Below, piece after piece: positions 1-64,000 of a stretch of 64,000 nt of DNA. The DNA comes from Escherichia coli (GTDB taxonomy: Bacteria > Pseudomonadota > Gammaproteobacteria > Enterobacterales > Enterobacteriaceae). Positions within the stretch are counted from its first letter, which is position 1, and the number at the start of each line of letters is the position of its first letter. Under the pieces are notes generated by a model. The model saw nothing but the letters and a program-made list of their open reading frames with translations. It was not told the DNA's origin and did no database searches. The translations under genes were made by a program, and so were the position numbers. Location: the NCBI RefSeq assembly GCF_003018235.1, contig NZ_CP027437.1. One strand, given 5' to 3'.

Positions 1-2
1 CG

Positions 3-641
3 GTGATTGGCGTCCTGGCGGCAACGCTGGCTGCGGGTAATTCGCTGGAAGAAGCCTGCTTCTTTGCCAATGCGGCGGCAGGCGTGGTGGTCGGCAAACT
101 GGGGACATCCACGGTTTCGCCGATCGAGCTGGAAAATGCAGTACGTGGACGTGCAGATACCGGCTTTGGTGTGATGACCGAAGAGGAACTGAAGCTTGCT
201 GTAGCGGCGGCGCGTAAACGCGGTGAAAAAGTGGTGATGACCAACGGCGTCTTCGACATCCTGCACGCCGGGCACGTCTCCTATCTGGCAAATGCCCGCA
301 AACTGGGTGACCGCCTGATTGTCGCTGTGAACAGCGATGCCTCCACCAAACGGCTGAAAGGGGATTCCCGCCCCGTTAACCCGCTCGAACAGCGTATGAT
401 TGTGCTGGGCGCACTGGAAGCGGTCGACTGGGTGGTGTCGTTTGAAGAAGACACGCCGCAGCGCTTAATTGCCGGGATCCTGCCAGACCTGCTGGTGAAA
501 GGTGGCGACTATAAACCAGAAGAGATTGCCGGGAGTAAAGAAGTCTGGGCCAACGGTGGCGAAGTGTTGGTGCTCAACTTTGAAGACGGTTGCTCGACGA
601 CCAACATCATCAAGAAGATCCAACAGGATAAAAAAGGCTAA
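3..641 (+). CDS. hldE: HldE (RfaE) C-terminal part: bifunctional heptose 7-phosphate kinase / heptose 1-phosphate adenylyltransferase; 5' end lies outside the window
   Basis: ORF open from window edge; translation matches the adenylyltransferase domain of E. coli HldE ([14 protein letters not shown]...). Confidence 0.9.
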
Positions 642-720
642 CCGGAAAGCGGTTCACAGATCTCGCTTCGTAGCAGGTGGGCCTATTGACGCTGTTGTTT
701 TTTCAACCTAGAGTAAAGGA

Positions 721-868
721 ACAAGGGTAAGGGAGGATTTCTCCCCCCTCTGAATTGGTTGTTAATAAGCCTGGAAACTTACTAGTAACAACACAATCAG
801 TATGATGACGAACTTCATCATAACCCTTTCCTTATACAAGGCCCCTTCCTCGGGAGGGGCTTTCCCGT
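721..868 (+). ncRNA. Sib-type antisense sRNA (QUAD repeat), antitoxin partner of the overlapping ibs toxin ORF
   Basis: Promoter-like TTGACG (686-691), 17-bp spacer, TAGAGT (709-714); covers the opposite-strand ibs ORF; ends at GC hairpin 841-860 followed by U-rich tract; sequence recalled as E. coli QUAD/Sib repeat (AAGGGTAAGGGAGGATT...). Confidence 0.5.
762..821 (-). CDS. Ibs-family type I toxin, 19-aa hydrophobic peptide MMKFVIILIVLLLVSFQAY
   Basis: Hand translation of minus strand: ATG ATG AAG ... TAT TAA; SD-like GGAAAGGG 5 nt upstream; length and composition typical of IbsA-E. Confidence 0.6.
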   Translation of the reverse strand: MMKFVIILIVLLLVSFQAY

Positions 869-1059
869 TTCAGCCCCCTGCTGACTCCCCGATTGTTGAT
901 GAGCGCCGGACCTCGCGCAACGCTTTCCCAGAGGCAGTTTTCCCTTCCCCGAGCGGTCACGCAAAAGGCTGCAACGACCTGAGCATTTGCAGTTTTTTGC
1001 GGAATGCAGATATAAAAAATCCCCGGCTTTTTGGGCCAGGGATGTTCATAGTTGAAAAT

Positions 1060-2721
1060 TTATTCTACGTTTTCGGCGACGGGAGTTGTTGAGGTTAAGG
1101 GTGAAGTCAATGCCGCCAGCGAGCCGCCAGAAACACCGATTTCATTGAGCAAGGAGTCAATCAGTGGTGCCTGTGTGCGGTAAGAGAGTGCGGCAGACAA
1201 TGCCTGTTCTGCCAGGTTTCCGCCACTAACGCTGCCTGATGCCGCATTCCCCGCAGCACCACCTCGGTTCAATCCATCGACCTGAATAATCTTGATGCCG
1301 TCGATAGACTTCATCGGCTCAACGGATTTCTCTATTACTGCAGGTAACGACTGTAATAGCGCCAGTTTGAATTTAAGGCTGGTTTGTTCATCAGAAAGTA
1401 CGTTGATAGCGTCGTTCAGCGCACGTTGCGCTTCTGCTTCCGCCAGACCCTTTTTACGCGTAGCTTCGGCTAACTCAACGATTGCCGCCGCCTGCATCTC
1501 TGCGGCTTCTTTCTCTGCTTTCGCCCGCACGGTCAGTTCAACCGCTTTGGTTTCTGCATCCTGCGCGGCAGCGATTAGGGCAACTTGTTTAGCACGATCG
1601 GCTTCTGCGGTCTGGCGAGTTGTTTCTACGTTTTGCTGGGCGCTTACCGCTTCTGCAAGTGCAAGGTTGGCACGCGCTTCCGCTTGTGACTGCTGTTCCG
1701 ATTTGGCGGCAATAGCGATCGATTTCGTCTGGTTGGCGATTTCGGTGACCTGCTGCTGTTCGATCTCTTTAATGCGAACTTCACGTTCAGCTTCAACTTT
1801 TCTGGAACGGACGGCCTGTTTGCGGTCGATTTCCGTTTCCTGAATCTGTCGTTCAGCCAGAATTCGCGTCTGCTCTGCTTCCCGACGACGCTCGGCCTCA
1901 AAAGCCGCAATTTTCGCATTCTGCTCAGCGGTACGGGTTTTAACCTGCTGCTCCTGCTCAAGCGTCATAAACGCTTCTTGTTGTTCAATCTCCAGCTTCC
2001 GCGAAAGTGCATCACGGTTTTTCTCACGCACCGCAACTTCTACATCCTGTTCAACTTCGTTACGTTCGCGACGACGGCGCTCCGTCTCCTGCGTCAGCTT
2101 GGTTAAACCTTCGGCGTCAAAGGCGTTGTTAGAATTGAAATGTTCTTTCGAGGTCTGGTTAAAGTTGGTAAGTGAAACGCTTTCCAGTTCCAGGCCGTTT
2201 TTCGACAAATCTTCAGCTACGGTATTTTGTACGCCCTGCACGAAGTTCTCGCGGGTATCTTGTAACTCATGCATGGTCATTTGCGCAGCTGTTGCACGGA
2301 GGGCATCGACAAATTTATCTTCAACCAACATACGTAAGTCTTCAGGCGACAGTGTGCGTTGCCCCAGCGTCTGGGCAGCGGTGGCAATACCTTCCACTGA
2401 CGGTTTTACCCGCACAAAGAAAGCGACAACGACATCGACGCGCATACGATCTTTCGTAATCAGGCTATCAATGGTTGAGCGGCTGACTTCCAGCTTCAGG
2501 GTATTCATATTGATGGGGATTATTTCATGAAAGATCGGCATCACGATTGCGCCACCGCTCATTACCACTTTTTGCCCACCTAAACCAGTACGAACAAAAG
2601 CTTGCTCTGCCGAAGCGCGACGATAGAGCCTGGCGAAAATAATTCCAATAATAAACAGAATGCATACGGCAATAATTGCGGTAAACATCCAGGAGGGCAC
2701 AGAATTAACAATATCATCCAT
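1060..2721 (-). CDS. yqiK: YqiK, flotillin-like SPFH/band-7 membrane protein
   Basis: 553-aa ORF, N-terminal TM helix, long coiled-coil E/A/R/Q-rich region; matches E. coli YqiK. Confidence 0.9.
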   Translation of the reverse strand: MDDIVNSVPSWMFTAIIAVCILFIIGIIFARLYRRASAEQAFVRTGLGGQKVVMSGGAIVMPIFHEIIPINMNTLKLEVSRSTIDSLITKDRMRVDVVVAFFVRVKPSVEGIATAAQTLGQRTLSPEDLRMLVEDKFVDALRATAAQMTMHELQDTRENFVQGVQNTVAEDLSKNGLELESVSLTNFNQTSKEHFNSNNAFDAEGLTKLTQETERRRRERNEVEQDVEVAVREKNRDALSRKLEIEQQEAFMTLEQEQQVKTRTAEQNAKIAAFEAERRREAEQTRILAERQIQETEIDRKQAVRSRKVEAEREVRIKEIEQQQVTEIANQTKSIAIAAKSEQQSQAEARANLALAEAVSAQQNVETTRQTAEADRAKQVALIAAAQDAETKAVELTVRAKAEKEAAEMQAAAIVELAEATRKKGLAEAEAQRALNDAINVLSDEQTSLKFKLALLQSLPAVIEKSVEPMKSIDGIKIIQVDGLNRGGAAGNAASGSVSGGNLAEQALSAALSYRTQAPLIDSLLNEIGVSGGSLAALTSPLTSTTPVAENVE

Positions 2722-2747
2722 TATTAAATTTCCTTTTGATTAATAAA

Positions 2748-3377
2748 TTACAATATTTGGGGCCAGGGATTGTTTTCCGCCAAATATCGCGTTGCAGAAA
2801 GTCGGTAAATAATTAACACTTTGTCTCCTTTAGTGAAAATTTTTCCTTCTTCAGGCTCCAGTAGTAAATAATGTATTTGGCCAAATTGATCGGTGAGTTT
2901 TCCTTCGCAGGGATTACCTGAAGTGGCTTGATGACCGGTAATTAATGCCATGCTACCAATATATTCTTCTTCTGTAATAGCTGAGCTCTGGTCGCGTGGA
3001 ATCCAGGGCGCAATTATTTTACCGGTATAATGCACCGCAATAATCGTAAACAATAAACTGACAGGAACCACGAACAGGTTCGACAGTGGTGATTGCCAGA
3101 CCATGAGGCAGGCATGCTGCAACAGGATGCCAATAAGACCAAAAAAACCAGCCAGTAAGCAGAGAACGACGAGAGCTGGCAATCTTCCGATATTGAGATA
3201 ATGAAGTGCCTGGCTAATATGACCTGTGGTTATGGAATCATAATGGTCAAGATGTGCATCAAGTGCACCGGAGAGCATGTGACCGCAGATAAGCGCAAAA
3301 ATTTCTAAAAGGCCGATCAACAGTACAAAGGAAATAGCGAAAAGATAAGGGGTGTTATAGTCGGCGAATAAAATCAT
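2748..3377 (-). CDS. yqiJ: YqiJ, NfeD-like inner membrane protein partnered with YqiK
   Basis: 209-aa multi-TM ORF immediately upstream of yqiK in the same orientation. Confidence 0.85.
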
Positions 3378-3645
3378 ATGTCACTCCAATGTCCATTTAG
3401 TGACGCAATATTTACTTTAGGATAGTTTCCTTGCTTACATTTATCTTTGTTAATAATAACACATGTTAGAGAAGTTCTGGAAGAGAAAGTCTTTTAATAT
3501 GGTTTTTTATTTTTCACTAAAAAGTGTGATCGGGGACAATATATTTACGCACGTTATGTTTAAAGGCACTACACTGATTGGGGAATACTGAAATCAGAAA
3601 AAGCATATGGCCTTAAAAGGTATGCGATAACCGGAGGATGTGCTT

Positions 3646-3846
3646 ATGGATCATAGTCTTAATTCTTTAAATAATTTCGATTTCCTGGCGCGTAGTTTTG
3701 CCAGAATGCACGCAGAAGGTCGCCCGGTCGATATTCTGGCCGTTACTGGTAACATGGATGAAGAACATAGAACCTGGTTTTGCGCACGTTATGCCTGGTA
3801 TTGCCAACAGATGATGCAAACCAGAGAACTTGAATTAGAACACTGA
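3646..3846 (+). CDS. glgS: GlgS, small stationary-phase protein
   Basis: 66-aa translation [18 protein letters not shown]... matches GlgS; GGAGGA RBS 8 nt upstream of ATG 3646. Confidence 0.9.
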
Positions 3847-3850
3847 TATT

Positions 3851-3873
3851 ACGGGCCGTCTGGCCCGTTTTTG
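3851..3873. terminator. Bidirectional rho-independent terminator between convergent glgS and ubiK
   Basis: Hairpin CGGGCC-GTCT-GGCCCG followed by TTTTT. Confidence 0.6.
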
Positions 3874-3880
3874 TGTTGCT

Positions 3881-4180
3881 TTATTCTGCTTTATCAATAG
3901 GCGGGATAGCCGGAGGAGATTGAAGATCTGCTACCGAATTATTGCGCGCTTCCAGTTCACTGATGCGCTGCTCCAGTAATGCCAGTTTCTCACGAGTCCG
4001 TAACAGGACTTGCGTCTGTACGTCGAATTCTTCGCGGCTCACCAGATCGAGACGCGTCAGCTGCCCTTGTAGGGTTTGGCGGATTTTTTTCTCCACATCT
4101 TCCCCGAACTCCCTGATTCCTTTAGGCATTGATTCGTGAACCTGGCGAGCGATTTGCTCAATTTTTTTCGGGTCAATCAT
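3881..4180 (-). CDS. ubiK: UbiK (YqiC), ubiquinone biosynthesis accessory factor
   Basis: Translation [32 protein letters not shown]... matches YqiC/UbiK; start taken at internal Met of the longer ORF. Confidence 0.85.
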
Positions 4181-4299
4181 TGTAGTTTCCCTGTACTGAT
4201 AGGTGTTGAGTGCCATTGTAGTGCGATAAGGGTAAGTCATAAACCAGAATTATGTGAAGCTATGCGTTGCTGCCGCTAATCATTAGCGTTATAGTGAAT

Positions 4300-4455
4300 C
4301 CGCTTATTCTCAGGGCGGGGCGAAATTCCCCACCGGCGGTAAATCAACTCAGTTGAAAGCCCGCGAGCGCTTTGGGTGCGAACTCAAAGGACAGCAGATC
4401 CGGTGTAATTCCGGGGCCGACGGTTAGAGTCCGGATGGGAGAGAGTAACGATTCT
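4300..4455 (+). ncRNA. FMN riboswitch (RFN element) in the ribB leader
   Basis: Conserved RFN motifs GGGGCGAAATTCCCCACCGGCGGTAAA ... AGCCCGCGAGCGC ... GGACAGCAGATCCGGTGTAATTCCGGGGCCGACGGTTAGAGTCCGGATGGGAGAGAGT directly upstream of ribB. Confidence 0.85.
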
Positions 4456-4553
4456 GTCGGACATGGACCCGCTCACGTTATTTTGGCTATATGCCGCCAC
4501 TCCTAAGACTGCCCTGATTCTGGTAACCATAATTTTAGTGAGGTTTTTTTACC

Positions 4554-5207
4554 ATGAATCAGACGCTACTTTCCTCTTTTGGTACGCCTTTCGAACGTGT
4601 TGAAAATGCACTGGCTGCGCTGCGTGAAGGACGCGGTGTAATGGTGCTTGATGATGAAGACCGTGAAAACGAAGGCGATATGATCTTCCCGGCAGAAACC
4701 ATGACCGTTGAGCAGATGGCGCTGACCATTCGCCACGGTAGCGGTATTGTTTGCCTGTGCATTACTGAAGATCGCCGTAAACAACTCGATCTGCCAATGA
4801 TGGTAGAAAATAACACCAGCGCCTATGGCACCGGTTTTACCGTGACCATTGAAGCGGCTGAAGGTGTGACTACCGGTGTTTCTGCCGCTGACCGTATTAC
4901 GACCGTTCGCGCAGCGATTGCCGATGGCGCAAAACCTTCTGATCTGAATCGCCCGGGCCACGTTTTCCCACTTCGCGCTCAGGCTGGTGGTGTACTGACG
5001 CGTGGCGGCCATACTGAAGCGACTATTGATCTGATGACGCTGGCAGGCTTTAAACCGGCTGGTGTGCTGTGTGAGCTGACTAATGACGATGGTACGATGG
5101 CGCGTGCGCCAGAGTGCATTGAGTTTGCCAATAAACACAATATGGCGCTCGTGACTATTGAAGACCTGGTGGCTTATCGTCAGGCACATGAGCGTAAAGC
5201 CAGCTGA
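4554..5207 (+). CDS. ribB: RibB, 3,4-dihydroxy-2-butanone 4-phosphate synthase
   Basis: 217-aa ORF matching E. coli RibB; preceded by the FMN riboswitch. Confidence 0.95.
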
Positions 5208-5240
5208 AAATCGCTGCTTAATTTACTGTCTTAATCAAGA

Positions 5241-5275
5241 AACCGAAGTTGTAGCTGGCTTCGGTTTTTATTTTG
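5241..5275 (+). terminator. Rho-independent terminator after ribB
   Basis: Hairpin AACCGAAG...CTTCGGTT followed by TTTATTTTG. Confidence 0.6.
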
Positions 5276-5468
5276 CCCTGCTATGCAAGATGTTAATTCC
5301 GCTTCTCTTTCTATGAGAAAATTTCATTAATATCAGGCATTCTTTTTCATTATGATCAAAATCATATAATTGTTCCGTTATTATGCGACCATATGAATAT
5401 ATCCGAAAAAGGATATGTGAAATTTATGCGCTAAATGTTTAGTATTGTTAAATATTAAGGGTAAAAGG

Positions 5469-5639
5469 ATGTTTATCGCCTGGTACTGGATTGTATTGAT
5501 TGCTCTGGTTGTGGTGGGTTATTTCCTGCATTTGAAACGTTATTGTCGGGCGTTTCGCCAGGACAGAGACGCACTGCTTGAAGCGCGGAACAAATACTTA
5601 AACAGTACGAGAGAAGAGACAGCCGAAAAGGTAGAATAA
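5469..5639 (+). CDS. Small single-pass membrane protein (56 aa), uncharacterised
   Basis: ORF MFIAWYWIVLIALVVVGYFLHLKRY... with one TM helix and charged C-terminus; SD-like TAAGGG upstream; followed by hairpin 5657-5687 plus T-run. Confidence 0.45.
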   Translation: MFIAWYWIVLIALVVVGYFLHLKRYCRAFRQDRDALLEARNKYLNSTREETAEKVE

Positions 5640-5696
5640 GGCTTTCGTGAAGCTGGCAGAAGTTGTCCATGCGCTGGACAACTTCTGATGTTGTTT

Positions 5697-6470
5697 TTAA
5701 CCAATTCCCGCCGTTTGTAGCAGCACTAAACTGAATCCCATCACTGACATTCCACATAGTACGCCATAGCTGGGGTTATTATTAGGGTCAATCTCTTTGG
5801 CGAGCGGCATTAATTCATCAACCGAGAGCGCCACCATAATTCCTGCAACCGCCGCCATGATTGCCGCCATGACCACCGGGGAAATCATGCTACCGAGGAT
5901 TAACCACGCCAGCACACCACCAAGAATTTCTGCCAGTCCAGAAATCCCCGCCCAAAGAATCGCGGTGCGTTTAGACCCCGTTGCCGCGTAAACCGGGCCT
6001 GCAACCGCCAGACCTTCAGGAATATTGTGTAACGCAACGGCCAGTGCGATGCCAAAGCCCAGCTCCAGGTTGCTGCTCGCAGTGACAAAGGTGGCAATCC
6101 CTTCCGGGAAGTTATGCAGACTGATGCCGAGAGTGAGCAGAATGGCTGTGCGCTTGATCGATTTTGGCAACGGCTGCACCGATTTTTGCATTAAATCCTG
6201 CGGATGCGCATGTGGCAACATGCGGTCCAGGCCAAAATAGCCAAGCAGACCGAAGATAAACATTCCATAACCCAACACAGGCGACATTCCTTCGGCTGCT
6301 AGTGCGGCAGGAAGCATTTCCATTAATGAGATGAGCAACATGATCCCCGCCGCAAATCCTAGCGAAAACGCCAGTAAGCGGTTCGAGGGTTTTTGCCCGA
6401 GAACGCCGAGAAACGCGCCAATAAACGTGGCTGCCCCCGCCAGTATGGTCAGAATGAGAGGTACTGACAT
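5697..6470 (-). CDS. zupT: ZupT, ZIP-family zinc/divalent metal transporter
   Basis: 257-aa translation from [16 protein letters not shown]... matches ZupT; start at internal Met of the longer ORF. Confidence 0.9.
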
Positions 6471-6585
6471 CGACAACTCCTTATAAATCTTCACCTTCAG
6501 GCAGATCGTCAAAATAACTGATGATCATCATCATTGTTATCCGGGTTCTTACTCCGCCGAACAAGCGTATTGTGAGGATATCAAA

Positions 6586-7401
6586 ATGACACCTTTAGTT
6601 AAGGATATCATCATGTCTTCAACACGTATGCCAGCATTGTTTTTAGGTCACGGTAGTCCGATGAACGTGCTGGAAGATAATTTGTATACCCGCAGCTGGC
6701 AGAAGTTGGGGATGACATTGCCACGCCCGCAAGCGATTGTGGTGGTTTCGGCTCACTGGTTTACCCGTGGAACAGGAGTGACCGCGATGGAGACGCCGCC
6801 CACGATTCATGACTTTGGTGGCTTCCCGCAGGCGCTGTACGACACGCATTATCCTGCTCCGGGTTCGCCTGCGCTGGCACAGCATCTGGTTGAGCTGTTA
6901 GCGCCGGTCCCGGTGACGCTGGATAAAGAAGCCTGGGGCTTTGACCACGGCTCGTGGGGCGTGCTGATTAAGATGTATCCTGACGCCGATATTCCGATGG
7001 TGCAGTTGAGTATCGACAGTAGCAAACCTGCCGCCTGGCATTTCGAAATGGGGCGCAAACTGGCAGCGCTGCGGGATGAAGGAATAATGTTGGTCGCCAG
7101 CGGTAACGTGGTGCATAACCTGCGTACGGTGAAGTGGCACGGTGATAGTTCACCGTATCCTTGGGCGATGTCGTTTAATGAGTATGTAGAAGCGAATCTG
7201 ACGTGGCAAGGGCCGGTAGAGCAGCATCCTCTGGTGAATTATCTCGACCATGAAGGTGGCGCGTTATCTAACCCAACGCCAGAGCACTATCTGCCGTTGT
7301 TGTATGTGTTAGGTGCGTGGGATGGGCAGGAGCCAATTACCATTCCGGTCGATGGTATAGAAATGGGCAGTTTAAGTATGTTGTCGGTGCAGATAGGTTA
7401 A
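6586..7401 (+). CDS. ygiD: YgiD, extradiol ring-cleavage (DOPA 4,5-dioxygenase-like) enzyme
   Basis: 271-aa ORF matching E. coli YgiD. Confidence 0.85.
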   Translation: MTPLVKDIIMSSTRMPALFLGHGSPMNVLEDNLYTRSWQKLGMTLPRPQAIVVVSAHWFTRGTGVTAMETPPTIHDFGGFPQALYDTHYPAPGSPALAQHLVELLAPVPVTLDKEAWGFDHGSWGVLIKMYPDADIPMVQLSIDSSKPAAWHFEMGRKLAALRDEGIMLVASGNVVHNLRTVKWHGDSSPYPWAMSFNEYVEANLTWQGPVEQHPLVNYLDHEGGALSNPTPEHYLPLLYVLGAWDGQEPITIPVDGIEMGSLSMLSVQIG

Positions 7402-7408
7402 TAAAAGA

Positions 7409-7440
7409 ACCCGAAGCCAGAACGACTGGCTTCGGGTGTT
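7409..7440. terminator. Hairpin terminator between convergent ygiD and dsbI
   Basis: Perfect 12-bp stem ACCCGAAGCCAG / CTGGCTTCGGGT. Confidence 0.5.
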
Positions 7441-7446
7441 GCTGAG

Positions 7447-8118
7447 TTAGCCTCTGATGATTTTAAGCGCCCATGCGCCACTCATAATGACCAGCAGCAC
7501 CAGACACATACCAAAAGCCAGCATACAAGCCTGAGCCATATTCATAAAATGCCATGGTGGTAGCAGATACCAGCCTTCAGATTGCTGATACATTTCCACA
7601 AACCACTGTTGCGTGCTGCTCAGTGTGACGCCATCAGGAACGATTGGTGCGTCATAGCCACAATCCCCGGTAGGCTTGAACCAATTTGGTGCCCACTGTG
7701 CCAGCGGCAGGTTAAAGGGAAAAGTTGGATCGGTAGAGCACCCCTGTACGCCAAACAGTGAATCGGGATCCGGATTATGTACTGCATGGTGGATATCGTT
7801 CAGTTTGAGCGAAAACTTCAGTCCCAAAATGCTGCCGTAAAATGCCATCACGCAGCCAATTAGCTTTAGGATGATGTTCTTTGGGTTGATCGCTGCAACC
7901 AATCCTCCAATAACCATCACAAACATGGCGTAGCGAATGTATACACATTGCTCACAGGGTGCCATGTAGAGATAGATCTGGAAAAAAGAGTGCGCCAGGA
8001 TAATTAACGCGCCCATCGCAATGGCCATTAACAACCACAAAAAACGTTGTTCTTGCCATCTTACCAGCGTGTCCACCGGTGAAGTGCGAAGGTCTTTCCA
8101 CATTCCCTTAATACCCAT
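7447..8118 (-). CDS. dsbI: DsbI, DsbB-like membrane thiol oxidase
   Basis: 223-aa multi-TM ORF with CxxC-type cysteines, last gene of the assT-dsbL-dsbI operon. Confidence 0.85.
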
Positions 8119-8132
8119 AGCCTGTTTCCCTG

Positions 8133-8801
8133 TTATTTGCTTGCTAACTCGCGGATAAGGTCTGCCATTGAGTCAATAGATTTAATACTCTTGGTGTAGA
8201 TCAGGTATTTACCATTGACGACATACGCCGGAACGCCCTGGATTTTTGCAACTTCATAAGAGGCTTTCCATTTTTCCAGCGTTTCCTGAACTGCAGGCTC
8301 TTTCAGCGCGGCTTCAAAATCGGCCTGACTCATACCTGCGGCGTCCAGTCCGGTTGTGATAAAGGCAGCCGGATCTTTACCATCAGACCAGCGTTCTTTT
8401 TTGTCATGATAAGCCGCGTAATAAGCAAACTTGGCTTTCTTAAACTGAGAGTTAGCATCAAATAATGAAATACCTGCTGCTTTATCTTTATTGATCAAGA
8501 CCGCAAAGACTTCGCTTGCTTGTTTGCCGTATTCACCTTTTGTTTCCAGATGGAATGGAGTAAAAGCAACGATATCTTTCACTTTTTCCGATACCGGACC
8601 GGTAACCGCTTTGTCGTACTTGTAACAGAACGGGCAGGCGTAGCTAAATACCTTAATCAGCGTTTTGTCGGCATTCGGAATAGGTTTTTCCAGAACCATG
8701 TAATCCGTGCCTTCGGTAAATGCAGAAGCGGTAAATGAAACAGCCAAAGCTGCGGTAAGCAGTATGGTTTTAAATAGTGATGAGATCCCTAATTTCGACA
8801 T
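8133..8801 (-). CDS. dsbL: DsbL, periplasmic DsbA-like thiol:disulfide oxidoreductase
   Basis: 222-aa ORF with signal peptide and CPFC active-site motif. Confidence 0.85.
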
Positions 8802-8818
8802 TTTTATTCCCTTCTTAA

Positions 8819-10615
8819 TTATTTGAACATCTGTTGTGGACGGACTAACAGTGCACGATAGTGAGTCTGATTGGGTTTATCTGACAGCACGTCGATTTCC
8901 ACTTTCACTTCTTTGGTTTTGTAATCGATTTCGTTCAACTTACCGACGGTTGGCTGCCCGACATCGAACAAATGAATAGAACCACCGAAGCCAAACATGG
9001 TGTTACGGTCGGCTTGATATTCAATGATGGAGGTAATCGGGCTATAGAAATCGTAGCCACGTTCTTTACCGTATTCCCACACTTGCTGAACGGTGCCTTT
9101 CTTCTCATCAATCTTATATTCCACAAAGCGGGAGTATTTCATGGTTGGTAAGGCAGGTTGTTCCAGATGACGCCCATCGCCATTATCAAAAATGGTGAGC
9201 GTTCCTTTGCTGGAAATCCAGGCGGTATGCTGGGTGTAGGTAAAGTCGAAGTCTGAGTTTTCGCACAGGCCATTTTCGTTACAGGTAATTGGCTTACCGT
9301 TAGCATCAACCGGTTTCAGCAGCTTGCTGGCCAGCGGTTTTTCCCAACCTTTAGAGGGCGCAAGGATCCATTTCACTTGCTTATCACGACCAATTTTCAC
9401 AACACCCTGGTGGCGAGAGGAGAGGATGATTGAGTCGTCTTTTGCGTCATAGGCGATTGAGTTAACGTGCGCCCAGTTACGACCTGGCCCTACACCCAGC
9501 GCGTCGCCGAACGGTGTATCTGGTTCCAGTTTTGCCTGTTGTCCTGCATGGGCAAGGTCAACGTTAACGCAAACTGCACCTGCATCCAGCGCGCCGAGCA
9601 GTGCATCGCGTTTCGGATCGAGGATCTTGGTCAGATCCCATACATCGACAACGCGACCAGATTTATCGACTTCGAGGATATGGTCACGAATGGTGGTGAC
9701 GTGTACGCCGTCATCGCGACGATAGTTACTCTTACCTACGCGCAACAGTACCGTGCCATTTGGCATCTCAATGGACTCATGAGTAGCGTCAGCAAATCCG
9801 CGCGGTAGTTTGTGATCTTCGAGCACCTGCCCCATCATGTCGAACTCGTACCAGTGCTGACCTTGTACAGCGGTAAAGGTGCCGCGTGGCGTTTCGCGGA
9901 TACCCATCAGATAACCACGCTTGTTGATATCGCGGTCACGACCATCGTAGAAAGTGTCTTGATCCAGCCACCAGCGGTATTCACCTTCGGTATCGACGAT
10001 GAAAGTAAAGGGCGCGATATCAAAAGGTAGTGCGCCGGTTGCCGGACCCGCATCAAGGATACCGGCATTTTTATCTTTCTCACCATGCCAGTGGAGATCG
10101 GAACCTTGGGCGGTAAAGGTGTGGGTATTAACCAGATAGAGGCGATCTTCAAAACCCGGTGCGACTTTAATAACTTTGGTCTGTTGTAAATCGGAGATAG
10201 AGCGGTTATCCATGTAATTATTGACGATGGCCGAAGTGTGCACCACATAATCATCTTTCATGACCTTGCCGTTTTCTTTCCACTCAACGGTCACTTTGTT
10301 AGCAAATTTCTGATAAAGACCAAAAATCGGTACACCATCGTAAGTTTTTAGTGATTCCTGACCCACGGGATAGCTGATTTCTACGCCTTTTTCGCCCTTC
10401 CCATGGACGGTAACTTTGACGTCAGAAATAACATGGCTATCTAAGTCAACCAAAGCGGTCAGTGGTGCATTGCCGTAGGGATCGACAATGACCGCACCCA
10501 GTTGCCCGGCAGGCGGTGCGGGTTTAAAACCTGCTGCCATCACCCCCGGTGCTGACAAACCCAGAGTTATCGCCACAGCTCCGGCTACCAGAGTTTTTCT
10601 ATATTTATCAAACAT
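8819..10615 (-). CDS. assT: AssT, periplasmic arylsulfate sulfotransferase
   Basis: 598-aa ORF with signal peptide; matches the ASST family; first gene of the three-gene operon. Confidence 0.9.
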   Translation of the reverse strand: MFDKYRKTLVAGAVAITLGLSAPGVMAAGFKPAPPAGQLGAVIVDPYGNAPLTALVDLDSHVISDVKVTVHGKGEKGVEISYPVGQESLKTYDGVPIFGLYQKFANKVTVEWKENGKVMKDDYVVHTSAIVNNYMDNRSISDLQQTKVIKVAPGFEDRLYLVNTHTFTAQGSDLHWHGEKDKNAGILDAGPATGALPFDIAPFTFIVDTEGEYRWWLDQDTFYDGRDRDINKRGYLMGIRETPRGTFTAVQGQHWYEFDMMGQVLEDHKLPRGFADATHESIEMPNGTVLLRVGKSNYRRDDGVHVTTIRDHILEVDKSGRVVDVWDLTKILDPKRDALLGALDAGAVCVNVDLAHAGQQAKLEPDTPFGDALGVGPGRNWAHVNSIAYDAKDDSIILSSRHQGVVKIGRDKQVKWILAPSKGWEKPLASKLLKPVDANGKPITCNENGLCENSDFDFTYTQHTAWISSKGTLTIFDNGDGRHLEQPALPTMKYSRFVEYKIDEKKGTVQQVWEYGKERGYDFYSPITSIIEYQADRNTMFGFGGSIHLFDVGQPTVGKLNEIDYKTKEVKVEIDVLSDKPNQTHYRALLVRPQQMFK

Positions 10616-11067
10616 GGATATATCTCCTTATATAACGCAAATATATAATAATGATGAATATCGACTGTTGAGAGGGTGCTAATAAATTCGTTGCGTGAAT
10701 ATAAATATTAATTCAATAAAGAGTGAGAATGCTTTTGTGTTTCTTTTAAATATGTTGTTATCCGGTGAAACAAATATTTATGTTTAATGGATAGTAGGGG
10801 GGCAATATATCATTCACAATGTTCAATATTGTGTAGTGTGATCTCTGCAACATTGTTTTTTAATTATTAAATTTAAATCTGGTGAGATAAAAGTAAAGTA
10901 TTTAAATAATATCAATTGGTTATGTCGTGAAGTGTTCACTTACTTTAATTACAATATCGCTTGCATATGACGATTTAACATTAAATTGAATGTTAATGTT
11001 AAATAAAGGTTGGATATGTATGTGTTTATATATTGATGGGAATTATGAATGGTGGATTATAAGAGAT

Positions 11068-11090
11068 TGCCCCGCTTATCGGGGCAATAT
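11068..11090 (-). terminator. Hairpin downstream of ygiC
   Basis: Stem TTGCCCCG / CGGGGCAA with 5-nt loop just past the ygiC stop. Confidence 0.4.
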
Positions 11091-11099
11091 TAAGCTGCA

Positions 11100-12260
11100 T
11101 TATTCAACAAAAATATGCGGATAAAACCGAGACATATCCTGGGTGATCAATGCACGGTCTTCACGAATGCCAATTCCGGCAGGTTGATCGTTCACCAGCC
11201 AGCTACCAATCAGCATATAGCTGTCGCCAAATTTCGGTAACGGGTGGAATTGCTGAACAATCATCCCTTCTTCGCCATACGGACCTTCCGCTGCTTCAAT
11301 GGTTTTGCCGTTCTCAATGATCGACACGTTTGCGCCTTCACGGGAGAAGATCGGTTTAACCACATATTTTTCCATTTGCGGATGATCATCTTCCGCAAAA
11401 TAAGCGGGCAGCAGGTTCGGGTGATTCGGGAACATCTCCCACAACAGCGGTAGAAGCGCTTTGTTGGAGATAATGCTCTTCCACGCCGGTTCCAGCCAGC
11501 GTACGCCTGCATCCTCCAGCTTGGTGGAGAACATCTCACGCAGCATAAATTCCCACGGATACAGCTTGAACAGGTTAGAAATCACCTGATCTTGTAAATC
11601 CGTGAACTGACCTTTTTCGCCTAAACCGATATCGTCGATGTAGAGGAATTCAGTAGCGATTTCAGCTTCTGTCGCGCAGTCCTGCAAATACTGGATGGTT
11701 CCGCGATCTTCCACCGTGTCGCGACAGCAGGTGAGATGCAGCAACTGGAAGCCATACTGTTCACGCAACTCGACAAAGCGATCGATTAGCTTTTCTTGCA
11801 GACTGTTAAACTGGTCGCTGCCTTCCGGCAGGTTACCGGCGTTAAGCTGATCTTCCAGCCAGATCCACTGAAAGAATGCGGCTTCATACAGTGACGTTGG
11901 CGTATCGGCGTTATTTTCCAGAAGTTTAGGTTCGCCAGTACCATCCCACGCCAGATCAAGACGCGAATAAAGCGATGGCTGGTGAGTCAGCCATGACTGG
12001 CGCACAAAACTCCAGGTGTGTTTTGGAATGCGGAATTTGGTCATCAGCTCATCGCTGGCGATCACTTTTTCAACCACTTTCAGGCACATCTGGTGCAGTT
12101 CGGCGGTGACTTCTTCCAGCTTTTCAACCTGGGCGAGGGTCAACTTGTAGTAAGCATCTTCACACCAGTACGGTTCGCCGTACATGGTGTGAAAATTGAA
12201 ACCGTATTCGTGGGCTTTTTCGCGCCAGTCCGGGCGCTCGGTAATACTGACTCTTTCCAT
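11100..12260 (-). CDS. ygiC: YgiC, glutathionylspermidine synthase-like ATP-grasp protein
   Basis: 386-aa ORF matching E. coli YgiC. Confidence 0.9.
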
Positions 12261-12265
12261 CGGTA

Positions 12266-12937
12266 TCAGCCACCCATTGAACGAGAAGAGGTGCCGGTTG
12301 CGCTACGCTGCATAGTGCTTTGTTTGGCAACAGATTCACCAAAACCGCCACGAGTAACGGTGGTGGTGGTTGCCGGTTTTGGTGCCATTGCCGTCTTCGG
12401 TACGGTCATGGTGCGGCCTGGCTGGGCTGCGCCATAGTTTTTACCGGTCGCGTCGGTATATTTACCGTAAGCCGGGCTGGCCGGGTTTTTCGAGGAGAAC
12501 AGCGGCTGCTGTGCAAATCCCGCGCCGCCGCCCATCAGACGACCCATCATGTAACCGGCCATCAGCGGCATCCAGAAACTCCCGCTGGATTGCTGGGCCT
12601 GCGCCTGGTTTTCTGGTGCCATGCCAGCCTGGGCTGGTGCCTGCTGGCACTGACCTTCACCAAATTCAGCAACACAGTCTTCACGGGTGGCGTATTTCGG
12701 CGCAGTACGTTCGGCTTCTTTCAGCGCATTGTTGTACGCGGTGGTACATTCGGCGCTTTTGCCTGGGTTTGCAGCTGAACAGTCGTCAGCATTTTGATAG
12801 AGAGACACTGTTTCATCACTCTTTTCACAGCCAGCCAGCATAAAAACAGTGGCAACCGCGAGAGCGACTGGTGTCAGATGGCGTGCGCTCCAGTTTTTGC
12901 GGAACGATGCGTGGCGTATGGATTTTGTCCGTTTCAT
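12266..12937 (-). CDS. ygiB: YgiB, DUF1190 lipoprotein
   Basis: 223-aa translation from [12 protein letters not shown]... with lipobox LAGC; start at internal Met of the longer ORF. Confidence 0.85.
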
Positions 12938-13084
12938 TTTTGTCTTCCGGGACCAGTGGTAAATACCCATCAGAATAGAGGATGGCTGGTCGAAATTGAA
13001 GCGAGAAGGGGGAAGAATGCGGCAGATAACCCGTATCTTTACGTTGCCTTACGTTTAGACGGGGCCGAAGCCCCGTCGTCGTCA

Positions 13085-14566
13085 TCAGTTACGGAAAGGG
13101 TTATGACCGTTACTGGTGGTAGTGCGTGCGGATGTTTGCTGAACGACGGGTGCCGGGCTATCAGGCGCATAGCCATCAGCAATAGCATTCTGTTCCGGCG
13201 TTTGCGGGGCAACGTTTTCCGGATTAGTGGAAACCGGTTTGCTCAGCGCATTGTTCAGTGCCAGCAGATCCTGCTCGTTCAACGTACCCAGAGCTGACTT
13301 AATATTCAACTGGTTAATCAGGTAGTTATAACGCGCATTTGCCAGCTCTTGCTTAGCGTTGTACAGCGTGGTGGTCGCATCCAACACATCAACAATGGTA
13401 CGCGTACCGACCGAGTAACCCGCCTCCATCGCGTCTAATGAGCTTTGAGCGGAAACTACGGCTTGTTTGTAGGCGTTAATGCTACTGATAGAAGCATTAA
13501 TGTTGTTGAAGGAGGAACGTACGGTTTGTACGACGCTACGATGCGCGCTTTCCAGTTGCTCGCTGGCACCAACAAAGTTGTACTGGGCCTGTTTCACCTG
13601 CGAGTTAACCATTCCGCCCTGATAAATCGGCAGCGAGAAGCTCAGGCCAACTTTGTTCTGGCCCATATTGCTATCGTCATACTGGGTACCAGCGGCACCA
13701 CGGGTTTTCGAACCGCTATAAGAGGTGTCAGAAATCCCGGTAGAAGCCGTTAAATCCAGAGTCGGTAAGTGACCATCCTGCGCCTGGCGAATTTGCTCGC
13801 GTGCCAGGTCCTGGCTCAAGCGCGCCTGTAACAACGACAGGTTGCGTTTTTCGGCTTCTTTCAGCAGCGTGTTAACCGGCTGTGGTTTGTCGGTTTTAAA
13901 GTTTTCGACATTCAGCGCCGCCAGTTCCGGATAGTAGTTACCGGTGATCTGGCGCAGCTGCTCTACCGCGTTATCAAGGTTATTACGTGCGGTCACTTCG
14001 TTCGCCAGCACGGTATCGTACTGTGCGCGGGCGTTCTGCACGTCAGTGATTGCTACCAGGCCCACGTTAAAACGTTGGGTGGTTTGATCTAATTGACGGT
14101 AGATCGCTTCTTTTTGCGCCTGTGTATAGGAAAGAACGTCAATAGCATTCAACACGTTGAAATAAGCGGTCGCGGTGTTGAGGATCAAGGTTTGTTGATC
14201 GGTCTGATACGTGACGTCCTGAATCCCAGCTGCTTTTTCCTGCAGCGTTAACGCACGCCATTTCGACATATCAAAAATGGATTGAGTTAACTGCAGGGAC
14301 GCACTGGTCGCGTTAGAGTTGATGCCGTTCGCGTCGCGGTAGCCGTTGCTATAGGTGTAATCTGCACCTAAACCTAGCTGTGGCAGTAATGGACTGCGCG
14401 CTTCATTAATTTTTTCAAAGGCAGCATCACGATCGGCGGCAGACTTACGCAATTCCGGGTTACTAAGGCGTGCTTGCTGATAAACTTGCATCAGGTTCTC
14501 GGCCTGGCTCAACGAACTGAACCCAGAAAGGCTCAGGCCGATAAGAATGGGGAGCAATTTCTTCAT
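13085..14566 (-). CDS. tolC: TolC, outer membrane efflux channel
   Basis: 493-aa translation from MKKLLPILIGLSLSGFSSLSQA... matches TolC. Confidence 0.95.
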   Translation of the reverse strand: MKKLLPILIGLSLSGFSSLSQAENLMQVYQQARLSNPELRKSAADRDAAFEKINEARSPLLPQLGLGADYTYSNGYRDANGINSNATSASLQLTQSIFDMSKWRALTLQEKAAGIQDVTYQTDQQTLILNTATAYFNVLNAIDVLSYTQAQKEAIYRQLDQTTQRFNVGLVAITDVQNARAQYDTVLANEVTARNNLDNAVEQLRQITGNYYPELAALNVENFKTDKPQPVNTLLKEAEKRNLSLLQARLSQDLAREQIRQAQDGHLPTLDLTASTGISDTSYSGSKTRGAAGTQYDDSNMGQNKVGLSFSLPIYQGGMVNSQVKQAQYNFVGASEQLESAHRSVVQTVRSSFNNINASISSINAYKQAVVSAQSSLDAMEAGYSVGTRTIVDVLDATTTLYNAKQELANARYNYLINQLNIKSALGTLNEQDLLALNNALSKPVSTNPENVAPQTPEQNAIADGYAPDSPAPVVQQTSARTTTSNGHNPFRN

Positions 14567-14641
14567 TTGCATTCCTTGTGGTGAAGCAGTATTTAGCGCG
14601 ATCAAACTGTAAAATTATTGCGGATTCTAGCAGAAGCCGCT

Positions 14642-14669
14642 ACCGCAAAAGGTTGGCGTTACGTGCCAT
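14642..14669 (-). promoter_or_regulatory. Possible mar/sox/rob box in the tolC promoter region
   Basis: Minus-strand GCACGTAACGCCAACCTTTTGCGGT resembles the MarA/SoxS/Rob box (GCAC ... RYYAAAY); by-eye match only. Confidence 0.3.
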
Positions 14670-14770
14670 AGGGCGTTAATGTGCCTCAATTTAACACATG
14701 ACTGCTCAAACGGCAGTCAAACGTCGCTGAAATTCACATTTAATTCACTATTAGTGCCAGGACATTAACA

Positions 14771-15400
14771 ATGCTTAAGCCAGACAACCTGCCCGTTACA
14801 TTTGGCAAAAACGATGTAGAAATTATTGCACGAGAAACACTTTATCGCGGCTTTTTTTCATTAGATCTTTATAGATTTCGTCATCGTCTATTCAACGGGC
14901 AAATGAGTCATGAGGTACGGCGGGAAATTTTTGAGCGCGGTCACGCCGCAGTCTTGCTACCCTTTGACCCAGTGCGTGATGAAGTTGTGCTGATTGAGCA
15001 GATTCGAATTGCCGCGTACGACACTAGCGAAACCCCCTGGCTACTGGAGATGGTTGCCGGGATGATTGAAGAGGGTGAAAGTGTGGAAGATGTTGCCCGT
15101 CGCGAAGCGATTGAAGAGGCGGGGCTGATAGTCAAACGGACCAAACCGGTGTTAAGTTTCCTGGCAAGCCCGGGGGGCACCAGTGAGCGTTCGTCAATTA
15201 TGGTGGGCGAAGTGGACGCCACGACCGCAAGCGGTATTCACGGTCTGGCTGATGAAAACGAAGATATTCGCGTTCATGTGGTAAGCCGGGAACAGGCATA
15301 CCAGTGGGTAGAAGAGGGGAAAATCGACAACGCAGCGTCGGTCATCGCTTTGCAATGGCTGCAGCTGCATCATCAAGCGTTAAAAAATGAGTGGGCATAA
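14771..15400 (+). CDS. nudF: NudF, ADP-ribose pyrophosphatase
   Basis: 209-aa ORF with Nudix box, matches NudF. Confidence 0.95.
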
Positions 15401-15823
15401 ATGAAGCGTTACACACCTGACTTTCCTGAAATGATGCGCCTGTGCGAGATGAACTTTTCACAATTGCGCCGTTTGTTACCGCGCAATGACGCACCCGGCG
15501 AAACTGTAAGCTATCAGGTGGCAAACGCACAATATCGGCTGACGATTGTGGAATCGACCCGATACACTACCCTGGTGACAATAGAACAGACTGCGCCCGC
15601 GATCAGTTACTGGAGCCTTCCGTCAATGACGGTGCGTCTGTATCATGACGCGATGGTGGCTGAAGTGTGTTCAAGCCAGCAGATTTTTCGCTTCAAAGCG
15701 CGGTATGATTATCCTAATAAAAAGTTGCATCAACGCGACGAAAAGCATCAAATTAATCAGTTTCTAGCGGACTGGTTGCGATACTGTTTAGCACATGGAG
15801 CGATGGCGATTCCGGTTTACTAG
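15401..15823 (+). CDS. yqiB: YqiB, DUF1249 protein
   Basis: 140-aa ORF abutting the nudF stop. Confidence 0.85.
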
Positions 15824-15847
15824 CGTCGTGAAACCTAAGGACACCAT

Positions 15848-16675
15848 TTGGAAAGCCTGTTAACCCTTCCTCTGGCTGGTGAGGCCAGAGTCAGGATTTT
15901 ACAAATTACCGACACTCACCTGTTTGCGCAAAAGCACGAAGCCCTGTTAGGGGTAAACACCTGGGAAAGCTACCAGGCGGTGCTGGAGGCGATTCGGCCA
16001 CACCAGCACGAATTCGACCTGATTGTCGCGACAGGTGATTTAGCGCAGGATCAATCCTCTGCGGCCTATCAGCATTTCGCTGAAGGCATCGCAAGTTTTC
16101 GTGCGCCCTGCGTCTGGCTGCCGGGCAACCACGATTTCCAGCCCGCGATGTACAGCGCGTTACAGGATGCGGGTATCTCCCCGGCGAAGCGGGTGTTTAT
16201 TGGTGAGCAATGGCAAATCCTGTTGCTGGATAGCCAGGTGTTTGGCGTGCCGCACGGTGAGCTGAGCGAGTTTCAGCTTGAGTGGCTGGAACGTAAACTG
16301 GCCGATGCGCCAGAACGCCATACGTTGCTGCTGCTGCATCATCATCCGCTACCTGCAGGTTGTAGTTGGCTTGATCAACACAGCCTGCGTAACGCGGGCG
16401 AACTGGATACCGTGCTGGCGAAGTTTCCGCACGTCAAATACTTGCTGTGCGGTCATATTCATCAGGAGCTGGATCTCGACTGGAACGGTCGCCGCCTGCT
16501 GGCAACGCCGTCGACCTGTGTGCAGTTTAAGCCGCACTGTTCCAACTTTACGCTGGACACCATCGCGCCCGGCTGGCGTACTCTCGAGTTACATGCTGAT
16601 GGCACGCTGACCACCGAGGTGCATCGCCTGGCGGACACACGTTTCCAACCTGATACCGCTTCAGAAGGCTACTGA
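15848..16675 (+). CDS. cpdA: CpdA, 3',5'-cAMP phosphodiesterase
   Basis: 275-aa ORF matching CpdA; starts at TTG. Confidence 0.9.
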
Positions 16676-17256
16676 TGTCTACGCTTCTTTATTTACACGG
16701 TTTCAACAGCTCGCCGCGCTCTGCAAAAGCGAGCTTGTTAAAAAACTGGTTGGCGGAACATCACCCTGACGTAGAGATGATCATTCCGCAGTTGCCGCCG
16801 TATCCTTCCGATGCGGCAGAACTGCTGGAATCCATTGTCCTGGAACATGGCGGCGATTCGCTGGGTATTGTCGGTTCGTCACTGGGGGGATATTACGCCA
16901 CCTGGTTGTCGCAATGTTTTATGCTGCCCGCAGTGGTGGTCAACCCGGCGGTGCGCCCGTTTGAACTGCTGACGGACTATCTCGGTCAGAACGAGAACCC
17001 CTACACCGGGCAGCAATATGTGCTAGAGTCACGCCATATTTACGATCTCAAAGTCATGCAGATTGACCCGCTGGAAGCGCCGGATTTGATCTGGCTGCTG
17101 CAACAGACGGGAGATGAAGTGCTGGATTACCGCCAGGCGGTGGCGTACTACGCTTCCTGCCGCCAGACTGTCATAGAAGGCGGCAACCACGCATTCACGG
17201 GCTTCGAAGATTATTTCAACCCGATCGTCGATTTTCTTGGTCTGCACCATCTCTGA
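16675..17256 (+). CDS. yqiA: YqiA, esterase
   Basis: 193-aa alpha/beta hydrolase; start overlaps the cpdA stop by 1 nt. Confidence 0.9.
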
Positions 17257-17281
17257 CGATCAACTCGAATTGCTAACTTAA

Positions 17282-19177
<1,896 letters not shown>

Positions 19178-19206
19178 TAATCCTCCCGCCAGAAGAATAA
19201 AACATA

Positions 19207-19238
19207 GCCCGGTATACAAGTGTATACCGGGCTTTTTT
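19207..19238. terminator. Rho-independent terminator after parE, shared with the convergent receptor gene
   Basis: Stem GCCCGGTATAC / GTATACCGGGC followed by TTTTTT. Confidence 0.7.
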
Positions 19239-19240
19239 GA

Positions 19241-21382
19241 TCAAAATTCCATTTTCACCGTGAATTGCACTTCACGCGGATCGCCAATCTGATTCCCCAG
19301 ATTATTTGTGGCGATGGAAGAGGTGTAATACGTTTTATCAAACAGGTTTTTGACGTTTAATTGCAGTGTGACCGGATACTGCAATTTCATTTTGTATGCG
19401 GCGAAGGCATCGGCAACGAAATAGCCTGGCAGATAATAGTCAGCCCCATTGGTTGCCGAACGACGGCTTACGCCATGTCCACCACCGCCAAACGTCAGTG
19501 TGTTATTGCCTGGCATGTTATGAATGTCATAGGTCAGGAATAGCGAACCGGTATGACGAGGAACATTCGGCAATGGTTTCCCTGCATAATCAGGATCCTC
19601 CAGAACCTTAGCATCGGTATAGCCGTAGCTGGCAATGATATTAATGTTTTCAGTTAATGCTCCCGCAAGGTCGACTTCTACCCCTCTTGAACGAACGCGG
19701 CCTGCCGTTTTGGCGATGGTTTCATCACCAATACTTTCGGTATACAACACGTTACGTTTATGGATATCAAACAGCGCAATATCTGCGGTTATACCATCGA
19801 ACAGCTCGAATTTTGCCCCGACTTCGTAAGCATTAGATGATTCCGGTGGAAGATCGCCAATGTAGCTGGCAATTGACGATTGCGGCATAAATGTTTGCGA
19901 ATAATTAGCAAATAAGGATACCGATGGCGTCAGTTTGTAGACTAACCCCAGTTTGGGCGTCCATTGTTCATCGCGGCTGTCAGTATTGACATTAAAAGGA
20001 CGGCCTTTACCCGCATACTGCGTGTAATACTGATAGCGGATCCCGGCGACGGCAATCCAGTTATCGGTCAGATAGAGTGCGTCCTGTGCATACGCTGAGT
20101 AGCTCTCCTGTTTGATCGTCTGATCACTGTCCGACGCCGAAACCGTTGTACATTTGCTGGTATTACCATAAACAGGGTTGTAGATATTGAAATCTTTAGC
20201 TTTTTTACAGCGAATCATATCTGTGCGCAGAAGATCATAATATTCATATGACACCCCACCCAGAATCTCATTATAGAACCCAGCAATATCAACATTCCCT
20301 TGCAGATCCGCACGAGTAGAATGCATACGCTGGGTAGATCCCTGAGTTGCATCAACACGCCGTGTCAGCGTTCCTGTCGTTGCATCATACGCGGTAACGC
20401 GAGCCTGATTGTCGCTGTATTTATCCTGGCTGTAGCTGTAATCAAAGCGCGCTGTCCACTGGCTATTGAGATGATATTCTGCGTTGAGTTGCGCCAGATC
20501 GGACTGACCATCTGTAATATTAAACGGTTCGTCAAAACGTATTTTTCGATCAACGTTTACGGGCTGTTTCGTCGTAAGGTCGAAAATCGTTCCACGATCG
20601 AACGGAGTTTTATAGTCCCGATGGGAATAGAGCATAGTTACTGTTGCATTATCACCAAACCAGGTGAGTGACGGGGCAATAAATGTACTGCGCTCTTTAC
20701 CGAAGTTTCGCCAGTAATCTTCATCCTGCACTTCCCCCGTCAGGCGGTATGCCAGCTGAGTGCCTTCAATGGGACCTGTGATATCAAGTTGCCCAGTGCC
20801 TCCGCCAAAACTGGAGGAGGTGGCTGAAACCGAACCATGGAATGTTTTTTCCGGGCGCTTGGTCACGACGTTAATCAGTCCACCAGGATCGAGAATGCCA
20901 TACAGCGTGGAGGCCGGACCTTTTAGCACTTCCACACGTTCTGTGGCGGCGTTGAAACTGCGAGGAAGTACAGTTCGCAGGCCGTTGGTCATGATGGAGC
21001 CATCCCGGTTAGCACCAAACCCACGACGTACAAAGGCGTCCTGAGTTCCGCCTAATGTATTGGTCTGTACCACGTTACTGACGTTATAAAGCGCTTCATC
21101 CAGCGTCGTCGCATTCTGATTTTCCAGAACCTGATCGCTAACCGTATTGACCACCTGCGGGATATCCAACATCGGCATATCGGTTAATGTCGCCGTGGAA
21201 GTGCTCAGAGGTTGATAACCATCGGTCGCCTCAGTTGCGGTATTTGCATCCGCTGTAACAGTGATTGTTTCGCCATCTTTGGTCGTTGCAGTGTCGGTTG
21301 CATGAATCATTGGTGCTGCAAAGAGCAGTGAAAAGAGCGCCCGACCTTTGATTCCTGAGAATGAAGGTGTGAACTTAGCCAT
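19241..21382 (-). CDS. TonB-dependent outer membrane receptor (siderophore/metal-chelate type)
   Basis: 713-aa ORF; signal peptide; TonB-box-like ETITVTA; plug plus beta-barrel; C-terminal aromatic residue (…KMEF). Confidence 0.9.
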   Translation of the reverse strand: MAKFTPSFSGIKGRALFSLLFAAPMIHATDTATTKDGETITVTADANTATEATDGYQPLSTSTATLTDMPMLDIPQVVNTVSDQVLENQNATTLDEALYNVSNVVQTNTLGGTQDAFVRRGFGANRDGSIMTNGLRTVLPRSFNAATERVEVLKGPASTLYGILDPGGLINVVTKRPEKTFHGSVSATSSSFGGGTGQLDITGPIEGTQLAYRLTGEVQDEDYWRNFGKERSTFIAPSLTWFGDNATVTMLYSHRDYKTPFDRGTIFDLTTKQPVNVDRKIRFDEPFNITDGQSDLAQLNAEYHLNSQWTARFDYSYSQDKYSDNQARVTAYDATTGTLTRRVDATQGSTQRMHSTRADLQGNVDIAGFYNEILGGVSYEYYDLLRTDMIRCKKAKDFNIYNPVYGNTSKCTTVSASDSDQTIKQESYSAYAQDALYLTDNWIAVAGIRYQYYTQYAGKGRPFNVNTDSRDEQWTPKLGLVYKLTPSVSLFANYSQTFMPQSSIASYIGDLPPESSNAYEVGAKFELFDGITADIALFDIHKRNVLYTESIGDETIAKTAGRVRSRGVEVDLAGALTENINIIASYGYTDAKVLEDPDYAGKPLPNVPRHTGSLFLTYDIHNMPGNNTLTFGGGGHGVSRRSATNGADYYLPGYFVADAFAAYKMKLQYPVTLQLNVKNLFDKTYYTSSIATNNLGNQIGDPREVQFTVKMEF

Positions 21383-21481
21383 TTAGTCTGTTATCCCAAA
21401 AACTCACGGATTGTCGTGAGTGAAAATTGTTTCTTGTTGCTCACTAAGCACTATCCGTTTGTTATTTCACCATCGGATATG

Positions 21482-21500
21482 TAATTGAGAATCATTCAAC
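21482..21500. promoter_or_regulatory. Fur-box-like site in the divergent receptor/ABC promoter region
   Basis: TAATTGAGAATCATTCAAC; core TGAGAATCATT matches Fur consensus TGATAATCATT at 10 of 11 positions. Confidence 0.4.
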
Positions 21501-21755
21501 CATGCGGTGATGTAGTAGTAAATGAGAAATAACAAAAAATTGCTACATGTGTTTTTATGAGAGGTTAATGCAATTCAATTGATGGTAATTTATTAATATT
21601 TAATGGTTTTATTTTTATCTTTAAAAATATTTCACCTGTTATTTACCTTGTTTTTGTATGGCTTTTAACTTCTTGACTACTACATTTTGTGGCGTCAAAC
21701 TCTCAAAGGAGAATGAGTTTTATTTTTGTTTGTCTTTGATTAAGTTGGCGTACAC

Positions 21756-22565
21756 GTGGCACATAACGCAAAAGGGCAGGGGCTGATCCTCGACAATGTT
21801 TCTGCCGGGTATCACACGAAAATCATTGTTGATGGCGTTTCTTTCTCCGTTCCCACAGAAAAAATGACCGTTCTGGTTGGGGCAAACGGCTGTGGAAAGT
21901 CGACGTTGCTCAGCACCATTGCACGTATCTTGCAACCTATGGGCGGCTCGATATTGCTGGATGGTAAAGCGATTCACGAGCAACCAACGAAAGCGTTATC
22001 CCGTAGACTTGGGATCTTGCCGCAGTCGCCATTATTGCCGGAGGGCTTAACCGTTTATGAACTGGTGTCGCGTGGGCGTTTTCCCTGGCAGAATTTCATT
22101 CGTCAATGGAGCGACGCCGACGAGCAGGCGGTAGAAGAGGCCCTGAAATTAACCGGTACGCAGGAGTTTGCACATTTACCTGTTGAAAAACTTTCTGGTG
22201 GGCAGCGCCAGCGTTGCTGGATTGCGATGGTGTTGGCGCAAAAGACGCCTTATATCCTGCTGGATGAACCCACAACCTGGCTTGATTTACGTTATCAGGT
22301 TGAAATTCTTGAGTTATTACATGATTTAACGCGTCATCACGGGCGTACAGTCGTCGTGGTGTTGCATGATCTGAATTTTGCCGTCAATTATGGTGATACG
22401 TTGATATTTTTACGCCAGGGGAAAGTGGTGCGTGTGTTGAATGAGGGGGAGCATTGCACGCCTGAGCTGGTAAAAGCTGTCTTTGACGTTGATGTTCACG
22501 CATCAATAAATCCTCTGACGGGAAAGCCGTTCTTCATGCCGTTTCGTGGTGTAGAAAAAGTATGA
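21756..22565 (+). CDS. ABC transporter ATP-binding protein (FepC/FecE-like)
   Basis: Walker A GANGCGKST, signature LSGGQRQR, Walker B ILLDEPT, H-loop; GTG start. Confidence 0.85.
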   Translation: MAHNAKGQGLILDNVSAGYHTKIIVDGVSFSVPTEKMTVLVGANGCGKSTLLSTIARILQPMGGSILLDGKAIHEQPTKALSRRLGILPQSPLLPEGLTVYELVSRGRFPWQNFIRQWSDADEQAVEEALKLTGTQEFAHLPVEKLSGGQRQRCWIAMVLAQKTPYILLDEPTTWLDLRYQVEILELLHDLTRHHGRTVVVVLHDLNFAVNYGDTLIFLRQGKVVRVLNEGEHCTPELVKAVFDVDVHASINPLTGKPFFMPFRGVEKV

Positions 22566-23545
22566 TGCGCACAGGGCTGGTTACTGTAATTTTCCTCGCC
22601 TTACTGCTGGTGGGATGCGTGGTATATCCAGGGATTGGTGCCCGATTTATTGCACCACAAACGGTGTTGCAGGCATTTCTTCATTTTGAACCGCAAAACT
22701 TCGATCACAACGTAATTGTAAGACTCCGTTTGCCGCGTTTAGCGGCAGCATTGCTTACCGGTGCTTCTCTTGGAGTTGCTGGTGCTTTGTTGCAGGCTGT
22801 CATTCGTAACCCATTGGGGGAGCCACATATTTTAGGCTTAAATGCCGGAGCCGCTCTTGCTGTCGTTGCTGCCAGTGCGCTTGGGCTGGCCTTTCCGGTT
22901 GGACGCCCACTGCTGGCATCTACGGGCGGCGCGTTATTGTTCCTGTTGATATTGCTGCTTTCCTCCGCAGGGCGTTCAGGGTTAACGCCAATGAAAGTTA
23001 CTTTATGCGGCGTGGCGCTATCGGCGTTCGTGTCCTCAATAACGGCTGCAATCCTGATTCTTGACGAACAAACACTGCTGGCGATGCGGACATGGCTAGC
23101 AGGTGATTTAGCGGGGCAGGATTGGGCGACGCTGGGTACGTCCGCCTGGTTTTCTCTGGGGGGGGTTGTGTTAGCCATTTACCTTGCGCCCTCTCTTAAC
23201 ATGTTGGCACTGGGTGATCGCATGGCGCAGGGGCTGGGCGTCTCGGTACTCCGCACGCGAACATTCACTCTGCTTGCGATCGCGTTGCTCTGTGGCGCAG
23301 CCGTATCGATTGCTGGCCCCATTGGTTTTGTCGGTCTGCTAGTACCGCAGATTGTCAGGCGTCTGGTATCTGCGGATCTGCGCGTTCTGCTCCCTCTTTC
23401 AGCTTGTGTCGGTGCCTTACTGCTATTACTGGCAGATATTATTGCCCGGACGCTTTTCACGCCCCATGAGCTGGCGACCGGTGTCATGACGGCGTTAGTT
23501 GGTGCGCCCGTTTTTGTCATTATGGCGACGAGGATGTTCAAATGA
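22562..23545 (+). CDS. ABC transporter permease, FecCD family
   Basis: 327-aa multi-TM ORF; start overlaps the ATPase stop. Confidence 0.85.
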   Translation: MMRTGLVTVIFLALLLVGCVVYPGIGARFIAPQTVLQAFLHFEPQNFDHNVIVRLRLPRLAAALLTGASLGVAGALLQAVIRNPLGEPHILGLNAGAALAVVAASALGLAFPVGRPLLASTGGALLFLLILLLSSAGRSGLTPMKVTLCGVALSAFVSSITAAILILDEQTLLAMRTWLAGDLAGQDWATLGTSAWFSLGGVVLAIYLAPSLNMLALGDRMAQGLGVSVLRTRTFTLLAIALLCGAAVSIAGPIGFVGLLVPQIVRRLVSADLRVLLPLSACVGALLLLLADIIARTLFTPHELATGVMTALVGAPVFVIMATRMFK

Positions 23546-24591
23546 GTCGGATAATGAACGTCGGGCTACGTCCACTACGTGTTGGTAAGTTTTCGACACT
23601 GGTACGCCCTAAAAATCTGGTGTTGCTTGGTGGGCTGTTTCTGTTTGCGGTTGGAATACTGATATTCGGTCTGATGCATGGTTCTTTTTCTGTCCCAGCA
23701 TCGGAAGTAGGACGAGCGTTGTTTGCTCCAGAAAACGTAAGCACAGACGCACGTTATATTGTGCAGGATATTCGCTTGCCGAGAGTCATCATGGCATTGC
23801 TATGCGGAGCCATGTTAGGTATGGCGGGGGCCGCGATGCAATCCATTGCGCGTAACGGCCTTGCCGATCCTGGTTTAATCGGCGTCAAAGAAGGATGTAG
23901 CGTGGCGGTGCTGTGGCTGATTTTCCAGTTTCCAATGCTGGGAATGTTCTGGCGTCCAGTGGCTGGTCTTGCTGGTGGCTTGTTGGTGGCTTTAATCGTG
24001 ATTTTTTGTGCGCGCGATATTTCCCGCCCGCGATTTGTTCTGATTGGTATTGGTGTTTCCTGGTTTTTCGCCGCCGGTATCGGTGTATTTATGACCACTG
24101 CAGATGTTCGAGATGTACAAACTGCATTGATGTGGTTATCGGGAAGCCTGCATGCAGCTAACTGGATGTTAGTCGGTATTTCAGCCTGTTGGATGTTGCC
24201 AGCCGCTCTTTTATTGCTGTTCACCGCCAGGACGGCAGATATCGCTCTGCTTGGTCATCAGGTTGCAACCGGGTTAGGGGTGAATAGTTCTCGTCTGGCG
24301 TTGTTACGTGTCGCCGCACCAATAATCCTGACCGCCGTCTGCGTTTCGTGTGTTGGTAACATCGGTTTTGTCGGATTGATAGCACCCCATATATCACGTT
24401 TTATTCTACGTGGCGGGCAGACGACATTACTGCTGGGGAGCGCCGTATCGGGGGCGTTGTTAGTCATCCTGGCGGATAGCATTGGTCGTTTGGCTTTTTT
24501 GCCTTTGCAACTGCCTGCCGGAATCATTATTTCATTGATTGGTGGACCATTCTTTTTGCTACTGCTCTGGCAGCGCAGGAACAGTTTTTAA
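23542..24591 (+). CDS. ABC transporter permease, FecCD family (second)
   Basis: 349-aa multi-TM ORF; start overlaps the previous stop. Confidence 0.85.
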   Translation: MSRIMNVGLRPLRVGKFSTLVRPKNLVLLGGLFLFAVGILIFGLMHGSFSVPASEVGRALFAPENVSTDARYIVQDIRLPRVIMALLCGAMLGMAGAAMQSIARNGLADPGLIGVKEGCSVAVLWLIFQFPMLGMFWRPVAGLAGGLLVALIVIFCARDISRPRFVLIGIGVSWFFAAGIGVFMTTADVRDVQTALMWLSGSLHAANWMLVGISACWMLPAALLLLFTARTADIALLGHQVATGLGVNSSRLALLRVAAPIILTAVCVSCVGNIGFVGLIAPHISRFILRGGQTTLLLGSAVSGALLVILADSIGRLAFLPLQLPAGIIISLIGGPFFLLLLWQRRNSF

Positions 24592-24601
24592 TGGGAGTTA
24601 T

Positions 24602-25549
24602 ATGCGTTTATTTTTTTCTCTGCTGATACTGTTGTCATTCTTTGCCCGAGCGACAGAACCTGTTCAGGTCTTTACTGATGATTTAGGGCGCAAAGTCACT
24701 GTTCCTGCTCATCCAAAGAGAATTGTCTCTTTACACGATCTTGATATCACTATTCCTCTGATTGAGCTCGGTGTACCTCCTGTCGCCAGCCACGGGCGAA
24801 CCCGGCCTGACGGTAGCCATTTCATTCGATCAGGCGCGTTATTGACAGGTGTCGACTTTGATAATTCATCGATCGCTTTTATTGGCACCGCTGATATTGA
24901 TATTGAAGCGATTGTGGCGGCAAAGCCTGACCTGATCATCACAGAACCGACCCGTAATACGCCCATTGAACAACTGGAAAAAATTGCGCCCACGGTGAGC
25001 ATTGATCATCTCAAAGGAGGCGCGCCAGAAATCTACCGCAAGCTGGCAGAACTTACAGGAACGCAGTCGCAGCTGGCGATACTTGAACGCCGCTATCAGG
25101 CACAAATCAATGCGCTGAAGGCGACGCTGGACAGCCAAAAAATAACGGTATCGGTGATTCAGGCAAATCAGGGAAAAATTAATGTGATGCATAGCTATCA
25201 TTCGCTGGGGCGGGTATTACGCGATGCTGGTTTTCGCTTTCCGCCGCTGATTGAGAGCATTCCTGAAGGTGGGCGAATGGGTGTGAGCGCAGAGCGTTTA
25301 CCTGAACTGGATGCCGATTTTGTTTTTGCAACCTGGCGCGGTGACACCGGTGGTAAACCTCAGGATGAGCTGGCAGCAATGGAAAAAGTCATGCCGGGAT
25401 GGTGTCAGTTTCTGACGGCCTGTCGTTCCGGGCGCTATGTGCTGATTTCTCGTGAAGAGGCGATTTCTAACTCCTTTGCATCTCTGGGGCTGATGGCTGC
25501 GCAGATACAATCACAAATTGCGGGACGACCTCTACCGGAGGCTAAATGA
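24602..25549 (+). CDS. Periplasmic substrate-binding protein (siderophore/cobalamin-type)
   Basis: 315 aa from MRLFFSLLILLSFFARA with signal peptide; GGAG RBS 4 nt upstream of ATG 24602. Confidence 0.8.
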   Translation: MRLFFSLLILLSFFARATEPVQVFTDDLGRKVTVPAHPKRIVSLHDLDITIPLIELGVPPVASHGRTRPDGSHFIRSGALLTGVDFDNSSIAFIGTADIDIEAIVAAKPDLIITEPTRNTPIEQLEKIAPTVSIDHLKGGAPEIYRKLAELTGTQSQLAILERRYQAQINALKATLDSQKITVSVIQANQGKINVMHSYHSLGRVLRDAGFRFPPLIESIPEGGRMGVSAERLPELDADFVFATWRGDTGGKPQDELAAMEKVMPGWCQFLTACRSGRYVLISREEAISNSFASLGLMAAQIQSQIAGRPLPEAK

Positions 25550-26433
25550 TCCAGAAAGACAAAACGCGGGTTGATATTTATGGTGAGTGTTTTCGCACTC
25601 GCGCGAGTCAGTTAACGCCTGGGTTAAGAGCTGTCGCAAGCTACATTAATGAGCATCGTGAAGTGGTACTCGAGCAAACGGCGATGGAAATTGCGGCCAC
25701 GTTGAACACTTCCGATGCCACAGTTATCAGGGCTATACAGGCTCTGGGGTTTGCCGGGCTGCGTGATCTGAAACGCACACTGGAACAGTGGCTTGGTCCA
25801 GCCCTTAGTTCCAGCGAAAAGATGTCTACGACGGTGAGTAACTTGACGTGCGATGTTAACACCGCAATCGACTTTGTTCTTGAAGGGCATTTGTATACTT
25901 GTAATGTCCTGTCAGAGCCTGAAAACCGCCACGCGCTTGAGCAAGCTGTAGCGTTGTTGGTGCAGGCACGGCAAGTCGCTATTTTTGGCATTGGCGCTTC
26001 GGGTATCCTGGCGGACTATACCGCACGACTATTCAACCGCATAGGTTTGCCTGCCACGGCACTAAACCGTACGGGTATTGGCCTTGCCGAGCAACTGATC
26101 GCGCTTCAACGTGGCGATGTTCTGATCATGATGGCGCAAAAATCTGCGCACCGGGAAGGGCTGACAACGCTTCGTGAGGCGAGGCGGCTGGGGATCCCTG
26201 TTATTTTGCTGACAAACGCGCTGGATTCACGTTTTAGCAAAGACGCCAGTATCGTGATTCATGTTCCGCGCGGGGATGAAAAGGGGAAAACGCCACTACA
26301 TGGTACGGTATTGTTGTGTCTGGAAATGATTGTCTGGTCGGTAGCTTCCGCAGTGCCGCAGCGTGCGGTTAAAACCATTAAGCGAATTAACGATTTCCAT
26401 CGAGGACTGAAAACGGGAAGAAAGAATGGCTAA
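25546..26433 (+). CDS. RpiR/MurR-family transcriptional regulator (N-terminal HTH, C-terminal SIS phosphosugar-binding domain)
   Basis: 295-aa ORF; HTH region then SIS-like VAIFGIGASG...; ATGA overlap with the binding-protein stop. Confidence 0.8.
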   Translation: MIQKDKTRVDIYGECFRTRASQLTPGLRAVASYINEHREVVLEQTAMEIAATLNTSDATVIRAIQALGFAGLRDLKRTLEQWLGPALSSSEKMSTTVSNLTCDVNTAIDFVLEGHLYTCNVLSEPENRHALEQAVALLVQARQVAIFGIGASGILADYTARLFNRIGLPATALNRTGIGLAEQLIALQRGDVLIMMAQKSAHREGLTTLREARRLGIPVILLTNALDSRFSKDASIVIHVPRGDEKGKTPLHGTVLLCLEMIVWSVASAVPQRAVKTIKRINDFHRGLKTGRKNG

Positions 26434-26441
26434 TCTGGGCT

Positions 26442-26470
26442 GAGACCGGTAGCAGCACCGGCCTCTTTTC
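26442..26470 (+). terminator. Terminator after the island operon
   Basis: Stem GAGACCGGT / ACCGGCCTC (one mismatch) followed by TTTT. Confidence 0.45.
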
Positions 26471-26477
26471 AGGAATG

Positions 26478-26792
26478 TTAAATCCCCGGTTGCAGAATAC
26501 GGATATTCATCTCCAGCACGTCGCCTTTTACGGCTTCGCTGTACGCCTTCATGTGCGGGGTTTGCAGATGCGCTTCAAGATGCGCGATGCTTTCCCACTG
26601 CTCAATCATCACGATAGAATCCGGTGCCATAGACTGGAAACTCACGCCAGCAGCGCAATCCACCATTGGCGCATAGCCGTGGCAACCTTCTTCTTTCAGT
26701 ACGGTTGGAACGATTTTAGCAAACTGATCCAATACTGCCTGACGGTGATGTTGACCAGGACGAGTACGGATTTCTGCGATTACGGTAAGCAT
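26478..26792 (-). CDS. ygiN: YgiN, quinol monooxygenase
   Basis: 104-aa ORF matching YgiN. Confidence 0.9.
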   Translation of the reverse strand: MLTVIAEIRTRPGQHHRQAVLDQFAKIVPTVLKEEGCHGYAPMVDCAAGVSFQSMAPDSIVMIEQWESIAHLEAHLQTPHMKAYSEAVKGDVLEMNIRILQPGI

Positions 26793-26822
26793 GGTTAACT
26801 CCTTCTAAAGCCTGAGCTCTAG

Positions 26823-27404
26823 TTAACCAAAAATTTCCACAAGATGCTTGCGATATTCTTCAGTATAGCGGGGAACATCAGGCATTTTTATCACGTCATT
26901 AGCGATAAATGTCGGCAGCGGTTCCATGCCAAGGAATTGGTTTGCTTTATGGAACGGCAGATACACACCGTCAACGCCAACGCCGTGGAAGAACTGATCT
27001 TTTTCGGTGAAGGCTTCCATTGGTGCGTTCCAGGTCAGAGCAAGCATATATTTTTTGCCCTGTACCAGGCCGCCGGAACCGTATTTTTTCGACGGATCTT
27101 TGCGGGTACGACCATCGCTGGCATACAGAGTCCCGTGACCTTCGGTGAATACATCATCAATGTATTTTTTCACTGTCCACGGCGCGCCCATCCACCAGCC
27201 TGGCATCTGCCAGATCACCACATCAGCCCAGAGAAAGTTTTGTACTTCCGCTTTGACATCGTAGTTGCTGTCGGCGCGAACGATGCGAACATCATGCCCG
27301 AGGTCGCGCAGTGTGCCATCCGCGACTTCGGTCAGGGTGTCGTTCAGTTGACCATTGGAGTGGGCGAATTTTTTCGCGCCGTTGATAATCAGGATGTTGC
27401 TCAT
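26823..27404 (-). CDS. mdaB: MdaB, NADPH:quinone oxidoreductase
   Basis: 193-aa ORF matching MdaB. Confidence 0.9.
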   Translation of the reverse strand: MSNILIINGAKKFAHSNGQLNDTLTEVADGTLRDLGHDVRIVRADSNYDVKAEVQNFLWADVVIWQMPGWWMGAPWTVKKYIDDVFTEGHGTLYASDGRTRKDPSKKYGSGGLVQGKKYMLALTWNAPMEAFTEKDQFFHGVGVDGVYLPFHKANQFLGMEPLPTFIANDVIKMPDVPRYTEEYRKHLVEIFG

Positions 27405-27463
27405 TTTTTAACCTCAAGGTGAGACGTTTGTCGACTATAGTACGTCACAGAGCGGTACGGTGA

Positions 27464-27496
27464 AATTAGCAAAATGTGCAAAGTCTTTTGCTAATT
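27464..27496. promoter_or_regulatory. Perfect 11-bp inverted repeat upstream of mdaB, candidate operator
   Basis: AATTAGCAAAA-(11 bp)-TTTTGCTAATT, then direct repeat TAGCAAAAGTC; 60-90 bp upstream of the mdaB start. Confidence 0.3.
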
Positions 27497-27761
27497 TAGC
27501 AAAAGTCTGATCTTGCTCTGACTCACCGATGCAGGATAAATATTTTCTGAAAATGACAATACTGATAGCAATTTCTCATCATTCCAACTAGCACAGGGTT
27601 AATTTACAACGTTGGTGTGGACTTTCTGCGAGTTGATAATTGTGGTGTTGAATAACTAAAAATGAAAATATCAGCGTGTTACGCAGATTATTTTAAATAG
27701 ATTTACTGGAGGGTATCGAAAACCAGATCTCCGACTGGACTTTTTTAGAGAGTGCTAACAT

Positions 27762-28091
27762 ATGTTAAAGCATAAAATTCAAACAATATTTGAAGCTCTG
27801 TTATATATAATGCTTACTTATTGGTTAATAGATGCTTTTTTTGCTTTCAATAAGTATGACTGGATGCTTGAGTCGGGAGACAATATTTACAGTATACCTT
27901 CCGTTTCAGGCGAAGATCGTATATTGCAAGCAATGATTGCAGCATTTTTTCTTTTGACGCCACTTATTATTCTTATCTTAAGAAAACTCTTTATGCGGGA
28001 AATGTTCGAGTTTTGGCTATATGTATTCACGCTCGTTATTTGTTTGGTTTGTGGTTGGTGGCTTTTTTGGGGTCGGTTTATATTTTGCTAA
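27762..28091 (+). CDS. ygiZ: YgiZ, inner membrane protein
   Basis: 109-aa ORF with three predicted TM helices in the position of K-12 ygiZ. Confidence 0.7.
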   Translation: MLKHKIQTIFEALLYIMLTYWLIDAFFAFNKYDWMLESGDNIYSIPSVSGEDRILQAMIAAFFLLTPLIILILRKLFMREMFEFWLYVFTLVICLVCGWWLFWGRFIFC

Positions 28092-28139
28092 TAGTAAAAT
28101 CTATGAGAGTCGTTTTAACGGCTCTCATAGACAGAGAAG

Positions 28140-29489
28140 TTACCAGCTTACCTTCGCCTCAAATCCACCTTGTTCCGCATTCCCAAACTCAACATTCATG
28201 CCATGCAATTTGGCGATCCGCTGGACAATCGATAGCCCAAGTCCACTGCCGGTAGCGGTTTGTCCGGGTGGGCGATAGAAGCGTTCGCCAATTCTCGCCA
28301 GTGCCTCTGGCGTCACACCGGGGCCGTTATCCCTCACGATGAAATTTTCGGCATTCAGCGTGACGTCCACCACGCTGCCCTGTGGACTGTAGCGCACGGC
28401 GTTATCCAGAAGGTTTCGTACCAACAAACTTAGCAACAGCGGTTGTCCGGTGCGTTTGATGCCGTGGGCATTGAGTGTCAGTCGCACGTCAATTTTCGCC
28501 TGCTGCGCCGTGTGGTAAATATCCATCACCGATGATTGCAGGAGATCTTCAAGCGGGATCTCCGCGACGTCCTGAAGGTTATCCAGTGAGTCCAGCCGCG
28601 ATAGCGTGAGCAGTTGATCAACCAGACGAGTAGCACGATCGATTCCGGAATGTAATTGAAGCAGCGCTTTTTTCCGCGCCTGCGGATCATCGTCAGAGAG
28701 CTGCGCAACTTCGGTTTGCACTTTCAGCGCCGTTAACGGGCTACGAAGTTCGTGAGCTGCGTCGGAGGTAAAGCGTCGTTCTCGAACCATCATCGCATGT
28801 GTGCGGGCGAACAGTTGATTCAACGACTCAACCAGTGGACGCACTTCGCTGGGTACGCCCGTCGCGTTTAGTGGTTTTTCCGAGTCAGGGTCACGCATAC
28901 GTAGTGCCAGCGCCAGTTTGTTCAGCGGCGCGAGTTCACGACCCAGTAGTACCATCATGATGATTAACATAATCGGCAGTGCGACAAGCCACGGGATCAA
29001 TTGCCCTGCAACAATCGCCAGCGCCATGTCTTCGCGGTATTCCCATTCCTGACCAACAACGATGCGATATTTGCCATCAGGTGAGGTCATCCAGACAAAA
29101 CGCCAGGGATCGTCTTCACCGACCAGTTGCCCGTCAGCAAAACCTTCCCGTTGATAGCTATAGGGAATATCTTCTCCGTTATCGCCATCGTTAAGGACCA
29201 TTCTGCCGTCGTGGGTAAAGATGGCAAAGGTTAGCGCATCGTCATCAACATGACCGTGTTTTAATTTATTTGGCGTCTGTGCCATGCGATCTGCCGCGTT
29301 GATTTCGTTGAGATCGAGCGTACTTAACCGCTTGGCAAACAGCATCAGTTGGGTGTCGAACAACTCATCGACGTTATCCGTTGTTTGTTTCCAGGCGACA
29401 AAGCTGGAAAGCAGCCAGGTCACTGAGGCCAGAATTAAAAAGATTAGCGTCAGCCTGACTCGCAGACTAAGACGTTGGGTAAATTTCAT
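28140..29489 (-). CDS. qseC: QseC, sensor histidine kinase
   Basis: 449-aa ORF with two TM helices, HAMP, H-box and ATPase motifs. Confidence 0.9.
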
Positions 29490-30145
29490 TTCTCACCTAA
29501 TGTGTAGCCAATACCATGAACGGTACGAATAAAATCACTGCCGAGTTTGCGTCGCAGATGATGCACATGCACTTCAACGGCATTACTGGTGACCTCTTCG
29601 TCCCAGGTATACAGTTTCTCTTCAATCAGTTTGCGCGGCAGTACCCGACCAGCGTTACGCATCAGTAATTCCAGCAGGGCAAATTCTTTTGGTTTCAGAG
29701 TTAAGGGTTCGCCAGCCAGCGTGGCGATACGTTTGCCGGGGTCGAGCATGACGTTACCGTGGCGCAGTTCGTTGCTGGCCTGGCCGTTGGTTCGGCGCAT
29801 CAGAGCTTCCAGCCTGGCGGCGACTTCTATCAACGCAAAAGGTTTACACAGATAATCGTCAGCTCCCAGACGCAGCCCCTCTACACGTTCCGCTAACGCA
29901 TCGCGCGCGGTCAGGATCAGTACCGGCTCACGCTGACCTTTTTCTCGCCATTCGCGCAAAATATCGCGACCATCCATGCCTGGTAAGGTTAAATCCAGGA
30001 TCACCGCATCATAAGGCGCACTATATAGCGCCTCTTTTCCCTGACGACCTTGTGTAAACCAGTCGACGCTAAAACCCATTTTACTAAGGCCCGTTTTGAT
30101 GCCGTCGCCAATCAGCATGTCATCTTCTATCAGTAAAATTCGCAT
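29486..30145 (-). CDS. qseB: QseB, OmpR-family response regulator
   Basis: 219-aa receiver plus winged-helix ORF; 4-nt overlap with qseC. Confidence 0.9.
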
Positions 30146-30296
30146 TTTTTCATCCCTGCGATAACCGTATTTGCTGCCAGTAAACCGTGTTGTAACGCGC
30201 TCTGTACAGCATTAAATTTTATTTTTTTCCCTTAAGAAGTTGTTAAGGACTATCTTGTTAAATGCTCGGAAACAGACATTAAAGGGAGTAATAAAC

Positions 30297-30689
30297 ATGA
30301 AAAAATTCGCAGCAGTAATCGCAGTAATGGCCCTGTGCAGCGCACCGGTGATGGCAGCAGAGCAGGGCGGTTTTTCTGGCCCATCGGCAACGCAAAGTCA
30401 GGCCGGAGGATTCCAGGGGCCGAACGGCAGCGTAACGACCGTAGAAAGCGCAAAATCCCTGCGTGACGACACCTGGGTAACCCTGCGCGGCAATATCGTT
30501 GAACGCATCTCTGACGATCTCTACGTGTTCAAAGATGCCAGCGGTACTATCAATGTTGATATCGACCACAAACGCTGGAACGGCGTGACGGTGACGCCGA
30601 AAGATACGGTTGAGATTCAGGGTGAAGTCGATAAAGACTGGAATTCTGTTGAAATTGACGTCAAACAGATCCGCAAAGTAAATCCGTAA
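30297..30689 (+). CDS. ygiW: YgiW (VisP), BOF-family periplasmic stress protein
   Basis: 130 aa from MKKFAAVIAVMALCSAPVMA; start at internal Met of the longer ORF. Confidence 0.85.
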   Translation: MKKFAAVIAVMALCSAPVMAAEQGGFSGPSATQSQAGGFQGPNGSVTTVESAKSLRDDTWVTLRGNIVERISDDLYVFKDASGTINVDIDHKRWNGVTVTPKDTVEIQGEVDKDWNSVEIDVKQIRKVNP

Positions 30690-30741
30690 TTGTTACCGCT
30701 CCCGGGACGCATTCCCGGGAATAATTTCGCAGGGAGGCAAA

Positions 30742-31224
30742 ATGACAAACCTGACACTGGATGTAAATATTATCGATTTCCCATCAATCCCTGTGGCGAT
30801 GTTGCCGCACCGCTGTAGCCCTGAGTTGCTCAACTACAGCGTGGCGAAATTTATCATGTGGCGTAAAGAGACGGGGCTTTCTCCTGTTAACCAAAGCCAG
30901 ACTTTTGGCGTCGCCTGGGACGACCCTGCCACCACCGCACCGGAAGCGTTTCGCTTTGATATCTGCGGCAGCGTTAGCGAACCGATCCCCGATAATCGTT
31001 ATGGTGTGAGTAATGGTGAACTTACCGGTGGACGTTATGCTGTGGCCCGCCATGTTGGCGAGCTGGACGATATTTCACACACGATATGGGGCATCATTCG
31101 CCACTGGCTACCTGCAAGCGGCGAGAAAATGCGTAAAGCACCGATTCTGTTTCACTACACCAATCTTGCCGAAGGGATGACAGAGCAGCTACTGGAAACG
31201 GATGTTTATGTACCGTTAGCGTGA
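30742..31224 (+). CDS. ygiV: YgiV, GyrI-like domain protein
   Basis: 160-aa ORF in the position of K-12 ygiV. Confidence 0.8.
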   Translation: MTNLTLDVNIIDFPSIPVAMLPHRCSPELLNYSVAKFIMWRKETGLSPVNQSQTFGVAWDDPATTAPEAFRFDICGSVSEPIPDNRYGVSNGELTGGRYAVARHVGELDDISHTIWGIIRHWLPASGEKMRKAPILFHYTNLAEGMTEQLLETDVYVPLA

Positions 31225-31332
31225 TGGAGAATCTTTACCGGAGTGTGAGCCACATCACTCGCGATAAGTTTGAGCGAACAATGCCACAGGCGTATTGTTG
31301 TCGGGCTTATAATTTCTCCGGTAAGGAATACC

Positions 31333-32940
31333 ATGTATACGCGAAATTTATTATGGCTGGTCAGCCTGGTAAGTGCGGCTCCTCTCTACGCTGCTGACGT
31401 TCCCGCCAACACACCGCTCGCCCCGCAACAAGTCTTTCGTTACAACAATCATAGCGACCCAGGTACGCTCGACCCGCAAAAGGTAGAGGAGAATACTGCC
31501 GCGCAGATTGTGCTGGATCTGTTTGAAGGTCTGGTATGGATGGACGGTGAAGGCCAGGTGCAGCCCGCTCAGGCTGAACGCTGGGAGATACTGGACGGCG
31601 GCAAGCGCTATATTTTCCATCTGCGTAGCGGTTTGCAGTGGTCAGACGGTCAGCCTCTGACGGCAGAGGATTTTGTCCTCGGCTGGCAGCGCGCGGTTGA
31701 CCCGAAAACGGCAAGCCCTTTTGCTGGCTATCTGGCACAGGCGCACATTAACAATGCCGCGGCTATTGTTGCGGGTAAAGCAGATGTTACATCGCTGGGT
31801 GTCAAAGCGATGGATGATCGTACTCTTGAAGTTACGCTTGAGCAGCCGGTTCCTTGGTTCACGACGATGCTCGCCTGGCCGACGCTGTTCCCGGTTCCCC
31901 ATCATGTCATCGCGAAATATGGCGATAGCTGGAGTAAGCCTGCGCATATGGTTTACAACGGTGCCTTTGTGCTTGAACAGTGGGTAGTTAACGAAAAGAT
32001 TACTGCACGCAAAAATCCAAAGTACCGCGATGCGCAACATACAGTATTGCAACAGGTTGAGTATCTGGCGCTGGATAATTCGGTCACCGGCTATAACCGC
32101 TATCGCGCGGGAGAGGTCGATCTCACCTGGGTTCCGGCGCAGCAAATTCCCACCATTGAAAAATCACTGCCTGGCGAGCTACGAATTATCCCGCGTCTGA
32201 ACAGCGAATATTACAACTTTAACCTTGAGAAACCGCCATTTAACGATGTGCGGGTGCGTCGGGCGCTATATCTTACGGTTGATCGACAGCTTATTGCGCA
32301 AAAGGTACTGGGGTTGAGAACGCCCGCAACCACGCTGACGCCGCCAGAGGTAAAAGGCTTTAGCGCGACGACGTTCGATGAACTGCAAAAGCCAATGAGT
32401 GAGCGTGTCGCGATGGCAAAAGCCTTGCTGAAACAGGCGGGATACGACGCCTCTCATCCGCTACGCTTTGAGCTGTTCTACAACAAGTACGATCTGCATG
32501 AAAAAACCGCGATAGCGTTGTCTTCCGAATGGAAAAAATGGCTGGGTGCACAGGTGACGCTGCGCACAATGGAGTGGAAAACTTATCTTGATGCCCGACG
32601 AGCCGGTGATTTCATGCTGTCGCGGCAGTCGTGGGATGCGACGTATAATGATGCTTCCAGCTTCCTGAACACGCTCAAAAGCGATAGTGAAGAAAACGTC
32701 GGTCACTGGAAAAATGCGCAGTATGACGCCTTACTAAACCAGGCCACGCAGATCACTGATGCGACAAAGCGTAATGCGTTGTATCAGCAGGCAGAAGTGA
32801 TCATCAACCAACAGGCACCGCTGATTCCTATCTACTATCAGCCGTTAATCAAACTGCTTAAACCCTACGTTGGCGGTTTTCCGCTGCATAATCCCCAGGA
32901 TTATGTCTACAGCAAAGAGTTGTATATCAAGGCACATTGA
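31333..32940 (+). CDS. ygiS: YgiS, periplasmic solute-binding protein (OppA/DppA family)
   Basis: 535 aa from MYTRNLLWLVSLVSAAPLYA with signal peptide; start at internal Met of the longer ORF. Confidence 0.85.
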   Translation: MYTRNLLWLVSLVSAAPLYAADVPANTPLAPQQVFRYNNHSDPGTLDPQKVEENTAAQIVLDLFEGLVWMDGEGQVQPAQAERWEILDGGKRYIFHLRSGLQWSDGQPLTAEDFVLGWQRAVDPKTASPFAGYLAQAHINNAAAIVAGKADVTSLGVKAMDDRTLEVTLEQPVPWFTTMLAWPTLFPVPHHVIAKYGDSWSKPAHMVYNGAFVLEQWVVNEKITARKNPKYRDAQHTVLQQVEYLALDNSVTGYNRYRAGEVDLTWVPAQQIPTIEKSLPGELRIIPRLNSEYYNFNLEKPPFNDVRVRRALYLTVDRQLIAQKVLGLRTPATTLTPPEVKGFSATTFDELQKPMSERVAMAKALLKQAGYDASHPLRFELFYNKYDLHEKTAIALSSEWKKWLGAQVTLRTMEWKTYLDARRAGDFMLSRQSWDATYNDASSFLNTLKSDSEENVGHWKNAQYDALLNQATQITDATKRNALYQQAEVIINQQAPLIPIYYQPLIKLLKPYVGGFPLHNPQDYVYSKELYIKAH

Positions 32941-33077
32941 TGCCTTTATCGCCGTCGGAGCACGTCCGGCGGCGCTATTCACGCTGATCTCCTGTGACTC
33001 GACGCGGCAGATAATGTAGTATCTCCGGCAATATTGCCCCTTTGAAGGCTGGCGAATAAGTTGAGGAATCAGAATTA

Positions 33078-35336
33078 ATGAGCGATATGGCAGAGCGCCT
33101 TGCGCTACATGAATTTACGGAAAACGCCTATTTAAACTACTCCATGTACGTGATCATGGACCGCGCGTTGCCGTTTATTGGTGATGGTCTGAAACCTGTT
33201 CAGCGCCGCATTGTGTATGCGATGTCTGAGCTGGGCCTGAATGCCAGCGCCAAATTTAAAAAATCGGCCCGTACCGTCGGTGACGTACTGGGTAAATACC
33301 ATCCGCACGGCGATAGCGCCTGTTATGAAGCGATGGTCCTGATGGCGCAGCCGTTCTCTTACCGTTATCCGCTGGTTGATGGTCAGGGGAACTGGGGCGC
33401 GCCGGACGATCCGAAATCGTTCGCGGCAATGCGTTACACCGAATCCCGGTTGTCGAAATATTCCGAGCTGCTATTGAGCGAGCTGGGGCAGGGGACGGCT
33501 GACTGGGTACCAAACTTCGACGGCACTTTGCAGGAGCCGAAAATGCTACCTGCCCGTCTGCCAAACATTTTGCTTAACGGCACCACCGGTATTGCCGTCG
33601 GCATGGCGACCGATATTCCACCGCATAACCTGCGTGAAGTGGCTCAGGCGGCAATCGCATTAATCGACCAGCCGAAAACCACGCTCGACCAGCTGCTGGA
33701 TATCGTGCAGGGGCCGGATTATCCGACTGAAGCGGAAATTATCACTTCGCGCGCCGAGATCCGTAAAATCTACGAGAACGGACGTGGTTCAGTGCGTATG
33801 CGCGCGGTGTGGAAGAAAGAAGATGGCGCGGTGGTTATCAGCGCATTGCCGCATCAGGTTTCAGGTGCGCGCGTACTGGAGCAAATTGCTGCGCAAATGC
33901 GCAACAAAAAGCTGCCGATGGTTGACGATCTGCGCGATGAATCTGACCACGAGAACCCGACTCGTCTGGTGATTGTGCCGCGTTCCAACCGCGTGGATAT
34001 GGATCAGGTGATGAACCACCTCTTCGCAACCACCGATCTGGAAAAGAGCTATCGTATTAACCTCAATATGATCGGTCTGGATGGTCGTCCGGCGGTGAAA
34101 AACCTGCTGGAAATTCTCTCCGAATGGCTGGTGTTCCGCCGCGATACCGTGCGCCGCCGACTGAACTATCGTCTGGAGAAAGTCCTCAAGCGCCTGCATA
34201 TCCTCGAAGGTTTGCTGGTGGCGTTTCTCAATATCGACGAAGTGATTGAGATCATTCGTAATGAAGATGAACCGAAACCGGCGCTGATGTCGCGGTTTGG
34301 CCTTACGGAAACCCAGGCGGAAGCGATCCTCGAACTGAAACTGCGTCATCTTGCCAAACTGGAAGAGATGAAGATTCGCGGTGAGCAGAGTGAGCTGGAA
34401 AAAGAGCGCGACCAGTTGCAGGGCATTTTGGCTTCCGAGCGTAAAATGAATAACCTGCTGAAGAAAGAACTGCAGGCAGACGCGCAAGCCTACGGTGACG
34501 AACGTCGTTCGCCGTTGCAGGAACGCGAAGAAGCGAAAGCGATGAGCGAGCACGACATGCTGCCGTCTGAACCTGTCACCATTGTGCTGTCGCAGATGGG
34601 CTGGGTACGCAGCGCTAAAGGCCATGATATCGACGCGCCGGGCCTGAATTATAAAGCGGGCGATAGCTTCAAAGCGGCGGTGAAAGGTAAGAGCAACCAA
34701 CCGGTAGTGTTTGTTGATTCCACCGGTCGTAGCTATGCCATCGACCCGATTACGCTGCCGTCGGCGCGTGGTCAGGGCGAGCCGCTCACCGGCAAATTAA
34801 CGTTGCCGCCTGGAGCGACCGTTGACCATATGCTGATGGAAAGCGACGATCAGAAACTGCTGATGGCTTCCGATGCGGGTTACGGTTTCGTCTGCACTTT
34901 TAACGATCTGGTGGCGCGTAACCGTGCAGGTAAGGCTTTGATCACCTTACCGGAAAATGCCCATGTTATGCCGCCGGTGGTGATTGAAGATGCTTCTGAT
35001 ATGCTGCTGGCAATCACTCAGGCAGGCCGTATGTTGATGTTCCCGGTAAGCGATCTGCCGCAGCTGTCGAAGGGCAAAGGCAACAAGATTATCAACATTC
35101 CATCGGCAGAAGCCGCGCGTGGAGAAGATGGTCTGGCGCAACTGTACGTTCTGCCGCCGCAAAGCACGCTGACCATTCATGTTGGGAAACGCAAAATTAA
35201 ACTGCGTCCGGAAGAGCTACAGAAAGTCACTGGCGAACGTGGACGCCGCGGTACGTTGATGCGCGGTTTGCAGCGTATCGATCGTGTTGAGATCGACTCT
35301 CCTCGCCGTGCCAGCAGCGGTGATAGCGAAGAGTAA
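33078..35336 (+). CDS. parC: ParC, topoisomerase IV subunit A
   Basis: 752-aa ORF matching ParC. Confidence 0.95.
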
Positions 35337-35377
35337 TATGCCGGGGAGGGCGCTGTTTCCTCCCGCTTGCAAGGAAC

Positions 35378-35407
35378 GCCGGATGAAACGTTAAGTCGTC
35401 ATCCGGC
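35378..35407. repeat. REP-like imperfect palindrome in the parC-plsC spacer
   Basis: GCCGGATGAAACG...CGTCATCCGGC. Confidence 0.35.
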
Positions 35408-35569
35408 AGCGTATTCAACCCCCGGAAACGATAAAAATTCCCTTGAAACCGTTGTTTATTCATGCGTTGCGATTAACAATACGCTTTTCCAGAGAGCGGC
35501 TTTTAACAATGCCCTAACCTGATTTCAGGTGACGTACAATGCCAGTCTCTCAGACCTTCAGAGGGTGTT

Positions 35570-36307
35570 ATGCTATATATCTTTCGTCTTATTATTACCG
35601 TGATTTACAGCATCTTAGTCTGTGTATTCGGCTCCATTTACTGCCTTTTCAGCCCGCGTAACCCGAAACATGTGGCCACCTTTGGGCATATGTTTGGTCG
35701 TCTTGCACCGCTGTTCGGCCTGAAAGTTGAGTGCCGCAAACCTGCGGATGCTGAAAGCTACGGCAATGCTATTTATATCGCTAACCACCAGAACAACTAT
35801 GACATGGTGACAGCATCGAACATTGTGCAACCGCCGACGGTGACGGTAGGTAAAAAGAGCTTGCTGTGGATCCCCTTCTTCGGGCAGTTGTACTGGTTAA
35901 CCGGCAACTTATTGATCGACAGAAACAATCGCACTAAAGCTCACGGCACTATTGCGGAAGTCGTGAATCACTTCAAAAAACGCCGCATTTCCATCTGGAT
36001 GTTCCCGGAAGGAACTCGCAGCCGTGGTCGCGGCCTGCTACCGTTCAAGACCGGGGCATTTCACGCGGCAATTGCGGCGGGCGTCCCGATTATTCCCGTG
36101 TGCGTCTCTACAACTTCGAATAAGATTAATCTTAATCGTCTACACAACGGTCTGGTGATTGTCGAAATGCTGCCACCAATTGACGTCAGTCAGTATGGCA
36201 AAGATCAGGTTCGCGAGTTGGCTGCCCATTGTCGTTCGATAATGGAACAAAAAATCGCTGAGCTCGATAAAGAAGTCGCAGAGCGCGAAGCCGCCGGAAA
36301 AGTTTAA
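35570..36307 (+). CDS. plsC: PlsC, 1-acyl-sn-glycerol-3-phosphate acyltransferase
   Basis: 245-aa ORF with HxxxxD and PEGTR acyltransferase motifs. Confidence 0.9.
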   Translation: MLYIFRLIITVIYSILVCVFGSIYCLFSPRNPKHVATFGHMFGRLAPLFGLKVECRKPADAESYGNAIYIANHQNNYDMVTASNIVQPPTVTVGKKSLLWIPFFGQLYWLTGNLLIDRNNRTKAHGTIAEVVNHFKKRRISIWMFPEGTRSRGRGLLPFKTGAFHAAIAAGVPIIPVCVSTTSNKINLNRLHNGLVIVEMLPPIDVSQYGKDQVRELAAHCRSIMEQKIAELDKEVAEREAAGKV

Positions 36308-36381
36308 GTCGGCAATCTGTATTTTTGCGGGGAACACTTTCCTGCACGGTATTACTTTAGCCAGTTTTACATGGAGCAAAT

Positions 36382-37794
36382 ATGTCACTCAGTCGGCGTC
36401 AGTTCATTCAGGCATCGGGGATTGCACTTTGTGCAGGCGCTGTTCCCCTGAAGGCCAGCGGAGCCGGGCAACAGCAACCGCTACCCGTTCCGCCGCTGCT
36501 TGAATCTCGCCGTGGGCAACCGCTGTTTATGACTGTACAACGTGCGCACTGGTCATTTACGCCAGGGACACGCGCGTCGGTTTGGGGAATCAATGGTCGT
36601 TACCTGGGGCCGACTATCCGCGTCTGGAAGGGCGACGATGTTAAGCTTATTTACAGCAACCGCCTGACAGAAAATGTCTCAATGACGGTGGCCGGGCTAC
36701 AGGTACCTGGCCCGCTGATGGGCGGTCCGGCACGCATGATGTCGCCAAACGCTGACTGGGCACCCGTACTGCCTATTCGCCAGAACGCAGCTACTCTGTG
36801 GTATCACGCCAATACTCCCAACCGCACGGCTCAGCAGGTCTATAACGGCCTTGCCGGAATGTGGCTGGTGGAAGATGAAGTCAGCAAGTCGCTGCCTATC
36901 CCCAACCATTATGGTGTGGATGATTTTCCGGTCATTATCCAGGATAAACGGCTGGACAACTTTGGTACGCCAGAATACAACGAACCGGGAAGCGGCGGCT
37001 TTGTTGGTGACACACTGCTGGTTAACGGTGTACAAAGCCCGTACGTTGAAGTCTCGCGTGGCTGGGTGCGCTTGCGTCTGTTGAACGCGTCGAACTCTCG
37101 ACGCTATCAACTACAGATGAGCGATGGTCGCCCGTTACATGTGATTTCTGGCGATCAGGGATTCCTGCCCGCTCCTGTATCGGTGAAGCAACTTTCGCTA
37201 GCACCGGGCGAGCGTCGTGAGATTCTGGTGGATATGAGCAACGGTGATGAAGTGTCGATCACCTGTGGCGAAGCGGCGAGCATTGTTGATCGTATTCGTG
37301 GCTTCTTTGAGCCATCCAGCATTCTGGTTTCTACGCTGGTGCTAACGCTGCGCCCAACCGGCCTTCTGCCGCTGGTCACAGACAGTCTTCCGATGCGCTT
37401 GCTGCCAACTGAAATCATGGCTGGTTCGCCGATTCGCAGTCGTGATATCAGTCTGGGTGATGACCCGGGTATTAATGGACAACTGTGGGACGTTAACCGT
37501 ATTGATGTCACCGCGCAGCAAGGAACGTGGGAACGCTGGACGGTACGCGCGGACGAGCCGCAAGCGTTCCATATTGAAGGCGTGATGTTCCAGATCCGTA
37601 ACGTGAATGGCGCGATGCCGTTCCCGGAGGACAGAGGCTGGAAAGATACCGTTTGGGTTGACGGACAAGTGGAGCTGCTGGTTTATTTCGGTCAGCCTTC
37701 CTGGGCGCACTTCCCGTTCTACTTCAACAGTCAGACGCTGGAAATGGCGGACCGTGGCTCGATAGGGCAACTGTTGGTCAATCCGGTACCGTAA
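36382..37794 (+). CDS. ftsP: FtsP (SufI), Tat-exported multicopper-oxidase-like divisome protein
   Basis: 470-aa ORF with twin-arginine signal SRRQFIQ. Confidence 0.9.
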   Translation: MSLSRRQFIQASGIALCAGAVPLKASGAGQQQPLPVPPLLESRRGQPLFMTVQRAHWSFTPGTRASVWGINGRYLGPTIRVWKGDDVKLIYSNRLTENVSMTVAGLQVPGPLMGGPARMMSPNADWAPVLPIRQNAATLWYHANTPNRTAQQVYNGLAGMWLVEDEVSKSLPIPNHYGVDDFPVIIQDKRLDNFGTPEYNEPGSGGFVGDTLLVNGVQSPYVEVSRGWVRLRLLNASNSRRYQLQMSDGRPLHVISGDQGFLPAPVSVKQLSLAPGERREILVDMSNGDEVSITCGEAASIVDRIRGFFEPSSILVSTLVLTLRPTGLLPLVTDSLPMRLLPTEIMAGSPIRSRDISLGDDPGINGQLWDVNRIDVTAQQGTWERWTVRADEPQAFHIEGVMFQIRNVNGAMPFPEDRGWKDTVWVDGQVELLVYFGQPSWAHFPFYFNSQTLEMADRGSIGQLLVNPVP

Positions 37795-37904
37795 TCTTCA
37801 TACTCGCCCGAGGAGGGCGAGTATGGAATACCTTTCGATTTCTCTTTCGTTCCGGCTTATAATCCCCGGCCTTTGATTATTTTTTTATCATTTCTGGAAG
37901 CAAA

Positions 37905-40124
37905 ATGAGCTCTATCTCCCTGATCCAACCGGATCGCGACCTGTTCTCCTGGCCGCAGTACTGGGCCGCCTGTTTTGGACCGGCACCGTTTTTGCCGATG
38001 TCTCGTGAAGAGATGGATCAACTTGGCTGGGATAGCTGCGACATCATTTTGGTTACTGGCGACGCGTATGTCGATCACCCAAGCTTCGGGATGGCGATTT
38101 GCGGTCGTATGCTGGAAGCGCAGGGCTTTCGCGTCGGGATCATCGCCCAGCCGGACTGGAGCAGCAAAGACGACTTTATGCGTCTGGGTAAACCGAATCT
38201 GTTTTTTGGTGTTACTGCTGGCAACATGGATTCGATGATCAACCGCTATACCGCCGATCGCCGTTTACGTCATGACGATGCCTACACGCCGGATAACGTC
38301 GCGGGTAAGCGACCGGATCGCGCCACACTGGTTTATACCCAGCGTTGTAAAGAGGCGTGGAAAGATGTGCCGGTGATCCTCGGCGGTATTGAGGCTAGTC
38401 TGCGCCGTACCGCGCATTATGATTACTGGTCCGATACCGTGCGCCGTTCCGTGCTGGTGGATTCCAAAGCCGACATGCTGATGTTCGGTAACGGTGAGCG
38501 TCCGTTGGTGGAGGTGGCGCACCGTCTGGCGATGGGCGAGCCGATTAGTGAAATCCGCGATGTGCGTAATACTGCGATTATCGTAAAAGAGGCGTTGCCA
38601 GGCTGGAGCGGCGTGGATTCCACCCGTCTCGATACCCCAGGGAAAATCGACCCGATCCCGCATCCGTATGGCGAAGATCTGCCGTGCGCGGATAACAAAC
38701 CTGTTGCGCCGAAAAAGCAGGAAGCGAAAGCCGTAACCGTGCAGCCGCCGCGCCCGAAACCGTGGGAAAAAACCTACGTATTGCTGCCTTCTTTCGAGAA
38801 AGTGAAGGGCGATAAAGTGCTGTACGCCCATGCTTCGCGTATTCTGCACCACGAAACTAACCCAGGCTGCGCCCGCGCATTGATGCAAAAACATGGCGAC
38901 CGCTATGTGTGGATCAACCCGCCTGCTATTCCGCTCTCTACCGAAGAGATGGACAGCGTTTTTGCGCTGCCGTACAAGCGCGTGCCGCATCCGGCCTATG
39001 GCAATGCTCGTATTCCGGCTTACGAAATGATCCGTTTCTCGGTCAACATTATGCGTGGCTGCTTTGGCGGCTGCTCTTTCTGTTCTATCACCGAGCACGA
39101 AGGGCGCATTATTCAGAGCCGTTCGGAAGATTCGATCATCAATGAGATCGAAGCGATCCGCGACACCGTTCCAGGTTTTACGGGCGTAATTTCCGATCTC
39201 GGTGGGCCAACTGCCAACATGTATATGTTGCGCTGCAAATCGCCACGCGCTGAGCAAACCTGCCGTCGTTTGTCGTGCGTTTATCCGGATATTTGTCCGC
39301 ATATGGACACTAACCACGAACCGACGATCAACCTCTATCGCCGTGCGCGTGATCTGAAAGGCATTAAAAAGATCCTGATCGCTTCCGGCGTACGTTATGA
39401 CATAGCCGTGGAAGATCCGCGCTATATCAAAGAGCTGGCGACCCATCACGTCGGCGGTTATCTGAAGATTGCCCCGGAACATACCGAAGAAGGGCCGTTG
39501 TCGAAGATGATGAAGCCGGGTATGGGCAGCTATGACCGCTTTAAAGAGTTGTTCGATACCTACTCGAAACAGGCAGGTAAAGAGCAGTATTTGATCCCGT
39601 ATTTCATCTCGGCACACCCCGGTACGCGCGATGAAGATATGGTGAATCTGGCGCTGTGGCTGAAAAAGCACCGCTTCCGCCTCGACCAGGTACAGAACTT
39701 CTACCCGTCGCCGCTGGCTAACTCGACCACTATGTATTACACCGGCAAAAACCCGCTGGCGAAGATTGGTTATAAAAGTGAAGACGTCTTTGTACCGAAG
39801 GGCGACAAGCAGCGTCGCCTGCATAAAGCGTTGTTGCGTTACCACGATCCGGCAAACTGGCCGTTAATCCGCCAGGCGCTAGAAGCGATGGGCAAAAAGC
39901 ATCTGATTGGCAGCCGTCGCGATTGCTTAGTGCCTGCGCCAACCATTGAAGAGATGCGTGAGGCTCGTCGCCAGAACCGCAATACCCGTCCGGCGTTGAC
40001 TAAACATACGCCGATGGCGACCCAGCGTCAGACGCCTGCTACGGCAAAAAAAGCGTCGTCTACGCAATCTCGTCCGGTGAATGCTGGTGTGAAGAAACGC
40101 CCTAAAGCGGCGGTTGGACGTTAA
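37905..40124 (+). CDS. ygiQ: YgiQ, UPF0313 radical SAM protein
   Basis: 739-aa ORF with a cysteine cluster (CFGGCSFC) and basic C-terminal tail. Confidence 0.85.
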
Positions 40125-40132
40125 AAAATATC

Positions 40133-40164
40133 CCCGGTAACAGAATGCTACCGGGAATTTTTTT
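40133..40164. terminator. Rho-independent terminator between convergent ygiQ and yqhH
   Basis: Stem CCCGGTA / TACCGGG followed by AATTTTTTT. Confidence 0.6.
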
Positions 40165-40165
40165 A

Positions 40166-40423
40166 TCATTCTGCGTACATACGCAAGCAGCGCAGGCAAT
40201 CAAAATAGTCCTGAGCATCAAGACGCGTATTGGCTCTGTTAGCGTCGGATTTGGCAGCATAGATTTGTGGGCGTAATGCTTTCATATCCTGCTCAAGCCG
40301 GGCGATTTTGGCATTTAATGTTTGCACATTGCTCGCCAGCTGATTGACCTTTTGCTCATTGACGCAGCCACTGAGCAAGCAGGTTGCCAGAACAACAGCT
40401 CCCACGGTGAAAATCGTTTTCAT
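40166..40423 (-). CDS. yqhH: YqhH, Lpp-paralog outer membrane lipoprotein
   Basis: 85-aa ORF with lipobox LSGC and Lpp-like coiled coil. Confidence 0.75.
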
Positions 40424-40473
40424 ATAGTGTTCCCTTTTATTTATTGTTCCGGCTAATTGTTATTTAACTCAGC

Positions 40474-41400
40474 TCATTGTTTTAATCTGGCGGCGGTTTT
40501 TGCCTCAATCTGCTTAAGTAGGCTGCCGCTGTTCGGGCGGATAAAATCAGCGATTTCCCACTTACCTTCGCGCCGCTGTAAAATCAGTTCTTGCTCTTCG
40601 TTGTTGCCATTGGTCAGCGTAAAACGAACATGAATGCGGGCGGAATCGGTGGTTTTCTCCAGGACTCGAATTTCATCAACGCGGGAAAATAACGACTCTT
40701 CGCCAAAACAGATCGGATTGTCGTAAATAAATTGCCGTTCTATTTGCATATCTTCATCGGGATTGTTGGCAGTCTTGAAGGTGGTTTTATAGAAGGCATT
40801 GACCGCCTGGCGGTAAGAGTCGGAAACCACCCACGTCCACGGCCAGCTATAATCAGCAATATGTTCAAAGAGTTCGGCAACAAAGGCTTCCGGCTGTTCT
40901 TTTTGCAACGAAGCTATAGCGGCCAGCGTTTTTTCATTCTCGCTATTAACTGCTTGTAAGACGCTGCCATGATTGCTGACAATATCGTCAATGACCCAAC
41001 GACCATTTTCCGCCACCATTTTCAGTGTCTGCATGGTCTTTTCTTTGTCGTCTTTAAAGATACGAAAGCGCACAACGGCATCGGCATGATCGGCGTCAGG
41101 TTGTGTTATCGCTACGCTTTCTAACACCAGATCGCCAAAATCCTGACAATCACAAACCGGATCATAATCCAGCCAGCCAATATTGCCCGGTAGTGTAAGA
41201 TTGTCGTTCAGCGTAAGCGCCTGTTGAATACGCGCAGAAGTTATCGCTCGCTCCCCGGTTTCACCAAAATAAGGCGTACTGGCATCTGATTTATAGTTCT
41301 GATAAATCTGCCGGACTGTTTGTTCTACGGTCTGTGAAGGAGGCTGCGCCTGTACGGTAAAACTTGCCAGGGCTGCTAAAAACAGAAGTATTATTTTCAT
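40474..41400 (-). CDS. yqhG: YqhG, DUF3828 periplasmic protein
   Basis: 308-aa ORF with signal peptide in the position of K-12 yqhG. Confidence 0.8.
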   Translation of the reverse strand: MKIILLFLAALASFTVQAQPPSQTVEQTVRQIYQNYKSDASTPYFGETGERAITSARIQQALTLNDNLTLPGNIGWLDYDPVCDCQDFGDLVLESVAITQPDADHADAVVRFRIFKDDKEKTMQTLKMVAENGRWVIDDIVSNHGSVLQAVNSENEKTLAAIASLQKEQPEAFVAELFEHIADYSWPWTWVVSDSYRQAVNAFYKTTFKTANNPDEDMQIERQFIYDNPICFGEESLFSRVDEIRVLEKTTDSARIHVRFTLTNGNNEEQELILQRREGKWEIADFIRPNSGSLLKQIEAKTAARLKQ

Positions 41401-41599
41401 CTGTTTTTCACCTCTCCGTTGCGTTTATCCCGGGTGTAGATGAATTGTTCCTTTAAGAGCTTCCGGCTCTGCATGATGATATCCTTATATTTGGCATTCC
41501 TGAACAAGGAAGAGTAACAATGGGCAGGACGCGAGGGGAATAAATGATTTCTGAAAAGTCCGGTAGCGGAACATTACCGCCACCGGGAGAATTTGCACG

Positions 41600-42427
41600 T
41601 TAGCCGCCAAACTGGTCAGGATCGGGACCGAGACGCTTGCCCTGATCGAGTTTTGCAATTTCGCCGAGTTCGTCTTTGTCGAGACGGAAATCCCAGACAT
41701 CAAAGTTTTCGGCAATACGTGAAGGTGTGACCGATTTCGGGATCACCACCAGGCCGCTATCCAGATGCCAGCGGATAACAATCTGCGCCGGGGTTTTGCC
41801 GTATTTATCTGCCAGATCGCGAATGACTTTCTGATCGAAAACGCCTTTCCCTCCTTGCGCTAATGGGCTCCAGGATTCGGTCTGGATTTTGTGTGTCGCG
41901 TTCCAGGCATGTAGCTGGCGTTGTTGCATCAGCGGGTGAAGTTCGATCTGGTTTATCACAGGCGTCACGCCAGTTTCATCAATCAGGCGTTGCAAGTGAT
42001 GGATCTGGAAGTTGCACACGCCGATGCTTTTGATTAATCCCTCTTTTTGCAATTCGATCATGCCTTTCCATGCTTCGACATAATGGTCGATAGCGGGAAC
42101 GGGCCAGTGCATTAAGTAGAGGTCGATATAATCAAGCTGGAGTTTTTTCAGGCTGTCGAGCAGGGCTTCGCGGGGGCGCTTGTGGTCGTCGTTCCACAGT
42201 TTAGTGGTGATGAACAGTTCTTCTCTGTTGACTGAGGCATTTTTCAGGGCTTTGCCGACACCTTCTTCGTTCTTATAGGCCGCGGCGGTATCAATCGAGC
42301 GATAACCCACGTCTAACGCTTTTTGAATGGCGGTGATTACTTCCTCATTACTTGCTTGCCAGACGCCCAGTCCCAACTGGGGCATGACATTGCCATCCTG
42401 TAGCTTAATAACGGTTGGATTAGCCAT
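41600..42427 (-). CDS. dkgA: DkgA, 2,5-diketo-D-gluconate reductase A (aldo-keto reductase)
   Basis: 275-aa ORF matching DkgA. Confidence 0.9.
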   Translation of the reverse strand: MANPTVIKLQDGNVMPQLGLGVWQASNEEVITAIQKALDVGYRSIDTAAAYKNEEGVGKALKNASVNREELFITTKLWNDDHKRPREALLDSLKKLQLDYIDLYLMHWPVPAIDHYVEAWKGMIELQKEGLIKSIGVCNFQIHHLQRLIDETGVTPVINQIELHPLMQQRQLHAWNATHKIQTESWSPLAQGGKGVFDQKVIRDLADKYGKTPAQIVIRWHLDSGLVVIPKSVTPSRIAENFDVWDFRLDKDELGEIAKLDQGKRLGPDPDQFGG

Positions 42428-42531
42428 ACGTTCCTCCTTTATATGAACTCACCGGAGCAGGCTCCGGTGAGGTGTTGTGAACTTAAGTCTGGACGAAATG
42501 CCCGAAAACGAAAGTTTGAGGCGTAAAAAGC

Positions 42532-43695
42532 TTAGCGGGCGGCTTCGTATATACGGCGGCTGACATCCAGCGTAATGTCATGATTTTCGCCCAGTTGGGT
42601 CATACCGTGCTCTTCCAGTTTTTTCAACAAAGCCGGGATGGAGCTGCCGTCCAGACCGTAGTCGGAGAGGTGGGTCGGCACGCCTAATTGCTCAAAGAAA
42701 TTGCGGGTTGCGGCAATCGCGGCGTCAATACGCTCATCGTCGGAACCTTCTGTGATGTTCCAGACGCGTTCAGCATATTGCAGCAGCTTAGCGCGCTTGG
42801 TATCGCGTTTTTCATTCCACAGTGCAGGCAGGACGATAGCCAGTGTTTGTGCGTGATCCAGACCGTGCATCGCAGTCAGTTCGTGGCCTAGCATATGCGT
42901 TGCCCAGTCCTGCGGTACGCCAGCGCCAATCAAACCGTTCAGCGCCTGAGTCGCCGCCCACATAACGTTGGCGCGCACATCGTAGTTTTCTGGCTCTTTC
43001 AGGGCTTTCGGACCATCTTCGATCAGCGTCAACAAAATGCCTTCTGCGAAACGGTCCTGAATTTTGGCATCAACCGGTTTGGTAACATACTGTTCCACGG
43101 TGTGCACAAAGGCATCCACTACACCGTTAGCCACCTGACGCGGCGGCAGAGTGTAGGTATAAACCGGATCGAGCACGGCAAATACGGGTTGAACATGGGC
43201 AGAATGGAATGCCTGCTTGTCGCCTGTGGTTTTACGGGAGATCACCGCGCCTGCGTTGGATTCTGAACCGGTTGCTGGCAGCGTCAGCACACAGCCCATC
43301 GGGATGGCGCTTTTAATTTCTTTACCGCCCGTTTGTAGAATGTGCCACGGATCGATATTTTCCGGATAATTAGCCGCTGCGGCGATAAATTTGGTGCCGT
43401 CCAGTACAGAACCGCCGCCAACCGCCAGCAGGAAAGTCACTTTTTGTTCGCGAACCAGTTTCACGGCGTTCATCAGCGTTTCATAAGCCGGGTTTGGCTC
43501 AATACCGCCAAATTCCAGCACGTCCATGCCTTTCAGGGCATCCAGAACTTGATCGAGAACGCCGGTTTTTTTCACGCTGCCGCCGCCGTAGGTAATCAAT
43601 ACGCGAGCATCGTGAGGAATTTGTTCGCGTAAACCAGCGATTGCGCCTTTACCAAAAAGAATGCGGGTTGGGGTGTGCAGATTAAAGTTGTTCAT
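42532..43695 (-). CDS. yqhD: YqhD, NADPH-dependent aldehyde reductase
   Basis: 387 aa from [17 protein letters not shown]; start at internal Met of the longer ORF. Confidence 0.9.
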
Positions 43696-43831
43696 TACTT
43701 GCTCCCTTTGCTGGGTCAATATGAGGGCAGAGAACGATCTGCCTGATGTTTTTCATTGTGGTCGCCAGCGCCGTACCTCTCAATGCTCATTTCTGCCAAT
43801 GTCTTGCCTATTTCTCCAGAGTGCTGGAGAA

Positions 43832-44788
43832 ATGCTACAAAATTGCGCACAATCAAATTGCCGCATTATTCCTAAGAAATTACGCGATATGAAACGTGAA
43901 GAGATTTGCCGCTTGCTGGCGGATAAAGTTAATAAACTGAAAAATAAAGAAAATGAATTGTCAGAGCTGTTGCCCGATGTGCGTTTGTTGTATGGCGAGA
44001 CGCCTTTCGCACGTACACCGGTAATGTACGAGCCTGGCATCATAATTCTCTTTTCCGGGCATAAAATCGGTTATATCAATGAACGCGTGTTTCGTTATGA
44101 TGCCAATGAATACCTGCTGCTGACGGTGCCGTTGCCGTTTGAGTGCGAAACCTATGCCACGTCAGAGGTGCCGCTGGCAGGGTTGCGTCTCAATGTCGAT
44201 ATTTTGCAGTTACAGGAACTGTTGATGGACATTGGCGAAGATGAGCATTTCCAGCCGTCGATGGCAGCCAGCGGGATTAACTCCGCCACGTTATCAGAAG
44301 AGATTTTATGCGCGGCGGAGCGGTTACTCGACGTGATGGAGCGACCACTGGATGCGCGTATTCTCGGCAAACAGATCATCCGTGAAATTCTGTACTACGT
44401 GCTGATCGGACCTTGCGGCGGCGCGTTACTGGCGCTGGTCAGTCGCCAGACTCACTTCAGCCTGATTAGCCGCGTGCTGAAACGGATTGAGAATAAATAC
44501 ACCGAAAACCTGAGCGTCGAGCAACTGGCGGCAGAAGCCAACATGAGCGTATCGGCGTTCCACCATAATTTTAAGTCTGTCACTAGCACCTCGCCGTTGC
44601 AGTATTTGAAGAATTACCGTCTGCATAAGGCGCGGATGATGATTATCCACGACGGCATGAAAGCCAGTGCGGCAGCGATGCGCGTCGGTTACGAAAGCGC
44701 ATCGCAATTTAGCCGTGAGTTTAAACGTTACTTTGGTGTGACGCCGGGGGAAGATGCGGCAAGAATGCGGGCGATGCAGGGGAATTAA
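43832..44788 (+). CDS. yqhC: YqhC, AraC-family regulator of yqhD-dkgA
   Basis: 318 aa from [13 protein letters not shown]... with C-terminal AraC HTH; divergent from yqhD. Confidence 0.85.
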
Positions 44789-44792
44789 ATAC

Positions 44793-44816
44793 GTTCCCGG
44801 TACAGCAACCGGGAAC
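44793..44816. terminator. Hairpin between convergent yqhC and yghB
   Basis: Stem GTTCCCGGT / ACCGGGAAC, 6-nt loop; no strong T-run. Confidence 0.35.
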
Positions 44817-44834
44817 GGGGAAAATCGTCAGGCG

Positions 44835-45488
44835 TTACAGTATTTTTTTTTTAATCACCACAAACAGCGTGCCTAACAAGCCAGCGGTTAACAAGGCAAT
44901 TGGCAGGATCATCAGGAACGTCATTACCTGATCTTCATGGCGTTTAACGAACGGAATCATACTTAAGGCATAGCCGAAACTGGTTACCACGCTGACCCAC
45001 AGCAATCCGCTTAACCAGTTGAAAAACTGGAAACGGCGGTTTGGCAAACCGGAAATTCCCGCCATGGTTGGCAGCAGCGTACGGACAAATGCAAGAAAAC
45101 GTCCAGCCAGCAGCGCCAACAGACCGTGGCGGTCAAACATGCAGGTGGCGCGCTGGTGATATTTAGCGGGAAGCTGTGCCAGCCAGCCTTTCACCGTTTT
45201 GGTATTCCCTAACCAGCGCCCCTGAATATAACTTAACCAGCAGCCCAGACTTGCTGCGGCGGTCAGAATCGCAATCGTAGGCAGAAAATCCATAACCCCC
45301 TGGGCAATCAATGCGCCAGCCAATATCAACAAGCTGTCGCCTGGCAAAAATGAGGCGGGCAGCAGGCCGTTTTCTAAAAACAGCGTGGCAAACATGACAA
45401 AGTAAACAACGCTAACAATATGAGGATCCGCCAGCGCGGCAAAGTCGTGTTGCCAGAGCGCAGCGATGATATCTTGAATAACAGCCAT
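44835..45488 (-). CDS. yghB: YghB, DedA-family inner membrane protein
   Basis: 217-aa multi-TM ORF matching YghB. Confidence 0.85.
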
Positions 45489-45627
45489 GGACTTTCCTGT
45501 GGAACAGCGTTTAAGCCTTTATCTGCCTATTGTACTCCTGAATCGTCCGGGACGCCTTGATCCCGGACGCAACAATTTAAGACTTTTCACAATAAAATGT
45601 CTGCAAAATTGTCCAAAAGTGGCAATG

Positions 45628-46815
45628 TTATACAATTCGCGCAAAACCGGCGTCCAGATCGGCAATCAGATCGTCGACATCTTCCAGACCAATATGCAGG
45701 CGAATCAAGGTCCCGCTAAAATCGATCTCGCCTTGCGGGCGAATGGCGGCGATATGTTCTGGTTGATTTGCCAGGATCAACGATTCATAACCGCCCCACG
45801 AGTAGGCCATGCTGAATAAACTGAAGTTATCCAGATAGTTCGCCAGCTCTTCATCATTGAGCTTTTTCTTAAGCACAAAGGAAAATAGCCCGCTGCTACC
45901 TGTAAAGTCTCGTTTCCAGAATTCGTGGCCTTTACTGCCAGGCAGAGCAGGGTGGTTAACTCGCGCTACTTGCGGATGTTCTGCCAGCCATTTGGCCACT
46001 TTCAGACTGCTTTCATGATGTTGACGCAAACGCACACCTAATGTGCGCAGGCCACGGCTGGTTATATAGGCGGTATCGGCATCGACCATCTGGCCCATCA
46101 GGTAGGCATTCTCCCGTAGTTGCTCCCAGCAACGGGCATTGCACACCGCAGTGCCAATCATCGCATCTGAATGCCCAACCAGATATTTGGTGGCGGCCTG
46201 AATAGAAACATCGATGCCAAAATCCAGCGCCTTAAACAGCACACCGGCTGCCCAGGTGTTGTCGATCATAATGATGGCATCCGGCACCACACTGCGTACG
46301 GCGGCAACAATCGCCGGAACGTCGTGGACTTCCATGGTGATGGATCCTGGGGATTCCAGAAATACGATTTTGGTGTTTGGCTGTAGATACTTAACGATAT
46401 CGGCACCAATCAGCGGATCAAACCATGATGTCGTTACGCCCAGTTTGCTGAGGATTTTGCTACAGAAATCCTGGCTCGGTTCGTAGGCGGTATTGGTCAT
46501 CAACACATGATCGCCCTGTTCAACAAAAGCAAGAATGGAATTGGCAACCGCAGCCGCCCCGCAAGGAAACAGCACGCAACCTGCGCCACCTTCCAGTTCG
46601 CACATCGCTTCTTGTAATGAGAAGTGCGTTAGCGTTCCGCGCCGTCCATAGAACAACTCGCCATTGGCGCGATTGCGCGTCGCATGTTTTTTGGCTTCCA
46701 CACTGTCAAAGACCAGCGAAGAGGCGCGCTGAATCACGCTATTTACCGCGCCGAGAGTGTATTTTTTGCTGCGTCCTGCATTGACCAGTTGAGTATCAAG
46801 TTGTTTGTCTGCCAT
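45628..46815 (-). CDS. metC: MetC, cystathionine beta-lyase
   Basis: 395 aa from [19 protein letters not shown]...; PLP-enzyme motifs; start at internal Met of the longer ORF. Confidence 0.9.
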
Positions 46816-46833
46816 GTTGGGATTCCTGTTTTT

Positions 46834-46849
46834 ATACGTCTGGATGTCT
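46834..46849. promoter_or_regulatory. Tandem MetJ-box-like repeats upstream of metC
   Basis: ATACGTCT GGATGTCT resembles tandem AGACGTCT met boxes, about 20-35 bp upstream of the metC start. Confidence 0.4.
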
Positions 46850-46978
46850 AAACTAGCACGAATGAGGTCATGCGCATCCTGAAGAATTGGCATAAAGCAG
46901 AAAAATTTCGCAAAAGGTGTACTGGTGACTTTTTTACTGCGTAAACGCAAAGAAAAGAAAGCAAAGGTACGGCAGTAT

Positions 46979-47003
46979 GCAAATAGTAATGAGAACGACT
47001 ATC
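46979..47003. promoter_or_regulatory. Fur-box-like site upstream of exbB
   Basis: GCAAATAGTAATGAGAACGACTATC resembles the Fur consensus. Confidence 0.35.
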
Positions 47004-47066
47004 AATTCGACGTCGTTTTGATATTATTGTGCGCAGATTTTGTGACTTGCGTCCTGGAGATACACA

Positions 47067-47801
47067 GTGGGTAATAATTTAATGCAGACGGACCTTTCCG
47101 TCTGGGGTATGTATCAGCACGCCGATATTGTTGTTAAGTGCGTGATGATTGGGCTGATTCTGGCCTCCGTAGTCACCTGGGCAATCTTCTTCAGTAAGAG
47201 CGTAGAGTTCTTCAACCAGAAGCGTCGCCTGAAGCGCGAACAGCAACTTCTGGCTGAAGCACGCTCCTTAAACCAGGCCAATGATATCGCCGCTGATTTT
47301 GGTAGCAAAAGCTTAAGCCTGCATTTGCTCAATGAAGCGCAGAATGAGCTGGAACTGTCAGAAGGCAGCGACGATAACGAAGGTATTAAAGAACGTACCA
47401 GCTTCCGTCTGGAGCGTCGGGTCGCCGCAGTAGGTCGTCAAATGGGCCGCGGTAACGGTTATCTGGCAACCATCGGCGCGATTTCGCCGTTCGTTGGTCT
47501 GTTTGGTACGGTCTGGGGCATCATGAACAGCTTTATTGGTATCGCGCAAACGCAGACCACTAACCTGGCAGTCGTTGCGCCGGGTATTGCAGAAGCTCTG
47601 TTAGCAACGGCAATCGGCCTCGTGGCAGCGATTCCGGCGGTCGTTATCTATAACGTATTTGCACGTCAGATTGGCGGCTTTAAAGCGATGCTGGGTGATG
47701 TCGCAGCGCAGGTATTGTTGCTGCAAAGCCGTGACCTGGATCTGGAAGCCAGCGCCGCTGCGCATCCGGTTCGTGTCGCACAAAAATTACGCGCAGGATA
47801 A
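47067..47801 (+). CDS. exbB: ExbB, TonB-system proton channel
   Basis: 244-aa ORF matching ExbB; GTG start. Confidence 0.9.
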   Translation: MGNNLMQTDLSVWGMYQHADIVVKCVMIGLILASVVTWAIFFSKSVEFFNQKRRLKREQQLLAEARSLNQANDIAADFGSKSLSLHLLNEAQNELELSEGSDDNEGIKERTSFRLERRVAAVGRQMGRGNGYLATIGAISPFVGLFGTVWGIMNSFIGIAQTQTTNLAVVAPGIAEALLATAIGLVAAIPAVVIYNVFARQIGGFKAMLGDVAAQVLLLQSRDLDLEASAAAHPVRVAQKLRAG

Positions 47802-47807
47802 TGTCCG

Positions 47808-48233
47808 ATGGCAATGCATCTTAACGAAAACCTCGACGATAACGGCGAAATGCATGATATCAACGTGACGCCGTTTATCGACGTGATGTTGGTTTTGCTG
47901 ATTATCTTTATGGTGGCGGCACCGTTAGCGACGGTAGATGTGAAGGTGAATTTGCCTGCTTCTACCAGCACGCCGCAGCCGCGCCCGGAAAAACCGGTTT
48001 ATCTGTCGGTGAAAGCAGACAACTCGATGTTTATTGGTAACGATCCGGTCACCGATGAAACAATGATTACGGCGTTGAATGCGTTAACCGAAGGCAAGAA
48101 AGACACCACCATCTTCTTCCGAGCGGACAAAACCGTCGATTACGAGACGTTGATGAAGGTAATGGATACGCTGCATCAGGCGGGTTACCTGAAAATAGGT
48201 CTGGTCGGCGAAGAAACTGCGAAAGCGAAATAA
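47808..48233 (+). CDS. exbD: ExbD, TonB-system energy transducer
   Basis: 141-aa ORF matching ExbD. Confidence 0.9.
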   Translation: MAMHLNENLDDNGEMHDINVTPFIDVMLVLLIIFMVAAPLATVDVKVNLPASTSTPQPRPEKPVYLSVKADNSMFIGNDPVTDETMITALNALTEGKKDTTIFFRADKTVDYETLMKVMDTLHQAGYLKIGLVGEETAKAK

Positions 48234-48237
48234 AAAT

Positions 48238-48273
48238 GATGCCCGGTTGCTTTTCACAACCGGGCATTTTTTT
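48238..48273. terminator. Rho-independent terminator between convergent exbD and yghA
   Basis: Stem ATGCCCGGTTG / CAACCGGGCAT followed by TTTTTTT. Confidence 0.7.
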
Positions 48274-49156
48274 AACCTAAATGCTCGCCGCCGCAGACAC
48301 CGTGCACTTCTGCGGTGACGTAGCTCGACTCCTGACTTGCCAGGTAAACATATACAGGGGCCAGTTCCGCCGGTTGCCCCGCACGCTTCATCGGCGTTTT
48401 CTGACCAAACTGCGGGATCTTATCCTGCGTCTGTCCGCCGGAAATTTGCAGTGCTGTCCAGATCGGCCCTGGCGCAACAATATTCACCCGAATACCTTTC
48501 TCTGCGACCTGTTTTGCCAGGCCACGGCTGTAGTTCAGAATCGCCGCCTTCGTAGCCGCATAGTCCAGTAAATGCGGGCTTGGCTGGTATGCCTGGATTG
48601 ACGAAGTGGTGATGATACTGGCACCTTTCGGTAGCAGGGGGATCGCTTCCTGGGTTAGCCAGAACAGCGCGAAAACGTTAATGGCAAAGGTCTTTTGAAA
48701 CTGTTCGCTGGTGAGGTCTGCAATATCAGGAATGGCAACCTGTTTCCCGGCGACCAGCACCATAATATCCAGCCCGCCTAACGCCTTGTGCGCTTCGTGA
48801 ACCAGCGAACGGGCGAATTTCTCATCGCTTAAATCGCCTGGCAGCAGGACGGCTTTGCGTCCGCATTCTTCAATGATCTTTTTCACATCCTGAGCGTCTT
48901 CTTCTTCCACGGGAAGATAACTGATCGCCACGTCAGCCCCTTCACGCGCGTAAGCAATGGCGGCAGCGCGACCGATTCCGGAATCGCCCCCTGTCACCAG
49001 GGCTTTACGATCTTTCAGGCGACCGCTACCAACATAGGTTTTCTCGCCGCAATCCGGCACCGGTGTCATTTTCGCCTGGATGCCTGGCGTCGGTTGTTTC
49101 TGTTTGGGATATTCACCAGTGTAATACTGCGTGGTCGGGTCTTTTAAATGAGACAT
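48272..49156 (-). CDS. yghA: YghA, SDR-family NADP-dependent oxidoreductase
   Basis: 294-aa ORF with Rossmann TGGDSGIG and SDR motifs. Confidence 0.85.
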
Positions 49157-49277
49157 CATTTTTCTCCCTTCAGGTTCAACGTCCTTTAAGGGTAGACGCT
49201 CTCGATGCGTTGATAAGGGAACCAGGAAGATCCCTAACCCTCAGAATTATGCGACAAAGGTTTAACGGATATGTTGA

Positions 49278-49841
<564 letters not shown>

Positions 49842-49880
49842 TCTGATTCGGGCGCGGTTCTCGCGCCCGTTATTAACAGA

Positions 49881-50921
49881 TCATTTATCGGAAGACGCCT
49901 GCCACAGATTCAGCTCGCCATCGGCGATATGCTGATCAATCTGCGCCAGCTCCTCGGTGCTAAATGTCAGATTATTCAGCGCCTGCACGTTCTCCTCAAG
50001 TTGCTCCGCGCGGCTGGCACCAATCAATACCGACGTCACGCGATCATCTTTCAGCAACCAGCTTAACGCCATTTGCGCCATTGATTGTCCACGTTGCTGT
50101 GCCATTTCATTTAATAACCGCAGGCTGTTGAGGTTGGCTTCGGTGAGCATTTTCGGCGTCAGACCACGAACTTTATTCCCTTCACGATGCATCCGTGAAT
50201 CTTGCGGAATGCCGTTGAGATATTTCCCGGTCAGCAATCCCTGAGCCAGAGGAGTAAAGGCAATGCAGCCCACGCCGTTATTTTGCAGGGTATCCAGCAG
50301 GCCGCTTTTATCCACCCAGCGGTTCAGTAAATTGTAAGAAGGTTGATGAATTAACAGCGGAATTTTCCACTCGCGCAGTAACTCGACCATTTTTTGCGTC
50401 CGCTCTGGCGAGTAAGAGGAGATCCCGACATACAGCGCCTTACCGCTTTGTACCGCATGGGCCAGCGCAGAGGCGGTTTCTTCCATCGGCGTATTTTCAT
50501 CGACGCGATGAGAGTAAAAGATATCGACATACTCAAGCCCCATACGCTTCAGGCTTTGGTCGAGGCTGGCGAGCAGGTATTTACGTGAACCGCCAGAGCC
50601 GTAAGGGCCGGGCCACATATCGTAGCCAGCCTTGGTAGAGATAATCAGTTCATCGCGATAAGCGGCAAAATCCTCCCGCAGCAGGCGACCAAAGTTCTCT
50701 TCTGCGCTTCCTGGAGGCGGCCCGTAATTGTTGGCTAAATCAAAGTGCGTAATGCCTAAATCAAACGCTTTACGCAGGATCGCACGCTGTGATTCCAGCG
50801 CGTTAACGTGACCGAAATTGTGCCATAAACCGAGCGATAACGCGGGCAGGCGTAAACCGCTTTTTCCGCAATAACGGTACTGCATCTGCCCGTAACGCTC
50901 GGGATTCGCTAACCAGACCAT
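49881..50921 (-). CDS. gpr: Gpr (YghZ), L-glyceraldehyde 3-phosphate reductase (aldo-keto reductase)
   Basis: 346-aa ORF matching YghZ. Confidence 0.9.
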   Translation of the reverse strand: MVWLANPERYGQMQYRYCGKSGLRLPALSLGLWHNFGHVNALESQRAILRKAFDLGITHFDLANNYGPPPGSAEENFGRLLREDFAAYRDELIISTKAGYDMWPGPYGSGGSRKYLLASLDQSLKRMGLEYVDIFYSHRVDENTPMEETASALAHAVQSGKALYVGISSYSPERTQKMVELLREWKIPLLIHQPSYNLLNRWVDKSGLLDTLQNNGVGCIAFTPLAQGLLTGKYLNGIPQDSRMHREGNKVRGLTPKMLTEANLNSLRLLNEMAQQRGQSMAQMALSWLLKDDRVTSVLIGASRAEQLEENVQALNNLTFSTEELAQIDQHIADGELNLWQASSDK

Positions 50922-51074
50922 GACCTCTCCTTTCCACCGTTCAATTTCGAAACAATGTTTCTAGTTTAGCGATTCATCAGCGCGTATCCCGTAGTCTGGC
51001 TCACAGAGTGACGAAAAACTGGGCAAAAACACGTGCTTATGCTTTGCTTAAAAAAACACCAATTGAGGAGTGCA

Positions 51075-51965
51075 ATGATGCCGCGTCTGACCGCTAAAGA
51101 TTTCCCACAAGAGTTGCTGGATTACTACGACTATTACGCTCACGGGAAAATTTCGAAACGTGAGTTCCTCAACCTTGCGGCGAAGTATGCGGTAGGCGGG
51201 ATGACGGCATTAGCGTTGTTTGATTTGCTCAAGCCAAATTATGCGCTGGCGACTCAGGTAGAGTTTACCGACCCGGAAATTGTTGCTGAGTACATCACGT
51301 ATTCTTCACCAAATGGTCACGGCGAGGTGCGGGGTTATCTGGTGAAGCCCGCAAAGATGAGCGGCAAAACGCCAGCCGTAGTGGTGGTGCATGAGAATCG
51401 TGGACTGAATCCGTATATCGAAGATGTGGCACGGCGAGTGGCGAAGGCGGGGTATATCGCCCTGGCACCTGACGGCTTAAGTTCCGTTGGAGGTTATCCG
51501 GGTAATGATGATAAAGGTCGTGAGCTGCAACAGCAGGTTGATCCAACCAAACTGATGAATGATTTCTTTGCCGCAATTGAGTTTATGCAACGCTATCCGC
51601 AAGCGACAGGCAAAGTGGGTATTACCGGATTTTGCTATGGCGGTGGCGTATCGAACGCGGCGGCTGTCGCGTATCCGGAACTGGCCTGCGCGGTGCCGTT
51701 TTATGGTCGACAGGCACCCACCGCCGATGTGGCGAAGATTGAAGCGCCTTTACTGCTGCACTACGCGGAACTGGATACCCGAATCAACGAGGGCTGGCCC
51801 GCTTACGAGGCGGCGTTGAAAGCCAATAATAAGGTCTATGAGGCGTATATCTATCCGGGGGTTAATCACGGATTCCATAATGATTCCACGCCCCGTTATG
51901 ACAAATCTGCCGCCGATCTTGCCTGGCAAAGGACGCTGAAATGGTTCGATAAATATCTCTCCTGA
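51075..51965 (+). CDS. yghX: YghX, dienelactone hydrolase family protein (intact here)
   Basis: 296-aa uninterrupted alpha/beta-hydrolase ORF; GAGGAG RBS upstream of ATG 51075. Confidence 0.8.
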   Translation: MMPRLTAKDFPQELLDYYDYYAHGKISKREFLNLAAKYAVGGMTALALFDLLKPNYALATQVEFTDPEIVAEYITYSSPNGHGEVRGYLVKPAKMSGKTPAVVVVHENRGLNPYIEDVARRVAKAGYIALAPDGLSSVGGYPGNDDKGRELQQQVDPTKLMNDFFAAIEFMQRYPQATGKVGITGFCYGGGVSNAAAVAYPELACAVPFYGRQAPTADVAKIEAPLLLHYAELDTRINEGWPAYEAALKANNKVYEAYIYPGVNHGFHNDSTPRYDKSAADLAWQRTLKWFDKYLS

Positions 51966-52083
51966 TAGGTTTATCTCTTACGGGATTACGTCTTAAACAA
52001 GCATGAAAAAATAGCGTGCGCAAAAGTCGTTCTTTGCCTAAAATATCGCTATATATGGCAATATATAGCGAATGAGGTGAACG

Positions 52084-52371
52084 ATGAATAACCATTTTGG
52101 TAAAGGCTTAATGGCGGGATTAAAAGCAACGCATGCCGACAGTGCGGTTAATGTGACAAAATACTGTGCCGATTATAAACGCGGTTTTGTATTAGGCTAC
52201 TCACACCGGATGTACGAAAAGACCGGAGATCGCCAGCTTAGCGCCTGGGAAGCGGGTATTCTGACGCGCCGCTATGGACTGGATAAAGAGATGGTAATGG
52301 ATTTCTTTCGTGAGAATAATTCCTGTTCTACGTTGCGCTTTTTTATGGCCGGTTATCGCCTCGAAAATTGA
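52084..52371 (+). CDS. yghW: YghW, DUF2623 protein
   Basis: 95-aa ORF in the position of K-12 yghW. Confidence 0.75.
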
Positions 52372-52559
52372 TCAAACATACGTATTATCTTGCTTTAATT
52401 AATTACACTAATGCTTCTTCCCTTCGTTTTAGCGCCCCGCCGCAGTATCATGATATCGATAACCATAATAAATGTGTGGTAAATGGCGCATCGATCGCAT
52501 TATTGATTTTGCGATTGAGGCAAAATATATGCCAGGTCTTCGCAACGGAATAACTATAA

Positions 52560-53678
52560 ATGACTGGAGATAACACCCTCATCCATTCTCACGGCATTAA
52601 CCGTCGTGATTTCATGAAGCTTTGTGCAGCATTAGCCGCCACCATGGGGTTAAGTAGCAAAGCCGCGGCAGAGATGGCCGAATCGGTTACTAACCCGCAG
52701 CGTCCGCCAGTTATCTGGATTGGCGCGCAGGAGTGTACCGGTTGTACGGAATCTCTGCTTCGTGCAACGCATCCAACGGTAGAAAACCTCGTGCTGGAGA
52801 CTATCTCTCTGGAATATCACGAAGTGCTTTCCGCCGCCTTCGGTCATCAGGTCGAAGAGAACAAACATAACGCTCTCGAGAAGTACAAAGGGCAGTATGT
52901 GTTAGTGGTGGATGGTTCCATCCCATTAAAAGATAATGGTATTTATTGCATGGTTGCCGGTGAGCCGATTGTGGATCACATCCGCAAAGCGGCGGAAGGC
53001 GCAGCAGCCATTATCGCTATCGGTTCCTGCTCTGCGTGGGGCGGTGTTGCCGCGGCTGGGGTTAACCCAACTGGCGCAGTCAGCCTGCAAGAAGTTCTGC
53101 CTGGCAAAACCGTTATCAACATTCCGGGCTGCCCGCCGAACCCGCACAACTTCCTCGCGACCGTTGCGCACATTATCACTTACGGCAAGCCGCCGAAACT
53201 GGATGACAAAAACCGTCCGACCTTCGCCTATGGCCGTCTGATTCACGAACACTGTGAACGTCGCCCGCACTTCGATGCTGGTCGCTTTGCGAAAGAGTTC
53301 GGCGACGAAGGCCACCGTGAAGGCTGGTGCCTGTACCACCTCGGCTGTAAAGGGCCAGAAACTTACGGCAACTGCTCAACGCTGCAATTCTGCGACGTTG
53401 GCGGCGTGTGGCCGGTGGCGATTGGTCACCCGTGCTATGGCTGTAACGAAGAAGGTATCGGCTTCCATAAAGGCATCCATCAGCTTGCCAACGTCGAAAA
53501 TCAGACTCCGCGTTCACAGAAACCGGACGTTAACGCTAAAGAAGGCGGCAACGTCTCTGCGGGCGCTATTGGTTTGCTCGGCGGTGTGGTTGGGCTGGTT
53601 GCCGGTGTCAGCGTGATGGCGGTGCGTGAACTGGGTCGTCAGCAAAAGAAAGATAACGCTGACTCACGGGGAGAATAA
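52560..53678 (+). CDS. hybO: HybO, hydrogenase 2 small subunit
   Basis: 372-aa ORF with Tat signal NRRDFMK and FeS cysteine clusters. Confidence 0.95.
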
Positions 53679-53680
53679 CC

Positions 53681-54667
53681 GTGAACAGACGTAATTTTAT
53701 TAAAGCAGCCTCCTGCGGGGCATTGCTGACGGGCGCGTTGCCGTCTGTCAGTCATGCGGCTGCTGAAAACCGCCCGCCAATTCCGGGATCGCTGGGGATG
53801 TTGTACGACTCGACCTTGTGCGTAGGCTGCCAGGCTTGCGTCACCAAGTGTCAGGATATCAACTTCCCTGAACGTAACCCGCAAGGGGAACAGACCTGGT
53901 CGAACAACGACAAACTGTCGCCGTATACCAATAACATCATTCAGGTGTGGACCAGCGGCACGGGTGTCAACAAAGACCAGGAAGAGAACGGCTACGCGTA
54001 CATTAAGAAACAGTGTATGCACTGCGTCGATCCGAACTGTGTCTCCGTGTGTCCGGTCTCTGCGCTGAAAAAAGATCCGAAAACCGGCATTGTCCATTAC
54101 GACAAAGATGTGTGCACTGGCTGCCGTTACTGCATGGTCGCCTGCCCATACAACGTGCCGAAGTACGACTACAACAACCCATTTGGTGCGCTGCATAAGT
54201 GTGAACTGTGCAACCAGAAAGGTGTGGAACGTCTTGATAAAGGCGGTCTGCCTGGCTGCGTAGAAGTGTGCCCGGCGGGCGCGGTGATTTTTGGTACGCG
54301 TGAAGAGCTGATGGCTGAGGCGAAAAAACGTCTGGCGCTGAAGCCAGGCAGCGAATACCACTATCCGCGTCAGACGCTGAAATCTGGCGACACTTACCTG
54401 CATACGGTGCCGAAATATTATCCGCATCTGTACGGCGAGAAAGAGGGCGGCGGTACTCAGGTTCTGGTACTGACCGGTGTGCCTTACGAAAATCTCGACC
54501 TGCCGAAACTGGACGATCTTTCTACCGGTGCGCGTTCCGAAAATATTCAACACACCCTGTATAAAGGCATGATGCTACCACTGGCTGTGCTGGCGGGCTT
54601 AACCGTGCTGGTTCGTCGCAACACCAAAAACGACCATCACGACGGAGGAGACGATCATGAGTCATGA
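53681..54667 (+). CDS. hybA: HybA, hydrogenase 2 ferredoxin-type 4Fe-4S subunit
   Basis: 328-aa ORF with several CxxCxxCxxxCP motifs and Tat-like signal. Confidence 0.95.
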
Positions 54668-55835
54668 TCCACAACCGCTGGGCGGCAAAATCATCAGTAA
54701 ACCGGTCATGATTTTTGGACCGTTAATCGTCATCTGTATGCTCCTGATTGTGAAGCGTCTGGTGTTCGGTCTGGGCTCTGTCTCTGACCTGAACGGCGGC
54801 TTCCCGTGGGGCGTGTGGATCGCGTTTGACCTGCTGATTGGCACCGGCTTTGCCTGTGGCGGCTGGGCGCTGGCGTGGGCGGTATACGTCTTTAACCGTG
54901 GGCAATACCATCCGCTGGTGCGTCCGGCGCTGTTGGCGAGTCTGTTTGGTTACTCACTGGGTGGCTTGTCGATCACTATCGACGTGGGTCGCTACTGGAA
55001 CCTGCCGTACTTCTACATTCCGGGTCACTTCAACGTGAACTCGGTACTGTTCGAGACGGCGGTCTGTATGACCATCTATATCGGCGTGATGGCACTGGAG
55101 TTTGCTCCGGCACTGTTTGAACGTCTGGGCTGGAAGGTGTCGCTACAGCGTCTGAACAAGGTGATGTTCTTCATCATTGCACTTGGCGCGCTGCTGCCGA
55201 CTATGCACCAGTCTTCAATGGGGTCGCTGATGATCTCGGCGGGCTACAAGGTGCATCCGCTGTGGCAGAGCTATGAAATGTTGCCGCTGTTCTCGCTGCT
55301 GACGGCGTTCATAATGGGCTTCTCGATTGTCATCTTTGAAGGTTCGCTGGTGCAGGCGGGTCTGCGTGGCAACGGTCCGGATGAAAAGAGTCTGTTCGTT
55401 AAGCTGACCAACACCATCAGTGTGTTGCTGGCGATTTTCATCGTGCTGCGCTTTGGCGAGCTTATCTATCGCGACAAGCTGTCGTTAGCGTTTGCCGGTG
55501 ACTTCTATTCCGTGATGTTCTGGATTGAAGTCCTGCTGATGCTCTTCCCGCTGGTCGTTCTGCGTGTGGCGAAGCTGCGTAATGATTCCCGCATGCTGTT
55601 CCTGTCAGCACTGAGCGCGCTGTTAGGTTGTGCAACCTGGCGTCTGACCTATTCGCTGGTGGCATTCAACCCGGGCGGCGGTTACGCCTACTTCCCGACC
55701 TGGGAAGAACTGTTGATTTCTATTGGTTTTGTGGCTATTGAGATTTGCGCTTACATCGTACTCATTCGTCTACTGCCGATACTTCCTCCTTTAAAACAAA
55801 ACGATCATAATCGTCATGAGGCGAGCAAAGCATGA
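54657..55835 (+). CDS. hybB: HybB, hydrogenase 2 integral membrane subunit
   Basis: 392-aa polytopic membrane ORF. Confidence 0.95.
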
Positions 55836-57535
55836 GCCAGAGAATTACTATTGATCCGGTAACCCGTATTGAGGGGCATTTACGCATCGATTGCGAAATC
55901 GAAAATGGCGTCGTTTCGAAAGCATGGGCTTCCGGTACCATGTGGCGCGGCATGGAAGAGATCGTGAAAAACCGCGATCCGCGCGATGCATGGATGATTG
56001 TGCAACGTATCTGTGGCGTATGTACTACCACTCACGCGCTGTCTTCCGTTCGTGCGGCAGAGAGTGCGCTGAATATCGACGTTCCGGTTAACGCGCAATA
56101 CATCCGTAACATCATTCTGGCTGCGCACACCACGCATGACCATATCGTTCATTTCTATCAACTTTCGGCGCTGGACTGGGTGGACATCACTTCTGCACTG
56201 CAAGCTGACCCAACCAAAGCCTCCGAAATGCTGAAAGGCGTTTCGACCTGGCATCTGAACAGTCCGGAAGAGTTCACTAAAGTTCAGAACAAGATCAAAG
56301 ATCTGGTTGCCAGCGGTCAGTTGGGAATTTTCGCCAATGGCTACTGGGGTCACCCGGCGATGAAACTGCCGCCGGAAGTGAACCTGATTGCGGTAGCGCA
56401 CTACCTGCAGGCGCTGGAGTGCCAGCGTGACGCTAACCGCGTCGTGGCGCTGCTGGGCGGTAAAACGCCGCACATTCAGAACCTGGCAGTAGGTGGGGTC
56501 GCTAACCCGATCAACCTCGACGGTCTGGGCGTGCTGAATCTTGAGCGTCTGATGTACATCAAGTCCTTCATCGACAAGCTGAGCGACTTTGTTGAGCAGG
56601 TTTATAAGGTTGATACCGCGGTTATCGCCGCGTTCTACCCGGAATGGCTGACGCGCGGTAAAGGTGCGGTGAACTACCTGAGCGTGCCGGAATTCCCGAC
56701 CGACAGTAAAAACGGCAGCTTCCTGTTCCCGGGCGGCTACATTGAGAATGCGGATCTGTCCTCGTATCGTCCGATCACTTCTCATTCCGATGAATACCTG
56801 ATCAAAGGCATTCAGGAAAGCGCGAAGCACTCCTGGTATAAAGACGAAGCGCCGCAGGCACCGTGGGAAGGCACCACCATTCCGGCTTATGATGGTTGGT
56901 CTGACGACGGGAAATATTCCTGGGTGAAATCACCGACTTTCTACGGCAAAACGGTAGAAGTGGGTCCGCTGGCTAATATGCTGGTGAAACTGGCGGCAGG
57001 TCGCGAATCTACCCAGAATAAACTGAATGAAATCGTTGCGATTTATCAGAAACTGACTGGCAACACGCTGGAAGTGGCGCAGCTGCACTCCACGCTGGGC
57101 CGTATTATTGGTCGTACCGTTCACTGCTGCGAATTGCAGGATATCCTGCAAAATCAATACAGTGCACTGATCACCAATATCGGCAAAGGCGATCACACCA
57201 CCTTTGTTAAGCCGAACATTCCGGCAACGGGTGAGTTCAAAGGTGTTGGCTTCCTCGAAGCGCCGCGCGGTATGCTCTCTCACTGGATGGTGATCAAAGA
57301 CGGTATTATCAGTAACTACCAGGCAGTTGTTCCATCAACCTGGAACTCTGGCCCGCGTAACTTCAATGATGACGTCGGTCCTTACGAGCAGTCGCTGGTG
57401 GGTACACCGGTTGCCGATCCGAATAAACCGCTGGAAGTGGTGCGTACCATTCACTCCTTCGACCCGTGCATGGCCTGTGCGGTACACGTAGTGGATGCCG
57501 ACGGCAACGAAGTGGTTTCAGTGAAGGTTCTGTAA
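55832..57535 (+). CDS. hybC: HybC, hydrogenase 2 large [NiFe] subunit
   Basis: 567-aa ORF with N-terminal RICGVC and C-terminal DPCMACAVH nickel-binding motifs. Confidence 0.95.
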   Translation: MSQRITIDPVTRIEGHLRIDCEIENGVVSKAWASGTMWRGMEEIVKNRDPRDAWMIVQRICGVCTTTHALSSVRAAESALNIDVPVNAQYIRNIILAAHTTHDHIVHFYQLSALDWVDITSALQADPTKASEMLKGVSTWHLNSPEEFTKVQNKIKDLVASGQLGIFANGYWGHPAMKLPPEVNLIAVAHYLQALECQRDANRVVALLGGKTPHIQNLAVGGVANPINLDGLGVLNLERLMYIKSFIDKLSDFVEQVYKVDTAVIAAFYPEWLTRGKGAVNYLSVPEFPTDSKNGSFLFPGGYIENADLSSYRPITSHSDEYLIKGIQESAKHSWYKDEAPQAPWEGTTIPAYDGWSDDGKYSWVKSPTFYGKTVEVGPLANMLVKLAAGRESTQNKLNEIVAIYQKLTGNTLEVAQLHSTLGRIIGRTVHCCELQDILQNQYSALITNIGKGDHTTFVKPNIPATGEFKGVGFLEAPRGMLSHWMVIKDGIISNYQAVVPSTWNSGPRNFNDDVGPYEQSLVGTPVADPNKPLEVVRTIHSFDPCMACAVHVVDADGNEVVSVKVL

Positions 57536-58029
57536 TGCGTATTTTAGTCTTAGGGGTCGGCAATATTTTGCTGACCGATGAAGCCATCGGCGTGCGGATT
57601 GTCGAAGCGTTAGAGCAACGATACATTCTGCCGGATTATGTTGAGATCCTCGATGGCGGCACGGCGGGAATGGAGCTGCTTGGCGACATGGCAAATCGCG
57701 ATCATCTGATTATTGCGGATGCCATTGTGTCGAAAAAGAACGCGCCGGGAACGATGATGATCCTGCGGGATGAAGAAGTTCCGGCGTTGTTTACCAACAA
57801 AATCTCTCCGCATCAGCTTGGCCTGGCCGACGTATTGTCGGCCCTGCGCTTCACCGGTGAGTTTCCGAAAAAGCTGACGCTGGTCGGCGTGATCCCGGAA
57901 TCGCTGGAGCCGCACATCGGCTTAACGCCGACGGTCGAAGCGATGATTGAACCTGCGCTTGAGCAGGTTCTGGCTGCGCTGCGCGAATCAGGCGTGGAAG
58001 CCATCCCACGGGAGGCGACTCATGACTGA
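57535..58029 (+). CDS. hybD: HybD, hydrogenase 2 maturation endopeptidase
   Basis: 164 aa from MRILVLGVGNILLTDE...; ATG overlaps the hybC stop. Confidence 0.9.
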   Translation: MRILVLGVGNILLTDEAIGVRIVEALEQRYILPDYVEILDGGTAGMELLGDMANRDHLIIADAIVSKKNAPGTMMILRDEEVPALFTNKISPHQLGLADVLSALRFTGEFPKKLTLVGVIPESLEPHIGLTPTVEAMIEPALEQVLAALRESGVEAIPREATHD

Positions 58030-58510
58030 AGAGATAGCAGGTTTCCAGACCTCCCCGAAGGCGCAAGTACAGGCAGCTTTTGAAGAAATTGCCCGGCGTT
58101 CGATGCATGATCTCTCTTTTCTGCATCCTTCAATGCCGGTGTATGTTTCTGACTTTACGCTGTTCGAAGGTCAGTGGACGGGGTGTGTGATCACCCCGTG
58201 GATGCTGAGTGCAGTTATCTTCCCCGGCCCGGATCAACTCTGGCCGCTGCGCAAAGTGAGTGAAAAAATTGGTCTGCAACTGCCGTATGGCACCATGACC
58301 TTTACCGTTGGCGAACTGGACGGTGTTTCGCAATACCTCTCCTGCTCGCTGATGTCGCCGCTTTCGCACAGCATGTCGATTGAAGAGGGCCAACGCCTGA
58401 CGGATGACTGCGCACGAATGATCCTTTCGCTGCCAGTCACGAATCCGGATGTACCACACGCAGGGCGTCGCGCCCTGCTGTTTGGCCGCAGGAGTGGCGA
58501 AAATGCATGA
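58022..58510 (+). CDS. hybE: HybE, hydrogenase 2 chaperone
   Basis: 162 aa from MTEEIAGFQTSPKAQ... Confidence 0.85.
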   Translation: MTEEIAGFQTSPKAQVQAAFEEIARRSMHDLSFLHPSMPVYVSDFTLFEGQWTGCVITPWMLSAVIFPGPDQLWPLRKVSEKIGLQLPYGTMTFTVGELDGVSQYLSCSLMSPLSHSMSIEEGQRLTDDCARMILSLPVTNPDVPHAGRRALLFGRRSGENA

Positions 58511-58844
58511 GTTGTCGCTTTGCCAGAGCGCCGTTGAAATTATCCAACGGCAGGCGGAGCAGCACGATGTTAAGCGCGTCACCGCCGTGTGGCTGGAAAT
58601 TGGCGCGCTCTCCTGCGTTGAGGAGAGCGCCGTCCGTTTTAGTTTTGAAATTGTCTGCCACGGAACGGTGGCGCAAGGGTGCGATTTACATATCGTCTAT
58701 AAACCCGCCCAGGCCTGGTGCTGGGATTGCAGCCAGGTGGTGGAGATTCATCAGCACGATGCGCAGTGTCCGCTCTGTCATGGCGAGCGGTTGCGTGTCG
58801 ATACCGGCGATTCGCTGATCGTCAAAAGTATTGAAGTTGAATAA
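58503..58844 (+). CDS. hybF: HybF, HypA-like nickel insertion protein
   Basis: 113 aa from MHELSLCQSAVEII... with CxxC...CxxC zinc motif. Confidence 0.9.
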   Translation: MHELSLCQSAVEIIQRQAEQHDVKRVTAVWLEIGALSCVEESAVRFSFEIVCHGTVAQGCDLHIVYKPAQAWCWDCSQVVEIHQHDAQCPLCHGERLRVDTGDSLIVKSIEVE

Positions 58845-58856
58845 CCGGAGTTAACA

Positions 58857-59105
58857 ATGTGTATTGGCGTTCCAGGCCAGGTGCTGGCTGTCGGTGAAGA
58901 TATTCACCAGCTTGCGCAGGTTGAAGTATGTGGTATCAAGCGCGACGTGAATATCGCCCTGATTTGTGAAGGTAACCCTGCCGATCTGCTGGGCCAGTGG
59001 GTGCTGGTACACGTCGGATTTGCCATGAGCATCATCGACGAAGATGAAGCCAAAGCCACATTAGACGCGCTGCGCCAAATGGATTACGACATTACCAGCG
59101 CGTGA
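58857..59105 (+). CDS. hybG: HybG, HypC-like hydrogenase maturation factor
   Basis: 82-aa ORF beginning MCIGVPGQV. Confidence 0.9.
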
Positions 59106-59173
59106 TGATTAAAGCCGGATGCGGCGTAAATTGAACTGCACCCCAAATGTTGGACACAATCTGACATCTGAAG

Positions 59174-59704
59174 GTGCAGTTTATGAAACATTCATTTGAA
59201 GTAAAACTTGCCGCTGTAAATCATTACCTGGCCGGTCATGCAGGCATCATTTCTACGGCAAAACTCTTTCAACTTTCTCACACCAGCCTCTCACACTGGA
59301 TTAATCTTTTTCTTCTTCACGGTCCTCAGGCACTGGATTGCAGACACAAGCGTAGCTATTCTCCTGAAGATAAACTTTGCGTGGTTCTTTATGCTCTCGG
59401 GCATTCTGAGTCTCTACCCCGGGTAGCTGCCCGGTTTAACATTCCCAGCCACAACACGGTTAAAAACTGGATAAAAGGCTACCGCAAATCTGGTAATGAG
59501 GCCTTTATCAGGCGCAGGAAGGAGAAAAGCATGACCCGTTCTGATGATACCCATGAAAACGAGGCAAACATGACGCCGGAAGAGATGAAGAATGAGCTGC
59601 GTTATCTTCGCGCAGAAAATGCATATCTGAAAGCCATGCAGGAGCATCTCCTGGAAAAAAAGCGCCAGGAGCTGGAGAAAAAACGAAAGTCATCCGGAGC
59701 CTGA
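59174..59704 (+). CDS. IS3-family transposase OrfA (HTH / leucine-zipper part)
   Basis: 176-aa ORF, GTG start; contains slippery heptamer A_AAA_AAG at 59656-59662. Confidence 0.85.
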   Translation: MQFMKHSFEVKLAAVNHYLAGHAGIISTAKLFQLSHTSLSHWINLFLLHGPQALDCRHKRSYSPEDKLCVVLYALGHSESLPRVAARFNIPSHNTVKNWIKGYRKSGNEAFIRRRKEKSMTRSDDTHENEANMTPEEMKNELRYLRAENAYLKAMQEHLLEKKRQELEKKRKSSGA

Positions 59705-59808
59705 GGTGCGGACACTGCCAGTCTGACCTGTTAAAGGCTGCAGGGCTGGCCAGAAGCACGCTGTACTACCAGCTGTCACTGCAGAAGGCTAAGGACAAGT
59801 ATGCTGAT

Positions 59809-60563
<755 letters not shown>

Positions 60564-60610
60564 AAATGCTTTATCCGGCTACATAGCGATAAGCCTGCCA
60601 ATGTTGCGAC

Positions 60611-61477
60611 TTACCCCTGACGCTTATCTTCCGTATTCGTCTCGAAATCACTGGCGTCATGGCGTTCATGCAACTGCTCGTTCAGCGGTCCGTTGGTGCG
60701 GTTAACAATACGCCCACGCTTCACCGCCGGACGTTCGCCCACTTCTTTCGCCCAGCGTTGTACGTGTTTATAACTACCTGCATCAAGAAACTCTGCGGCA
60801 TCATACACGCCGCCTAACACCACGTTGCCAAACCACGGCCAAATCGCCATATCCGCAATGGTGTACTCATCGCCCGCAACAAACTTATGCTGCGCCAGTT
60901 GCTTATCCAGCACGTCGAGCAGGCGCTTGGCTTCCATAGTAAAGCGGTTGATGGCGTACTCAATTTTCACCGGCGCGTAATGGTAAAAGTGACCAAAACC
61001 ACCGCCGAGGAACGGCGCGGCACCCTGTAACCAGAACAGCCAGTTCAGCGTTTCAGTCCGTTTTGCCAGATCCTGCGGCAGGAAGTAGCCAAATTTCTCC
61101 GCCAGATAAAGCAGAATCGATCCAGACTCAAACACGCGGATCGGCGGAGTATGGGTATGGTCGCGCAGCGCCGGGATCTTCGAGTTTGGGTTCACTTCGA
61201 CAAAGCCGCTGGAGAATTGATCGCCATCGCCAATACGAATCAGCCAGGCGTCGTACTCTGCACCAGTAACGCCCAGCGCCAGCAGCTCCTCAAGCATAAT
61301 CGTTACTTTCTGACCGTTCGGCGTTCCCAGTGAATAGAGTTGCAGCGGATGTTTGCCCACCGGCAGCGTTTTTTCATGCGTCGGACCAGAAACCGGGCGA
61401 TTGATATTGGCGAACGCGCCGCCAGCGGATTTATCCCACGTCCAGACTTTCGCGGGCTGATAAGTATTGTCTGTCAT
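60611..61477 (-). CDS. yghU: YghU, Nu-class glutathione S-transferase-like protein
   Basis: 288 aa from MTDNTYQPAKVWTWD...; start at internal Met of the longer ORF. Confidence 0.85.
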   Translation of the reverse strand: MTDNTYQPAKVWTWDKSAGGAFANINRPVSGPTHEKTLPVGKHPLQLYSLGTPNGQKVTIMLEELLALGVTGAEYDAWLIRIGDGDQFSSGFVEVNPNSKIPALRDHTHTPPIRVFESGSILLYLAEKFGYFLPQDLAKRTETLNWLFWLQGAAPFLGGGFGHFYHYAPVKIEYAINRFTMEAKRLLDVLDKQLAQHKFVAGDEYTIADMAIWPWFGNVVLGGVYDAAEFLDAGSYKHVQRWAKEVGERPAVKRGRIVNRTNGPLNEQLHERHDASDFETNTEDKRQG

Positions 61478-61681
61478 AGTGAGTTGCCTTCTCAGTGGTA
61501 GTGTTGAAGCAGTGTAGCAGGTCACTTGCTGTACAGAATGTGAATTTTTTAACCCTTTGCGCCAGCCGCTGCGATGAGGTGTATGATTAGTCTGACCTCT
61601 GTCCGGTTAATGTCGCTGAGCAGGTAATCAGAGCACAACAATTACGCCAACTGCTTAGGTTGTATTGTTAAAGGTAAAGTG

Positions 61682-63541
61682 ATGAGCAAAGGAACGACCA
61701 GCCAGGATGCCCCGTTCGGGACATTATTGGGCTACGCCCCAGGTGGGGTAGCAATCTACTCTTCAGATTACAGTTCTCTCGATCCGCAGGAATACGAAGA
61801 TGACGCCGTATTCCGTAGCTATATCGACGACGAATATATGGGCCACAAATGGCAATGCGTTGAATTTGCTCGCCGTTTTCTCTTTCTGAATTACGGTGTG
61901 GTCTTCACTGACGTGGGTATGGCGTGGGAGATTTTCTCGCTGCGCTTCCTGCGTGAAGTGGTTAATGACAACATCCTGCCATTGCAGGCATTTCCTAATG
62001 GCTCGCCGCGTGCACCGGTCGCGGGCGCGCTTCTTATCTGGGATAAAGGCGGTGAATTTAAAGACACTGGCCATGTCGCCATCATTACCCAATTGCATGG
62101 CAACAAAGTCCGTATTGCGGAACAGAACGTGATTCATTCCCCGTTACCGCAAGGGCAACAGTGGACACGCGAGCTGGAGATGGTGGTCGAAAACGGCTGC
62201 TATACCCTTAAAGACACGTTTGATGACACCACCATTCTCGGCTGGATGATCCAGACGGAAGATACTGAATACAGCTTACCGCAGCCGGAAATTGCAGGCG
62301 AGCTGCTGAAAATCAGCGGAGCGCGCCTGGAAAACAAAGGTCAGTTTGACGGTAAATGGCTGGATGAAAAAGATCCGCTACAAAACGCCTATGTGCAGGC
62401 CAACGGTCAGGTGATCAATCAGGATCCGTATCATTACTACACCATTACCGAGAGTGCCGAGCAGGAGCTGATTAAAGCCACCAACGAGCTGCACCTGATG
62501 TATCTTCACGCCACCGACAAGGTGCTGAAAGATGACAACCTGCTGGCGCTGTTCGACATCCCAAAAATCCTCTGGCCACGTTTGCGTCTCTCCTGGCAGC
62601 GTCGCCGTCACCATATGATCACCGGTCGTATGGATTTCTGTATGGACGAACGTGGCCTGAAGGTCTACGAATACAACGCCGATTCCGCCTCCTGTCATAC
62701 CGAAGCGGGCTTGATCCTCGAACGTTGGGCGGAGCAGGGCTATAAAGGCAACGGCTTCAATCCGGCGGAAGGGCTGATTAACGAACTGGCTGGTGCCTGG
62801 AAACACAGTCGTGCACGTCCGTTTGTCCATATCATGCAGGACAAAGATATCGAGGAAAACTATCACGCGCAGTTTATGGAGCAGGCGCTGCACCAGGCGG
62901 GCTTTGAAACGCGTATCTTGCGCGGGCTGGATGAACTGGGCTGGGATGCTGCCGGGCAACTGATTGATGGGGAAGGGCGACTGGTTAACTGCGTGTGGAA
63001 AACCTGGGCGTGGGAAACCGCGTTTGATCAGATTCGTGAAGTTAGCGACCGTGAGTTTGCTGCGGTGCCGATCCGTACCGGTCATCCGCAAAATGAAGTG
63101 CGTCTTATCGACGTATTGCTGCGCCCGGAAGTGCTGGTCTTTGAACCTCTGTGGACAGTGATCCCCGGCAACAAAGCGATTCTGCCGATCCTCTGGTCGC
63201 TGTTCCCGCACCATCGTTACCTGCTGGATACCGATTTCACTGTTAATGATGAACTGGTAAAAACAGGTTACGCAGTGAAACCGATCGCCGGTCGCTGTGG
63301 CAGTAACATCGACCTCGTCAGCCATCATGAAGAGGTGCTGGACAAAACCAGCGGTAAATTTGCCGAGCAGAAAAACATCTATCAGCAACTGTGGTGTTTG
63401 CCGAAAGTGGACGGTAAATACATTCAGGTATGTACCTTCACCGTTGGCGGCAACTACGGTGGGACGTGTTTGCGCGGTGATGAATCACTGGTCATTAAAA
63501 AAGAGAGTGATATTGAACCGTTAATTGTGGTGAAAGAGTAA
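61682..63541 (+). CDS. gss: Gss (Gsp), bifunctional glutathionylspermidine synthetase/amidase
   Basis: 619 aa from MSKGTTSQDAPFG...; CHAP amidase plus ATP-grasp synthetase. Confidence 0.9.
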   Translation: MSKGTTSQDAPFGTLLGYAPGGVAIYSSDYSSLDPQEYEDDAVFRSYIDDEYMGHKWQCVEFARRFLFLNYGVVFTDVGMAWEIFSLRFLREVVNDNILPLQAFPNGSPRAPVAGALLIWDKGGEFKDTGHVAIITQLHGNKVRIAEQNVIHSPLPQGQQWTRELEMVVENGCYTLKDTFDDTTILGWMIQTEDTEYSLPQPEIAGELLKISGARLENKGQFDGKWLDEKDPLQNAYVQANGQVINQDPYHYYTITESAEQELIKATNELHLMYLHATDKVLKDDNLLALFDIPKILWPRLRLSWQRRRHHMITGRMDFCMDERGLKVYEYNADSASCHTEAGLILERWAEQGYKGNGFNPAEGLINELAGAWKHSRARPFVHIMQDKDIEENYHAQFMEQALHQAGFETRILRGLDELGWDAAGQLIDGEGRLVNCVWKTWAWETAFDQIREVSDREFAAVPIRTGHPQNEVRLIDVLLRPEVLVFEPLWTVIPGNKAILPILWSLFPHHRYLLDTDFTVNDELVKTGYAVKPIAGRCGSNIDLVSHHEEVLDKTSGKFAEQKNIYQQLWCLPKVDGKYIQVCTFTVGGNYGGTCLRGDESLVIKKESDIEPLIVVKE

Positions 63542-63556
63542 TACATGTTGTAGCAA

Positions 63557-63590
63557 CCCTGCACTGATTATGAAGAATAATCAGTGCAGG
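63557..63590. terminator. Hairpin downstream of gss (terminator or REP-like)
   Basis: 14-bp stem CCCTGCACTGATTA / TAATCAGTGCAGGG; no clear T-run. Confidence 0.35.
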
Positions 63591-63832
63591 GATTAATCAA
63601 AATATTCAATATTTATATATTCCAATATTTATTCATTTCATATGTGAATGTATTAACCAGTGGAATACCTGTGTTTTGATTATTTCTAAAGGTTTTGAAT
63701 GAATGCTTATTATCTGATACACAAGAAATAACACTCTTTTTATCGTTAAAAAATGATATTTCACTTTGCCCACGCCGTTAAAGTCACTGATAATGCGTCC
63801 GTTCGTAAATTCAAAATGGCGTAATCTAATAT

Positions 63833-64000
63833 ATGCTAAATTTATTTGTTGGCCTTGATATATACACAGGGTTTTTGTTATTACTTGCTCTGGCATTTGT
63901 GTTGTTCTACGAAGCAATCAATGGTTTTCATGACACGGCGAATGCGGTGGCAACCGTTATTTATACTCGTGCCATGCAGCCACAGCTTGCCGTGGTGATG
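63833..64000 (+). CDS. pitB: PitB, low-affinity phosphate transporter, N-terminal part; 3' end outside window
   Basis: Translation [56 protein letters not shown] matches the PitA/PitB N-terminus. Confidence 0.8.

What the first reader, a model, noticed from the sequence alone, without database searches (positions are those of the whole stretch)
642..1059. Single Sib/Ibs type I toxin-antitoxin repeat in the hldE-yqiK spacer
The minus strand encodes a 19-aa hydrophobic peptide (MMKFVIILIVLLLVSFQAY) with a good SD, typical of Ibs toxins. The plus strand has a promoter-like TTGACG-17-TAGAGT and a terminator hairpin bracketing a roughly 148-nt antisense RNA that fully overlaps it, as Sib antitoxins do. 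I recall K-12 having two tandem copies (sibD/ibsD and sibE/ibsE) at this locus; only one is visible here, and the remaining ~190 bp shows no second ibs ORF. The long plus-strand ORF 802-1092 is an artefact of the near-palindromic ATGATG region.
Basis: partly seen in the sequence, partly recalled or inferred. Interest (0 to 1): 0.5.

Follow-up and report, generated by a model that had tools for sequence, protein, structure and literature searches.

The report
Single known Sib/Ibs toxin-antitoxin repeat
The hldE-yqiK spacer of this E. coli window holds one ordinary copy of the well-known Sib/Ibs type I toxin-antitoxin module, and having one copy instead of K-12's two is a common strain polymorphism.

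Summary
The observation and the interpretation both hold. The Rfam SIB_RNA model (RF00113) matches window 686-836 (+) full length at 142.3 bits, against a gathering score of 56. It is the only Sib in the 64 kb. Transferring the K-12 annotation places the Sib RNA at 721-865 (145 nt). The minus strand encodes MMKFVIILIVLLLVSFQAY (821->762). This peptide is identical to a RefSeq "Ibs family toxin" in E. coli strain C4 and differs from K-12 IbsD at 2 residues.

K-12 carries two 375-bp tandem units (sibE/ibsE, sibD/ibsD) between hldE and yqiK. This window carries one, as do Nissle 1917, ETEC1738 and ECCWS199. The junction between units is present in 3931 of 5426 complete E. coli genomes, so up to about 27% have a single unit.

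The rest of the spacer is not empty. It holds the inferred ibs promoter and 5' UTR, locus-specific DNA that K-12 duplicates along with the unit, and the yqiK terminator. The plus-strand ORF 802-1092 is not conserved and is spurious.

The unit here is a recombinant mosaic of alleles seen in other strains. Its Sib allele is rare (13 of 5426 genomes), but nothing about it is mechanistically new. Already known; low interest.

The parts
686..714 (+). sib promoter: -35 TTGACG (686-691), 17-nt spacer, -10 TAGAGT (709-714)
   Evidence: It is the only sigma-70-like site in 560-1160. Window 681-720 is 40/40 identical to the region upstream of K-12 sibE.
721..865 (+). Sib antitoxin sRNA, 145 nt, +1 = A
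   Evidence: Rfam RF00113 matches at 142.3 bits over 686-836. The ends are transferred from the K-12 sibE/sibD annotation through the alignments. Fold energy is -54.8 kcal/mol, z = -4.82.
768..790 (+). Counterpart of SibC target recognition domain 1 (TRD1); pairs inside the ibs ORF
   Evidence: Mapped from SibC +46..+68 (Han et al. 2010, PMC2943612) through the alignment. The sequence AGCCTGGAAACTTACTAGTAACA differs at 4 of 23 positions from both K-12 SibE and SibD.
821..840 (+). Counterpart of SibC target recognition domain 2 (TRD2); pairs with the ibs translation initiation region
   Evidence: Mapped from SibC +99..+115. It is identical to K-12 SibE and has 3 differences from SibD.
838..863 (+). 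Sib terminator hairpin (11-bp stem) followed by CUUUCC
   Evidence: Predicted in both the minimum-free-energy and centroid folds. It is conserved in all K-12 paralogs. The consensus terminator scan did not call it.
762..821 (-). ibs toxin ORF: MMKFVIILIVLLLVSFQAY plus TAA
   Evidence: It is identical to RefSeq WP_072148302.1, 'type I toxin-antitoxin system Ibs family toxin', of E. coli C4. It has 2 differences from K-12 IbsD and 5 from IbsE.
824..833 (-). ibs Shine-Dalgarno region AAGGAAAGGG; AAGGA lies 7 nt upstream of the ATG
   Evidence: Read from the sequence. It lies inside the TRD2 target region.
892..920 (-). Inferred ibs promoter: -35 TTGCGC (920->915), 17-nt spacer, -10 AACAAT (897->892)
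   Evidence: This is an inference. It matches 8 of 12 consensus positions, below the scan threshold. It aligns with TTGTGT...TACGAT in the sibC locus. It lies where Han et al. 2010 place the ibsC/ibsD starts, 18 nt beyond the Sib 3' end.
722..885 (-). Inferred ibs mRNA (about 160 nt; 5' end about 883-886)
   Evidence: Inferred from the ibsD mRNA length of 163 nt and the 18-nt 5' overhang (PMC2943612). Fold z = -4.23.
921..1018 (.). Locus-specific part of the repeat unit, function unknown
   Evidence: It is 86-89 of 98 identical to both K-12 D and E units but not alignable to the sibA, sibB or sibC flanks. It is the most polymorphic part of the unit among strains.
1019..1043 (-). yqiK intrinsic terminator (9-bp stem plus T-run); duplicated with the unit in K-12

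Best explanation
Window 642-1059 is one intact unit of the Sib/Ibs (QUAD) type I toxin-antitoxin repeat, at the same chromosomal position as K-12 sibE/ibsE and sibD/ibsD.

How it works. The minus strand makes an ibs mRNA of about 160 nt. It encodes a 19-residue hydrophobic inner-membrane peptide. When over-made, such peptides depolarise the membrane and lower ATP. The plus strand makes a 145-nt Sib RNA from a near-consensus promoter. This RNA is perfectly complementary to the ibs ORF, Shine-Dalgarno and start codon. Pairing begins at two variable regions: TRD1 inside the ORF and TRD2 over the ribosome-binding site. It then spreads, blocks translation and leads to ibs mRNA degradation, so the toxin stays off.

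What is shown here and what is inferred. The sequence elements, family membership and position are shown here. Transcription, toxicity and repression are inferred from experiments on the K-12 and Salmonella homologues.

Copy number. The single-unit state is one allele of a common copy-number polymorphism, produced by homologous recombination between or within the 375-bp tandem units. The unit here is a mosaic of alleles found in other E. coli strains.
For: - Family: the Rfam SIB_RNA match is full length at 142.3 bits against a gathering score of 56, and it is the only Sib in the window.
- Position and orientation: the same as K-12 sibE/ibsE and sibD/ibsD between hldE and yqiK.
- Peptide: identical to a RefSeq-annotated Ibs family toxin. 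It has Lys3 and Leu11, the positions reported as conserved (a positively charged residue 3, Leu at 11) in Ibs toxins and needed for Salmonella IbsA activity.
- Promoter: the sib promoter and the 40 nt upstream are identical to K-12 sibE.
- Mechanism in homologues: TRD1, TRD2, the 18-nt overhang, RNase III cleavage and mRNA degradation come from Han et al. 2010. Depolarisation by IbsC comes from the review PMC8309996.
- Copy number: single units occur in Nissle 1917, ECCWS199 and ETEC1738. The junction between units is present in 3931 of 5426 genomes. Evenly spaced samples of hits gave 8 of 30 and 10 of 40 single-unit genomes.
- Mosaic: the window has 0 mismatches to the C4 proximal unit over 680-912. 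It is ECCWS199-like over 914-1017. It has 0 mismatches to the C4 distal side and yqiK from 1018 to 1371.
Against: - No expression or toxicity data exist for this allele.
- The NCBIfam HMM scan of the 25-aa extended peptide returned nothing. The peptide is probably too short to score, so this carries little weight.
- The ibs promoter matches only 8 of 12 consensus positions and is placed by homology, not by mapping.
- The primary paper (Fozo et al. 2008) could not be read here. Statements from it come through secondary citations.
Confidence: 0.95

Rival explanations
1. The unit is a decayed, non-functional remnant left after loss of the second copy. It would be a pseudo toxin-antitoxin locus with no live toxin.
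For: There are no functional data for this allele. The Sib allele is rare, found at 99% identity or better in only 13 of 5426 genomes. TRD1 matches no K-12 Sib.
Against: All parts are intact: promoter, +1 A, terminator, Shine-Dalgarno, ATG, 19 codons and stop. The covariance-model score is far above threshold with all helices kept. An identical 145-nt allele occurs in 11 other genomes and is annotated there as an Ibs toxin. Because the antitoxin is encoded in cis, changes in TRD1 stay complementary automatically.
Confidence: 0.03
2. The single copy is an assembly artefact. The strain really has two tandem 375-bp units that were collapsed into one.
For: The closest relatives by flanking sequence and by Sib allele (C4, HYM1, MEI003, AST215 and others) all have two units. 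The window reads like the C4 proximal unit on the left and the C4 distal side on the right, which is what a collapse would also produce.
Against: The middle segment 914-1017 matches neither C4 unit. It matches the single-unit strain ECCWS199 apart from two private differences at 913 and 942. Units within a strain differ by about 8-10%, which usually prevents collapse. Single units are genuine in roughly a quarter of closed genomes.
Confidence: 0.04
3. The plus-strand ORF 802-1092 (96 aa) is a real protein gene overlapping the Sib 3' end.
For: It is an open frame of 96 codons with an ATG start. The same length is kept in ETEC1738 and ECCWS199.
Against: The ORF is cut to 59 and 27 aa in the K-12 units and to 65 aa in C4 and Nissle by frameshifts and stops. 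It has no NCBIfam family. It starts inside the Sib RNA at the mirror image of the ibs start codons, runs through the Sib terminator and continues into the antisense strand of yqiK.
Confidence: 0.01

Closest known systems
E. coli K-12 sibE/ibsE (b4611/b4666), the hldE-proximal unit
   Same: It has the same position next to hldE and the same orientation. The 40 nt upstream of +1 are identical, including the promoter. TRD2 is identical. The RNA length and fold are the same.
   Different: TRD1 differs at 4 of 23 positions. The peptide differs at 5 of 19 residues (F4, I9, V14, Q17, A18). K-12 has a second unit downstream.
E. coli K-12 sibD/ibsD (b4447/b4664), the yqiK-proximal unit
   Same: It has the closest K-12 peptide, with 2 differences (L4F, A17Q). 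In both, the unit abuts the yqiK terminator.
   Different: The promoter region differs at 6 of 40 positions. TRD2 differs at 3 positions and TRD1 at 4.
hldE-proximal Ibs/Sib unit of E. coli strain C4 (WP_072148302.1) and single-unit alleles of ECCWS199, Nissle 1917 and ETEC1738
   Same: The C4 proximal unit is identical to the window from 680 to 912, including the whole Sib RNA and the peptide. ECCWS199 is identical over 921-1062 apart from position 942 and also has a single unit.
   Different: C4 has two units. The Nissle and ETEC1738 single units carry the IbsE-type peptide body (…VVLLLLSFPTY). No genome in the complete-genome set combines this Sib allele with a single-unit spacer.
Salmonella Typhimurium ibsA/sibA
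   Same: It encodes a 19-aa Ibs toxin with a basic residue 3 and Leu11, opposite a cis-antisense Sib RNA.
   Different: It sits at a different locus with a different sequence. The reported F0F1 ATP synthase target has not been tested for E. coli Ibs variants.

Membership tests
Sib antitoxin RNA (Rfam RF00113, SIB_RNA / QUAD repeat) | Covariance-model score at or above the curated gathering threshold, full length | tested here: met
   142.3 bits against 56, model positions 1-147 of 147, E = 1e-30.
Sib antitoxin RNA (Rfam RF00113, SIB_RNA / QUAD repeat) | An sRNA gene of about 140 nt with its own promoter and terminator, encoded opposite to and spanning the whole ibs ORF and translation initiation region | tested here: met
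   Promoter at 686-714, terminator hairpin at 838-863. The homology-transferred ends 721-865 enclose the ORF 762-821 and the Shine-Dalgarno 824-833.
Sib antitoxin RNA (Rfam RF00113, SIB_RNA / QUAD repeat) | Two variable target-recognition regions (TRD1 in the ORF, TRD2 at the translation initiation region) between conserved helices | tested here: met
   Differences from the K-12 paralogs cluster in the mapped TRD1 (768-790) and TRD2 (821-840). The flanking helices are conserved.
Sib antitoxin RNA (Rfam RF00113, SIB_RNA / QUAD repeat) | The RNA is expressed and represses its cognate ibs | not testable with these tools
   Needs a northern blot and co-expression assays.
Ibs type I toxin family | An 18-19-aa highly hydrophobic peptide homologous to IbsA-E | tested here: met
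   MMKFVIILIVLLLVSFQAY is identical to a RefSeq Ibs family toxin and has 2-5 differences from K-12 IbsA, C, D and E.
Ibs type I toxin family | Match to a curated protein-family HMM | tested here: inconclusive
   The NCBIfam scan of the 25-aa extended form gave no hit. The peptide is below the length where hmmscan scores reliably, and Pfam profile_search needs at least 30 aa.
Ibs type I toxin family | Basic residue at position 3 and Leu at position 11 (required in Salmonella IbsA, conserved in Ibs toxins) | tested here: met
   K3 and L11 are present (sequence; criterion from bioRxiv 10.1101/2025.05.26.656083).
Ibs type I toxin family | Growth arrest or membrane depolarisation on over-expression | not testable with these tools
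   Needs an induction experiment.
sibD/sibE locus (hldE-yqiK) | Located between hldE and yqiK, with sib on the hldE strand | tested here: met
   hldE ends at 641 (+) and yqiK ends at 1060 (-). K-12 has the same order and strands.
sibD/sibE locus (hldE-yqiK) | Two tandem units as in K-12 | tested here: not met
   The window has one unit. This is a polymorphism: 3931 of 5426 genomes carry the junction between units.

The most novel reading that the evidence does not exclude
This strain may carry, as its only hldE-yqiK unit, a rare Sib allele whose TRD1 matches no K-12 Sib. Its toxin body is IbsD-like, while its promoter and TRD2 are of the sibE type. If cross-talk between Sib paralogs matters in vivo, this recombinant could have a different repression or cross-protection pattern from either K-12 unit. 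Separately, the octamer C[T/A]CGCAAA lies 92-110 nt beyond the Sib 3' end in all three K-12 paralog lineages. It could mark an undescribed regulatory site upstream of ibs promoters.
Probability: 0.07. Interest if true: 0.25.

Novelty: already known. Interest (0 to 1): 0.08.

Why it matters
It matters little beyond correct annotation. The window has an intact, already described type I toxin-antitoxin module that RefSeq annotates routinely in E. coli. The one useful by-product is a number. About 72% of complete E. coli genomes have at least two tandem units at hldE-yqiK, about 0.3% appear to have three, and up to about 27% have one. Alleles are shuffled by recombination within the unit. This illustrates how tandem toxin-antitoxin repeats expand, contract and exchange their specificity regions.

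Tried and rejected
- NCBIfam scan of the 25-aa extended Ibs peptide and of the 96-aa plus-strand ORF: no hits. This is uninformative for the peptide and consistent with a spurious ORF.
- Reading Fozo et al. 2008 (PMC2597788): the paper is not held. I used Han et al. 2010, Fozo et al. 2010 and a 2021 review instead.
- Counting single- and two-unit genomes by query coverage: coverage does not separate them, because two-unit genomes still reach 81-100% once BLAST pieces are joined. I replaced this with a 52-nt query across the junction between units, plus counts from evenly spaced rows.
- Simple hybrid of K-12 E and D units by one unequal crossover: rejected. Diagnostic sites alternate E/D along the unit. 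The clean breakpoints appear only against the C4 and ECCWS199 alleles.
- Looking for a promoter paired with the conserved CGCAAA motif by eye: nothing convincing.
- The consensus terminator scan does not call the Sib terminator. The hairpin is supported by folding and homology instead.

Full report
**What is in the sequence**

The 418-bp spacer 642-1059 lies between the end of hldE (plus strand, stop at 639-641) and the end of yqiK (minus strand, stop at 1060-1062).

On the plus strand, the only sigma-70-like site in 560-1160 is TTGACG(686-691)-17-TAGAGT(709-714). Shuffled sequence gave 0.3 sites on average.

On the minus strand, the ORF 821->762 reads MMKFVIILIVLLLVSFQAY followed by a stop. 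The ORF listing shows it as a 25-codon ORF extended back to a TTG. An AAGGA Shine-Dalgarno sequence lies 7 nt before the first ATG.

**Family membership**

A covariance-model scan against all of Rfam gives a full-length match to RF00113 (SIB_RNA) at 686-836 (+). The score is 142.3 bits against a gathering score of 56, with E = 1e-30. It is the only Sib match in the 64-kb window.

A sub-threshold match on the opposite strand (40.9 bits, 713-862) reflects the near-symmetric hairpin layout of the two complementary transcripts.

The Rfam model starts at the -35 hexamer and stops before the terminator, so its coordinates are not the transcript's coordinates. In MG1655, sibE is annotated as 144 nt and sibD as 145 nt, both on the hldE strand, with ibsE and ibsD opposite. 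Carrying those ends across the alignment puts the RNA here at 721-865, 145 nt, starting with A.

That RNA folds to -54.8 kcal/mol (z = -4.8 against shuffles) and ends in an 11-bp G+C-rich hairpin at about 838-863. The consensus terminator scan missed this hairpin because its T-run is interrupted.

**The peptide**

The peptide is identical to WP_072148302.1, annotated as 'type I toxin-antitoxin system Ibs family toxin', in E. coli strain C4. It differs from K-12 IbsD at 2 positions, from IbsC at 4, and from IbsA and IbsE at 5.

It keeps a basic residue at position 3 and Leu at position 11. Both positions are reported as conserved across Ibs toxins and required for Salmonella IbsA activity.

**Copy number**

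In K-12 the hldE-yqiK spacer is 794 bp and contains two 375-bp tandem units. The window's spacer aligns end to end with one unit.

Single units also occur in Nissle 1917, ECCWS199 and ETEC1738, where RefSeq annotates one Ibs toxin.

A 52-nt query across the K-12 junction between units finds the junction in 3931 of 5426 complete E. coli genomes (72.4%). There are 3947 places in all, so about 16 genomes have two junctions and thus probably three units. The remaining genomes, about 27%, lack the junction. This is an upper bound for single-unit genomes, because diverged junctions or a missing locus would also count.

Two evenly spaced samples of hits agree with this: 8 of 30 and 10 of 40 genomes had one unit. 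One copy is therefore a common allele, not an oddity.

**What the rest of the spacer is**

Homology with the other K-12 Sib loci (sibA/sibB, sibC) runs from the -35 hexamer to about window 885 and then stops.

Han et al. 2010 mapped the ibsC and ibsD 5' ends. They report an ibsC mRNA with an 18-nt 5' overhang beyond the Sib 3' end, and an ibsD mRNA of 163 nt. That places the ibs start here at about 883-886.

Just upstream on the minus strand lies TTGCGC(920->915)-17-AACAAT(897->892). It aligns with TTGTGT...TACGAT at sibC. I take this as the ibs promoter, but it is an inference. It matches 8 of 12 consensus positions and fell below the scan's threshold.

Window 921-1018 is locus-specific DNA shared at about 90% identity with both K-12 units. 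It is the most polymorphic part of the unit.

Window 1019-1043 on the minus strand is the yqiK terminator. K-12 duplicates this terminator along with the unit.

**The plus-strand ORF**

The ORF 802-1092 (96 aa) starts at the mirror image of the ibs start codons. The equivalent frame is 59 and 27 aa in the two K-12 units, 65 aa in C4 and Nissle, and 96 aa in ETEC1738 and ECCWS199. It has no NCBIfam match. It is not a gene.

**Origin of this allele**

The window is E. coli. It is 98.8% identical over 6 kb to strain C4 and others.

- Over 680-912 it has no mismatch to C4's hldE-proximal unit.
- From 1018 to 1371 it has no mismatch to C4's distal unit and yqiK.
- Over 914-1017 it matches neither C4 unit and instead matches the single-unit strain ECCWS199, apart from private differences at 913 and 942.

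The 145-nt Sib allele itself is rare: 11 genomes at 100% identity and 2 at 99.3%, out of 5426. Seven of the eleven identical genomes appear, and all seven have two units. The spacer is therefore a recombinant mosaic. The single-unit state is most simply explained by homologous exchange within or between the tandem units.

An assembly collapse cannot be excluded without reads. It is unlikely given the ECCWS199-like middle segment and the 8-10% divergence between units.

**How it most likely works**

This mechanism is inferred from the characterised homologues.

Sib is made constitutively. It pairs with the ibs mRNA first through TRD1 (here 768-790, inside the ORF) and TRD2 (here 821-840, over the Shine-Dalgarno and start codon). 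Pairing then spreads, translation is blocked and the mRNA is degraded.

Over-produced Ibs inserts into the inner membrane and depolarises it. In Salmonella, IbsA is reported to inhibit the F0F1 ATP synthase.

TRD2 here is identical to that of K-12 SibE, while TRD1 matches no K-12 Sib. Because the antitoxin is encoded in cis, the cognate pair stays perfectly complementary.

The 40 nt upstream of +1 are identical to K-12 sibE, and +1 is A. K-12 SibC, SibD and SibE are NAD-capped, and for sibD the 35-bp minimal promoter is enough for capping. The same is therefore likely here, though this is inference only.

**Verdict**

The RNA is about 145 nt, the remaining spacer belongs to the same unit, and the single copy is common. 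The system is already known and routinely annotated. Interest is low.

Noticed in passing
window 958-965 (also L007 and L008 flanks): The octamer C[T/A]CGCAAA lies 92-110 nt beyond the Sib 3' end in all three independent K-12 paralog lineages (sibA/B, sibC, sibD/E) and in the window. The flanks are otherwise unalignable. On the ibs strand it reads TTTGCG[A/T]G, about 75-80 nt upstream of the inferred ibs start. It could be the outer edge of the ancestral repeat, a regulatory site, or chance.
   Followed up: partly
window 640-654, minus strand: A terminator-like hairpin (AACCGCTTTCCGGTT followed by AGCCTTTTTT) overlaps the hldE stop codon. It could stop ibs or antisense read-through into hldE. 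The stem is weak, with 5 pairs.
   Followed up: no
window 686-836 compared with 721-865: The Rfam SIB_RNA model is offset from the real transcript. It begins at the -35 hexamer, so it includes promoter DNA, and it ends before the terminator hairpin (alignment compared with the K-12 annotation). Rfam coordinates for Sib hits should not be taken as RNA ends.
   Followed up: yes
window 713-862, minus strand: There is a sub-threshold SIB_RNA match on the ibs strand, at 40.9 bits against a gathering score of 56. The two complementary transcripts have near-mirror hairpin layouts.
   Followed up: no
window 4302-4450, plus strand: FMN riboswitch (RF00050, 120.9 bits), presumably the ribB leader.
   Followed up: no
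window 42466-42529, minus strand: ES173 sRNA match (RF02753), 99 bits against a gathering score of 90.
   Followed up: no
window 1-6000: Only 2127 of 5426 E. coli genomes cover at least 80% of the first 6 kb in one place. Something between yqiK and zupT is therefore variable among strains.
   Followed up: no
E. coli genome collection (hits H70, H102; one search counts): About 16 genomes have two junctions between units, which probably means three tandem units. Strain EC0900 matches only the hldE flank of the K-12 locus, which suggests a local deletion or replacement. One genome of 5426 has no match at all.
   Followed up: no
L001 1640-1700 (K-12, between sibE and sibD units): The K-12 tandem duplication includes a copy of the yqiK terminator hairpin. 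Two-unit strains therefore carry a terminator-like hairpin between the two toxin-antitoxin units.
   Followed up: no

Follow-up and report, generated by a model that had tools for sequence, protein, structure and literature searches.

Is the short spacer between glgS and ubiK in this Escherichia coli genome a site from which a fimbrial operon was lost, or one that no such operon ever entered? A sequence-only reading of the 64,000-nucleotide stretch analysed here (the window) had stated that K-12 carries a chaperone-usher cluster and an IS2 between these two genes, and had described the corresponding site in the window as clean and empty. The K-12 gene order given there is correct: the annotation of NC_000913.3 gives ubiK, ygiL, yqiG split by IS2I (insC5/insD5), yqiH, yqiI and glgS.

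The glgS/ubiK junction in the window

The window opens with the end of hldE, and the genes from there to yqiD, after which comes zupT, provide the frame for the comparisons below:

3-641: 3′ end of hldE
1060-2721, minus strand: yqiK
2748-3377, minus strand: yqiJ coding sequence, a flanking core gene, 98% amino acid identity with K-12 YqiJ
3646-3846, plus strand: glgS coding sequence, 66 aa (Pfam PF08971 GlgS, 153.9 bits, full length; the RefSeq annotation of near-identical genomes concurs)
3847-3880: convergent intergenic spacer of 34 bp, the "empty site", by direct reading
3851-3878, plus strand: intrinsic-terminator-like element for glgS, made up of a hairpin (3851-3868) and a U-tract, TTTTGTGTTG (3869-3878)
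3878-3949, minus strand: segment replaced in K-12-type genomes by a 6.6-kb yqi-like cassette; 72 bp comprising ubiK codons ~78-99, the stop codon and 3 nt of spacer
3881-4180, minus strand: ubiK (yqiC) coding sequence, 99 aa, ancestral-type allele (Pfam PF04380 BMFP)
4302-4450, plus strand: FMN riboswitch upstream of ribB (Rfam RF00050, 120.9 bits)
4554-5207, plus strand: ribB coding sequence, 100% amino acid identity with K-12 RibB
5208-5350: second empty site, the ribB-yqiD intergenic stretch, replaced by the Yqi/EA-I operon in ST95-type genomes
5469-5639, plus strand: yqiD, a small membrane protein of 56 aa (open reading frame; annotated as yqiD in matching genomes and in K-12)

Two further differences from K-12 lie outside the junction itself. 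The hldE-yqiK intergenic region of the window has a single SIB RNA (686-836; Rfam RF00113, 142 bits), against two tandem modules, sibD/ibsD and sibE/ibsE, in K-12. On the other side, a dsbI-dsbL-assT (arylsulfate sulfotransferase) cluster at 7447-10615 on the minus strand adjoins ygiD; it is present in ST95-32 and missing from K-12, where ygiD abuts ygiC.

By direct reading, glgS ends in a TGA stop codon at 3844-3846 and ubiK, on the reverse strand, in a stop codon at 3881-3883, and the claim that the two genes converge across 34 bp (3847-3880) holds. The subunit, usher, chaperone and adhesin genes of the K-12-type Yqi-like operon are absent between ubiK and glgS, homologues of K-12 YgiL, YqiG, YqiH and YqiI were found by tblastn nowhere in the 64-kb window, and the glgS/ubiK site contains no fimbrial or IS2 remnant and neither the K-12-type ubiK tail nor its leader. 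Direct reading, blastn and tblastn are thus in agreement with the claimed absence of yqi operon and IS2 remnants. The site also bears no scar: ubiK is full length with an outgroup-type tail, glgS is intact, and K-12 cassette sequence is absent. Where K-12-type genomes have their own 3′ ubiK end followed by a 283-bp AT-rich leader, the window has the ancestral tail instead.

The spacer contains ACGGGCC-GTCT-GGCCCGT (3851-3868) and then TTTTGTGTTG, and on the plus strand these have the form of an intrinsic terminator: a 7-bp stem with six GC pairs, a 4-nt loop and the U-tract as tail. The hairpin has a minimum free energy of -17.2 kcal/mol on the plus strand and -17.3 kcal/mol on the minus strand (z = -3.5 and -4.6, respectively), and for neither strand does any of 200 shuffled sequences fold equally well. 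A consensus terminator scan makes a call on the plus strand only, in the glgS sense, and none on the minus strand. Reportedly, full-length RNA profiling in E. coli has described bidirectional terminators between convergent genes, and the element had been taken for one of these. It resembles them in being one GC-rich hairpin between two convergent stop codons, stable on both strands and conserved across genera. It differs from them, in Escherichia, in that the U-tract lies 3′ of the hairpin on the glgS strand only; the tail in the ubiK sense is UAAUAUCA. Since the scan calls the plus strand only and the ubiK-sense tail has this composition, the "bidirectional" part of the description is unproven in Escherichia, and only the stability of the hairpin on both strands stands. 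Some Citrobacter alleles have a T-run on the ubiK-sense side instead.

The GGGCC-N4-GGCCC core is kept from Escherichia to Citrobacter, Raoultella and Trabulsiella, and this conserved GC-rich hairpin is the sole functional content of the spacer. To judge from its sequence, the hairpin with its downstream U-tract would most likely end glgS transcription, and it may additionally slow or stop read-through from ubiK. The hairpin remains beside glgS in K-12, as homology comes as close as 3 nt to the stop codon of ubiK in the window.

The K-12 counterpart and the two UbiK alleles

In a blastn comparison with the K-12 region (L001), window 6000-3950 corresponds to L001 3021-5071 and window 3877-686 to L001 11709-14901, which places the breakpoints at window 3950 (L001 5071) and window 3877 (L001 11709). 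For the intervening 72 bp of the window, K-12 has 6637 bp, or 5301 bp when IS2 and its 5-bp target duplication are subtracted. Relative to the window, K-12 shows a replacement rather than a simple insertion: an operon is present between ubiK and glgS in K-12, as had been claimed, but 72 bp of window sequence are exchanged for it. The same breakpoints (window 3877 and 3950) are found in all K-12-type genomes among the matches listed. The K-12 Yqi-like operon locus (ygiL-yqiG-yqiH-yqiI, b3043-b3048) and the window have ribB, ubiK, glgS, yqiJ, yqiK and hldE as common flanks; the window differs in having neither operon nor IS2, and in retaining the 72 bp with the ancestral ubiK 3′ end that is missing in K-12.

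Since the left breakpoint falls inside ubiK and 72 bp are exchanged, there are two UbiK proteins with different C-termini, of 99 aa in the window and 96 aa in K-12. The BMFP domain (PF04380) is matched by aa 1-78 of the window protein (97.5 bits; cut-off, 37.2) and by aa 1-77 of the K-12 protein, the swapped tail starting at the domain end. Three UbiK residues, R72, I73 and E77, have been modelled as UbiJ contacts in work that uses the K-12 sequence (PMC9499169); all three precede the breakpoint and are the same in both alleles.

The nucleotide identity of window and K-12 ubiK is 98.5% at nt 1-130, 83.2% at nt 131-231 and 48% at nt 232-291. The divergence of the middle segment is about that of the Citrobacter ubiK core from the window (84.4% identity). 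The 3′ half of the K-12 gene (L001 4971-5131 against window 3881-4050) looks chimeric and is unalignable past nt 231. The tail of the window protein matches those of E. whittamii (..SPPAIPPVDKAE) and Citrobacter (..PAPAIPPVDPQE), whereas the K-12 tail matches none of these compared outgroup tails, and the K-12 ubiK tail and leader gave only chance-level blastn matches to other loci. On these comparisons, the K-12 UbiK C-terminus is a derived allele that is linked to the fimbrial cassette and was probably imported.

The alignment bears directly on whether a K-12-type operon was once present in this lineage and then removed by a precise secondary deletion. Loss of IS elements and of fimbrial operons is frequent, and insertions of IS2, IS1, IS3 and ISVsa5 are seen inside the K-12-type operon of various strains. 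A simple deletion is nevertheless excluded as the route, because it could restore neither the ancestral 72 bp (3878-3949) nor the UbiK tail common to E. whittamii and Citrobacter; as no K-12-type tail, leader or yqi fragment is left in the window, we consider a history of this kind very unlikely.

Outgroups, the ribB/yqiD site and population frequencies

The outgroup set was obtained by a UbiK scan with one genome per species, which returned 80 loci; Salmonella, E. fergusonii and the E. coli species representative are not among them. Fimbrial genes lie between ubiK and glgS in none of the 80. In all 19 outgroup loci with a measured spacer, glgS is immediately convergent with ubiK; 16 of these loci have a spacer of 28-34 bp that contains a GGGCC-N4-GGCCC hairpin, and the other three have one of 53-72 bp, in one case with no such hairpin:

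E. whittamii: 34 bp, near-identical to the window's spacer, GGGCC-N4-GGCCC
"E. coli" SCPM-O-B-8794 (a GTDB species other than E. coli, presumably cryptic clade): 34 bp, GGGCC-N4-GGCCC
E. albertii: 28 bp, GGGCC-N4-GGCCC
Citrobacter, nine species: 32-34 bp, GGGCC-N4-GGCCC
Raoultella: 30-31 bp, GGGCC-N4-GGCCC
Trabulsiella: 32 bp, GGGCC-N4-GGCCC
Klebsiella spallanzanii and K. oxytoca: 58 and 53 bp, GGGCC-N4/5-GGCCC
Pseudocitrobacter faecalis: 72 bp, a different hairpin region with no GGGCC core

The 34-bp spacer of the cryptic-clade locus L003 is likewise near-identical to that of the window. The ubiK/glgS adjacency and the spacer are thus present in outgroup species, and because outgroup adjacency, spacers and UbiK tails match the window and not K-12, the window arrangement is ancestral and the K-12 state derived. 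The description of a clean empty site is therefore right as to the lack of remnants, and the outgroups take it further, to a site that was most likely never occupied rather than vacated. They polarise the glgS/ubiK site, but not the history of this particular strain. One outgroup genome, that of Affinibrenneria salicis (NZ_VYKJ01000001.1), has two ribB-ubiK loci (90998-111306 and 963823-984131) with identical match statistics, which would fit either a large duplication or an error of assembly.

APEC/UPEC strains with the Yqi adhesin had been proposed as comparators that carry the operon. They do not carry it at this site: in ST95-32 the glgS/ubiK junction is equally empty, and the operon is located at ribB/yqiD-zupT instead. 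The operon in question, of APEC/UPEC ST95, is known as Yqi or ExPEC adhesin I (EA/I). Antao et al. (2009; PMC2771359) give PCR prevalence only, with the flanks undescribed and glgS, yqiC and IS2 unmentioned, and Wurpel et al. (2013; PMC3559732) say of the operon sites only that there are "various locus positions." The ST95-32 genome (NZ_CP043950.1) has a four-gene operon annotated between ribB and a small ORF adjoining zupT, and its ubiK, of 300 bp, converges with glgS across the 34-bp spacer that the window also has. Similarity between ST95-type genomes and the window runs up to ~5205 and sets in again at ~5351; the operon (L082 3575-8549) is carried by about 990 of 5426 genomes. In the window, ribB (end 5207) leads to yqiD (start 5469) without any chaperone-usher gene. 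The 145-bp ribB-yqiD stretch of the window aligns over its full length with the operon-less L003 and has no counterpart in the occupied alleles.

The Yqi/EA-I and K-12 operons are related chaperone-usher operons in the same 3-kb neighbourhood, but the former is sited at ribB/yqiD-zupT and not at ubiK/glgS, and it too is absent from the window. The ST95 proteins have the following identities to those of K-12 and to those of the ribB-side operon of E. whittamii:

Major subunit: 59% to K-12, 86% to E. whittamii
Usher: 56% to K-12, 89% to E. whittamii
Chaperone: 49% to K-12, 89% to E. whittamii
Adhesin: 37% to K-12, 64% to E. whittamii

Local translocation of the ribB-side operon (E. whittamii/ST95) into the K-12 site was rejected as a source of the K-12 operon. 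Protein identities reach no more than 37-59%, at the nucleotide level only the usher matches (~65%), the leaders have no homology, and the 72-bp ubiK end is not retained beside glgS in K-12.

A yqi-family chaperone-usher operon converges on ribB at the same position in E. whittamii (L002 3950-8917), Citrobacter, Enterobacter, Lelliottia, Trabulsiella, Pseudocitrobacter and Klebsiella spallanzanii (further ribB-side loci: L011, L017, L018, L020, L022-L025, L027, L028, L053, L061, L071 and L076), and is missing in sister species. This patchiness points either to an old locus that was lost several times or to recurrent exchange. Window 5351-5750 and L082 9001-9405, covering the yqiD region and the 3′ end of zupT, have an identity of 76-89%, far under the normal within-species level, which suggests that the ST95-type operon arrived together with foreign flanks.

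Population counts were made over 5426 complete E. coli genomes. Of these, 2067 (38%) have a contiguous glgS/ubiK junction, and 3268-3362 have the K-12-type operon, the upper count being 62%; the K-12 ubiK tail and leader occur in 3322 genomes and adjoin ygiL in all eight full-length matches listed. At ribB/zupT, 4427 genomes have a contiguous junction and about 998 a split one, and 1080 (19.9%) are contiguous at both sites. Subtracting 1080 from 2067 leaves 987 genomes, close to 998, and the K-12-type and Yqi/EA-I operons are therefore essentially mutually exclusive, as is their published description, which also reports the presence/absence polymorphism (Wurpel et al. 2013, PMC3559732). The window falls in the "neither operon" class together with O157:H7 and O55:H7 strains and strain C4, which has 99.9% identity to the window over 3.1 kb. 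That the operon was collapsed or dropped in assembly is scarcely credible, given that 2067 complete genomes and three further Escherichia species have the identical contiguous junction.

Over window 1-25000, the best match among the 5426 genomes has 99.0% identity over 25 kb (strain MEI003), while pieces of 1.5-3 kb match other strains (MEI003, C4) at 99.9-100%. By these matches, this part of the window reads as a recombination mosaic whose source strain is not closely represented among the complete genomes.

Origin and meaning of the two states

Taking junction, outgroups and counts together, we consider it very probable that the 34-bp spacer with its glgS-terminator hairpin is the ancestral, never-occupied state, that the K-12-type cassette was gained once, later, by part of E. 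coli, and that the window has the "neither operon" haplotype. The K-12-type state would thus have a single origin, to which the identical breakpoints and the closeness of the tail and leader count (3322) to the operon count (3268-3362) both point. The cassette would comprise a foreign ubiK 3′ end, the 283-bp AT-rich leader and ygiL-yqiGHI, and would have taken the place of 72 bp of ancestral sequence, most likely by homologous recombination with a diverged donor through crossovers in mid-ubiK and at the glgS terminator. The K-12 UbiK tail would then be the tail of the donor's UbiK, and IS2 would have entered yqiG afterwards, in the K-12 lineage. It is the gradient of ubiK identity, falling toward the breakpoint, that suggests import by this route. 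A donor with the ubiK-operon-glgS arrangement was found at none of the 80 outgroup loci.

The window could also have reached its present state by reversion, from an ancestor with the K-12-type operon in which allelic replacement from an operon-less E. coli restored the ancestral tail and spacer. The region is a suitable setting for such an exchange in being mosaic (a best match of 99.0% at 25 kb against 99.9-100% for 3-kb pieces in other strains), and the identities of its flanks with K-12 and ST95 differ from segment to segment, so recombination is frequent here. However, there is no positive sign of earlier occupancy, and the strains closest to the window at the locus (MEI003 and C4) are likewise empty; we therefore regard reversion as improbable, and a site that was never occupied as the better account.

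A broader reading, to which we give about even chances, extends this account to the whole interval. The stretch glgS-ubiK-ribB-yqiD would be one cassette locus with three alleles (Yqi-like, Yqi/EA-I and neither) that are exchanged by homologous recombination in the flanking core genes. K-12 UbiK would be chimeric, its C-terminal half (nt 131 onward, including the last ~20 residues) having entered together with the fimbrial cassette from a donor no closer than another genus, and the UbiK of the window would be the native Escherichia form.

It is already published that E. coli phylogroups vary in whether they have Yqi and Yqi-like operons, and the empty glgS/ubiK junction is common (38% of complete genomes), ancestral and ordinary; the overall significance of its presence in the window is small. 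Full-text literature searches found no published description of the exact operon site or of the difference in UbiK tails. The by-products of the comparison are the organisation of the locus in two sites and three haplotypes, the derived and probably imported K-12 UbiK tail and the conservation of the glgS hairpin across several enterobacterial genera. Since the EA/I and K-12 yqi operons occupy different, neighbouring sites, typing based on synteny or PCR should separate the two loci. The K-12 UbiK C-terminus, on which biochemical and modelling work has been based, is derived, and ~38% of E. coli as well as related genera differ from it. If the three-allele reading is true, there could be subtle differences between the UbiK tails in the length of the coiled coil or in how UbiJ-UbiK2 behaves.

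Follow-up and report, generated by a model that had tools for sequence, protein, structure and literature searches.

The window, a 64,000-nt stretch of Escherichia coli contig NZ_CP027437.1 (assembly GCF_003018235.1), carries a short open reading frame between ribB and zupT that runs convergent with zupT. The original prediction read this frame as a small membrane protein gene of 56–64 codons with a plausible ribosome-binding site, a terminator-like hairpin of its own, and a metal transporter gene and a riboswitch-controlled gene for neighbours. The frame lies at 5445–5639 as predicted, and the neighbours are zupT and, behind an FMN riboswitch, ribB. The locus comprises:

4302–4450, FMN riboswitch preceding ribB (120.9 bits)
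4554–5207, plus strand, ribB, located 5′ of yqiD
5445–5639, plus strand, open reading frame of 64 codons from a TTG, or 56 codons from the in-frame ATG at 5469
5456–5461, plus strand, Shine–Dalgarno sequence UAAGGG, 7 nt 5′ of the AUG at 5469, read from the sequence
5469–5639, plus strand, yqiD coding sequence of 56 codons and a TAA, product MFIAWYWIVLIALVVVGYFLHLKRYCRAFRQDRDALLEARNKYLNSTREETAEKVE; supported by the RefSeq and published Table 1 matches and by the open frame
5657–5698, plus strand, intrinsic terminator, a 13-bp stem–loop (5657–5687) and a T-rich run over the zupT stop codon
5697–6470, minus strand, zupT, convergent with yqiD

The flagged frame is the already annotated E. coli gene yqiD (b4756), and the gene is not new. 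A megablast search of positions 5200–5720 against complete E. coli genomes matched window positions 5469–5639 to the RefSeq CDS ‘yqiD: protein YqiD’, whose MG1655 copy (b4756) lies at 3183381–3183551. The encoded protein is 100% identical to the RefSeq CDS product WP_000469266.1 / YP_009518818.1 and identical to the 56-aa entry in Table 1 of PMC6001520. As the window copy agrees with K-12 YqiD in its 56-aa sequence, in its position between ribB and zupT, and in strand and length, the two are the same gene; between positions 5340 and 5480, a single base differs between the window strain and MG1655. The hint that the gene might be unannotated therefore does not hold, because RefSeq already lists it. 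The annotation of yqiD dates from 2018.

Production of YqiD in E. coli K-12 is likewise published. VanOrsdel et al. (2018) detected the protein by immunoblot with an SPA tag at the chromosomal 3′ end, saw YqiD-SPA in aerated LB cultures, and reported a tetracycline ribosome-profiling signal (PMC6001520). The two experiments proposed with the original prediction, ribosome profiling and epitope tagging, have thus already been carried out, both with a positive outcome. The literature we found mentioning E. coli yqiD reports no function for it. Most other literature matches to ‘yqiD’ concern the B. subtilis ispA homologue, and the ‘YqiD’ of a tail-anchor paper seems to be a typographical error for YqjD.

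Comparative analysis shows that yqiD codes for protein, is conserved and evolves under purifying selection. An orthologue scan with one genome per species yielded 30 loci from Escherichia, Citrobacter, Salmonella, Intestinirhabdus, an Enterobacter sp., Phytobacter and Kosakonia, and three further loci brought the set to 33. The yqiD frame is open in 33/33 genomes across the seven enterobacterial genera, starting with ATG in 32 and with GTG in one (Kosakonia cowanii, locus L035), while each of the remaining five frames is closed in at least 31 of the 33. The pooled dN/dS is 0.14 (Nei–Gojobori); codons 23–43 show saturated synonymous sites (pS 0.80) against a pN of 0.12. Of 5426 complete E. coli genomes, 5424 carry the locus, each as a single copy. 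The two comparative checks suggested beforehand, frame conservation across Enterobacteriaceae and dN/dS, thus agree with the published immunoblot and profiling signal that the small membrane protein gene is real and translated. Two antisense frames on the minus strand, of 94 aa (5473–5757) and 54 aa (5540–5704), were considered and set aside, as they are closed in almost all orthologous loci.

The family to which YqiD belongs is small. A word-index search returned 108 relatives in Escherichia, Citrobacter and Salmonella, and a profile search of 1.84 billion representative proteins gave only 25 matches at E ≤ 0.001, those with an organism name coming from Kosakonia, Phytobacter, Enterobacter spp. 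and Atlantibacter. All clear profile matches are short proteins in which an N-terminal helix precedes (K/R)(R/H)xx(R/K)A(F/Y)R(Q/H)(D/E)R(D/E)A(L/V). YqiD itself carries the MFIAWYW... N-terminal helix and the motif K-R-x-C-R-A-F-R-Q-D-R-D-A-L, which occupy invariant or near-invariant columns of our family alignment (A2). Sequence searches of Pfam, NCBIfam and the PDB with YqiD gave nothing above threshold and no related solved structure. The label ‘DUF4051’ attached to some relatives comes from UniRef and NCBI names alone; neither YqiD nor 19 relatives matched a DUF4051 model in the Pfam copy searched, even at E ≤ 10. Other weak matches were rejected. DUF2621 scored 19.8 bits against a cut-off of 27.7 and was matched by just 3 of the 19 relatives, and NF038143 scored 18.2 bits against a cut-off of 50; these, together with matches to DUF4381 and ResB, reflect a composition of transmembrane segment plus charged helix. 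Some relatives carry the JGI label ‘cytochrome c biogenesis protein ResB’, probably through the same compositional artefact.

YqiD divides into three segments:

5472–5534, plus strand, codons 2–22, transmembrane helix (hydropathy and AlphaFold2 helix; dN/dS 0.16)
5535–5597, plus strand, codons 23–43, conserved juxtamembrane segment KRYCRAFRQDRDALLEARNKY with the family signature
5598–5636, plus strand, codons 44–56, charged and variable C-terminal tail (dN/dS 0.46)

The mean Kyte–Doolittle hydropathy of residues 1–19 is 2.33, and AlphaFold2, run on a 19-sequence alignment, models one continuous helix over residues 2–55, with pLDDT of 83–87 in the transmembrane part. The net charge of residues 23–37 is +3, and the remainder of the tail is mixed or acidic. 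The single transmembrane helix and charged C-terminal tail foreseen for the protein are both recovered, and the sequence predicts a 56-residue, all-helical, single-pass inner-membrane protein. Its transmembrane helix begins at residue 2, and because the basic cluster KRYCRAFR directly follows the helix on its C-terminal side, the positive-inside rule predicts a periplasmic N terminus and a cytoplasmic tail of 34 residues. K23, R24, A28, R30, D32, R33, D34, A35 and L36 are invariant in the family alignment, and the juxtamembrane motif is still present in distant relatives (P0112–P0118). The tail differs between genera in both sequence and length, and about 18% of E. coli genomes encode an alternative one. 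From this pattern, the constrained part of YqiD appears to be the helix and the K-R-x-C-R-A-F-R-Q-D-R-D-A-L motif, with a distal tail that evolves freely; the functional surface would then comprise the helix and the R/D-rich juxtamembrane segment, and the tail may be dispensable or adaptive.

Downstream of yqiD, the hairpin at 5657–5687 forms a 13-bp stem (6 GC pairs) with a 5-nt loop (MFE −24.8 kcal/mol, z = −4.2), and none of 200 shuffled sequences folds as well. It is followed by ATGTTGTTTTT, and the T-run extends to 5698, overlapping the zupT stop codon (the complement of 5697–5699). Both the hairpin with its T-run and the overlap with the zupT 3′ end had been foreseen. Other Escherichia keep the stem with compensatory changes (CAGAAG...CTTCTG versus CAGATG...CATCTG), and most Citrobacter and Salmonella have a different strong hairpin in the same place; the hairpin is missing where the yqiD and zupT stop codons lie just 9–22 nt apart. 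On the minus strand, the hairpin stands 9 nt after the zupT stop with no U-run behind it. As judged from these sequence features, the hairpin is a canonical terminator for yqiD and, for want of a minus-strand U-run, at best a 3′ stabiliser for zupT. It would close the yqiD unit back-to-back with the 3′ end of zupT.

Upstream of yqiD, four elements outline a candidate promoter and leader:

5352–5365, no strand assigned, FNR-type palindrome ATGATCAAAATCAT (aTGAT-N4-ATCAt), centre 5358.5, proposed activator site
5384–5392, plus strand, predicted extended −10 element, with TG at 5384–5385, one base, and the hexamer GACCAT at 5387–5392
5399–5468, plus strand, predicted 5′ UTR of 70 nt from a putative transcription start at about 5399–5400, AU-rich and highly conserved
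5346–5359, minus strand, overlapping FNR site of Myers et al., TTGATCATAATGAA (PatSer 12.32; Table S6 of PMC3688515)

The inner 14-mer of the palindrome, ATGAT-CAAA-ATCAT, is an FNR-type inverted repeat. Scored with a position weight matrix built from the 62 other ChIP-validated FNR sites of Table S6 (PMC3688515), whose own scores are 11.0–21.0, ATGATCAAAATCAT reaches 12.4 bits and ranks second in the 64-kb window (about 64,000 positions), and the overlapping Myers site reaches 10.95 bits. The second half of the latter (TTCAT, 5346–5350) varies between species, and of the two sites only 5352–5365 is conserved. The sequence ATGAT[CT][AG]AAATCAT occurs 108.5–111.5 nt from the ATG in 28/28 Escherichia, Citrobacter, Salmonella and Intestinirhabdus loci. 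When 14 species are aligned, upstream conservation begins abruptly at the near-invariant TATGATCAAAATCATA (5351–5366) and runs on through the TG, the nAnnAT hexamer and most of the leader, with T5384, G5385, A5391 and T5392 invariant and A5388 found in all but one species. Palindrome and extended −10 keep the same distance in every locus, Enterobacter kpr-6 among them; in Kosakonia and Phytobacter, the palindrome is degenerate (4–8 bits). About 18% of E. coli genomes carry a divergent yqiD allele, and there, DNA homology with the window starts exactly at the palindrome.

Placing the transcription start 7 nt after the −10 hexamer puts the palindrome centre at −40.5 or −41.5, a geometry that rests on the predicted −10 element because the start is derived from the hexamer. 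An FNR box at −41.5 is the arrangement of class II FNR-dependent promoters, among them the FNR-activated narG, dmsA and yfiD promoters. The yqiD promoter likewise has a 14-bp repeat with a TGAT-N4-ATCA core, a predicted centre at about −41 and a weak or absent −35 element; it differs from them in half-sites that open with A, not T, and in having a predicted transcription start.

This region has been found occupied in vivo. Myers et al. (2013) reported an FNR ChIP-seq and ChIP-chip peak ‘5′ of zupT/ribB’ at 3181647 (U00096.2; Table S5), called by MOSAiCS, NCIS, CisGenome and CMARRT, and the predicted FNR site TTGATCATAATGAA at 3181683 (U00096.2; Table S6) coincides with a ChIP peak (PMC3688515). 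A sigma-70 peak, ‘end of zupT/ribB’, was recorded at 3181649 (Table S2), its signal being 395 with oxygen and 1002 without (adjusted p = 6.7e-83; PMC3688515). Mapped through MG1655, both peaks come to lie on the predicted extended −10, at window positions 5393–5396 (sigma-70 at about 5393–5394, FNR at about 5395). They stand about 5 nt from the predicted transcription start at about 5399, which corresponds to MG1655 3183621 on the minus strand. In Table S9, the summit is given as 3181575, 72 bp off the Table S5 value, and the target is listed as ‘Unknown’, in the class without FNR-dependent expression change (PMC3688515). FNR peaks in the same study also adjoin the small-protein genes ynhF, blr and yncL (PMC3688515). 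In vivo FNR occupancy and higher sigma-70 without oxygen (PMC3688515) thus add to the likeness between the yqiD site and class II FNR promoters.

Because a conserved palindrome lies about 41 bp before the predicted start and the FNR and sigma-70 ChIP peaks coincide there, yqiD is probably activated by FNR, and it is probably the missing target of the unassigned ‘zupT/ribB’ peak of Myers et al. The ‘no change’ class of that peak can be ascribed to the fact that no gene was annotated there in 2013; yqiD is not in the 2013 expression tables and was unannotated when the fnr transcriptomes were analysed. We found no report of FNR-dependent yqiD expression in the literature and no paper with both ‘yqiD’ and ‘FNR’, and yqiD does not appear in the accessible part of the supplement to a 2023 fnr RNA-seq paper. 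In a 2025 preprint, the yqiD upstream region drives a GFP reporter, and cis-variants affect its activity. The proposed expression unit would begin with a class II promoter dependent on FNR (box centre 5358.5, extended −10 element 5384–5392, start near 5399) and continue through the 70-nt leader to the UAAGGG and the AUG at 5469, with FNR raising yqiD transcription when oxygen is low. Expression is not strictly anaerobic, as YqiD-SPA was seen in aerated LB. Taken together, a known gene, yqiD, encoding a single-pass protein, read from a putative class II FNR promoter and ended by a terminator common with the zupT 3′ end, is the best explanation of the locus, and we regard it as likely.

The leader itself offered few further elements. 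Its stretch at 5416–5468 is nearly identical across three genera. A stem–loop UAUCC...GGAUA (5400–5415) was rejected, as the C. freundii group does not keep its pairing and Salmonella keeps it only in part; some Citrobacter carry compensatory-looking changes in it. A CsrA-like motif at the AUG was also discarded, with GGA changed to GAA in the C. freundii group. Both strands of the intergenic region 5208–5800 gave sub-threshold matches only, and no Rfam family above threshold.

The palindrome could instead serve CRP or another CRP/FNR-family protein, in which case yqiD would answer mainly to carbon source and the FNR ChIP signal would be incidental. The CRP consensus is TGTGA-N6-TCACA, and the 16-mer TATGATCAAAATCATA fits it at 4/5 positions per half. 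Both half-sites start with A and not with the consensus T of FNR, so that the site also resembles a CRP site (TaTGA-N6-TCAtA) and the discriminating base matches neither factor, FNR sites having T and CRP sites G. The assignment of the peak to the class without FNR-dependent expression change (PMC3688515) and the presence of YqiD in aerated LB would also fit such a regulator. However, 5 of the 62 validated FNR sites likewise begin with ATGA, the four peak callers agree independently on FNR occupancy, and sigma-70 occupancy is 2.5-fold higher anaerobically (PMC3688515); the ‘no change’ class reflects only that no gene was annotated there. We therefore consider regulation mainly by CRP or a relative unlikely, and retain FNR as the probable activator.

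The position of yqiD raises the question of ZupT. Convergence with zupT is seen in the window, in each of the 30 species loci and in L001, L002, L035 and L038, and the stop codons of the two genes lie 9–74 nt apart in 32/32 loci of the ribB–zupT lineage. By comparison, ribB is directly upstream of yqiD in only 18 of 30 loci, the others carrying inserted DNA such as the fimbrial operon in L002. YqiD might be, as the original prediction hinted for the neighbouring transporter, a dedicated modulator; it would bind ZupT and adjust the uptake of Zn, Fe, Co and Mn, perhaps in anaerobic conditions with their abundant Fe2+. Convergence that persists even where inserted DNA has displaced ribB and the 3′ hairpin region common to both genes speak for such a role, and small single-pass regulators of transporters are well known, as in the pairs AcrZ–AcrB, MgtS–MgtA/PitA and KdpF–KdpABC. 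YqiD resembles AcrZ, MgtS and KdpF in size (below about 60 aa), in its single helix and in having its gene beside a transporter gene, and its predicted N-out/C-in topology is that of AcrZ. In contrast to those systems, yqiD is convergent with zupT, has its own predicted promoter and terminator, is not co-transcribed with it and appears to be regulated unrelatedly; Pfam, NCBIfam and PDB searches revealed no homology of YqiD to AcrZ, MgtS or KdpF.

Several observations weigh against a dedicated ZupT modulator. The genes do not form one operon, and zupT has been reported to be constitutive, whereas yqiD appears regulated. With only 25 representative clusters in the YqiD family, zupT must occur widely without yqiD. 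A divergent family branch (P0113, P0115) adjoins dsbL/assT/ygiC instead of zupT, and in one locus (L041), ribB and zupT abut with 63 nt and no yqiD between them, the family member lying 3 kb away beside dsbL. A ZupT(1–72)::YqiD fusion (P0123) was found once, on a 2-kb assembly contig; it and a UbiK-N::YqiD-C fusion (P0103) were rejected as Rosetta-stone evidence, being truncated chimeras on assembly contigs of 0.7–2 kb. As the genes are convergent, a family branch lies away from zupT and zupT is constitutive, ZupT modulation amounts to a positional guess, and we judge it improbable.

The start of YqiD also has to be weighed between the ATG at 5469 and the TTG at 5445, from which translation would yield 64 residues with an N-terminal MLNIKGKR extension. 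This extension would place positive charge N-terminally and could reverse the topology. The frame is open from 5445, the 24 nt upstream of the ATG are highly conserved and in frame with an ATG in many Citrobacter, and metagenome gene callers often give 65–74-aa versions. However, no purine-rich or Shine–Dalgarno-like motif lies 5′ of the TTG, while the UAAGGG is ideally spaced for the ATG at 5469, in keeping with the plausible ribosome-binding site first proposed. Its AAGGG is kept in 26 of 27 Escherichia, Citrobacter, Salmonella and Intestinirhabdus species loci (AAGG in E. albertii), and more distant genera have GAGGAAGG or AAGGAAGG in its place. The conserved upstream bases correspond to this Shine–Dalgarno sequence and the leader, and are retained in the paralogue too. 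Phytobacter has an in-frame TAA 3 codons 5′ of the ATG, and the longer TTG form is therefore not the conserved product. RefSeq and PMC6001520 both give the 56-aa form, and EcoCyc and VanOrsdel et al. also use the 56-codon form. Since the TTG is without a purine-rich motif and Phytobacter has the upstream stop, the 56-codon form from the ATG at 5469 is, on sequence grounds, the real yqiD product, and initiation at the TTG is very unlikely.

A type I toxin-like hydrophobic peptide, repressed by antisense transcripts that arise from the 3′ end of convergent zupT, would share with YqiD its short length, a hydrophobic helix at the N terminus and convergent 3′ ends that overlap, but it is extremely unlikely given a syntenic, single-copy core gene (5424/5426 E. 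coli genomes) under purifying selection, tagged YqiD that accumulates in normally growing cells (PMC6001520), the lack of a known antitoxin or sRNA family on either strand of 5208–5800 (Rfam) and an overlap with zupT confined to the terminator.

The proposed FNR control brings to mind the oxygen-regulated small subunits of cytochrome bd oxidases, CydX, AppX and YnhF/CydH. Like YqiD, these are shorter than 60 aa and have one transmembrane helix. They show no sequence similarity to YqiD, however, and do not have its long conserved cytoplasmic segment; the genes of CydX and AppX sit inside their partner's operon, in contrast to the monocistronic yqiD. By analogy with such proteins, YqiD may use its helix and juxtamembrane segment to bind a larger protein of the inner membrane, with ZupT a speculative candidate partner by position. 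A bolder reading, in which YqiD would be an FNR-induced low-oxygen accessory subunit whose R/D-rich juxtamembrane helix binds and retunes an inner-membrane machine, strikes us as quite unlikely; the same holds for its extension, with ZupT the candidate, to a link between oxygen sensing and Zn/Fe/Mn/Co uptake in the Escherichia–Citrobacter–Salmonella clade. Of this reading, the FNR part alone draws support from the analysis, and does so indirectly.

The rediscovery of yqiD adds nothing in itself, because the gene is catalogued and its translation proven. The one new point is the probable FNR assignment, a small increment. Its value lies in offering a plausible target, yqiD, for an FNR ChIP peak left ‘Unknown’ by Myers et al. 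in 2013 (PMC3688515), and it suggests oxygen limitation as a growth condition in which to seek the function of YqiD. Were ZupT or an anaerobic membrane complex found to be modulated by YqiD, the few single-helix regulators of transporters and respiratory enzymes would gain another member.

In a comparison of Escherichia, Citrobacter and Salmonella, the sequence immediately preceding yqiD is better conserved than the synonymous sites of the coding sequence itself, and contains a repeated GTTAAAT motif. This leader may act as a second promoter or in the control of translation. At the start codon lies GUAAAAGGAUGU, similar to the CsrA-binding consensus; in the Citrobacter freundii group, its GGA is replaced by GAA. 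The leader and the features accompanying the upstream gene ribB are as follows.

5416-5468, + strand: yqiD leader, conserved across genera
4302-4450, + strand: FMN riboswitch (RF00050, 120.9 bits)
5206-5276, + strand: ribB 3′ UTR with its terminator (T-run after the hairpin AAACCGAAG...CTTCGGTTT)
~4562, ribB start region: weak FNR peak (Myers et al. 2013, Table S5)

The riboswitch upstream of ribB was confirmed as a full-length match to its family. The ribB 3′ UTR and terminator also align over the full length of the Rfam sRNA family STnc240, at a sub-threshold score (27 bits, E = 0.22; gathering score 55). The weak FNR peak, labelled ribB and placed at 3182480 (U00096.2), was called by one algorithm only, and the same study lists ribB (0.46) and yqiC (0.42) among the genes whose expression differs between growth with and without oxygen (Table S12; PMC3688515).

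A divergent form of yqiD, annotated solely as "hypothetical protein", occurs in approximately 990 of the 5424 complete E. coli genomes; it shows 80–90% nucleotide and 66–69% amino-acid identity, and its product ends in ...AARSKLDKRSDKE(L/V)FEKHQ. Homology to the window begins exactly at the FNR-like palindrome (5352-5365) and stops around codon 36. Upstream of this allele in the locus L002 lies a fimbrial operon, not ribB.

5351-5576 (L002 3001-3289): divergent yqiD allele region, by homology to the window
10990-11124, + strand: decayed 44-codon ORF (tblastn E = 0.11)

The YqiD family has a second branch (P0113, P0115 and P0117), which adjoins dsbL/assT/ygiC in other Enterobacteriaceae (L036, L039 and L041) and shares the TGTTAAAnTTTAAGG leader with yqiD. 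At the syntenic position, the window holds just the decayed ORF, MLMLNKGWICMCLYIDGNYEWWIIRDCPAYRG..., which is probably a pseudogene remnant of a second-branch paralogue.

Two chimeric ORFs from metagenome and SRA assembly contigs join ZupT(1-72) to YqiD(13-end) (P0123, L033 1499-1876) and the UbiK N terminus to the YqiD C terminus (P0103). Given the gene orientations, both fusions would need inversions. Their most likely origin is an artefact of assembly, and they do not count as support for a functional link.

Santiago et al. 2017 (PMC5570504) report, from qRT-PCR in enteroaggregative E. coli (EAEC) strain 042, that loss of aar raises expression of the hypothetical "DUF4051 family" gene orf3334. 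Because the DUF4051/YqiD family is present as a single copy in E. coli genomes, orf3334 is probably the yqiD locus of this strain.

Follow-up and report, generated by a model that had tools for sequence, protein, structure and literature searches.

The closest described counterpart of the locus analyzed here is the assT-dsbL-dsbI operon of uropathogenic Escherichia coli (UPEC) CFT073, reportedly characterized by Grimshaw et al. in 2008 and Malojcic et al. in 2008 and 2014 (PDB 3ELQ and 3C7M). The present copy has the same three genes in the same order at the same chromosomal site and shares all catalytic and redox residues, but it differs by T257M in AssT and three substitutions in DsbL, and it sits in a non-B2 background, with flanks nearest to ST38-type genomes and with flanking proteins, YgiC among them, that match K-12 at 100% identity. 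The operon of Salmonella enterica (Typhimurium and Typhi) is orthologous, with 85 to 87% protein identity, and has the conserved promoter core and the ribosome-binding site in common with ours, but its neighbors are yqiD and ribB in place of ygiC and ygiD. The Salmonella operon is repressed by H-NS and activated by LeuO, and the structure of its DsbL is available (PDB 3L9U).

More remote is Campylobacter astA, which encodes an aryl sulfotransferase of about 46% identity near DsbL-like and DsbI-like genes (PMC4152235); this locus differs in that its products are distant homologues, its gene order and spacing are other, and it has multiple DsbA-like copies. The canonical DsbA/DsbB system of K-12 has the same folds and cysteine chemistry as DsbL/DsbI. 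However, K-12 DsbA carries CPHC where DsbL has CPFC, DsbL is only remotely related to its paralogue DsbA (E about 1e-12), and, unlike DsbA/DsbB, the DsbL/DsbI pair is dedicated to, and co-transcribed with, its substrate.

Gene content and predicted function

Positions 7402 to 11099 of the window (the whole 64,000-nucleotide stretch of DNA that was analyzed) make up the entire space between the convergent stop codons of ygiD and ygiC. ORF coordinates place three intact minus-strand ORFs there (Table 1), in which Pfam detects, from left to right, DsbB, DSBA, and Arylsulfotran_N plus Arylsulfotrans domains. A sequence-only reading had described a 3.7-kb, three-gene, minus-strand unit at this site, encoding a sulfotransferase with its own DsbA-like and DsbB-like proteins. 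The ORFs and the Pfam and NCBIfam matches confirm the unit, and the family matches, PDB alignments, and DsbI equivalog score uphold the three identities. The left-flank gene carries the ygiD annotation in K-12, GMF065, and M1/5.

The dsbL gene lies between assT and dsbI and starts 17 nt past the assT stop codon, with GAAGGG upstream of its ATG; dsbI starts 14 nt past the dsbL stop codon. These short gaps, the ribosome-binding sites, and a single strong terminator are the marks of an operon. Judging from sequence, we consider it highly probable that the locus is a chromosomal tricistronic operon, assT-dsbL-dsbI, that it has long resided in the ygiC-ribB neighborhood of Enterobacteriaceae, and that the empty allele is derived.

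Table 1. Features of the assT-dsbL-dsbI locus and its borders (window coordinates)
Feature	Position	Strand	Description	Evidence
ygiD	6613..7401	+	Left flank, core gene	NCBIfam NF007914 equivalog (4,5-DOPA-extradiol-dioxygenase), 531.7 bits
Intrinsic terminator of operon	7409..7437	-	Perfect inverted repeat; 12-bp stem, 8 G-C pairs, T-tail	Terminator scan
dsbI	7447..8118	-	223 aa; DsbB-like inner-membrane quinone-linked reoxidase of DsbL (predicted)	NCBIfam NF003304
dsbL	8133..8801	-	222 aa; DsbA-like periplasmic dithiol oxidase (predicted)	Pfam DSBA (PF01323)
assT	8819..10615	-	598 aa; periplasmic PAPS-independent aryl-sulfate sulfotransferase precursor (predicted)	Pfam PF17425 and PF05935
assT upstream region	10616..11099	-	484 bp, AT-rich regulatory/leader region, 28.7% GC	Composition, sequence, alignments
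Conserved core	10790..10860	-	AAAACAATG..GATCACACT..ATTG	Alignments
Palindrome in conserved core	10814-10841			Inverted-repeat search
ygiC terminator hairpin	11067-11087		Inside assT upstream region	
ygiC	11100..12260	-	Right flank, core gene	Pfam GSP_synth, E 3.9e-164

AssT consists of a 27-aa signal peptide, an Ig-like N-domain, and a beta-propeller, and both Pfam models match at full length (PF17425, 99.8 bits; PF05935, 455.5 bits, E 1.7e-136). The comparison with UPEC proteins that the sequence-only reading had proposed bears out its assignment: residues 28 to 598 are identical to the crystallized CFT073 enzyme (PDB 3ELQ) at 570 of 571 positions, the sole difference being T257M. The hydrophobic 27-residue N terminus is missing from the crystallized mature chain, as would be expected of an export signal. 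A residue check found catalytic His436 and all of the sulfuryl-binding residues (His252, His356, Asn358, Arg374, and Thr501) listed in PMC13426309, as well as Cys418 and Cys424 (Cys445 and Cys451 of the precursor), which are predicted to form a disulfide. Position 257, five residues past His252, is Met here, whereas each of the 14 other orthologues examined has Thr. T257M is a rare change, and activity could differ with it; given its nearness to catalytic His252, it could additionally alter substrate use.

DsbL matches UPEC DsbL (PDB 3C7M) at 192 of 195 residues (E 1.2e-125), with three substitutions, and a motif check places its CPFC active site at residues 56 to 59; CPFC is the motif given for DsbL of UPEC and Salmonella (PMC8405906). 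DsbI scores 418.8 bits on the DsbI equivalog NF003304 (cutoff, 212) and 82.8 bits on the DsbB equivalog model, under its cutoff of 157. Its Cys55/Cys58 and Cys127/Cys153 align with Cys41/Cys44 and Cys104/Cys130 of DsbB (3E9J chain C).

The functions proposed here would be carried over from the near-identical CFT073 proteins, for which they are established. AssT would be exported to the periplasm, where it would pass a sulfuryl group from a phenolic sulfate ester to another phenol in a ping-pong reaction via a sulfo-His436 intermediate. The enzyme would require the Cys418-Cys424 disulfide, which DsbL, through CPFC, would form, and the membrane protein DsbI would reoxidize DsbL. The mechanism and regulation are described in PMC13426309, PMC7810732, PMC8405906, and PMC4264507. 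Transcription probably begins in the AT-rich stretch upstream of assT and stops at the hairpin past dsbI. By analogy with findings in Salmonella and CFT073, ordinary laboratory conditions probably leave the operon silent, under control of the H-NS/LeuO type.

An alternative reading makes the locus a decaying silent remnant, functionless in the present strain. The CFT073 copy is unexpressed in standard conditions and dispensable for bladder colonization (PMC7810732), assT or dsbL is broken by IS insertions in some other genomes, and T257M hits an invariant AssT position. We nevertheless regard decay as most improbable. The three ORFs are full length, with no stop codons, and their products are 98.5 to 99.8% identical to the crystallized proteins; all 15 AssT orthologues examined are intact at 598 aa; and conservation extends to the promoter core, the ribosome-binding site, and the terminator.

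Distribution and origin

Among the 5,425 complete E. coli genomes that gave a match (the set is given as 5,426), 1,508 carry the cluster at ygiC/ygiD and 3,917 share a common empty junction; the carriers were characterized through named strains. In K-12 (KLY; MG1655 at 100%), the ygiD-ygiC spacer is a 37-bp hairpin only, so the synteny comparison finds the two genes adjacent and the cluster missing there, as the sequence-only reading had stated. The cluster is likewise missing from O157:H7, O111:H8, and O6:H16 strains and from A/B1-type strains.

The sequence-only reading took the cluster to be inserted, and the main alternative to an old resident is indeed that ExPEC lineages gained a 3.7-kb islet by horizontal transfer, which landed between ygiD and ygiC. 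Absence from the strains just named would fit such an islet, as would junctions located exactly at both stop codons, the non-homologous filler of the empty allele, and a literature that calls the system UPEC-associated (PMC6067686). The GC content is also somewhat low (45.3% in the cluster and 28.7% in its upstream region, versus 50.7% in the window), and of the features of a horizontal island this is the one that points that way. However, no direct or inverted repeats were found at the boundaries, no integrase or transposase ORFs at the cluster, and no tRNA in the 64 kb.

The relatives tell against an islet as well. The ygiC/ygiD site also holds the cluster in E. albertii, E. whittamii, Escherichia sp. 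MOD1-EC7003, and Pseudocitrobacter, and in Citrobacter, Salmonella (including arizonae), and Intestinirhabdus it is found about 2 kb off, flanked by yqiD and ribB; the scan returned no E. fergusonii, E. marmotae, or E. ruysiae, and the comparison leaves those species out. Cluster identities across relatives (98>94>89>87%) run parallel to those of the flanks, and the promoter core is common to both arrangements. Finally, the empty allele is one and the same throughout the 3,917 genomes that have it, which suits one loss better than many gains. We therefore judge horizontal acquisition very unlikely and the description "inserted" unsupported.

Since the cluster occupies the same or an adjacent site in relatives, diverges as its flanks do, and shows no mobility signatures, the K-12 state is most simply explained as a loss, which is more parsimonious than an insertion. 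The direction is based on parsimony and the accepted tree of E. coli and Escherichia, without a computed reconstruction. K-12-type E. coli would accordingly carry a single derived empty allele, with a 37-bp hairpin in place of 3,698 bp. A search for homology between this spacer and the cluster ends, the ygiD/dsbI terminator, or the ygiD-ygiC spacers of Citrobacter and Salmonella gave nothing convincing. As the spacer is not recognizably derived from either cluster end, the event was not a simple deletion.

We also considered whether K-12 could descend straight from a Salmonella-type arrangement, with ygiC and ygiD adjacent and the cluster lost beside ribB. This was rejected, since K-12 and cluster-bearing E. 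coli are collinear across the yqiD-ribB junction.

Regulatory sequences and allele history

The operon terminator hairpin begins 7 nt past the ygiD stop codon, and at this distance it probably works in both directions; it is kept in E. coli, E. albertii, and Escherichia sp. At the other end of the operon, the conserved core of the upstream region is kept in Escherichia, Pseudocitrobacter, C. youngae, and S. arizonae amid divergent surroundings. It includes a candidate promoter, TTGTGA (10819-10814) and TACTAT (10796-10791) with a 17-nt spacer, proposed solely from conservation: at its threshold, a sigma-70 consensus scan called no promoter on the minus strand ahead of assT, and TTGTGA-17-TACTAT, matching at 8 of 12 positions, falls below that threshold. 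An Rfam scan of 3 to 16 kb found nothing in the cluster, its only match being the ribB FMN riboswitch. Control of the assT upstream region by H-NS and LeuO is known in Salmonella Typhi (literature cited in PMC4264507), and by analogy the present upstream region may be under the same control.

This region occurs in E. coli as two sharply separated alleles. Across the 484 bp, 1,246 carriers are at least 95% identical to the present genome and 262 are at 60 to 80%, with none between, while the adjacent coding sequence differs by just 0.4 to 2% and the palindromic core is kept as far as Salmonella. The minority allele shares 88.8% identity with its E. whittamii counterpart and, because of this, was possibly introgressed from another Escherichia species. 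The two alleles could correspond to two regulatory states of the operon, with different silencing or induction. That the assT regulatory region is under lineage-specific or diversifying evolution strikes us as unlikely.

The alleles also bear on the history of the copy in the present genome, which may not be strictly clonal: homologous recombination in the flanking core genes could have introduced it, as a recombinant allele, from a different lineage that also has the cluster. Divergence is patchy along the window, where tracts at 0.0% versus GMF065 alternate with tracts at 2 to 5%. The upstream region is a B2-type allele (96.9% to M1/5), whereas over the downstream 22 kb the nearest genomes are of the ST38 type, and these have the other allele (75.7%). 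Cluster-wide identity reaches at least 99% in just 2 of the 1,508 carriers. On the other hand, the complete-genome set lacks the source genome and hence its clonal frame, and the mosaicism is spread across the window, not particular to the cluster. We consider recombination a tentative possibility, short of an even chance; it bears on allele history alone and leaves the identity of the locus, an old resident operon, unchanged.

Pathotype and significance

The cluster had also been taken to support an ExPEC-like background for this genome. The carriers include UTI89, ABU 83972, and JJ1887, but also NC101 (a mouse commensal), possum, koala, marmot, and river isolates, and a strain of O169:H41, the serotype of ETEC ST182. 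With wildlife, commensal, and enteric-serotype strains among the 1,508 carriers, the genes are not a UPEC- or ExPEC-specific set, and as a marker of such a background they are weak. The flanks of the window are closest to strain 28Eco12 (about 99.2%), which belongs to ST38; a position near ST38 is compatible with an ExPEC-associated lineage, without proving one. The cluster marks lineage (non-A, non-B1), not pathotype.

The assT-dsbL-dsbI operon, its structures, and its mechanism are already published, and the locus therefore has little significance beyond annotation. What changes is its reading: by parsimony, the cluster is ancestral in Escherichia and was lost once in K-12-type lineages, and its presence by itself is no basis for calling a genome ExPEC-like. 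A small, testable lead on the regulation of an operon that is probably silent under normal conditions comes from its two strongly divergent promoter alleles.

Genes and products of the cluster

The interval 7402-11099 is exactly the gap from the ygiD stop codon to the ygiC stop codon, and the ORF listing places three consecutive minus-strand genes in it, enclosed by these convergent core genes. Their identification from sequence alone as an arylsulfate sulfotransferase (ASST) with DsbA-like and DsbB-like partners is correct, as judged by Pfam, NCBIfam, and near-identity to PDB 3ELQ and 3C7M. The 223-aa protein scored 418.8 bits against the NCBIfam DsbI equivalog (cutoff, 212) but 82.8 against DsbB, under the cutoff of 157. 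AssT residues 28-598 match the CFT073 enzyme (PDB 3ELQ) at 570/571 positions, and DsbL residues 28-222 match uropathogenic E. coli (UPEC) DsbL (PDB 3C7M) at 192/195; Salmonella DsbL (PDB 3L9U) is also close to DsbL of the window.

Features of the cluster and of the surrounding window
Feature	Position	Strand	Remarks
FMN riboswitch	4302-4450		upstream of ribB; Rfam RF00050, 120.9 bits; expected
ygiD	6613-7401	+	flanking core gene, convergent with ygiC
Terminator	7437..7409	-	12-bp stem, 8 G-C pairs, T-tail
dsbI	7447-8118	-	223 aa; Pfam DsbB; NCBIfam DsbI equivalog
dsbL	8133-8801	-	222 aa; Pfam DSBA
assT	8819-10615	-	598 aa; Pfam Arylsulfotran_N and Arylsulfotrans (E 1.7e-136)
assT upstream region	10616-11099		484 bp, 28.7% GC
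Candidate assT promoter	10819-10791	-	TTGTGA-17 nt-TACTAT
Palindrome	10814-10841		inside conserved block ~10790-10860
ygiC terminator hairpin	11067-11087		within assT upstream region
ygiC	11100-12260	-	flanking core gene, convergent with ygiD
Iron-siderophore uptake cluster	19241-26433		accessory; between parE and ygiN
hybG	58857-59105
IS3-family element	59174-60531		just past hybG; ORFs of 176 aa and 240 aa

The residues reported for AssT catalysis (the sulfo-histidine His436, with His252, His356, Asn358, Arg374, and Thr501) and for its Cys418-Cys424 disulfide (PMC13426309) were all found by direct residue check. DsbL has the CPFC motif described for this protein (PMC8405906), and in alignment, DsbI Cys55/58 and Cys127/153 match DsbB Cys41/44 and Cys104/130. 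AssT codon 284 (9764-9766) encodes Met at mature-chain position 257, five residues past catalytic His252, where CFT073 and 14 other orthologues, Escherichia to Edwardsiella, have Thr; T257M recurs in the comparison genome GMF065.

The biology of assT-dsbL-dsbI is already known, and because the proteins are near-identical to those studied, the same mechanism would be expected here. AssT would be exported and then form a dimer in the periplasm, moving sulfuryl groups among phenolic compounds by a ping-pong route via sulfo-His436 without PAPS, while DsbL would introduce its single disulfide and membrane-bound DsbI would reoxidise DsbL; DsbA/DsbB would be able to replace DsbL/DsbI.

Distribution in E. 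coli and origin of the K-12 state

As the sequence-only reading had stated, ygiD and ygiC are neighbours in K-12 without the cluster, separated only by a 37-bp spacer with a short hairpin (TACCGGATGGCGAGTGCCATCCGGTA; 100% in MG1655). Among 5,426 complete E. coli genomes, 5,425 gave a match. The cluster is present in 1,508 of these, always as one chromosomal copy at the ygiC/ygiD site, and in 3,917 the K-12-type junction is contiguous across the whole 278-bp probe. Since the two counts add up to exactly 5,425, there is a single kind of empty allele. For one cluster match, the record is classed as a plasmid. Insertion sequences interrupt the cluster in some genomes (NZ_OZ039398.1 and NZ_CP063492.1), with ISEc52 splitting assT and IS1A splitting dsbL, which shows occasional decay of the cluster.

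That reading had described the cluster as inserted; it is better described as retained, and lost in K-12-type strains. When one genome of each species was scanned for AssT orthologues with dsbL and dsbI, the cluster lay between ygiC and ygiD in E. albertii (AssT 94%), E. whittamii (98%), Escherichia sp. MOD1-EC7003 (94%), and Pseudocitrobacter (89%), this site being used in every retrieved Escherichia species carrying it; the scan returned no E. fergusonii, E. marmotae, or E. ruysiae. The order ygiC-ygiD-zupT-yqiD-[assT dsbL dsbI]-ribB was found in Citrobacter (85-87%), Salmonella arizonae (86%), and Intestinirhabdus (81%), and other contexts in Edwardsiella, Budvicia, Leminorella, and Limnobaculum. 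As identity to YgiC, YgiD, ZupT, and TolC declines, so does identity to the cluster proteins. No tRNA was found within the 64 kb, no mobility genes appear with the cluster in the ORF listing, and no repeats were found at its boundaries. These shared locations, parallel identities, and lack of mobility signs argue that the operon was in this neighbourhood before Escherichia, Salmonella, and Citrobacter split. Phylogroups A and B1 are nested inside E. coli, and with the cluster at ygiC/ygiD in the retrieved Escherichia species, the K-12 state is most simply explained by one loss. This reading has caveats: the 37-bp filler has no recognisable derivation from the cluster ends or the conserved dsbI/ygiD terminator, and the cluster has 45.3% GC versus 50.7% for the window.

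Immediately upstream of assT, in divergent orientation, a small ORF resembling yqiD is present in Citrobacter, Salmonella, Intestinirhabdus, and Pseudocitrobacter (41% identity in the last; 5488-5643 in comparison locus L007, ~5250-5610 in L009-L015 and L020), whereas in Escherichia yqiD remains beside zupT; the [ygiD-zupT] and [assT-dsbL-dsbI] blocks have thus exchanged places between the two arrangements. That K-12 descends directly from the Salmonella-type order was considered and rejected, as K-12 and cluster-bearing E. coli are collinear at the yqiD-ribB junction.

The region around ribB and zupT is a hotspot for changes in gene content. There is no yqi-type fimbrial operon at 3377-5700 of the window; the K-12 glgS-ubiK interval holds yqiGHI-ygiL with IS2 inside the usher gene, and the GMF065 ribB-yqiD interval holds a fimbrial operon. 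Elsewhere in the window, the siderophore cluster (TonB-dependent receptor, FecE-like ATPase, two FecCD-type permeases, binding protein, RpiR-type regulator) has no counterpart in K-12, and the stretch at 11.1-33 kb is covered to at least 80% in about a third of genomes.

Operon anatomy and the assT upstream region

The genes are separated by 17 and 14 nt, each is preceded by a purine-rich ribosome-binding site (AAGGAG before assT), and the unit is described as tricistronic (PMC7810732; PMC4264507). The terminator at its end lies 9 nt past the dsbI stop and 7 nt past the ygiD stop and thus probably ends transcripts from both sides.

Upstream of assT, no consensus promoter on the minus strand exceeded the scan threshold. 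A block at ~10790-10860 (AAAACAATG..GATCACACT..ATTG..TACTATC) stands out as conserved from divergent surroundings in Escherichia, Pseudocitrobacter, Citrobacter youngae, and Salmonella arizonae; the candidate promoter placed there is predicted from sequence. In CFT073, the operon is silent under standard conditions; it is up-regulated in the urine of infected mice, yet dispensable for bladder colonisation (PMC7810732). In Salmonella Typhi, it is repressed by H-NS and activated by LeuO (PMC4264507). The AT-rich upstream region would fit a silent operon under such control.

Two forms of this region occur in E. coli: 1,246 carriers have an allele with 95% or higher identity to that of the window, 262 have one with only 60-80%, and no carrier falls between these classes, although differences in the assT coding sequence next to it amount to just 0.4-2%. 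The ST38 strain 28Eco12 has the minority form, at 75.7% identity to the window, and the E. whittamii region is 88.8% identical to this minority form.

Genome background and pathotype

Against the 5,426 genomes, the best identity for every segment tested across the window was at most 99.6%. The cluster is 99.6% identical to that of GMF065, 99.5% to that of MEI003 (another E. coli genome), 98.0-98.4% to those of a handful of other strains, including an O169:H41 strain, and 96-97.6% to those of the bulk of carriers, B2 strains included. The 22 kb downstream reach 99.3% (NZ_OW967178.1), with 99.2% to many more genomes, including 28Eco12, and 39-64 kb at most 98.5% to any genome. Counted per 500 bp, the difference from each reference switches between stretches at 0.0% and stretches at 2-16%, a recombination mosaic; together with the absence of any match above 99.6%, this indicates a poorly represented, mosaic source lineage. 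The window and K-12 encode ZupT, YgiC, YgiB, and TolC proteins of 100% identity. The background is compatible with a phylogroup D-like lineage. The 240-aa ORF of the IS3-family element has rve-like integrase sequence; matches to 39-64 kb carry an annotated IS3 family transposase, which the five best hits name as IS3-like IS1397 family.

The proposal that the cluster supports an ExPEC-like background is weakened by the range of carriers. UTI89, ABU 83972, clone D i2, Seattle 1946, and JJ1887 represent UPEC and relatives; other carriers are murine NC101, possum, koala, marmot, bird, and river isolates, 28Eco12, and one strain of O169:H41, the serotype of ETEC ST182 in phylogroup E (PMC8454413). 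Going by the named strains, about two thirds of carriers are B2-type; K-12, O157:H7, O111:H8, and O6:H16 ETEC lack the cluster. The cluster alone says little about pathotype; its presence follows lineage.

Follow-up and report, generated by a model that had tools for sequence, protein, structure and literature searches.

The window, the 64-kb stretch of Escherichia coli DNA that was analysed, carries the genes ygiD(+), dsbI, dsbL, assT, ygiC, ygiB and tolC in this local order, with an AT-rich spacer between assT and ygiC (Table 1). The bounds of the spacer are exact, running from the assT start codon, which is the reverse complement of 10613-10615, to the ygiC stop codon, and both genes lie on the minus strand. 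The names assT and ygiC were taken from the annotation of an E. coli genome that is identical across this region, and assT is annotated in RefSeq as WP_000459855.1 in a strain with identical DNA. In E. coli K-12, just 37 bp with an unrelated hairpin separate ygiC from ygiD, so the window holds a 3.7-kb segment absent from K-12 (7402-11099) that comprises dsbI, dsbL, assT and the spacer.

Table 1. Features in and around the assT-ygiC spacer, in window coordinates and in the direction of assT transcription.
Feature	Position	Strand	Remarks
ygiC, 386 aa	11100-12260	minus	Upstream gene; its transcript is predicted to end within the spacer
Whole AT-rich spacer	10616-11099 (484 bp)	minus	Proposed assT-dsbL-dsbI regulatory region and ygiC 3' end signals
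Stem-loop UUGCCCCG-AUAAG-CGGGGCAA	11067-11087	minus	Begins 13 nt past the ygiC stop
Distal blocks CATCAATATATAA; TTTATTTAACATTAA; AATTTAATGTTAAATCGTCATATGCAAGCGATATTGTAATTAAAG	11026-11038; 10993-11007; 10943-10987	minus	From the alignment of 7 Escherichia spacers
CRP-like 22-mer CAATGTTGCAG-AGATCACACTA	10834-10855	minus	Centred at about -60.5 from the projected distal start
Distal -35, TTGTGA	10814-10819	minus	Counterpart of TTGTTC preceding the mapped S. Typhimurium start
Distal -10, TACTAT	10791-10796	minus	17-nt spacer from the -35; TAGTAT in allele B
Predicted distal start	10784	minus	An A, 7 nt past the -10; projected from SL1344 start 3375044; 169-nt leader
Variable AU-rich part of the leader	10689-10783	minus	About 65-75% identity between alleles A and B
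Proximal promoter region	10649-10688	minus	AATTTATTAGCACC at 10675-10688; -35 TTATTA at 10680-10685; -10 GATATT at 10657-10662
Predicted proximal start	~10649	minus	34-nt leader; constrained alignment to S. Typhimurium primary start 3375170 (-50..+1)
Short 5' UTR	10616-10648	minus	Shine-Dalgarno AAGGAG at 10624-10629
assT, arylsulfate sulfotransferase, 598 aa	8819-10615	minus	First gene of assT-dsbL-dsbI; proposed to be controlled from the spacer

An earlier note on this DNA had pointed to about 480 bp of strongly AT-rich sequence upstream of assT, and the composition bears this out. The spacer has a G+C content of 28.7%, compared with 50.7% across the window and 49-50% in the flanking genes, and is the most AT-rich 484 bp of the 64 kb; the 96 of 63,517 windows of this size that are equally or more AT-rich each overlap it. 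The many A/T tracts that the note had described are also present, as 22 A/T-only runs of at least 6 nt, and the spacer is a several-hundred-bp AT-rich, TpA-rich stretch of the kind seen in H-NS-silenced promoter regions. Of two short repeats quoted, AATGTTAATGTTAAAT was found at 10989-11004, where it belongs to a perfect 12-nt inverted repeat (arms 10973-10984 and 10993-11004), but TTAAATATTAATT has no exact match, the actual sequence being ATAAATATTAATT at 10701-10713. A check for curvature came out negative: AA/TT periodicity at 10-11 bp was below the shuffled mean and the A/T tracts lack helical phasing, hence there is no simple sign of intrinsic curvature. Within the cluster, assT (49.2% G+C) and dsbI (48.1%) are near the genome average, and dsbL (8133-8801) is the most AT-rich gene at 43.6%, with local windows down to 38.5%.

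The spacer evolves quickly, with 79% identity between two E. coli alleles and 63-65% to more distant Escherichia lineages, and it is mostly unalignable with other genera; conserved islands stand out against this background. The island closest to ygiC is a G+C-rich, covariation-supported hairpin with a stem of 8-9 bp. Folding of the surrounding 71 nt gives -17.7 kcal/mol (z -2.74), and in six Escherichia lineages 100% of the cells at its 8 aligned pairs are paired, with compensatory changes at 3 of them. There is no U run directly after the stem, where the tail reads AAUCUCUUAUAAU, and a terminator scan returned 0 terminators. From this sequence evidence, the stem-loop is the probable terminator of tolC-ygiB-ygiC, insulating assT from read-through; alternatively, termination here may be weak or assisted by a factor, or the hairpin may serve to stabilise RNA. 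A second G+C-rich hairpin, CCCGAAGCCAG-AACGA-CTGGCTTCGGG, lies at 7410-7436 between the convergent stops of ygiD and dsbI (7402-7446), at the other edge of the segment absent from K-12, and is probably a bidirectional terminator. The distal blocks spanning 10943-11038, which include the 12-nt inverted repeat, are conserved in Escherichia only and were not found when sought in the Citrobacter and Salmonella spacers. They are candidate sites for nucleoid proteins or a regulator, and since only the left arm of the inverted repeat is invariant, a symmetric operator is unsupported.

Two islands closer to assT have the appearance of promoters. Five Escherichia lineages share the 57 nt directly before the ATG (10616-10672) without a single difference, although identity in their genes is only 91-93%, and TATATAAGGAGATATATCC near the ATG is common to Escherichia, Citrobacter and Salmonella. 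Further upstream, a 105-nt block can be aligned gap-free across 18 sequences drawn from five genera (Escherichia, Pseudocitrobacter, Citrobacter, Salmonella and Intestinirhabdus) and follows the pattern AAAACAATGTnG-N4-GATCACACT-N15-ATTGT-N18-TACTATC. Its spacing is fixed, GATCACA is invariant, and AAAACAATG, ATTGT and TACTATC are each kept in at least 80% of the 18. The distal -10 reads TACTAT in 13 of these sequences, with T1, A2, A5 and T6 present in all.

Transcription start mapping in Salmonella allowed both islands to be anchored. Differential RNA-seq of S. Typhimurium SL1344 in early stationary phase yielded two starts for assT (Ramachandran et al. 2014, Table S7, PMC3963941). The primary start precedes the ATG by 36 nt and has a -10 of TATATT, and the secondary start precedes it by 162 nt, with a -50..+1 sequence ending in ATTGTTCTTAAAATATCACACTCCTACTATCGACTCA (PMC3963941). 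This secondary start sequence is the promoter predicted from the conserved distal block, with TACTAT at -12..-7, and the two starts project to 10784 and ~10649 of the window. The two best-conserved blocks of the spacer thus coincide with the two mapped Salmonella starts, which upholds the earlier suggestion that the assT promoter lies here, and we infer from the alignments that E. coli assT is transcribed from the same starts. As expected of a sigma-70 promoter, the distal hexamers are 17 bp apart and the homologous Salmonella start follows TACTAT by 7 nt. At the proximal promoter, E. coli has the weaker -10 (GATATT, against TATATT in Salmonella), and the shared -35, ATTTAT, would require a 19-nt spacer. 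A scan for consensus promoters returned none on the assT strand, because the hexamer pairs match at only 7-8 of 12 positions (distal 8, proximal 7). An unconstrained local alignment had placed the SL1344 primary start at 11019-11069; this match, in AT-rich sequence, was spurious, and the syntenic alignment was used instead. In S. Typhi, assT reportedly has multiple starts that vary with medium and LeuO, and the two sense starts of SL1344 agree with this.

No structure beyond that of shuffles was detected in the 200-nt assT leader (z +0.31). In Citrobacter amalonaticus and Intestinirhabdus alba, the leader carries an insertion of ~130 nt, located ~40-180 nt upstream of the ATG, with ERIC-like ends (AATAATTCGAATTGC... 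...GAAATATGACGAGTATA) and a G+C-rich palindromic core, which lengthens it from ~170 to ~310-325 nt.

Upstream of the distal -35, the conserved block contains a CRP-like site that is ungapped in the 18 sequences of five genera, with TGTTG as its left half and an invariant TCACA as its right half. Its position corresponds to class I spacing, and its centre would fall at -61.5 if transcription began 1 nt further downstream. Two key bases, G and A, are missing from the left half (TGTTG or TGTCG). We judge it possible, at odds a little short of even, that CRP activates the distal assT promoter, because the invariant TCACA half and the class I spacing favour it, yet matches to the core (TGTGA-N6-TCACA, 2 mismatches) occur in the window at chance frequency, with 28 found versus 27.4 expected. 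The only GATC (Dam site) of the spacer, at 10840-10843, lies inside the invariant GATCACA and is present in 18/18 sequences; one GATC alone gives no hint of a phase-variation switch, but its methylation could influence binding. A further GATC occurs elsewhere in the family, within an FNR/CRP-family-like palindrome, ATGATTT(C/T)GATCAT, located ~126 nt upstream of the distal assT start. This palindrome is kept in Citrobacter, Salmonella and Intestinirhabdus (nine loci) at a fixed 74 nt upstream of GATCACA, is shortened in E. albertii, and is absent from both E. coli alleles.

Within E. coli, the spacer is present in 1508 of 5426 complete genomes (28%), always together with assT, and it occurs in two discrete alleles that are 79% identical (~21% apart), with no genome between 80% and 95% identity. 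Conversely, all 1508 assT-positive genomes contain the spacer, so the conservation across such strains that the earlier note had made a test of its idea was found. The spacer and assT 5' end are present twice in one of the 1508 genomes, and one of 1510 spacer places is on a plasmid-typed record. Allele A, the type of the window, occurs in 1246 genomes, including ST131, S88 and APEC O1, and allele B in 262; the latter is nearest to the E. whittamii spacer, at 88%. In an allele-B strain, assT and ygiC match the window at 99-100% identity as far as the start and stop codons, and the allele breakpoints coincide with the conserved 57 nt and the ygiC end. The window strain itself is a mosaic over 10016-11099: its spacer is allele A and 97% identical to that of ST131, but the 5' 600 nt of its assT agree with an allele-B strain at 99.3% and with ST131 at only 91%. 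Sorted by identity, the assT 5' ends of the 1508 genomes form at least three classes (261, 698 and 546 genomes). A spacer at 79% identity versus 99-100% for the genes, sharp boundaries and a bimodal identity distribution are the marks of intergenic allele switching, and the pattern is that of known intergenic allele replacement by recombination. Both alleles retain the core elements (in allele B, TGTCG, TTGTTA and TAGTAT), so a functional difference between them is unproven.

We read the spacer as the cis-regulatory region of assT-dsbL-dsbI, combining an end signal for ygiC, two promoters and a default off state, and assign this reading a probability of roughly 0.78. Transcription of tolC-ygiB-ygiC would stop at the conserved stem-loop shortly past the ygiC stop codon. 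assT would then be read from two weak sigma-70 promoters: the distal one (~10784) would produce an unstructured, AU-rich leader of ~169 nt and carries the CRP-like site near -60.5 in the geometry of class I activator dependence, and the proximal one (~10649) would produce a leader of ~34 nt with a strong Shine-Dalgarno sequence. The default state is most likely off through coating by H-NS, because both hexamer pairs are poor and are embedded in ~480 bp of TpA-rich DNA with 29% G+C. Expression would require an antagonist or activator under special conditions, a role filled by LeuO in S. Typhi and to which cAMP-CRP possibly contributes.

Published work on related clusters is consistent with conditional silence. 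The orthologous S. Typhi cluster is repressed by H-NS and activated by LeuO (reviewed in PMC4264507), and the chromosomal assT of uropathogenic E. coli (UPEC) CFT073 is reported to be unexpressed in standard conditions, with upregulation in urine from infected mice (PMC7810732). By analogy, H-NS silencing of the E. coli spacer is plausible but indirect, and we infer H-NS binding, as well as CRP and LeuO action, at this spacer. The literature searched contained nothing usable in the way of CRP, H-NS or start-site data on E. coli assT, and no inducing signal for the gene turned up in it. Homology between the E. coli and Salmonella spacers extends over only ~110 bp of core promoter and ~55 bp beside the ATG, and the LeuO and H-NS sites defined in S. 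Typhi are not transferable. The high-affinity H-NS motif TCGATAAATT (up to 2 mismatches) has no site within the spacer, and its window-wide count is at chance. Neither this missing motif nor the missing A-tract phasing weakens any model, and neither supports one.

A different regulator may bind the conserved upstream block, leaving the promoter without catabolite control, which we consider rather unlikely. The block may, for example, be the relic operator of a LeuO-family LysR protein such as those of Budvicia and Edwardsiella, now used by LeuO. The non-consensus left half of the CRP-like site (TGTCG/TGTTG) is itself conserved, conservation reaches past the CRP footprint into AAAACAATG and GATCACACT, and LeuO activates the S. 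Typhi cluster (PMC4264507). Comparison with distant genera adds to this. In Limnobaculum, Leminorella, Budvicia and Edwardsiella (loci L017-L020, L022, L023 and L053), a LysR gene encoding 327-333 aa lies divergent from assT, ~340-520 nt upstream of it (e.g. 2494-3477 in L019 and 2604-3605 in L022). Among NCBIfam models, BsrA matches its product best (128-131 bits) and LeuO second (95-104 bits), with near-full-length alignment to both. The region between this gene and assT contains a T-N11-A-type palindrome, TTATCTC-N5-GAGATAA, followed directly by CCTACTATC, a 9-mer that also makes up the distal -10 of E. coli and Salmonella. Against such a regulator, the right half of the block is a perfect CRP half-site at class I spacing from the start, and no LysR-type palindrome is recognisable in the E. 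coli block. Escherichia, Salmonella and Citrobacter lack the divergent LysR gene, and tblastn with the Budvicia and Edwardsiella proteins detected no remnant of it in the spacers or the whole window.

These observations can be joined into a history in which the E. coli assT promoter is an orphaned LysR-dependent promoter that LeuO took over, with the two spacer alleles differing in silencing or induction; as a whole, we regard this combination as improbable. The dedicated LysR protein would have been lost in the Escherichia-Salmonella-Citrobacter lineage, and its global paralog LeuO would have replaced it as anti-H-NS activator. LeuO control descending from a lost dedicated paralog is attractive but weakly supported. 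The alleles, of which A occurs in strains of B2/ExPEC type (ST131 and S88, for instance) and B elsewhere, may give different assT silencing or induction.

The AT-richness could instead be the passive scar of a recently transferred foreign island, with only a minimal constitutive promoter beside the ATG. The accessory distribution of the cluster, present in 1508 of the 5426 complete E. coli genomes and absent from K-12, which has a clean 37-bp ygiC-ygiD spacer with a different hairpin, fits such an origin, but we consider it very doubtful. The G+C content of assT is genome-like, and in a survey of one genome per species the same site between ygiC and ygiD holds the cluster in E. coli, E. whittamii, E. 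albertii, two further Escherichia lineages and Pseudocitrobacter, with assT divergence among the Escherichia lineages paralleling that of ygiC. The cluster follows zupT-yqiD in Citrobacter, Salmonella and Intestinirhabdus and lies in unrelated contexts in Budvicia, Leminorella, Limnobaculum and Edwardsiella, and the 500 bp upstream of assT are AT-rich in 23 of 23 enterobacterial loci from 11 genera (G+C 0.23-0.43 versus 0.46-0.57 for the gene). Furthermore, blocks distant from the ATG are conserved gap-free across genera, and UPEC assT is not constitutively expressed (PMC7810732).

Neither the foreign gene composition nor the incongruent phylogeny or synteny of a xenogeneic island is found for the assT cluster. 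The description of these genes as horizontally acquired is consequently doubtful, given an assT of 49% G+C at the same site in at least five Escherichia lineages and a divergence that parallels the flanking genes. From this genome-like assT, the parallel divergence and the AT-richness of all 23 loci, it follows that AT-richness is a conserved trait of the control region of an old, often-lost operon and is not a mark of recent import. Presence in 28% of E. coli genomes can be explained by loss just as well as by gain. Lin, Kim and Slauch (2009) are said to have found the operon ancestral in Enterobacteriaceae and repeatedly lost.

Lastly, it is most improbable that the length and conserved blocks of the spacer reflect an unannotated small RNA or small protein. 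The spacer of the window strain does contain four ORFs of 27-38 aa, a 44-aa ORF (10990-11124) spanning into the ygiC end, a plus-strand promoter-like site (10882-10910), and the perfect 12-nt inverted repeat among several conserved blocks, but across seven Escherichia spacers, comprising allele A, allele B and other lineages, no small ORF is conserved in frame, start or length, the single conserved-looking one overlaps the promoter block, which is itself conserved as DNA, and the promoter-like site sits in an allele-variable stretch. The small RNAs or peptides that the earlier note had allowed for were likewise not borne out at the RNA level: an Rfam scan of 10400-11300 (E up to 10) gave two chance-level matches (E = 4.3 and 7.9), far below gathering scores, the assT leader is unstructured relative to shuffles, and both Salmonella starts assigned to assT in the PMC3963941 table are sense.

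Overall, we explain the spacer as an ordinary promoter region, conditionally silent and shielded from read-through, in which specialists in H-NS/LeuO regulation will find nothing surprising. The new details are the two discrete spacer alleles and the divergent LeuO-family regulator gene of distant genera, absent from E. coli. AssT and its private DsbL/DsbI oxidase pair are enriched in extraintestinal pathogenic E. coli, and a base-level map with a probable terminator, two Salmonella-anchored promoters, a candidate CRP site and two natural alleles makes the "silent gene" testable. The analysis also corrects a common shortcut: AT-rich DNA here reflects conserved regulation of an old operon, not recent foreign origin.

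Among known systems, the closest is the orthologous operon of S. Typhi, the assT cluster (J Bacteriol 194:2254, 2012, via PMC4264507). As in E. coli, an AT-rich upstream region of ~400-480 bp precedes assT and the gene is silent in rich medium, and more than one assT start is used, as is predicted for E. coli; the distal core and the proximal promoter with its Shine-Dalgarno sequence are homologous by comparison with S. arizonae and the S. Typhimurium start table. In contrast, the cluster follows zupT-yqiD in Salmonella and Citrobacter but lies between ygiC and ygiD in E. coli, the Salmonella spacers are alignable to that of E. coli over only ~165 bp, and Salmonella and Citrobacter possess the extra ATGATTT(C/T)GATCAT palindrome missing from both E. 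coli alleles. Control by H-NS and LeuO is established for S. Typhi and would apply to E. coli by extension only.

The wider class of H-NS-silenced, LeuO-antagonised enterobacterial promoters includes ompS1, casA of CRISPR-Cas, bgl and yjjQ-bglJ. The assT spacer resembles these in its long AT-rich, TpA-rich upstream DNA, weak core and laboratory silence and, in the Salmonella ortholog, in its LTTR anti-silencer. Unlike at those promoters, the structural genes of the assT operon lack this AT-richness, which would restrict any H-NS filament to the spacer. Class I CRP-dependent promoters of the lac P1 type carry their CRP site at -61.5. The distal assT promoter similarly places a 22-bp site with a perfect TCACA half at -60.5, upstream of a weak -35, but the left half-site is poor and the centre is 1 bp off. 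Finally, intergenic "regulatory switching" has reportedly been described in E. coli (Oren et al. 2014, PNAS 111:16112). The two discrete assT spacer alleles between genes that are 99-100% identical mirror that phenomenon, with the difference that the core promoter elements are kept in both.

Follow-up and report, generated by a model that had tools for sequence, protein, structure and literature searches.

The fit system of E. coli was reportedly first described by Ouyang & Isaacson in 2006. Later accounts include that of Ouyang & Isaacson 2008 (Open Microbiol J 2:94) and the crystal structures of its binding protein FitE (3BE5/3BE6; Shi et al. 2009). In the literature, fit raises the iron supply and is repressed by iron; repression by Fur has been reported (PMC2593036, PMC7157518), and c3771–c3775 of CFT073 are direct members of the Fur regulon. 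Fur and FitR repress independently, each acting on both divergent promoters, and FitR binds fitA–fitB intergenic DNA in EMSA, with derepression of only 2–5 fold in a fitR mutant (PMC2593036). The entry GR22, spanning ygiN to parE, is listed as a fit operon of 7193 bp (Table 4 of PMC12928451, a 2026 paper).

Here, we analyzed a 64,000-nucleotide stretch of E. coli DNA (hereafter, the window) in which six genes lie between parE and ygiN. As a whole, this segment is very probably both a self-contained chromosomal fit cassette, for taking up a ferric chelate produced by another organism, and an old polymorphism at the parE–ygiN site. Added to the published picture are the architecture of the control region, a candidate FitR operator, Fur-like boxes, a fitA-leader hairpin with covarying pairs, the SIS motif of FitR, and the occupancy of the site in other genera.

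Identity, layout and distribution of the fit locus

Positions 19241–26433 of the window are the already described E. coli fit locus (fitA, fitBCDE, and fitR). A preliminary description had tentatively suggested this name, and primers, the FitE structure, and the position and length given in PMC12928451 prove it right. All 17 fit primers of PMC2593036 map to the correct genes in the correct order and orientation (e.g., the fitA qPCR primers at 20562–20638 and the fitB primers at 21913–21999, with those for fitC, fitD, fitE, and fitR likewise in the expected genes), and none of the three control primers (fepA, gst, and polA) maps on the locus. Mature FitE matches PDB 3BE5 at 294 of 297 residues (E = 2e-194), and the segment measures 7193 bp, equal to the published operon. 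Gene number, order, orientation, chromosomal site, and length are thus all as in the published fit system, with allelic differences only (0–3 mismatches per primer and three FitE residues).

ORFs, family matches, and the RefSeq annotation of identical loci define a cassette in which fitA is divergent from fitB-C-D-E-R (Table 1), in agreement with the ORFs first proposed: a 713-aa TonB-dependent receptor on the minus strand and an ATPase, two FecCD-type permeases, a binding protein, and an RpiR-family regulator on the plus strand. Of the overlapping start and stop codons also claimed at that stage, those of fitB/fitC and fitE/fitR (ATGA), and possibly fitC/fitD, are present, whereas fitD and fitE are separated by a 10-nt gap. 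If fitD instead begins at an in-frame ATG at 23542, its start and the fitC stop codon overlap. For fitE, the mechanical ORF start (TTG, 24539) was rejected in favor of the ATG at 24602, which has an RBS (GGGAG) and is followed by a signal peptide; the 3BE5/3BE6 crystal construct begins directly past this predicted peptide.

Table 1 Features of the fit locus and its flanks (window coordinates; a dot marks features without an assigned strand)
Feature	Position	Strand	Basis or remark
parE, left core flank	17285–19177	+	TIGR01055, 1250 bits; RefSeq annotation of syntenic loci
Terminator-like hairpin, bidirectional, common to parE and fitA	19206–19233	.	12-bp stem, both strands
fitA, TonB-dependent outer-membrane receptor, 713 aa	19241–21382	-	ORF, family profiles, primers
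Second fitA-leader hairpin, CTCACG-N6-CGTGAG	21404–21421	-	Read by eye; directly upstream of fitA RBS
fitA-leader stem-loop, 6-bp, TATCCG...CGGATA	21452–21479	-	Conserved; 5' end of predicted leader
Fur-box-like site 1	21481–21499	.	12/19 vs Fur consensus; within invariant 21-mer
Candidate FitR operator O1: TGTAGTAGTAAA (21511–21522) with partner GCTACA (21542–21547)	21511–21547	.	
Candidate FitR operator O2 and predicted PfitB -35: TTGACTACTACAT	21673–21685	+	Inverted O1 copy, 150 nt away
Fur-box-like site 2: GAGAATGAGTTTTATTTTT	21709–21727	.	13/19 match; conserved block; ~+1 to +20 of PfitB
fitB, ABC ATPase, GTG start	21756–22565	+	ORF, family profiles, RefSeq, primers
fitC, FecCD-type permease	22562–23545	+	ORF, family profiles, RefSeq, primers
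fitD, FecCD-type permease	23554–24591	+	RefSeq start; ORF, family profiles, primers
fitE, periplasmic binding protein, 315 aa	24602–25549	+	3BE5/3BE6 identity; primers
fitR, MurR/RpiR-family repressor (HTH_6 + SIS)	25546–26433	+	Profiles, primers, PMC2593036
Terminator-like hairpin after fitR	26446–26461	+	Right indel boundary just beyond
ygiN, right core flank	26478–26792	-	RefSeq annotation of syntenic loci

As the preliminary description had stated, parE and ygiN are adjacent and convergent in K-12, which lacks these genes (the MG1655 spacer is 47 bp), and a BL21 derivative has the same arrangement, also with 47 bp. The extra ~7.2 kb noted there corresponds to a polymorphic segment of ~7.24 kb relative to K-12, extending from ~19234, just past the shared terminator hairpin (homologous, by local alignment, to the parE terminator of the K-12 empty site), to ~26468, just before a shared CAGGA that adjoins the ygiN stop codon. 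At each junction, the sequence is homologous to that of the empty site. The cassette is carried by 1870 of 5426 complete E. coli genomes (34%; 97–99.5% identity), including O157:H7, and is not confined to some ExPEC.

The term 'accessory island' is apt insofar as K-12 lacks the genes, but not in the sense of a recent insertion. It is unlikely that the segment is a pathogenicity or genomic island of recent origin, inserted in pathogenic lineages by a mobile element. In favor of such an origin, strains such as K-12 and B, among many others, lack fit, fitA is tied in the literature to B2/ExPEC/AIEC strains (PMC5907654, PMC9409007), and the chromosomes of Salmonella, Klebsiella/Raoultella, Kosakonia, Serratia, and Sodalis carry the same cassette elsewhere, so that it moves between genomes. 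The locus carries no integrase or transposase, has no tRNA, and is not flanked by direct repeats, and the GC check that had been proposed (49.3% in the segment vs 50.7% in the window) showed no compositional anomaly; these results speak against a mobile island. Within the species, the segment has diverged about as much as the parE, ygiN, and mdaB flanks, and the identical site is filled in Enterobacter spp., Silvania confinis, and Escherichia sp. MOD1-EC7003 (a cryptic Escherichia clade). Presence or absence of the segment is a long-standing polymorphism of the parE–ygiN site, and because Enterobacter and Silvania have this site occupied, its absence from K-12 may reflect a loss there and not a gain in the present strain.

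The fitB GTG start aligns with an ATG in other genera, and E. coli fitB has no obvious Shine-Dalgarno sequence, a segment that other genera have; importer expression may therefore be low. Together with the loss of the cassette from two thirds of strains and a literature that, where accessible, quotes no growth phenotype, this could indicate a decaying or silent remnant without current function in E. coli. We regard this as highly improbable, given that none of the six ORFs is disrupted here or in the 1870 carrier genomes, that regulated expression has been measured (PMC2593036), that a fitD Tn-seq mutant of ExPEC F11 is described as less fit in the blood niche, that FitA has been seen as an outer-membrane protein in AIEC (PMC9409007), and that strong conservation across genera extends to coding and control sequences alike.

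Receptor, importer and possible ligand

FitA scores 374 bits against TIGR01783 (TonB-dependent siderophore receptor; cut-off 223.5) and has a signal peptide and a TonB box (ETITVTA), with Phe as its last residue. Its only domains are PF07715 (Plug) and PF00593 (barrel). The domain search found no STN signaling domain in FitA, and alignments to FoxA and CntO start at their residue ~131, opposite FitA residue 34. With no sigma factor gene of an ECF sigma/anti-sigma pair among the cassette ORFs either, a FecA-type signaling receptor was ruled out. NCBIfam similarities indicate that a type II ABC importer set is encoded together with a class III (cluster A) binding protein, and importer orthologues in other genera carry PF01032, PF00005, and PF01497. 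These family assignments (siderophore-type receptor, FecCD-type ABC importer) bear out the chelate-uptake architecture recognized earlier. Judging from family membership, FitA would be a TonB-energized, gated outer-membrane channel that admits a Fe(III) complex, FitE would bind this complex in the periplasm, and FitC/FitD with the FitB ATPase would form a type II (BtuCD/FecCDE-like) ABC importer that carries it into the cytoplasm. The E. coli cassette contains no biosynthesis, export, or iron-release genes, which points to a piracy system. Likewise, no biosynthesis genes lie beside the cassette in seven neighborhoods with called genes and Pfam matches (Kosakonia, Serratia, a Serratia-like assembly labeled Pseudomonas, Raoultella, K. 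electrica, Salmonella, and Sodalis).

No component reaches the cut-off of an NCBIfam equivalog (Fec, Fhu, Fep, Btu, and heme systems, and the FoxA and Fiu receptors; score/cut-off for FhuA 231/803, FecE 284/375, FecC 238/396, and FepB 52/205). Orthology to a transporter of known substrate was rejected because all of these matches fall far under the cut-offs, in line with the earlier statement that the substrate cannot be read from the sequence; the literature still calls it unknown (PMC5907654, PMC9409007). Among equivalog-type models, FitA scores best with those of the FhuA, FhuE, and ferrioxamine receptors; at the family level, FitB is closest to FecE and FitC to FecC (with FhuB/BtuC-type similarities as well). 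The nearest solved relatives of FitE, besides itself, are YfiY and FhuD. The partner binding protein of cassette variant A resembles the 'ferrichrome/ferrioxamine B periplasmic transporter' family, and FitA is as close to enantio-pyochelin and pseudopaline receptors as to hydroxamate receptors. The ligand class that would best fit these relationships is a hydroxamate-type or mixed xenosiderophore, an assignment to which we give slightly less than even weight. The lean toward hydroxamates is weak because the matches to characterized receptors and binding proteins are distant (155–240 bits, far under the equivalog cut-offs).

A non-siderophore substrate (e.g., heme, cobalamin, another metal chelate [metallophore], or uncomplexed metal ions) appears improbable. 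The permeases and ATPase score nearly equally against BtuC and heme/corrinoid ATPases and against Fec/Fhu, FitA is as near to CntO, a receptor for metal-pseudopaline, as it is to FhuA, and PMC12928451 cites fit in connection with Fe2+, Co2+, and Cd2+ uptake. However, FitA lies above the siderophore-receptor cut-off and fails the heme (96 vs 317) and B12 (44 vs 600) receptor models, fit belongs to the direct, iron-repressed Fur regulon, and the relatives of FitE are siderophore-binding proteins. In addition, one cassette variant has an inserted protein of the PepSY_TM family, to which the ferric-siderophore reductase FoxB belongs.

Control region and FitR

The architecture of the fitA–fitB control region, whose blocks were first aligned in 7 genera, is invariant across ~55 Enterobacterales species. 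The 21-mer ATGTAATTGAGAATCATTCAA (21479–21499) is invariant in the 7 genera and exact in 55 fit-type loci, and the predicted PfitA -10 (TTGAAT, minus strand, 21494–21499) overlaps Fur-like site 1 within it. At exactly +32 from the 21-mer, TGTAGTAGT is found in 55 of 56 loci, and TGTAGTAGTAAA of O1 includes the predicted PfitA -35 (TTTACT, minus strand). The O1/O2 inverted repeat (I4) is 92% complementary, the O2 element is invariant in 51 loci, and ACTACTACA occurs just twice within the window. The predicted PfitB -10 is CAAACT (21696–21701). Neither of these proposed -10 elements is a good one in E. coli, and a generic promoter scan returned no sigma-70 site in the fitA–fitB intergenic region. 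Fur-box matches of 12–13/19 are commonplace on their own, with ~100 such sites per 64 kb.

The O1 motif accompanies fitR homologues even beside different receptor and ABC genes, and lies within the 347-bp fragment shifted by FitR (PMC2593036). Based on conservation and co-occurrence, TGTAGTAGTAAA / TTGACTACTACA is a candidate FitR operator; the invariant ACTACTACA could instead be part of the promoter or the site of a different factor. If TGTAGTAGTAAA / TTGACTACTACA is the operator, FitR would occupy these elements over both -35 hexamers. Fur would sit on the conserved boxes at -10/+1 of both promoters. In the fitA leader, RNAalifold analysis of 25 diverse sequences showed compensatory double changes in four of the six pairs of the stem-loop, with 2 of 150 cells broken; at the place of the second hairpin, other genera have a hairpin of differing sequence (alignment, by eye).

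FitR contains PF01418 (HTH_6) and PF01380 (SIS), as determined on 98%-identical cluster representatives, and its PDB relatives are 8K3B and 4IVN. Canonical SIS domains bind phosphosugars through a G-x-G-x-S loop and an S-x-S-G-x-S/T loop. The first loop is present in FitR (GIGASG), whereas the second reads MAQKSAHRE instead of ISQSGRSKD/VSSSGSTKE and is invariant among orthologues, giving the conserved non-canonical motif MAQKSAHREG. The SIS domain, with this altered pocket, may bind a small molecule linked to the substrate and thereby release DNA, in which case full fit expression would require both low iron and ligand. More speculatively, and with rather more doubt than confidence, FitR may be a distinct, siderophore-responsive cytoplasmic RpiR/SIS repressor whose conserved, non-phosphosugar A-Q-K-S-A-H pocket senses the imported chelator or its product, and which, through its own invariant operator, controls interchangeable xenosiderophore receptors and importers in plant- and gut-associated Enterobacterales.

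Comparison with Fhu, Fec and RpiR-family regulators

Like Fhu (FhuA/FhuE with FhuCDB), fit pairs a receptor from the same broad TonB-dependent branch with a type II ABC importer and its class III binding protein, is Fur-repressed, and lacks biosynthesis genes, as expected for the piracy of foreign siderophores. The TonB box of FhuA (DTITVTA) is near that of FitA. However, the similarity is distant (231 bits vs 803 for the FhuA model; ~55 bits for FhuD-type structures), fit has two separate permeases in place of the fused FhuB, and its dedicated RpiR/SIS repressor has no counterpart in Fhu.

Fec (FecA with FecBCDE and FecIR) is likewise an E. coli iron importer with a regulator of its own besides Fur, and it provides the top family-level matches of FitB and FitC. 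In contrast to Fec, FitA has no N-terminal STN domain, fit has no ECF sigma/anti-sigma pair and is regulated by a cytoplasmic repressor rather than by surface signaling, and FitE matches FecB weakly (36 bits).

FitR resembles MurR, HexR, and NanR of V. vulnificus (4IVN) in its HTH_6 and SIS domains, its action as a repressor, and its control of divergent promoters. Unlike the MurR/RpiR phosphosugar repressors, it targets an iron-chelate importer instead of a sugar pathway, and its second phosphate-binding motif is replaced by the conserved A-Q-K-S-A-H. If the proposed siderophore response is true, FitR would stand apart from known siderophore sensors of the AraC, ECF-sigma, and two-component types.

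Identity and gene content of the parE-ygiN locus

The segment between parE and ygiN (19241-26433) is the fit locus, which already had a name and a partial characterisation from 2006 on; finding it adds nothing new in itself. The preliminary description had tentatively suggested fit, and primers, the FitE structure match, position and length all agree with that name. All of the published fit primers (17/17; Ouyang and Isaacson 2008, PMC2593036) map in the window to the correct genes, in the correct order and orientation, with 0-3 mismatches, and the control primers fepA, gst and polA had no match there. FitE is identical at 294 of 297 positions to PDB 3BE5/3BE6, entries listed as the FitE structure of Shi et al. 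2009, and a 2026 comparative study (PMC12928451) reports "GR 22, ygiN..parE, fit operon, 7193 bp", exactly the length of the segment. In PMC2593036, fitA is the receptor gene, fitB encodes the ATPase, fitC and fitD the permeases, fitE the binding protein, and fitR a regulator with HTH and sugar-isomerase domains.

An ORF map of the window from 16 to 29 kb reproduced the gene layout read earlier from the sequence (see table). As stated in the preliminary description, parE and ygiN adjoin in K-12: they are convergent in MG1655, with 47 bp between them, and likewise in a BL21 derivative. The overlapping start and stop codons described for the operon hold in part, as ATGA at fitB/fitC and fitE/fitR and possibly at fitC/fitD. 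The start of fitE was placed at ATG 24602, replacing the mechanical TTG 24539, because a ribosome-binding site and signal peptide occur there and the crystallised construct begins directly after. In E. coli and Salmonella, fitB starts at GTG (window 21730-21758) and lacks a ~40-nt segment with a GGAG Shine-Dalgarno sequence that precedes the fitB ATG in Kosakonia, Serratia, Raoultella, Klebsiella and Sodalis. The importer operon may be poorly translated in E. coli.

Features of the fit locus, its flanks and its control region
Feature	Coordinates	Strand	Description
parE			Left flank; TIGR01055, 1250 bits
fitA	19241-21382	-	TonB-dependent siderophore receptor, 713 aa; TIGR01783, 374 bits vs cut-off 223.5 (NCBIfam)
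fitA-fitB gap			373 bp; AT-rich, 31% GC
Second hairpin	21404-21421		CTCACG-N6-CGTGAG
Leader stem-loop	21452-21479	-	6-bp stem (minus-strand sense)
Block 1	21479-21499		ATGTAATTGAGAATCATTCAA; Fur-box-like (12/19); overlaps predicted PfitA -10
Block 2	21511-21522		TGTAGTAGTAAA; contains predicted PfitA -35
Candidate operator element	21511-21519		TGTAGTAGT
Block 3	21673-21685		TTGACTACTACAT; contains predicted PfitB -35
Candidate operator element	21676-21684		ACTACTACA
Block 4	21709-21727		GAGAATGAGTTTTATTTTT; Fur-box-like (13/19); about +1 of predicted PfitB
fitB		+	ABC ATPase; best NCBIfam match FecE
fitC, fitD		+	Two FecCD-type permeases (NCBIfam)
fitE		+	Siderophore-type binding protein (NCBIfam)
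fitR		+	MurR/RpiR-type regulator (NCBIfam); last of five plus-strand ORFs, ends at 26433
ygiN, mdaB			Right flank; names from RefSeq annotation of syntenic loci

Distribution and history of the site

Megablast found the full fit segment in 1870 of 5426 complete E. coli genomes, including O157:H7, and the remaining genomes have an empty parE-ygiN junction. A mobile island was considered and dropped for want of its hallmarks: no integrase, transposase, tRNA or direct repeat was found at the segment. Its GC content is 49.3% (window, 50.7%), and fit genes diverge between E. coli lineages by ~1-3%, the same as parE, ygiN and mdaB. MAFFT alignment of the junctions was uninformative, and local pairwise alignment showed that the K-12 spacer retains the parE terminator hairpin and CAGGA beside the ygiN stop; because the occupied site has the same two features at its ends, the polymorphic segment spans ~19234-26468.

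Scanning the control-region 21-mer (block 1) against one genome per species (298 Gb) returned 56 loci, of which 55 are fit-type; almost all come from Enterobacterales. The cassette occupies the parE-ygiN site in Enterobacter (L024, L034, L060), Silvania (L021) and Escherichia sp. MOD1-EC7003 (L046), and lies elsewhere in Salmonella, Klebsiella/Raoultella, Kosakonia, Serratia and Sodalis. Shared junctions, normal GC content, flank-like divergence and use of the same site in other genera together indicate an old presence/absence polymorphism, and the K-12 lineage is no less likely to have lost the segment than this strain is to have gained it.

Several loci deserve separate mention. In strain MS 69-1 (NZ_CP146675.1), the segment matched in two pieces over ~8.4 kb instead of 7.7 kb, suggesting an insertion inside the locus, perhaps an IS element. 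The one exact 21-mer without companion motif or fit genes (7518-7538 of L020, a Sphingobacteriales MAG contig) is probably a chance match, since ~0.3 are expected in 298 Gb. In an assembly labelled Pseudomonas cerasi (GCA_977069525.1), the genes flanking fit match those of Serratia proteamaculans (L004 vs L005), and the label may reflect misassignment or contamination. The interval between mdaB and qseC, 1 kb away (window 27405-28139), is also polymorphic: the window and K-12 carry ygiZ (27762-28091, in a stretch with a low GC content of 34%), O157:H7 has only 110 bp (L001 11405-11515), and in strain AR_0017 ygiZ is preceded by an additional Hcp gene (type VI secretion) and a hypothetical one (L010 11405-13232).

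Transport machinery and possible substrate class

In FitA, a signal peptide and a TonB box (ETITVTA) accompany the Plug and barrel domains, and the last residue is Phe; no STN signalling domain is present, and FecA-like surface signalling was dropped on that ground. FitE is a class III binding protein, and FitCD with FitB constitute a predicted BtuCD/FecCDE-type importer. Siderophore biosynthesis genes were absent from seven neighbourhoods with called genes and Pfam hits, on which basis we read the cassette as a piracy system; nor did these seven, or two variant loci inspected in detail, contain biosynthetic or catabolic neighbours hinting at the ligand. No fit component reached the NCBIfam equivalog cut-offs for Fhu, Fec, Fep, Btu or heme systems, and a heme or B12 system was dropped because its subfamily scores fell below cut-off.

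The nearest solved relatives of FitA are receptors for enantio-pyochelin, pseudopaline/ferrioxamine and ferrichrome (all ~155-170 bits), and those of FitE, itself aside, are YfiY and FhuD. Variant loci in Pantoea (L014, L022, L025, L038, L040, L054), some Serratia (L017, L055) and Erwinia typographi (L050) encode FitR homologues (64-69% identical) and carry the same Fur-box/TGTAGTAGT control block, with a different, FhuA/FoxA-like receptor (36% identical to FitA) beside a binding protein similar to the ferrichrome/ferrioxamine B periplasmic transporter family; no ABC membrane genes were found at these loci. Taken together, these relatives and variant pairs lean weakly towards a hydroxamate-type or mixed xenosiderophore. 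We found no report of the substrate in the literature on the fit system, and in K. pneumoniae ST258 it was called unknown and not enterobactin (PMC5907654).

Two further cassette forms were observed. Rosenbergiella (L019, L041, L052) has a complete, strongly diverged cassette. In L004, fitE and fitR are separated by three additional genes (7007-10004), one for a PepSY_TM membrane protein and two for PstS-like binding proteins. The ferric-siderophore reductase FoxB belongs to the PepSY_TM family.

The fit system is one of few E. coli TonB-dependent iron importers without a known ligand, and extraintestinal and adherent-invasive strains are enriched for it. AIEC/B2 strains correlate with fitA (PMC9409007), and a fitD transposon mutant of ExPEC F11 had lower fitness in blood in one Tn-seq study.

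Control region and the FitR pocket

Iron represses fit, Fur and FitR independently repress fitA and fitB, and FitR shifts a 347-bp intergenic fragment (PMC2593036). Published direct Fur targets include CFT073 c3771-c3775, and iron limitation induces fitA in K. pneumoniae ST258 (PMC5907654). The block architecture of this region is new in this analysis. Aligned across seven genera, the fitA-fitB intergenic region (56% mean column identity) contains four invariant blocks. No sigma-70 consensus emerged from a generic promoter scan of it, and PfitA and PfitB were placed by cross-genus conservation instead. Fur-box score alone does not discriminate, as the window holds 100 sites of at least 12/19.

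Blocks 2 and 3 are inverted copies 150 nt apart, and ACTACTACA is found within the 64 kb only in these two. The TGTAGTAGT element lies exactly 32 nt from the 21-mer start in 55 of the 56 loci (one genome per species), and TTGACTACTACA is invariant in 51. The motif accompanies fitR even where receptor and ABC genes have been replaced, which makes it the leading candidate for the FitR operator. In E. coli and in the variant loci it has a (G/A)CTACA partner 19 nt downstream, suggestive of a palindromic site.

The leader stem-loop, which immediately follows the predicted fitA -10/Fur box, is preserved between genera through compensatory changes (ATCCG/CGGAT, ACCCG/CGGGT, GCTCG/CGAGC, ATCTG/CAGAT, GCCTG/CAGGC), with four of six pairs covarying and 2 of 150 cells broken. 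It is probably the 5'-terminal stem-loop of the fitA mRNA. The second hairpin lies just upstream of the fitA ribosome-binding site, and other genera have a hairpin of different sequence in the same place (intergenic alignment, by eye). Operator candidate, Fur-like boxes and leader hairpin are concrete sites for mutation.

FitR offers a route to the ligand through its atypical SIS pocket, in that compounds releasing it from DNA could reveal the substrate. Its motifs point to a pocket that departs from the usual SIS pattern yet is conserved, and FitR may respond to an effector other than a phosphosugar. The first SIS loop (GIGASG) is retained, and the second phosphate-binding motif, invariant in 13 orthologues from more than 10 genera, reads MAQKSAHRE, whereas the corresponding motif is ISQSGRSKD in 8K3B and VSSSGSTKE in NanR (4IVN).
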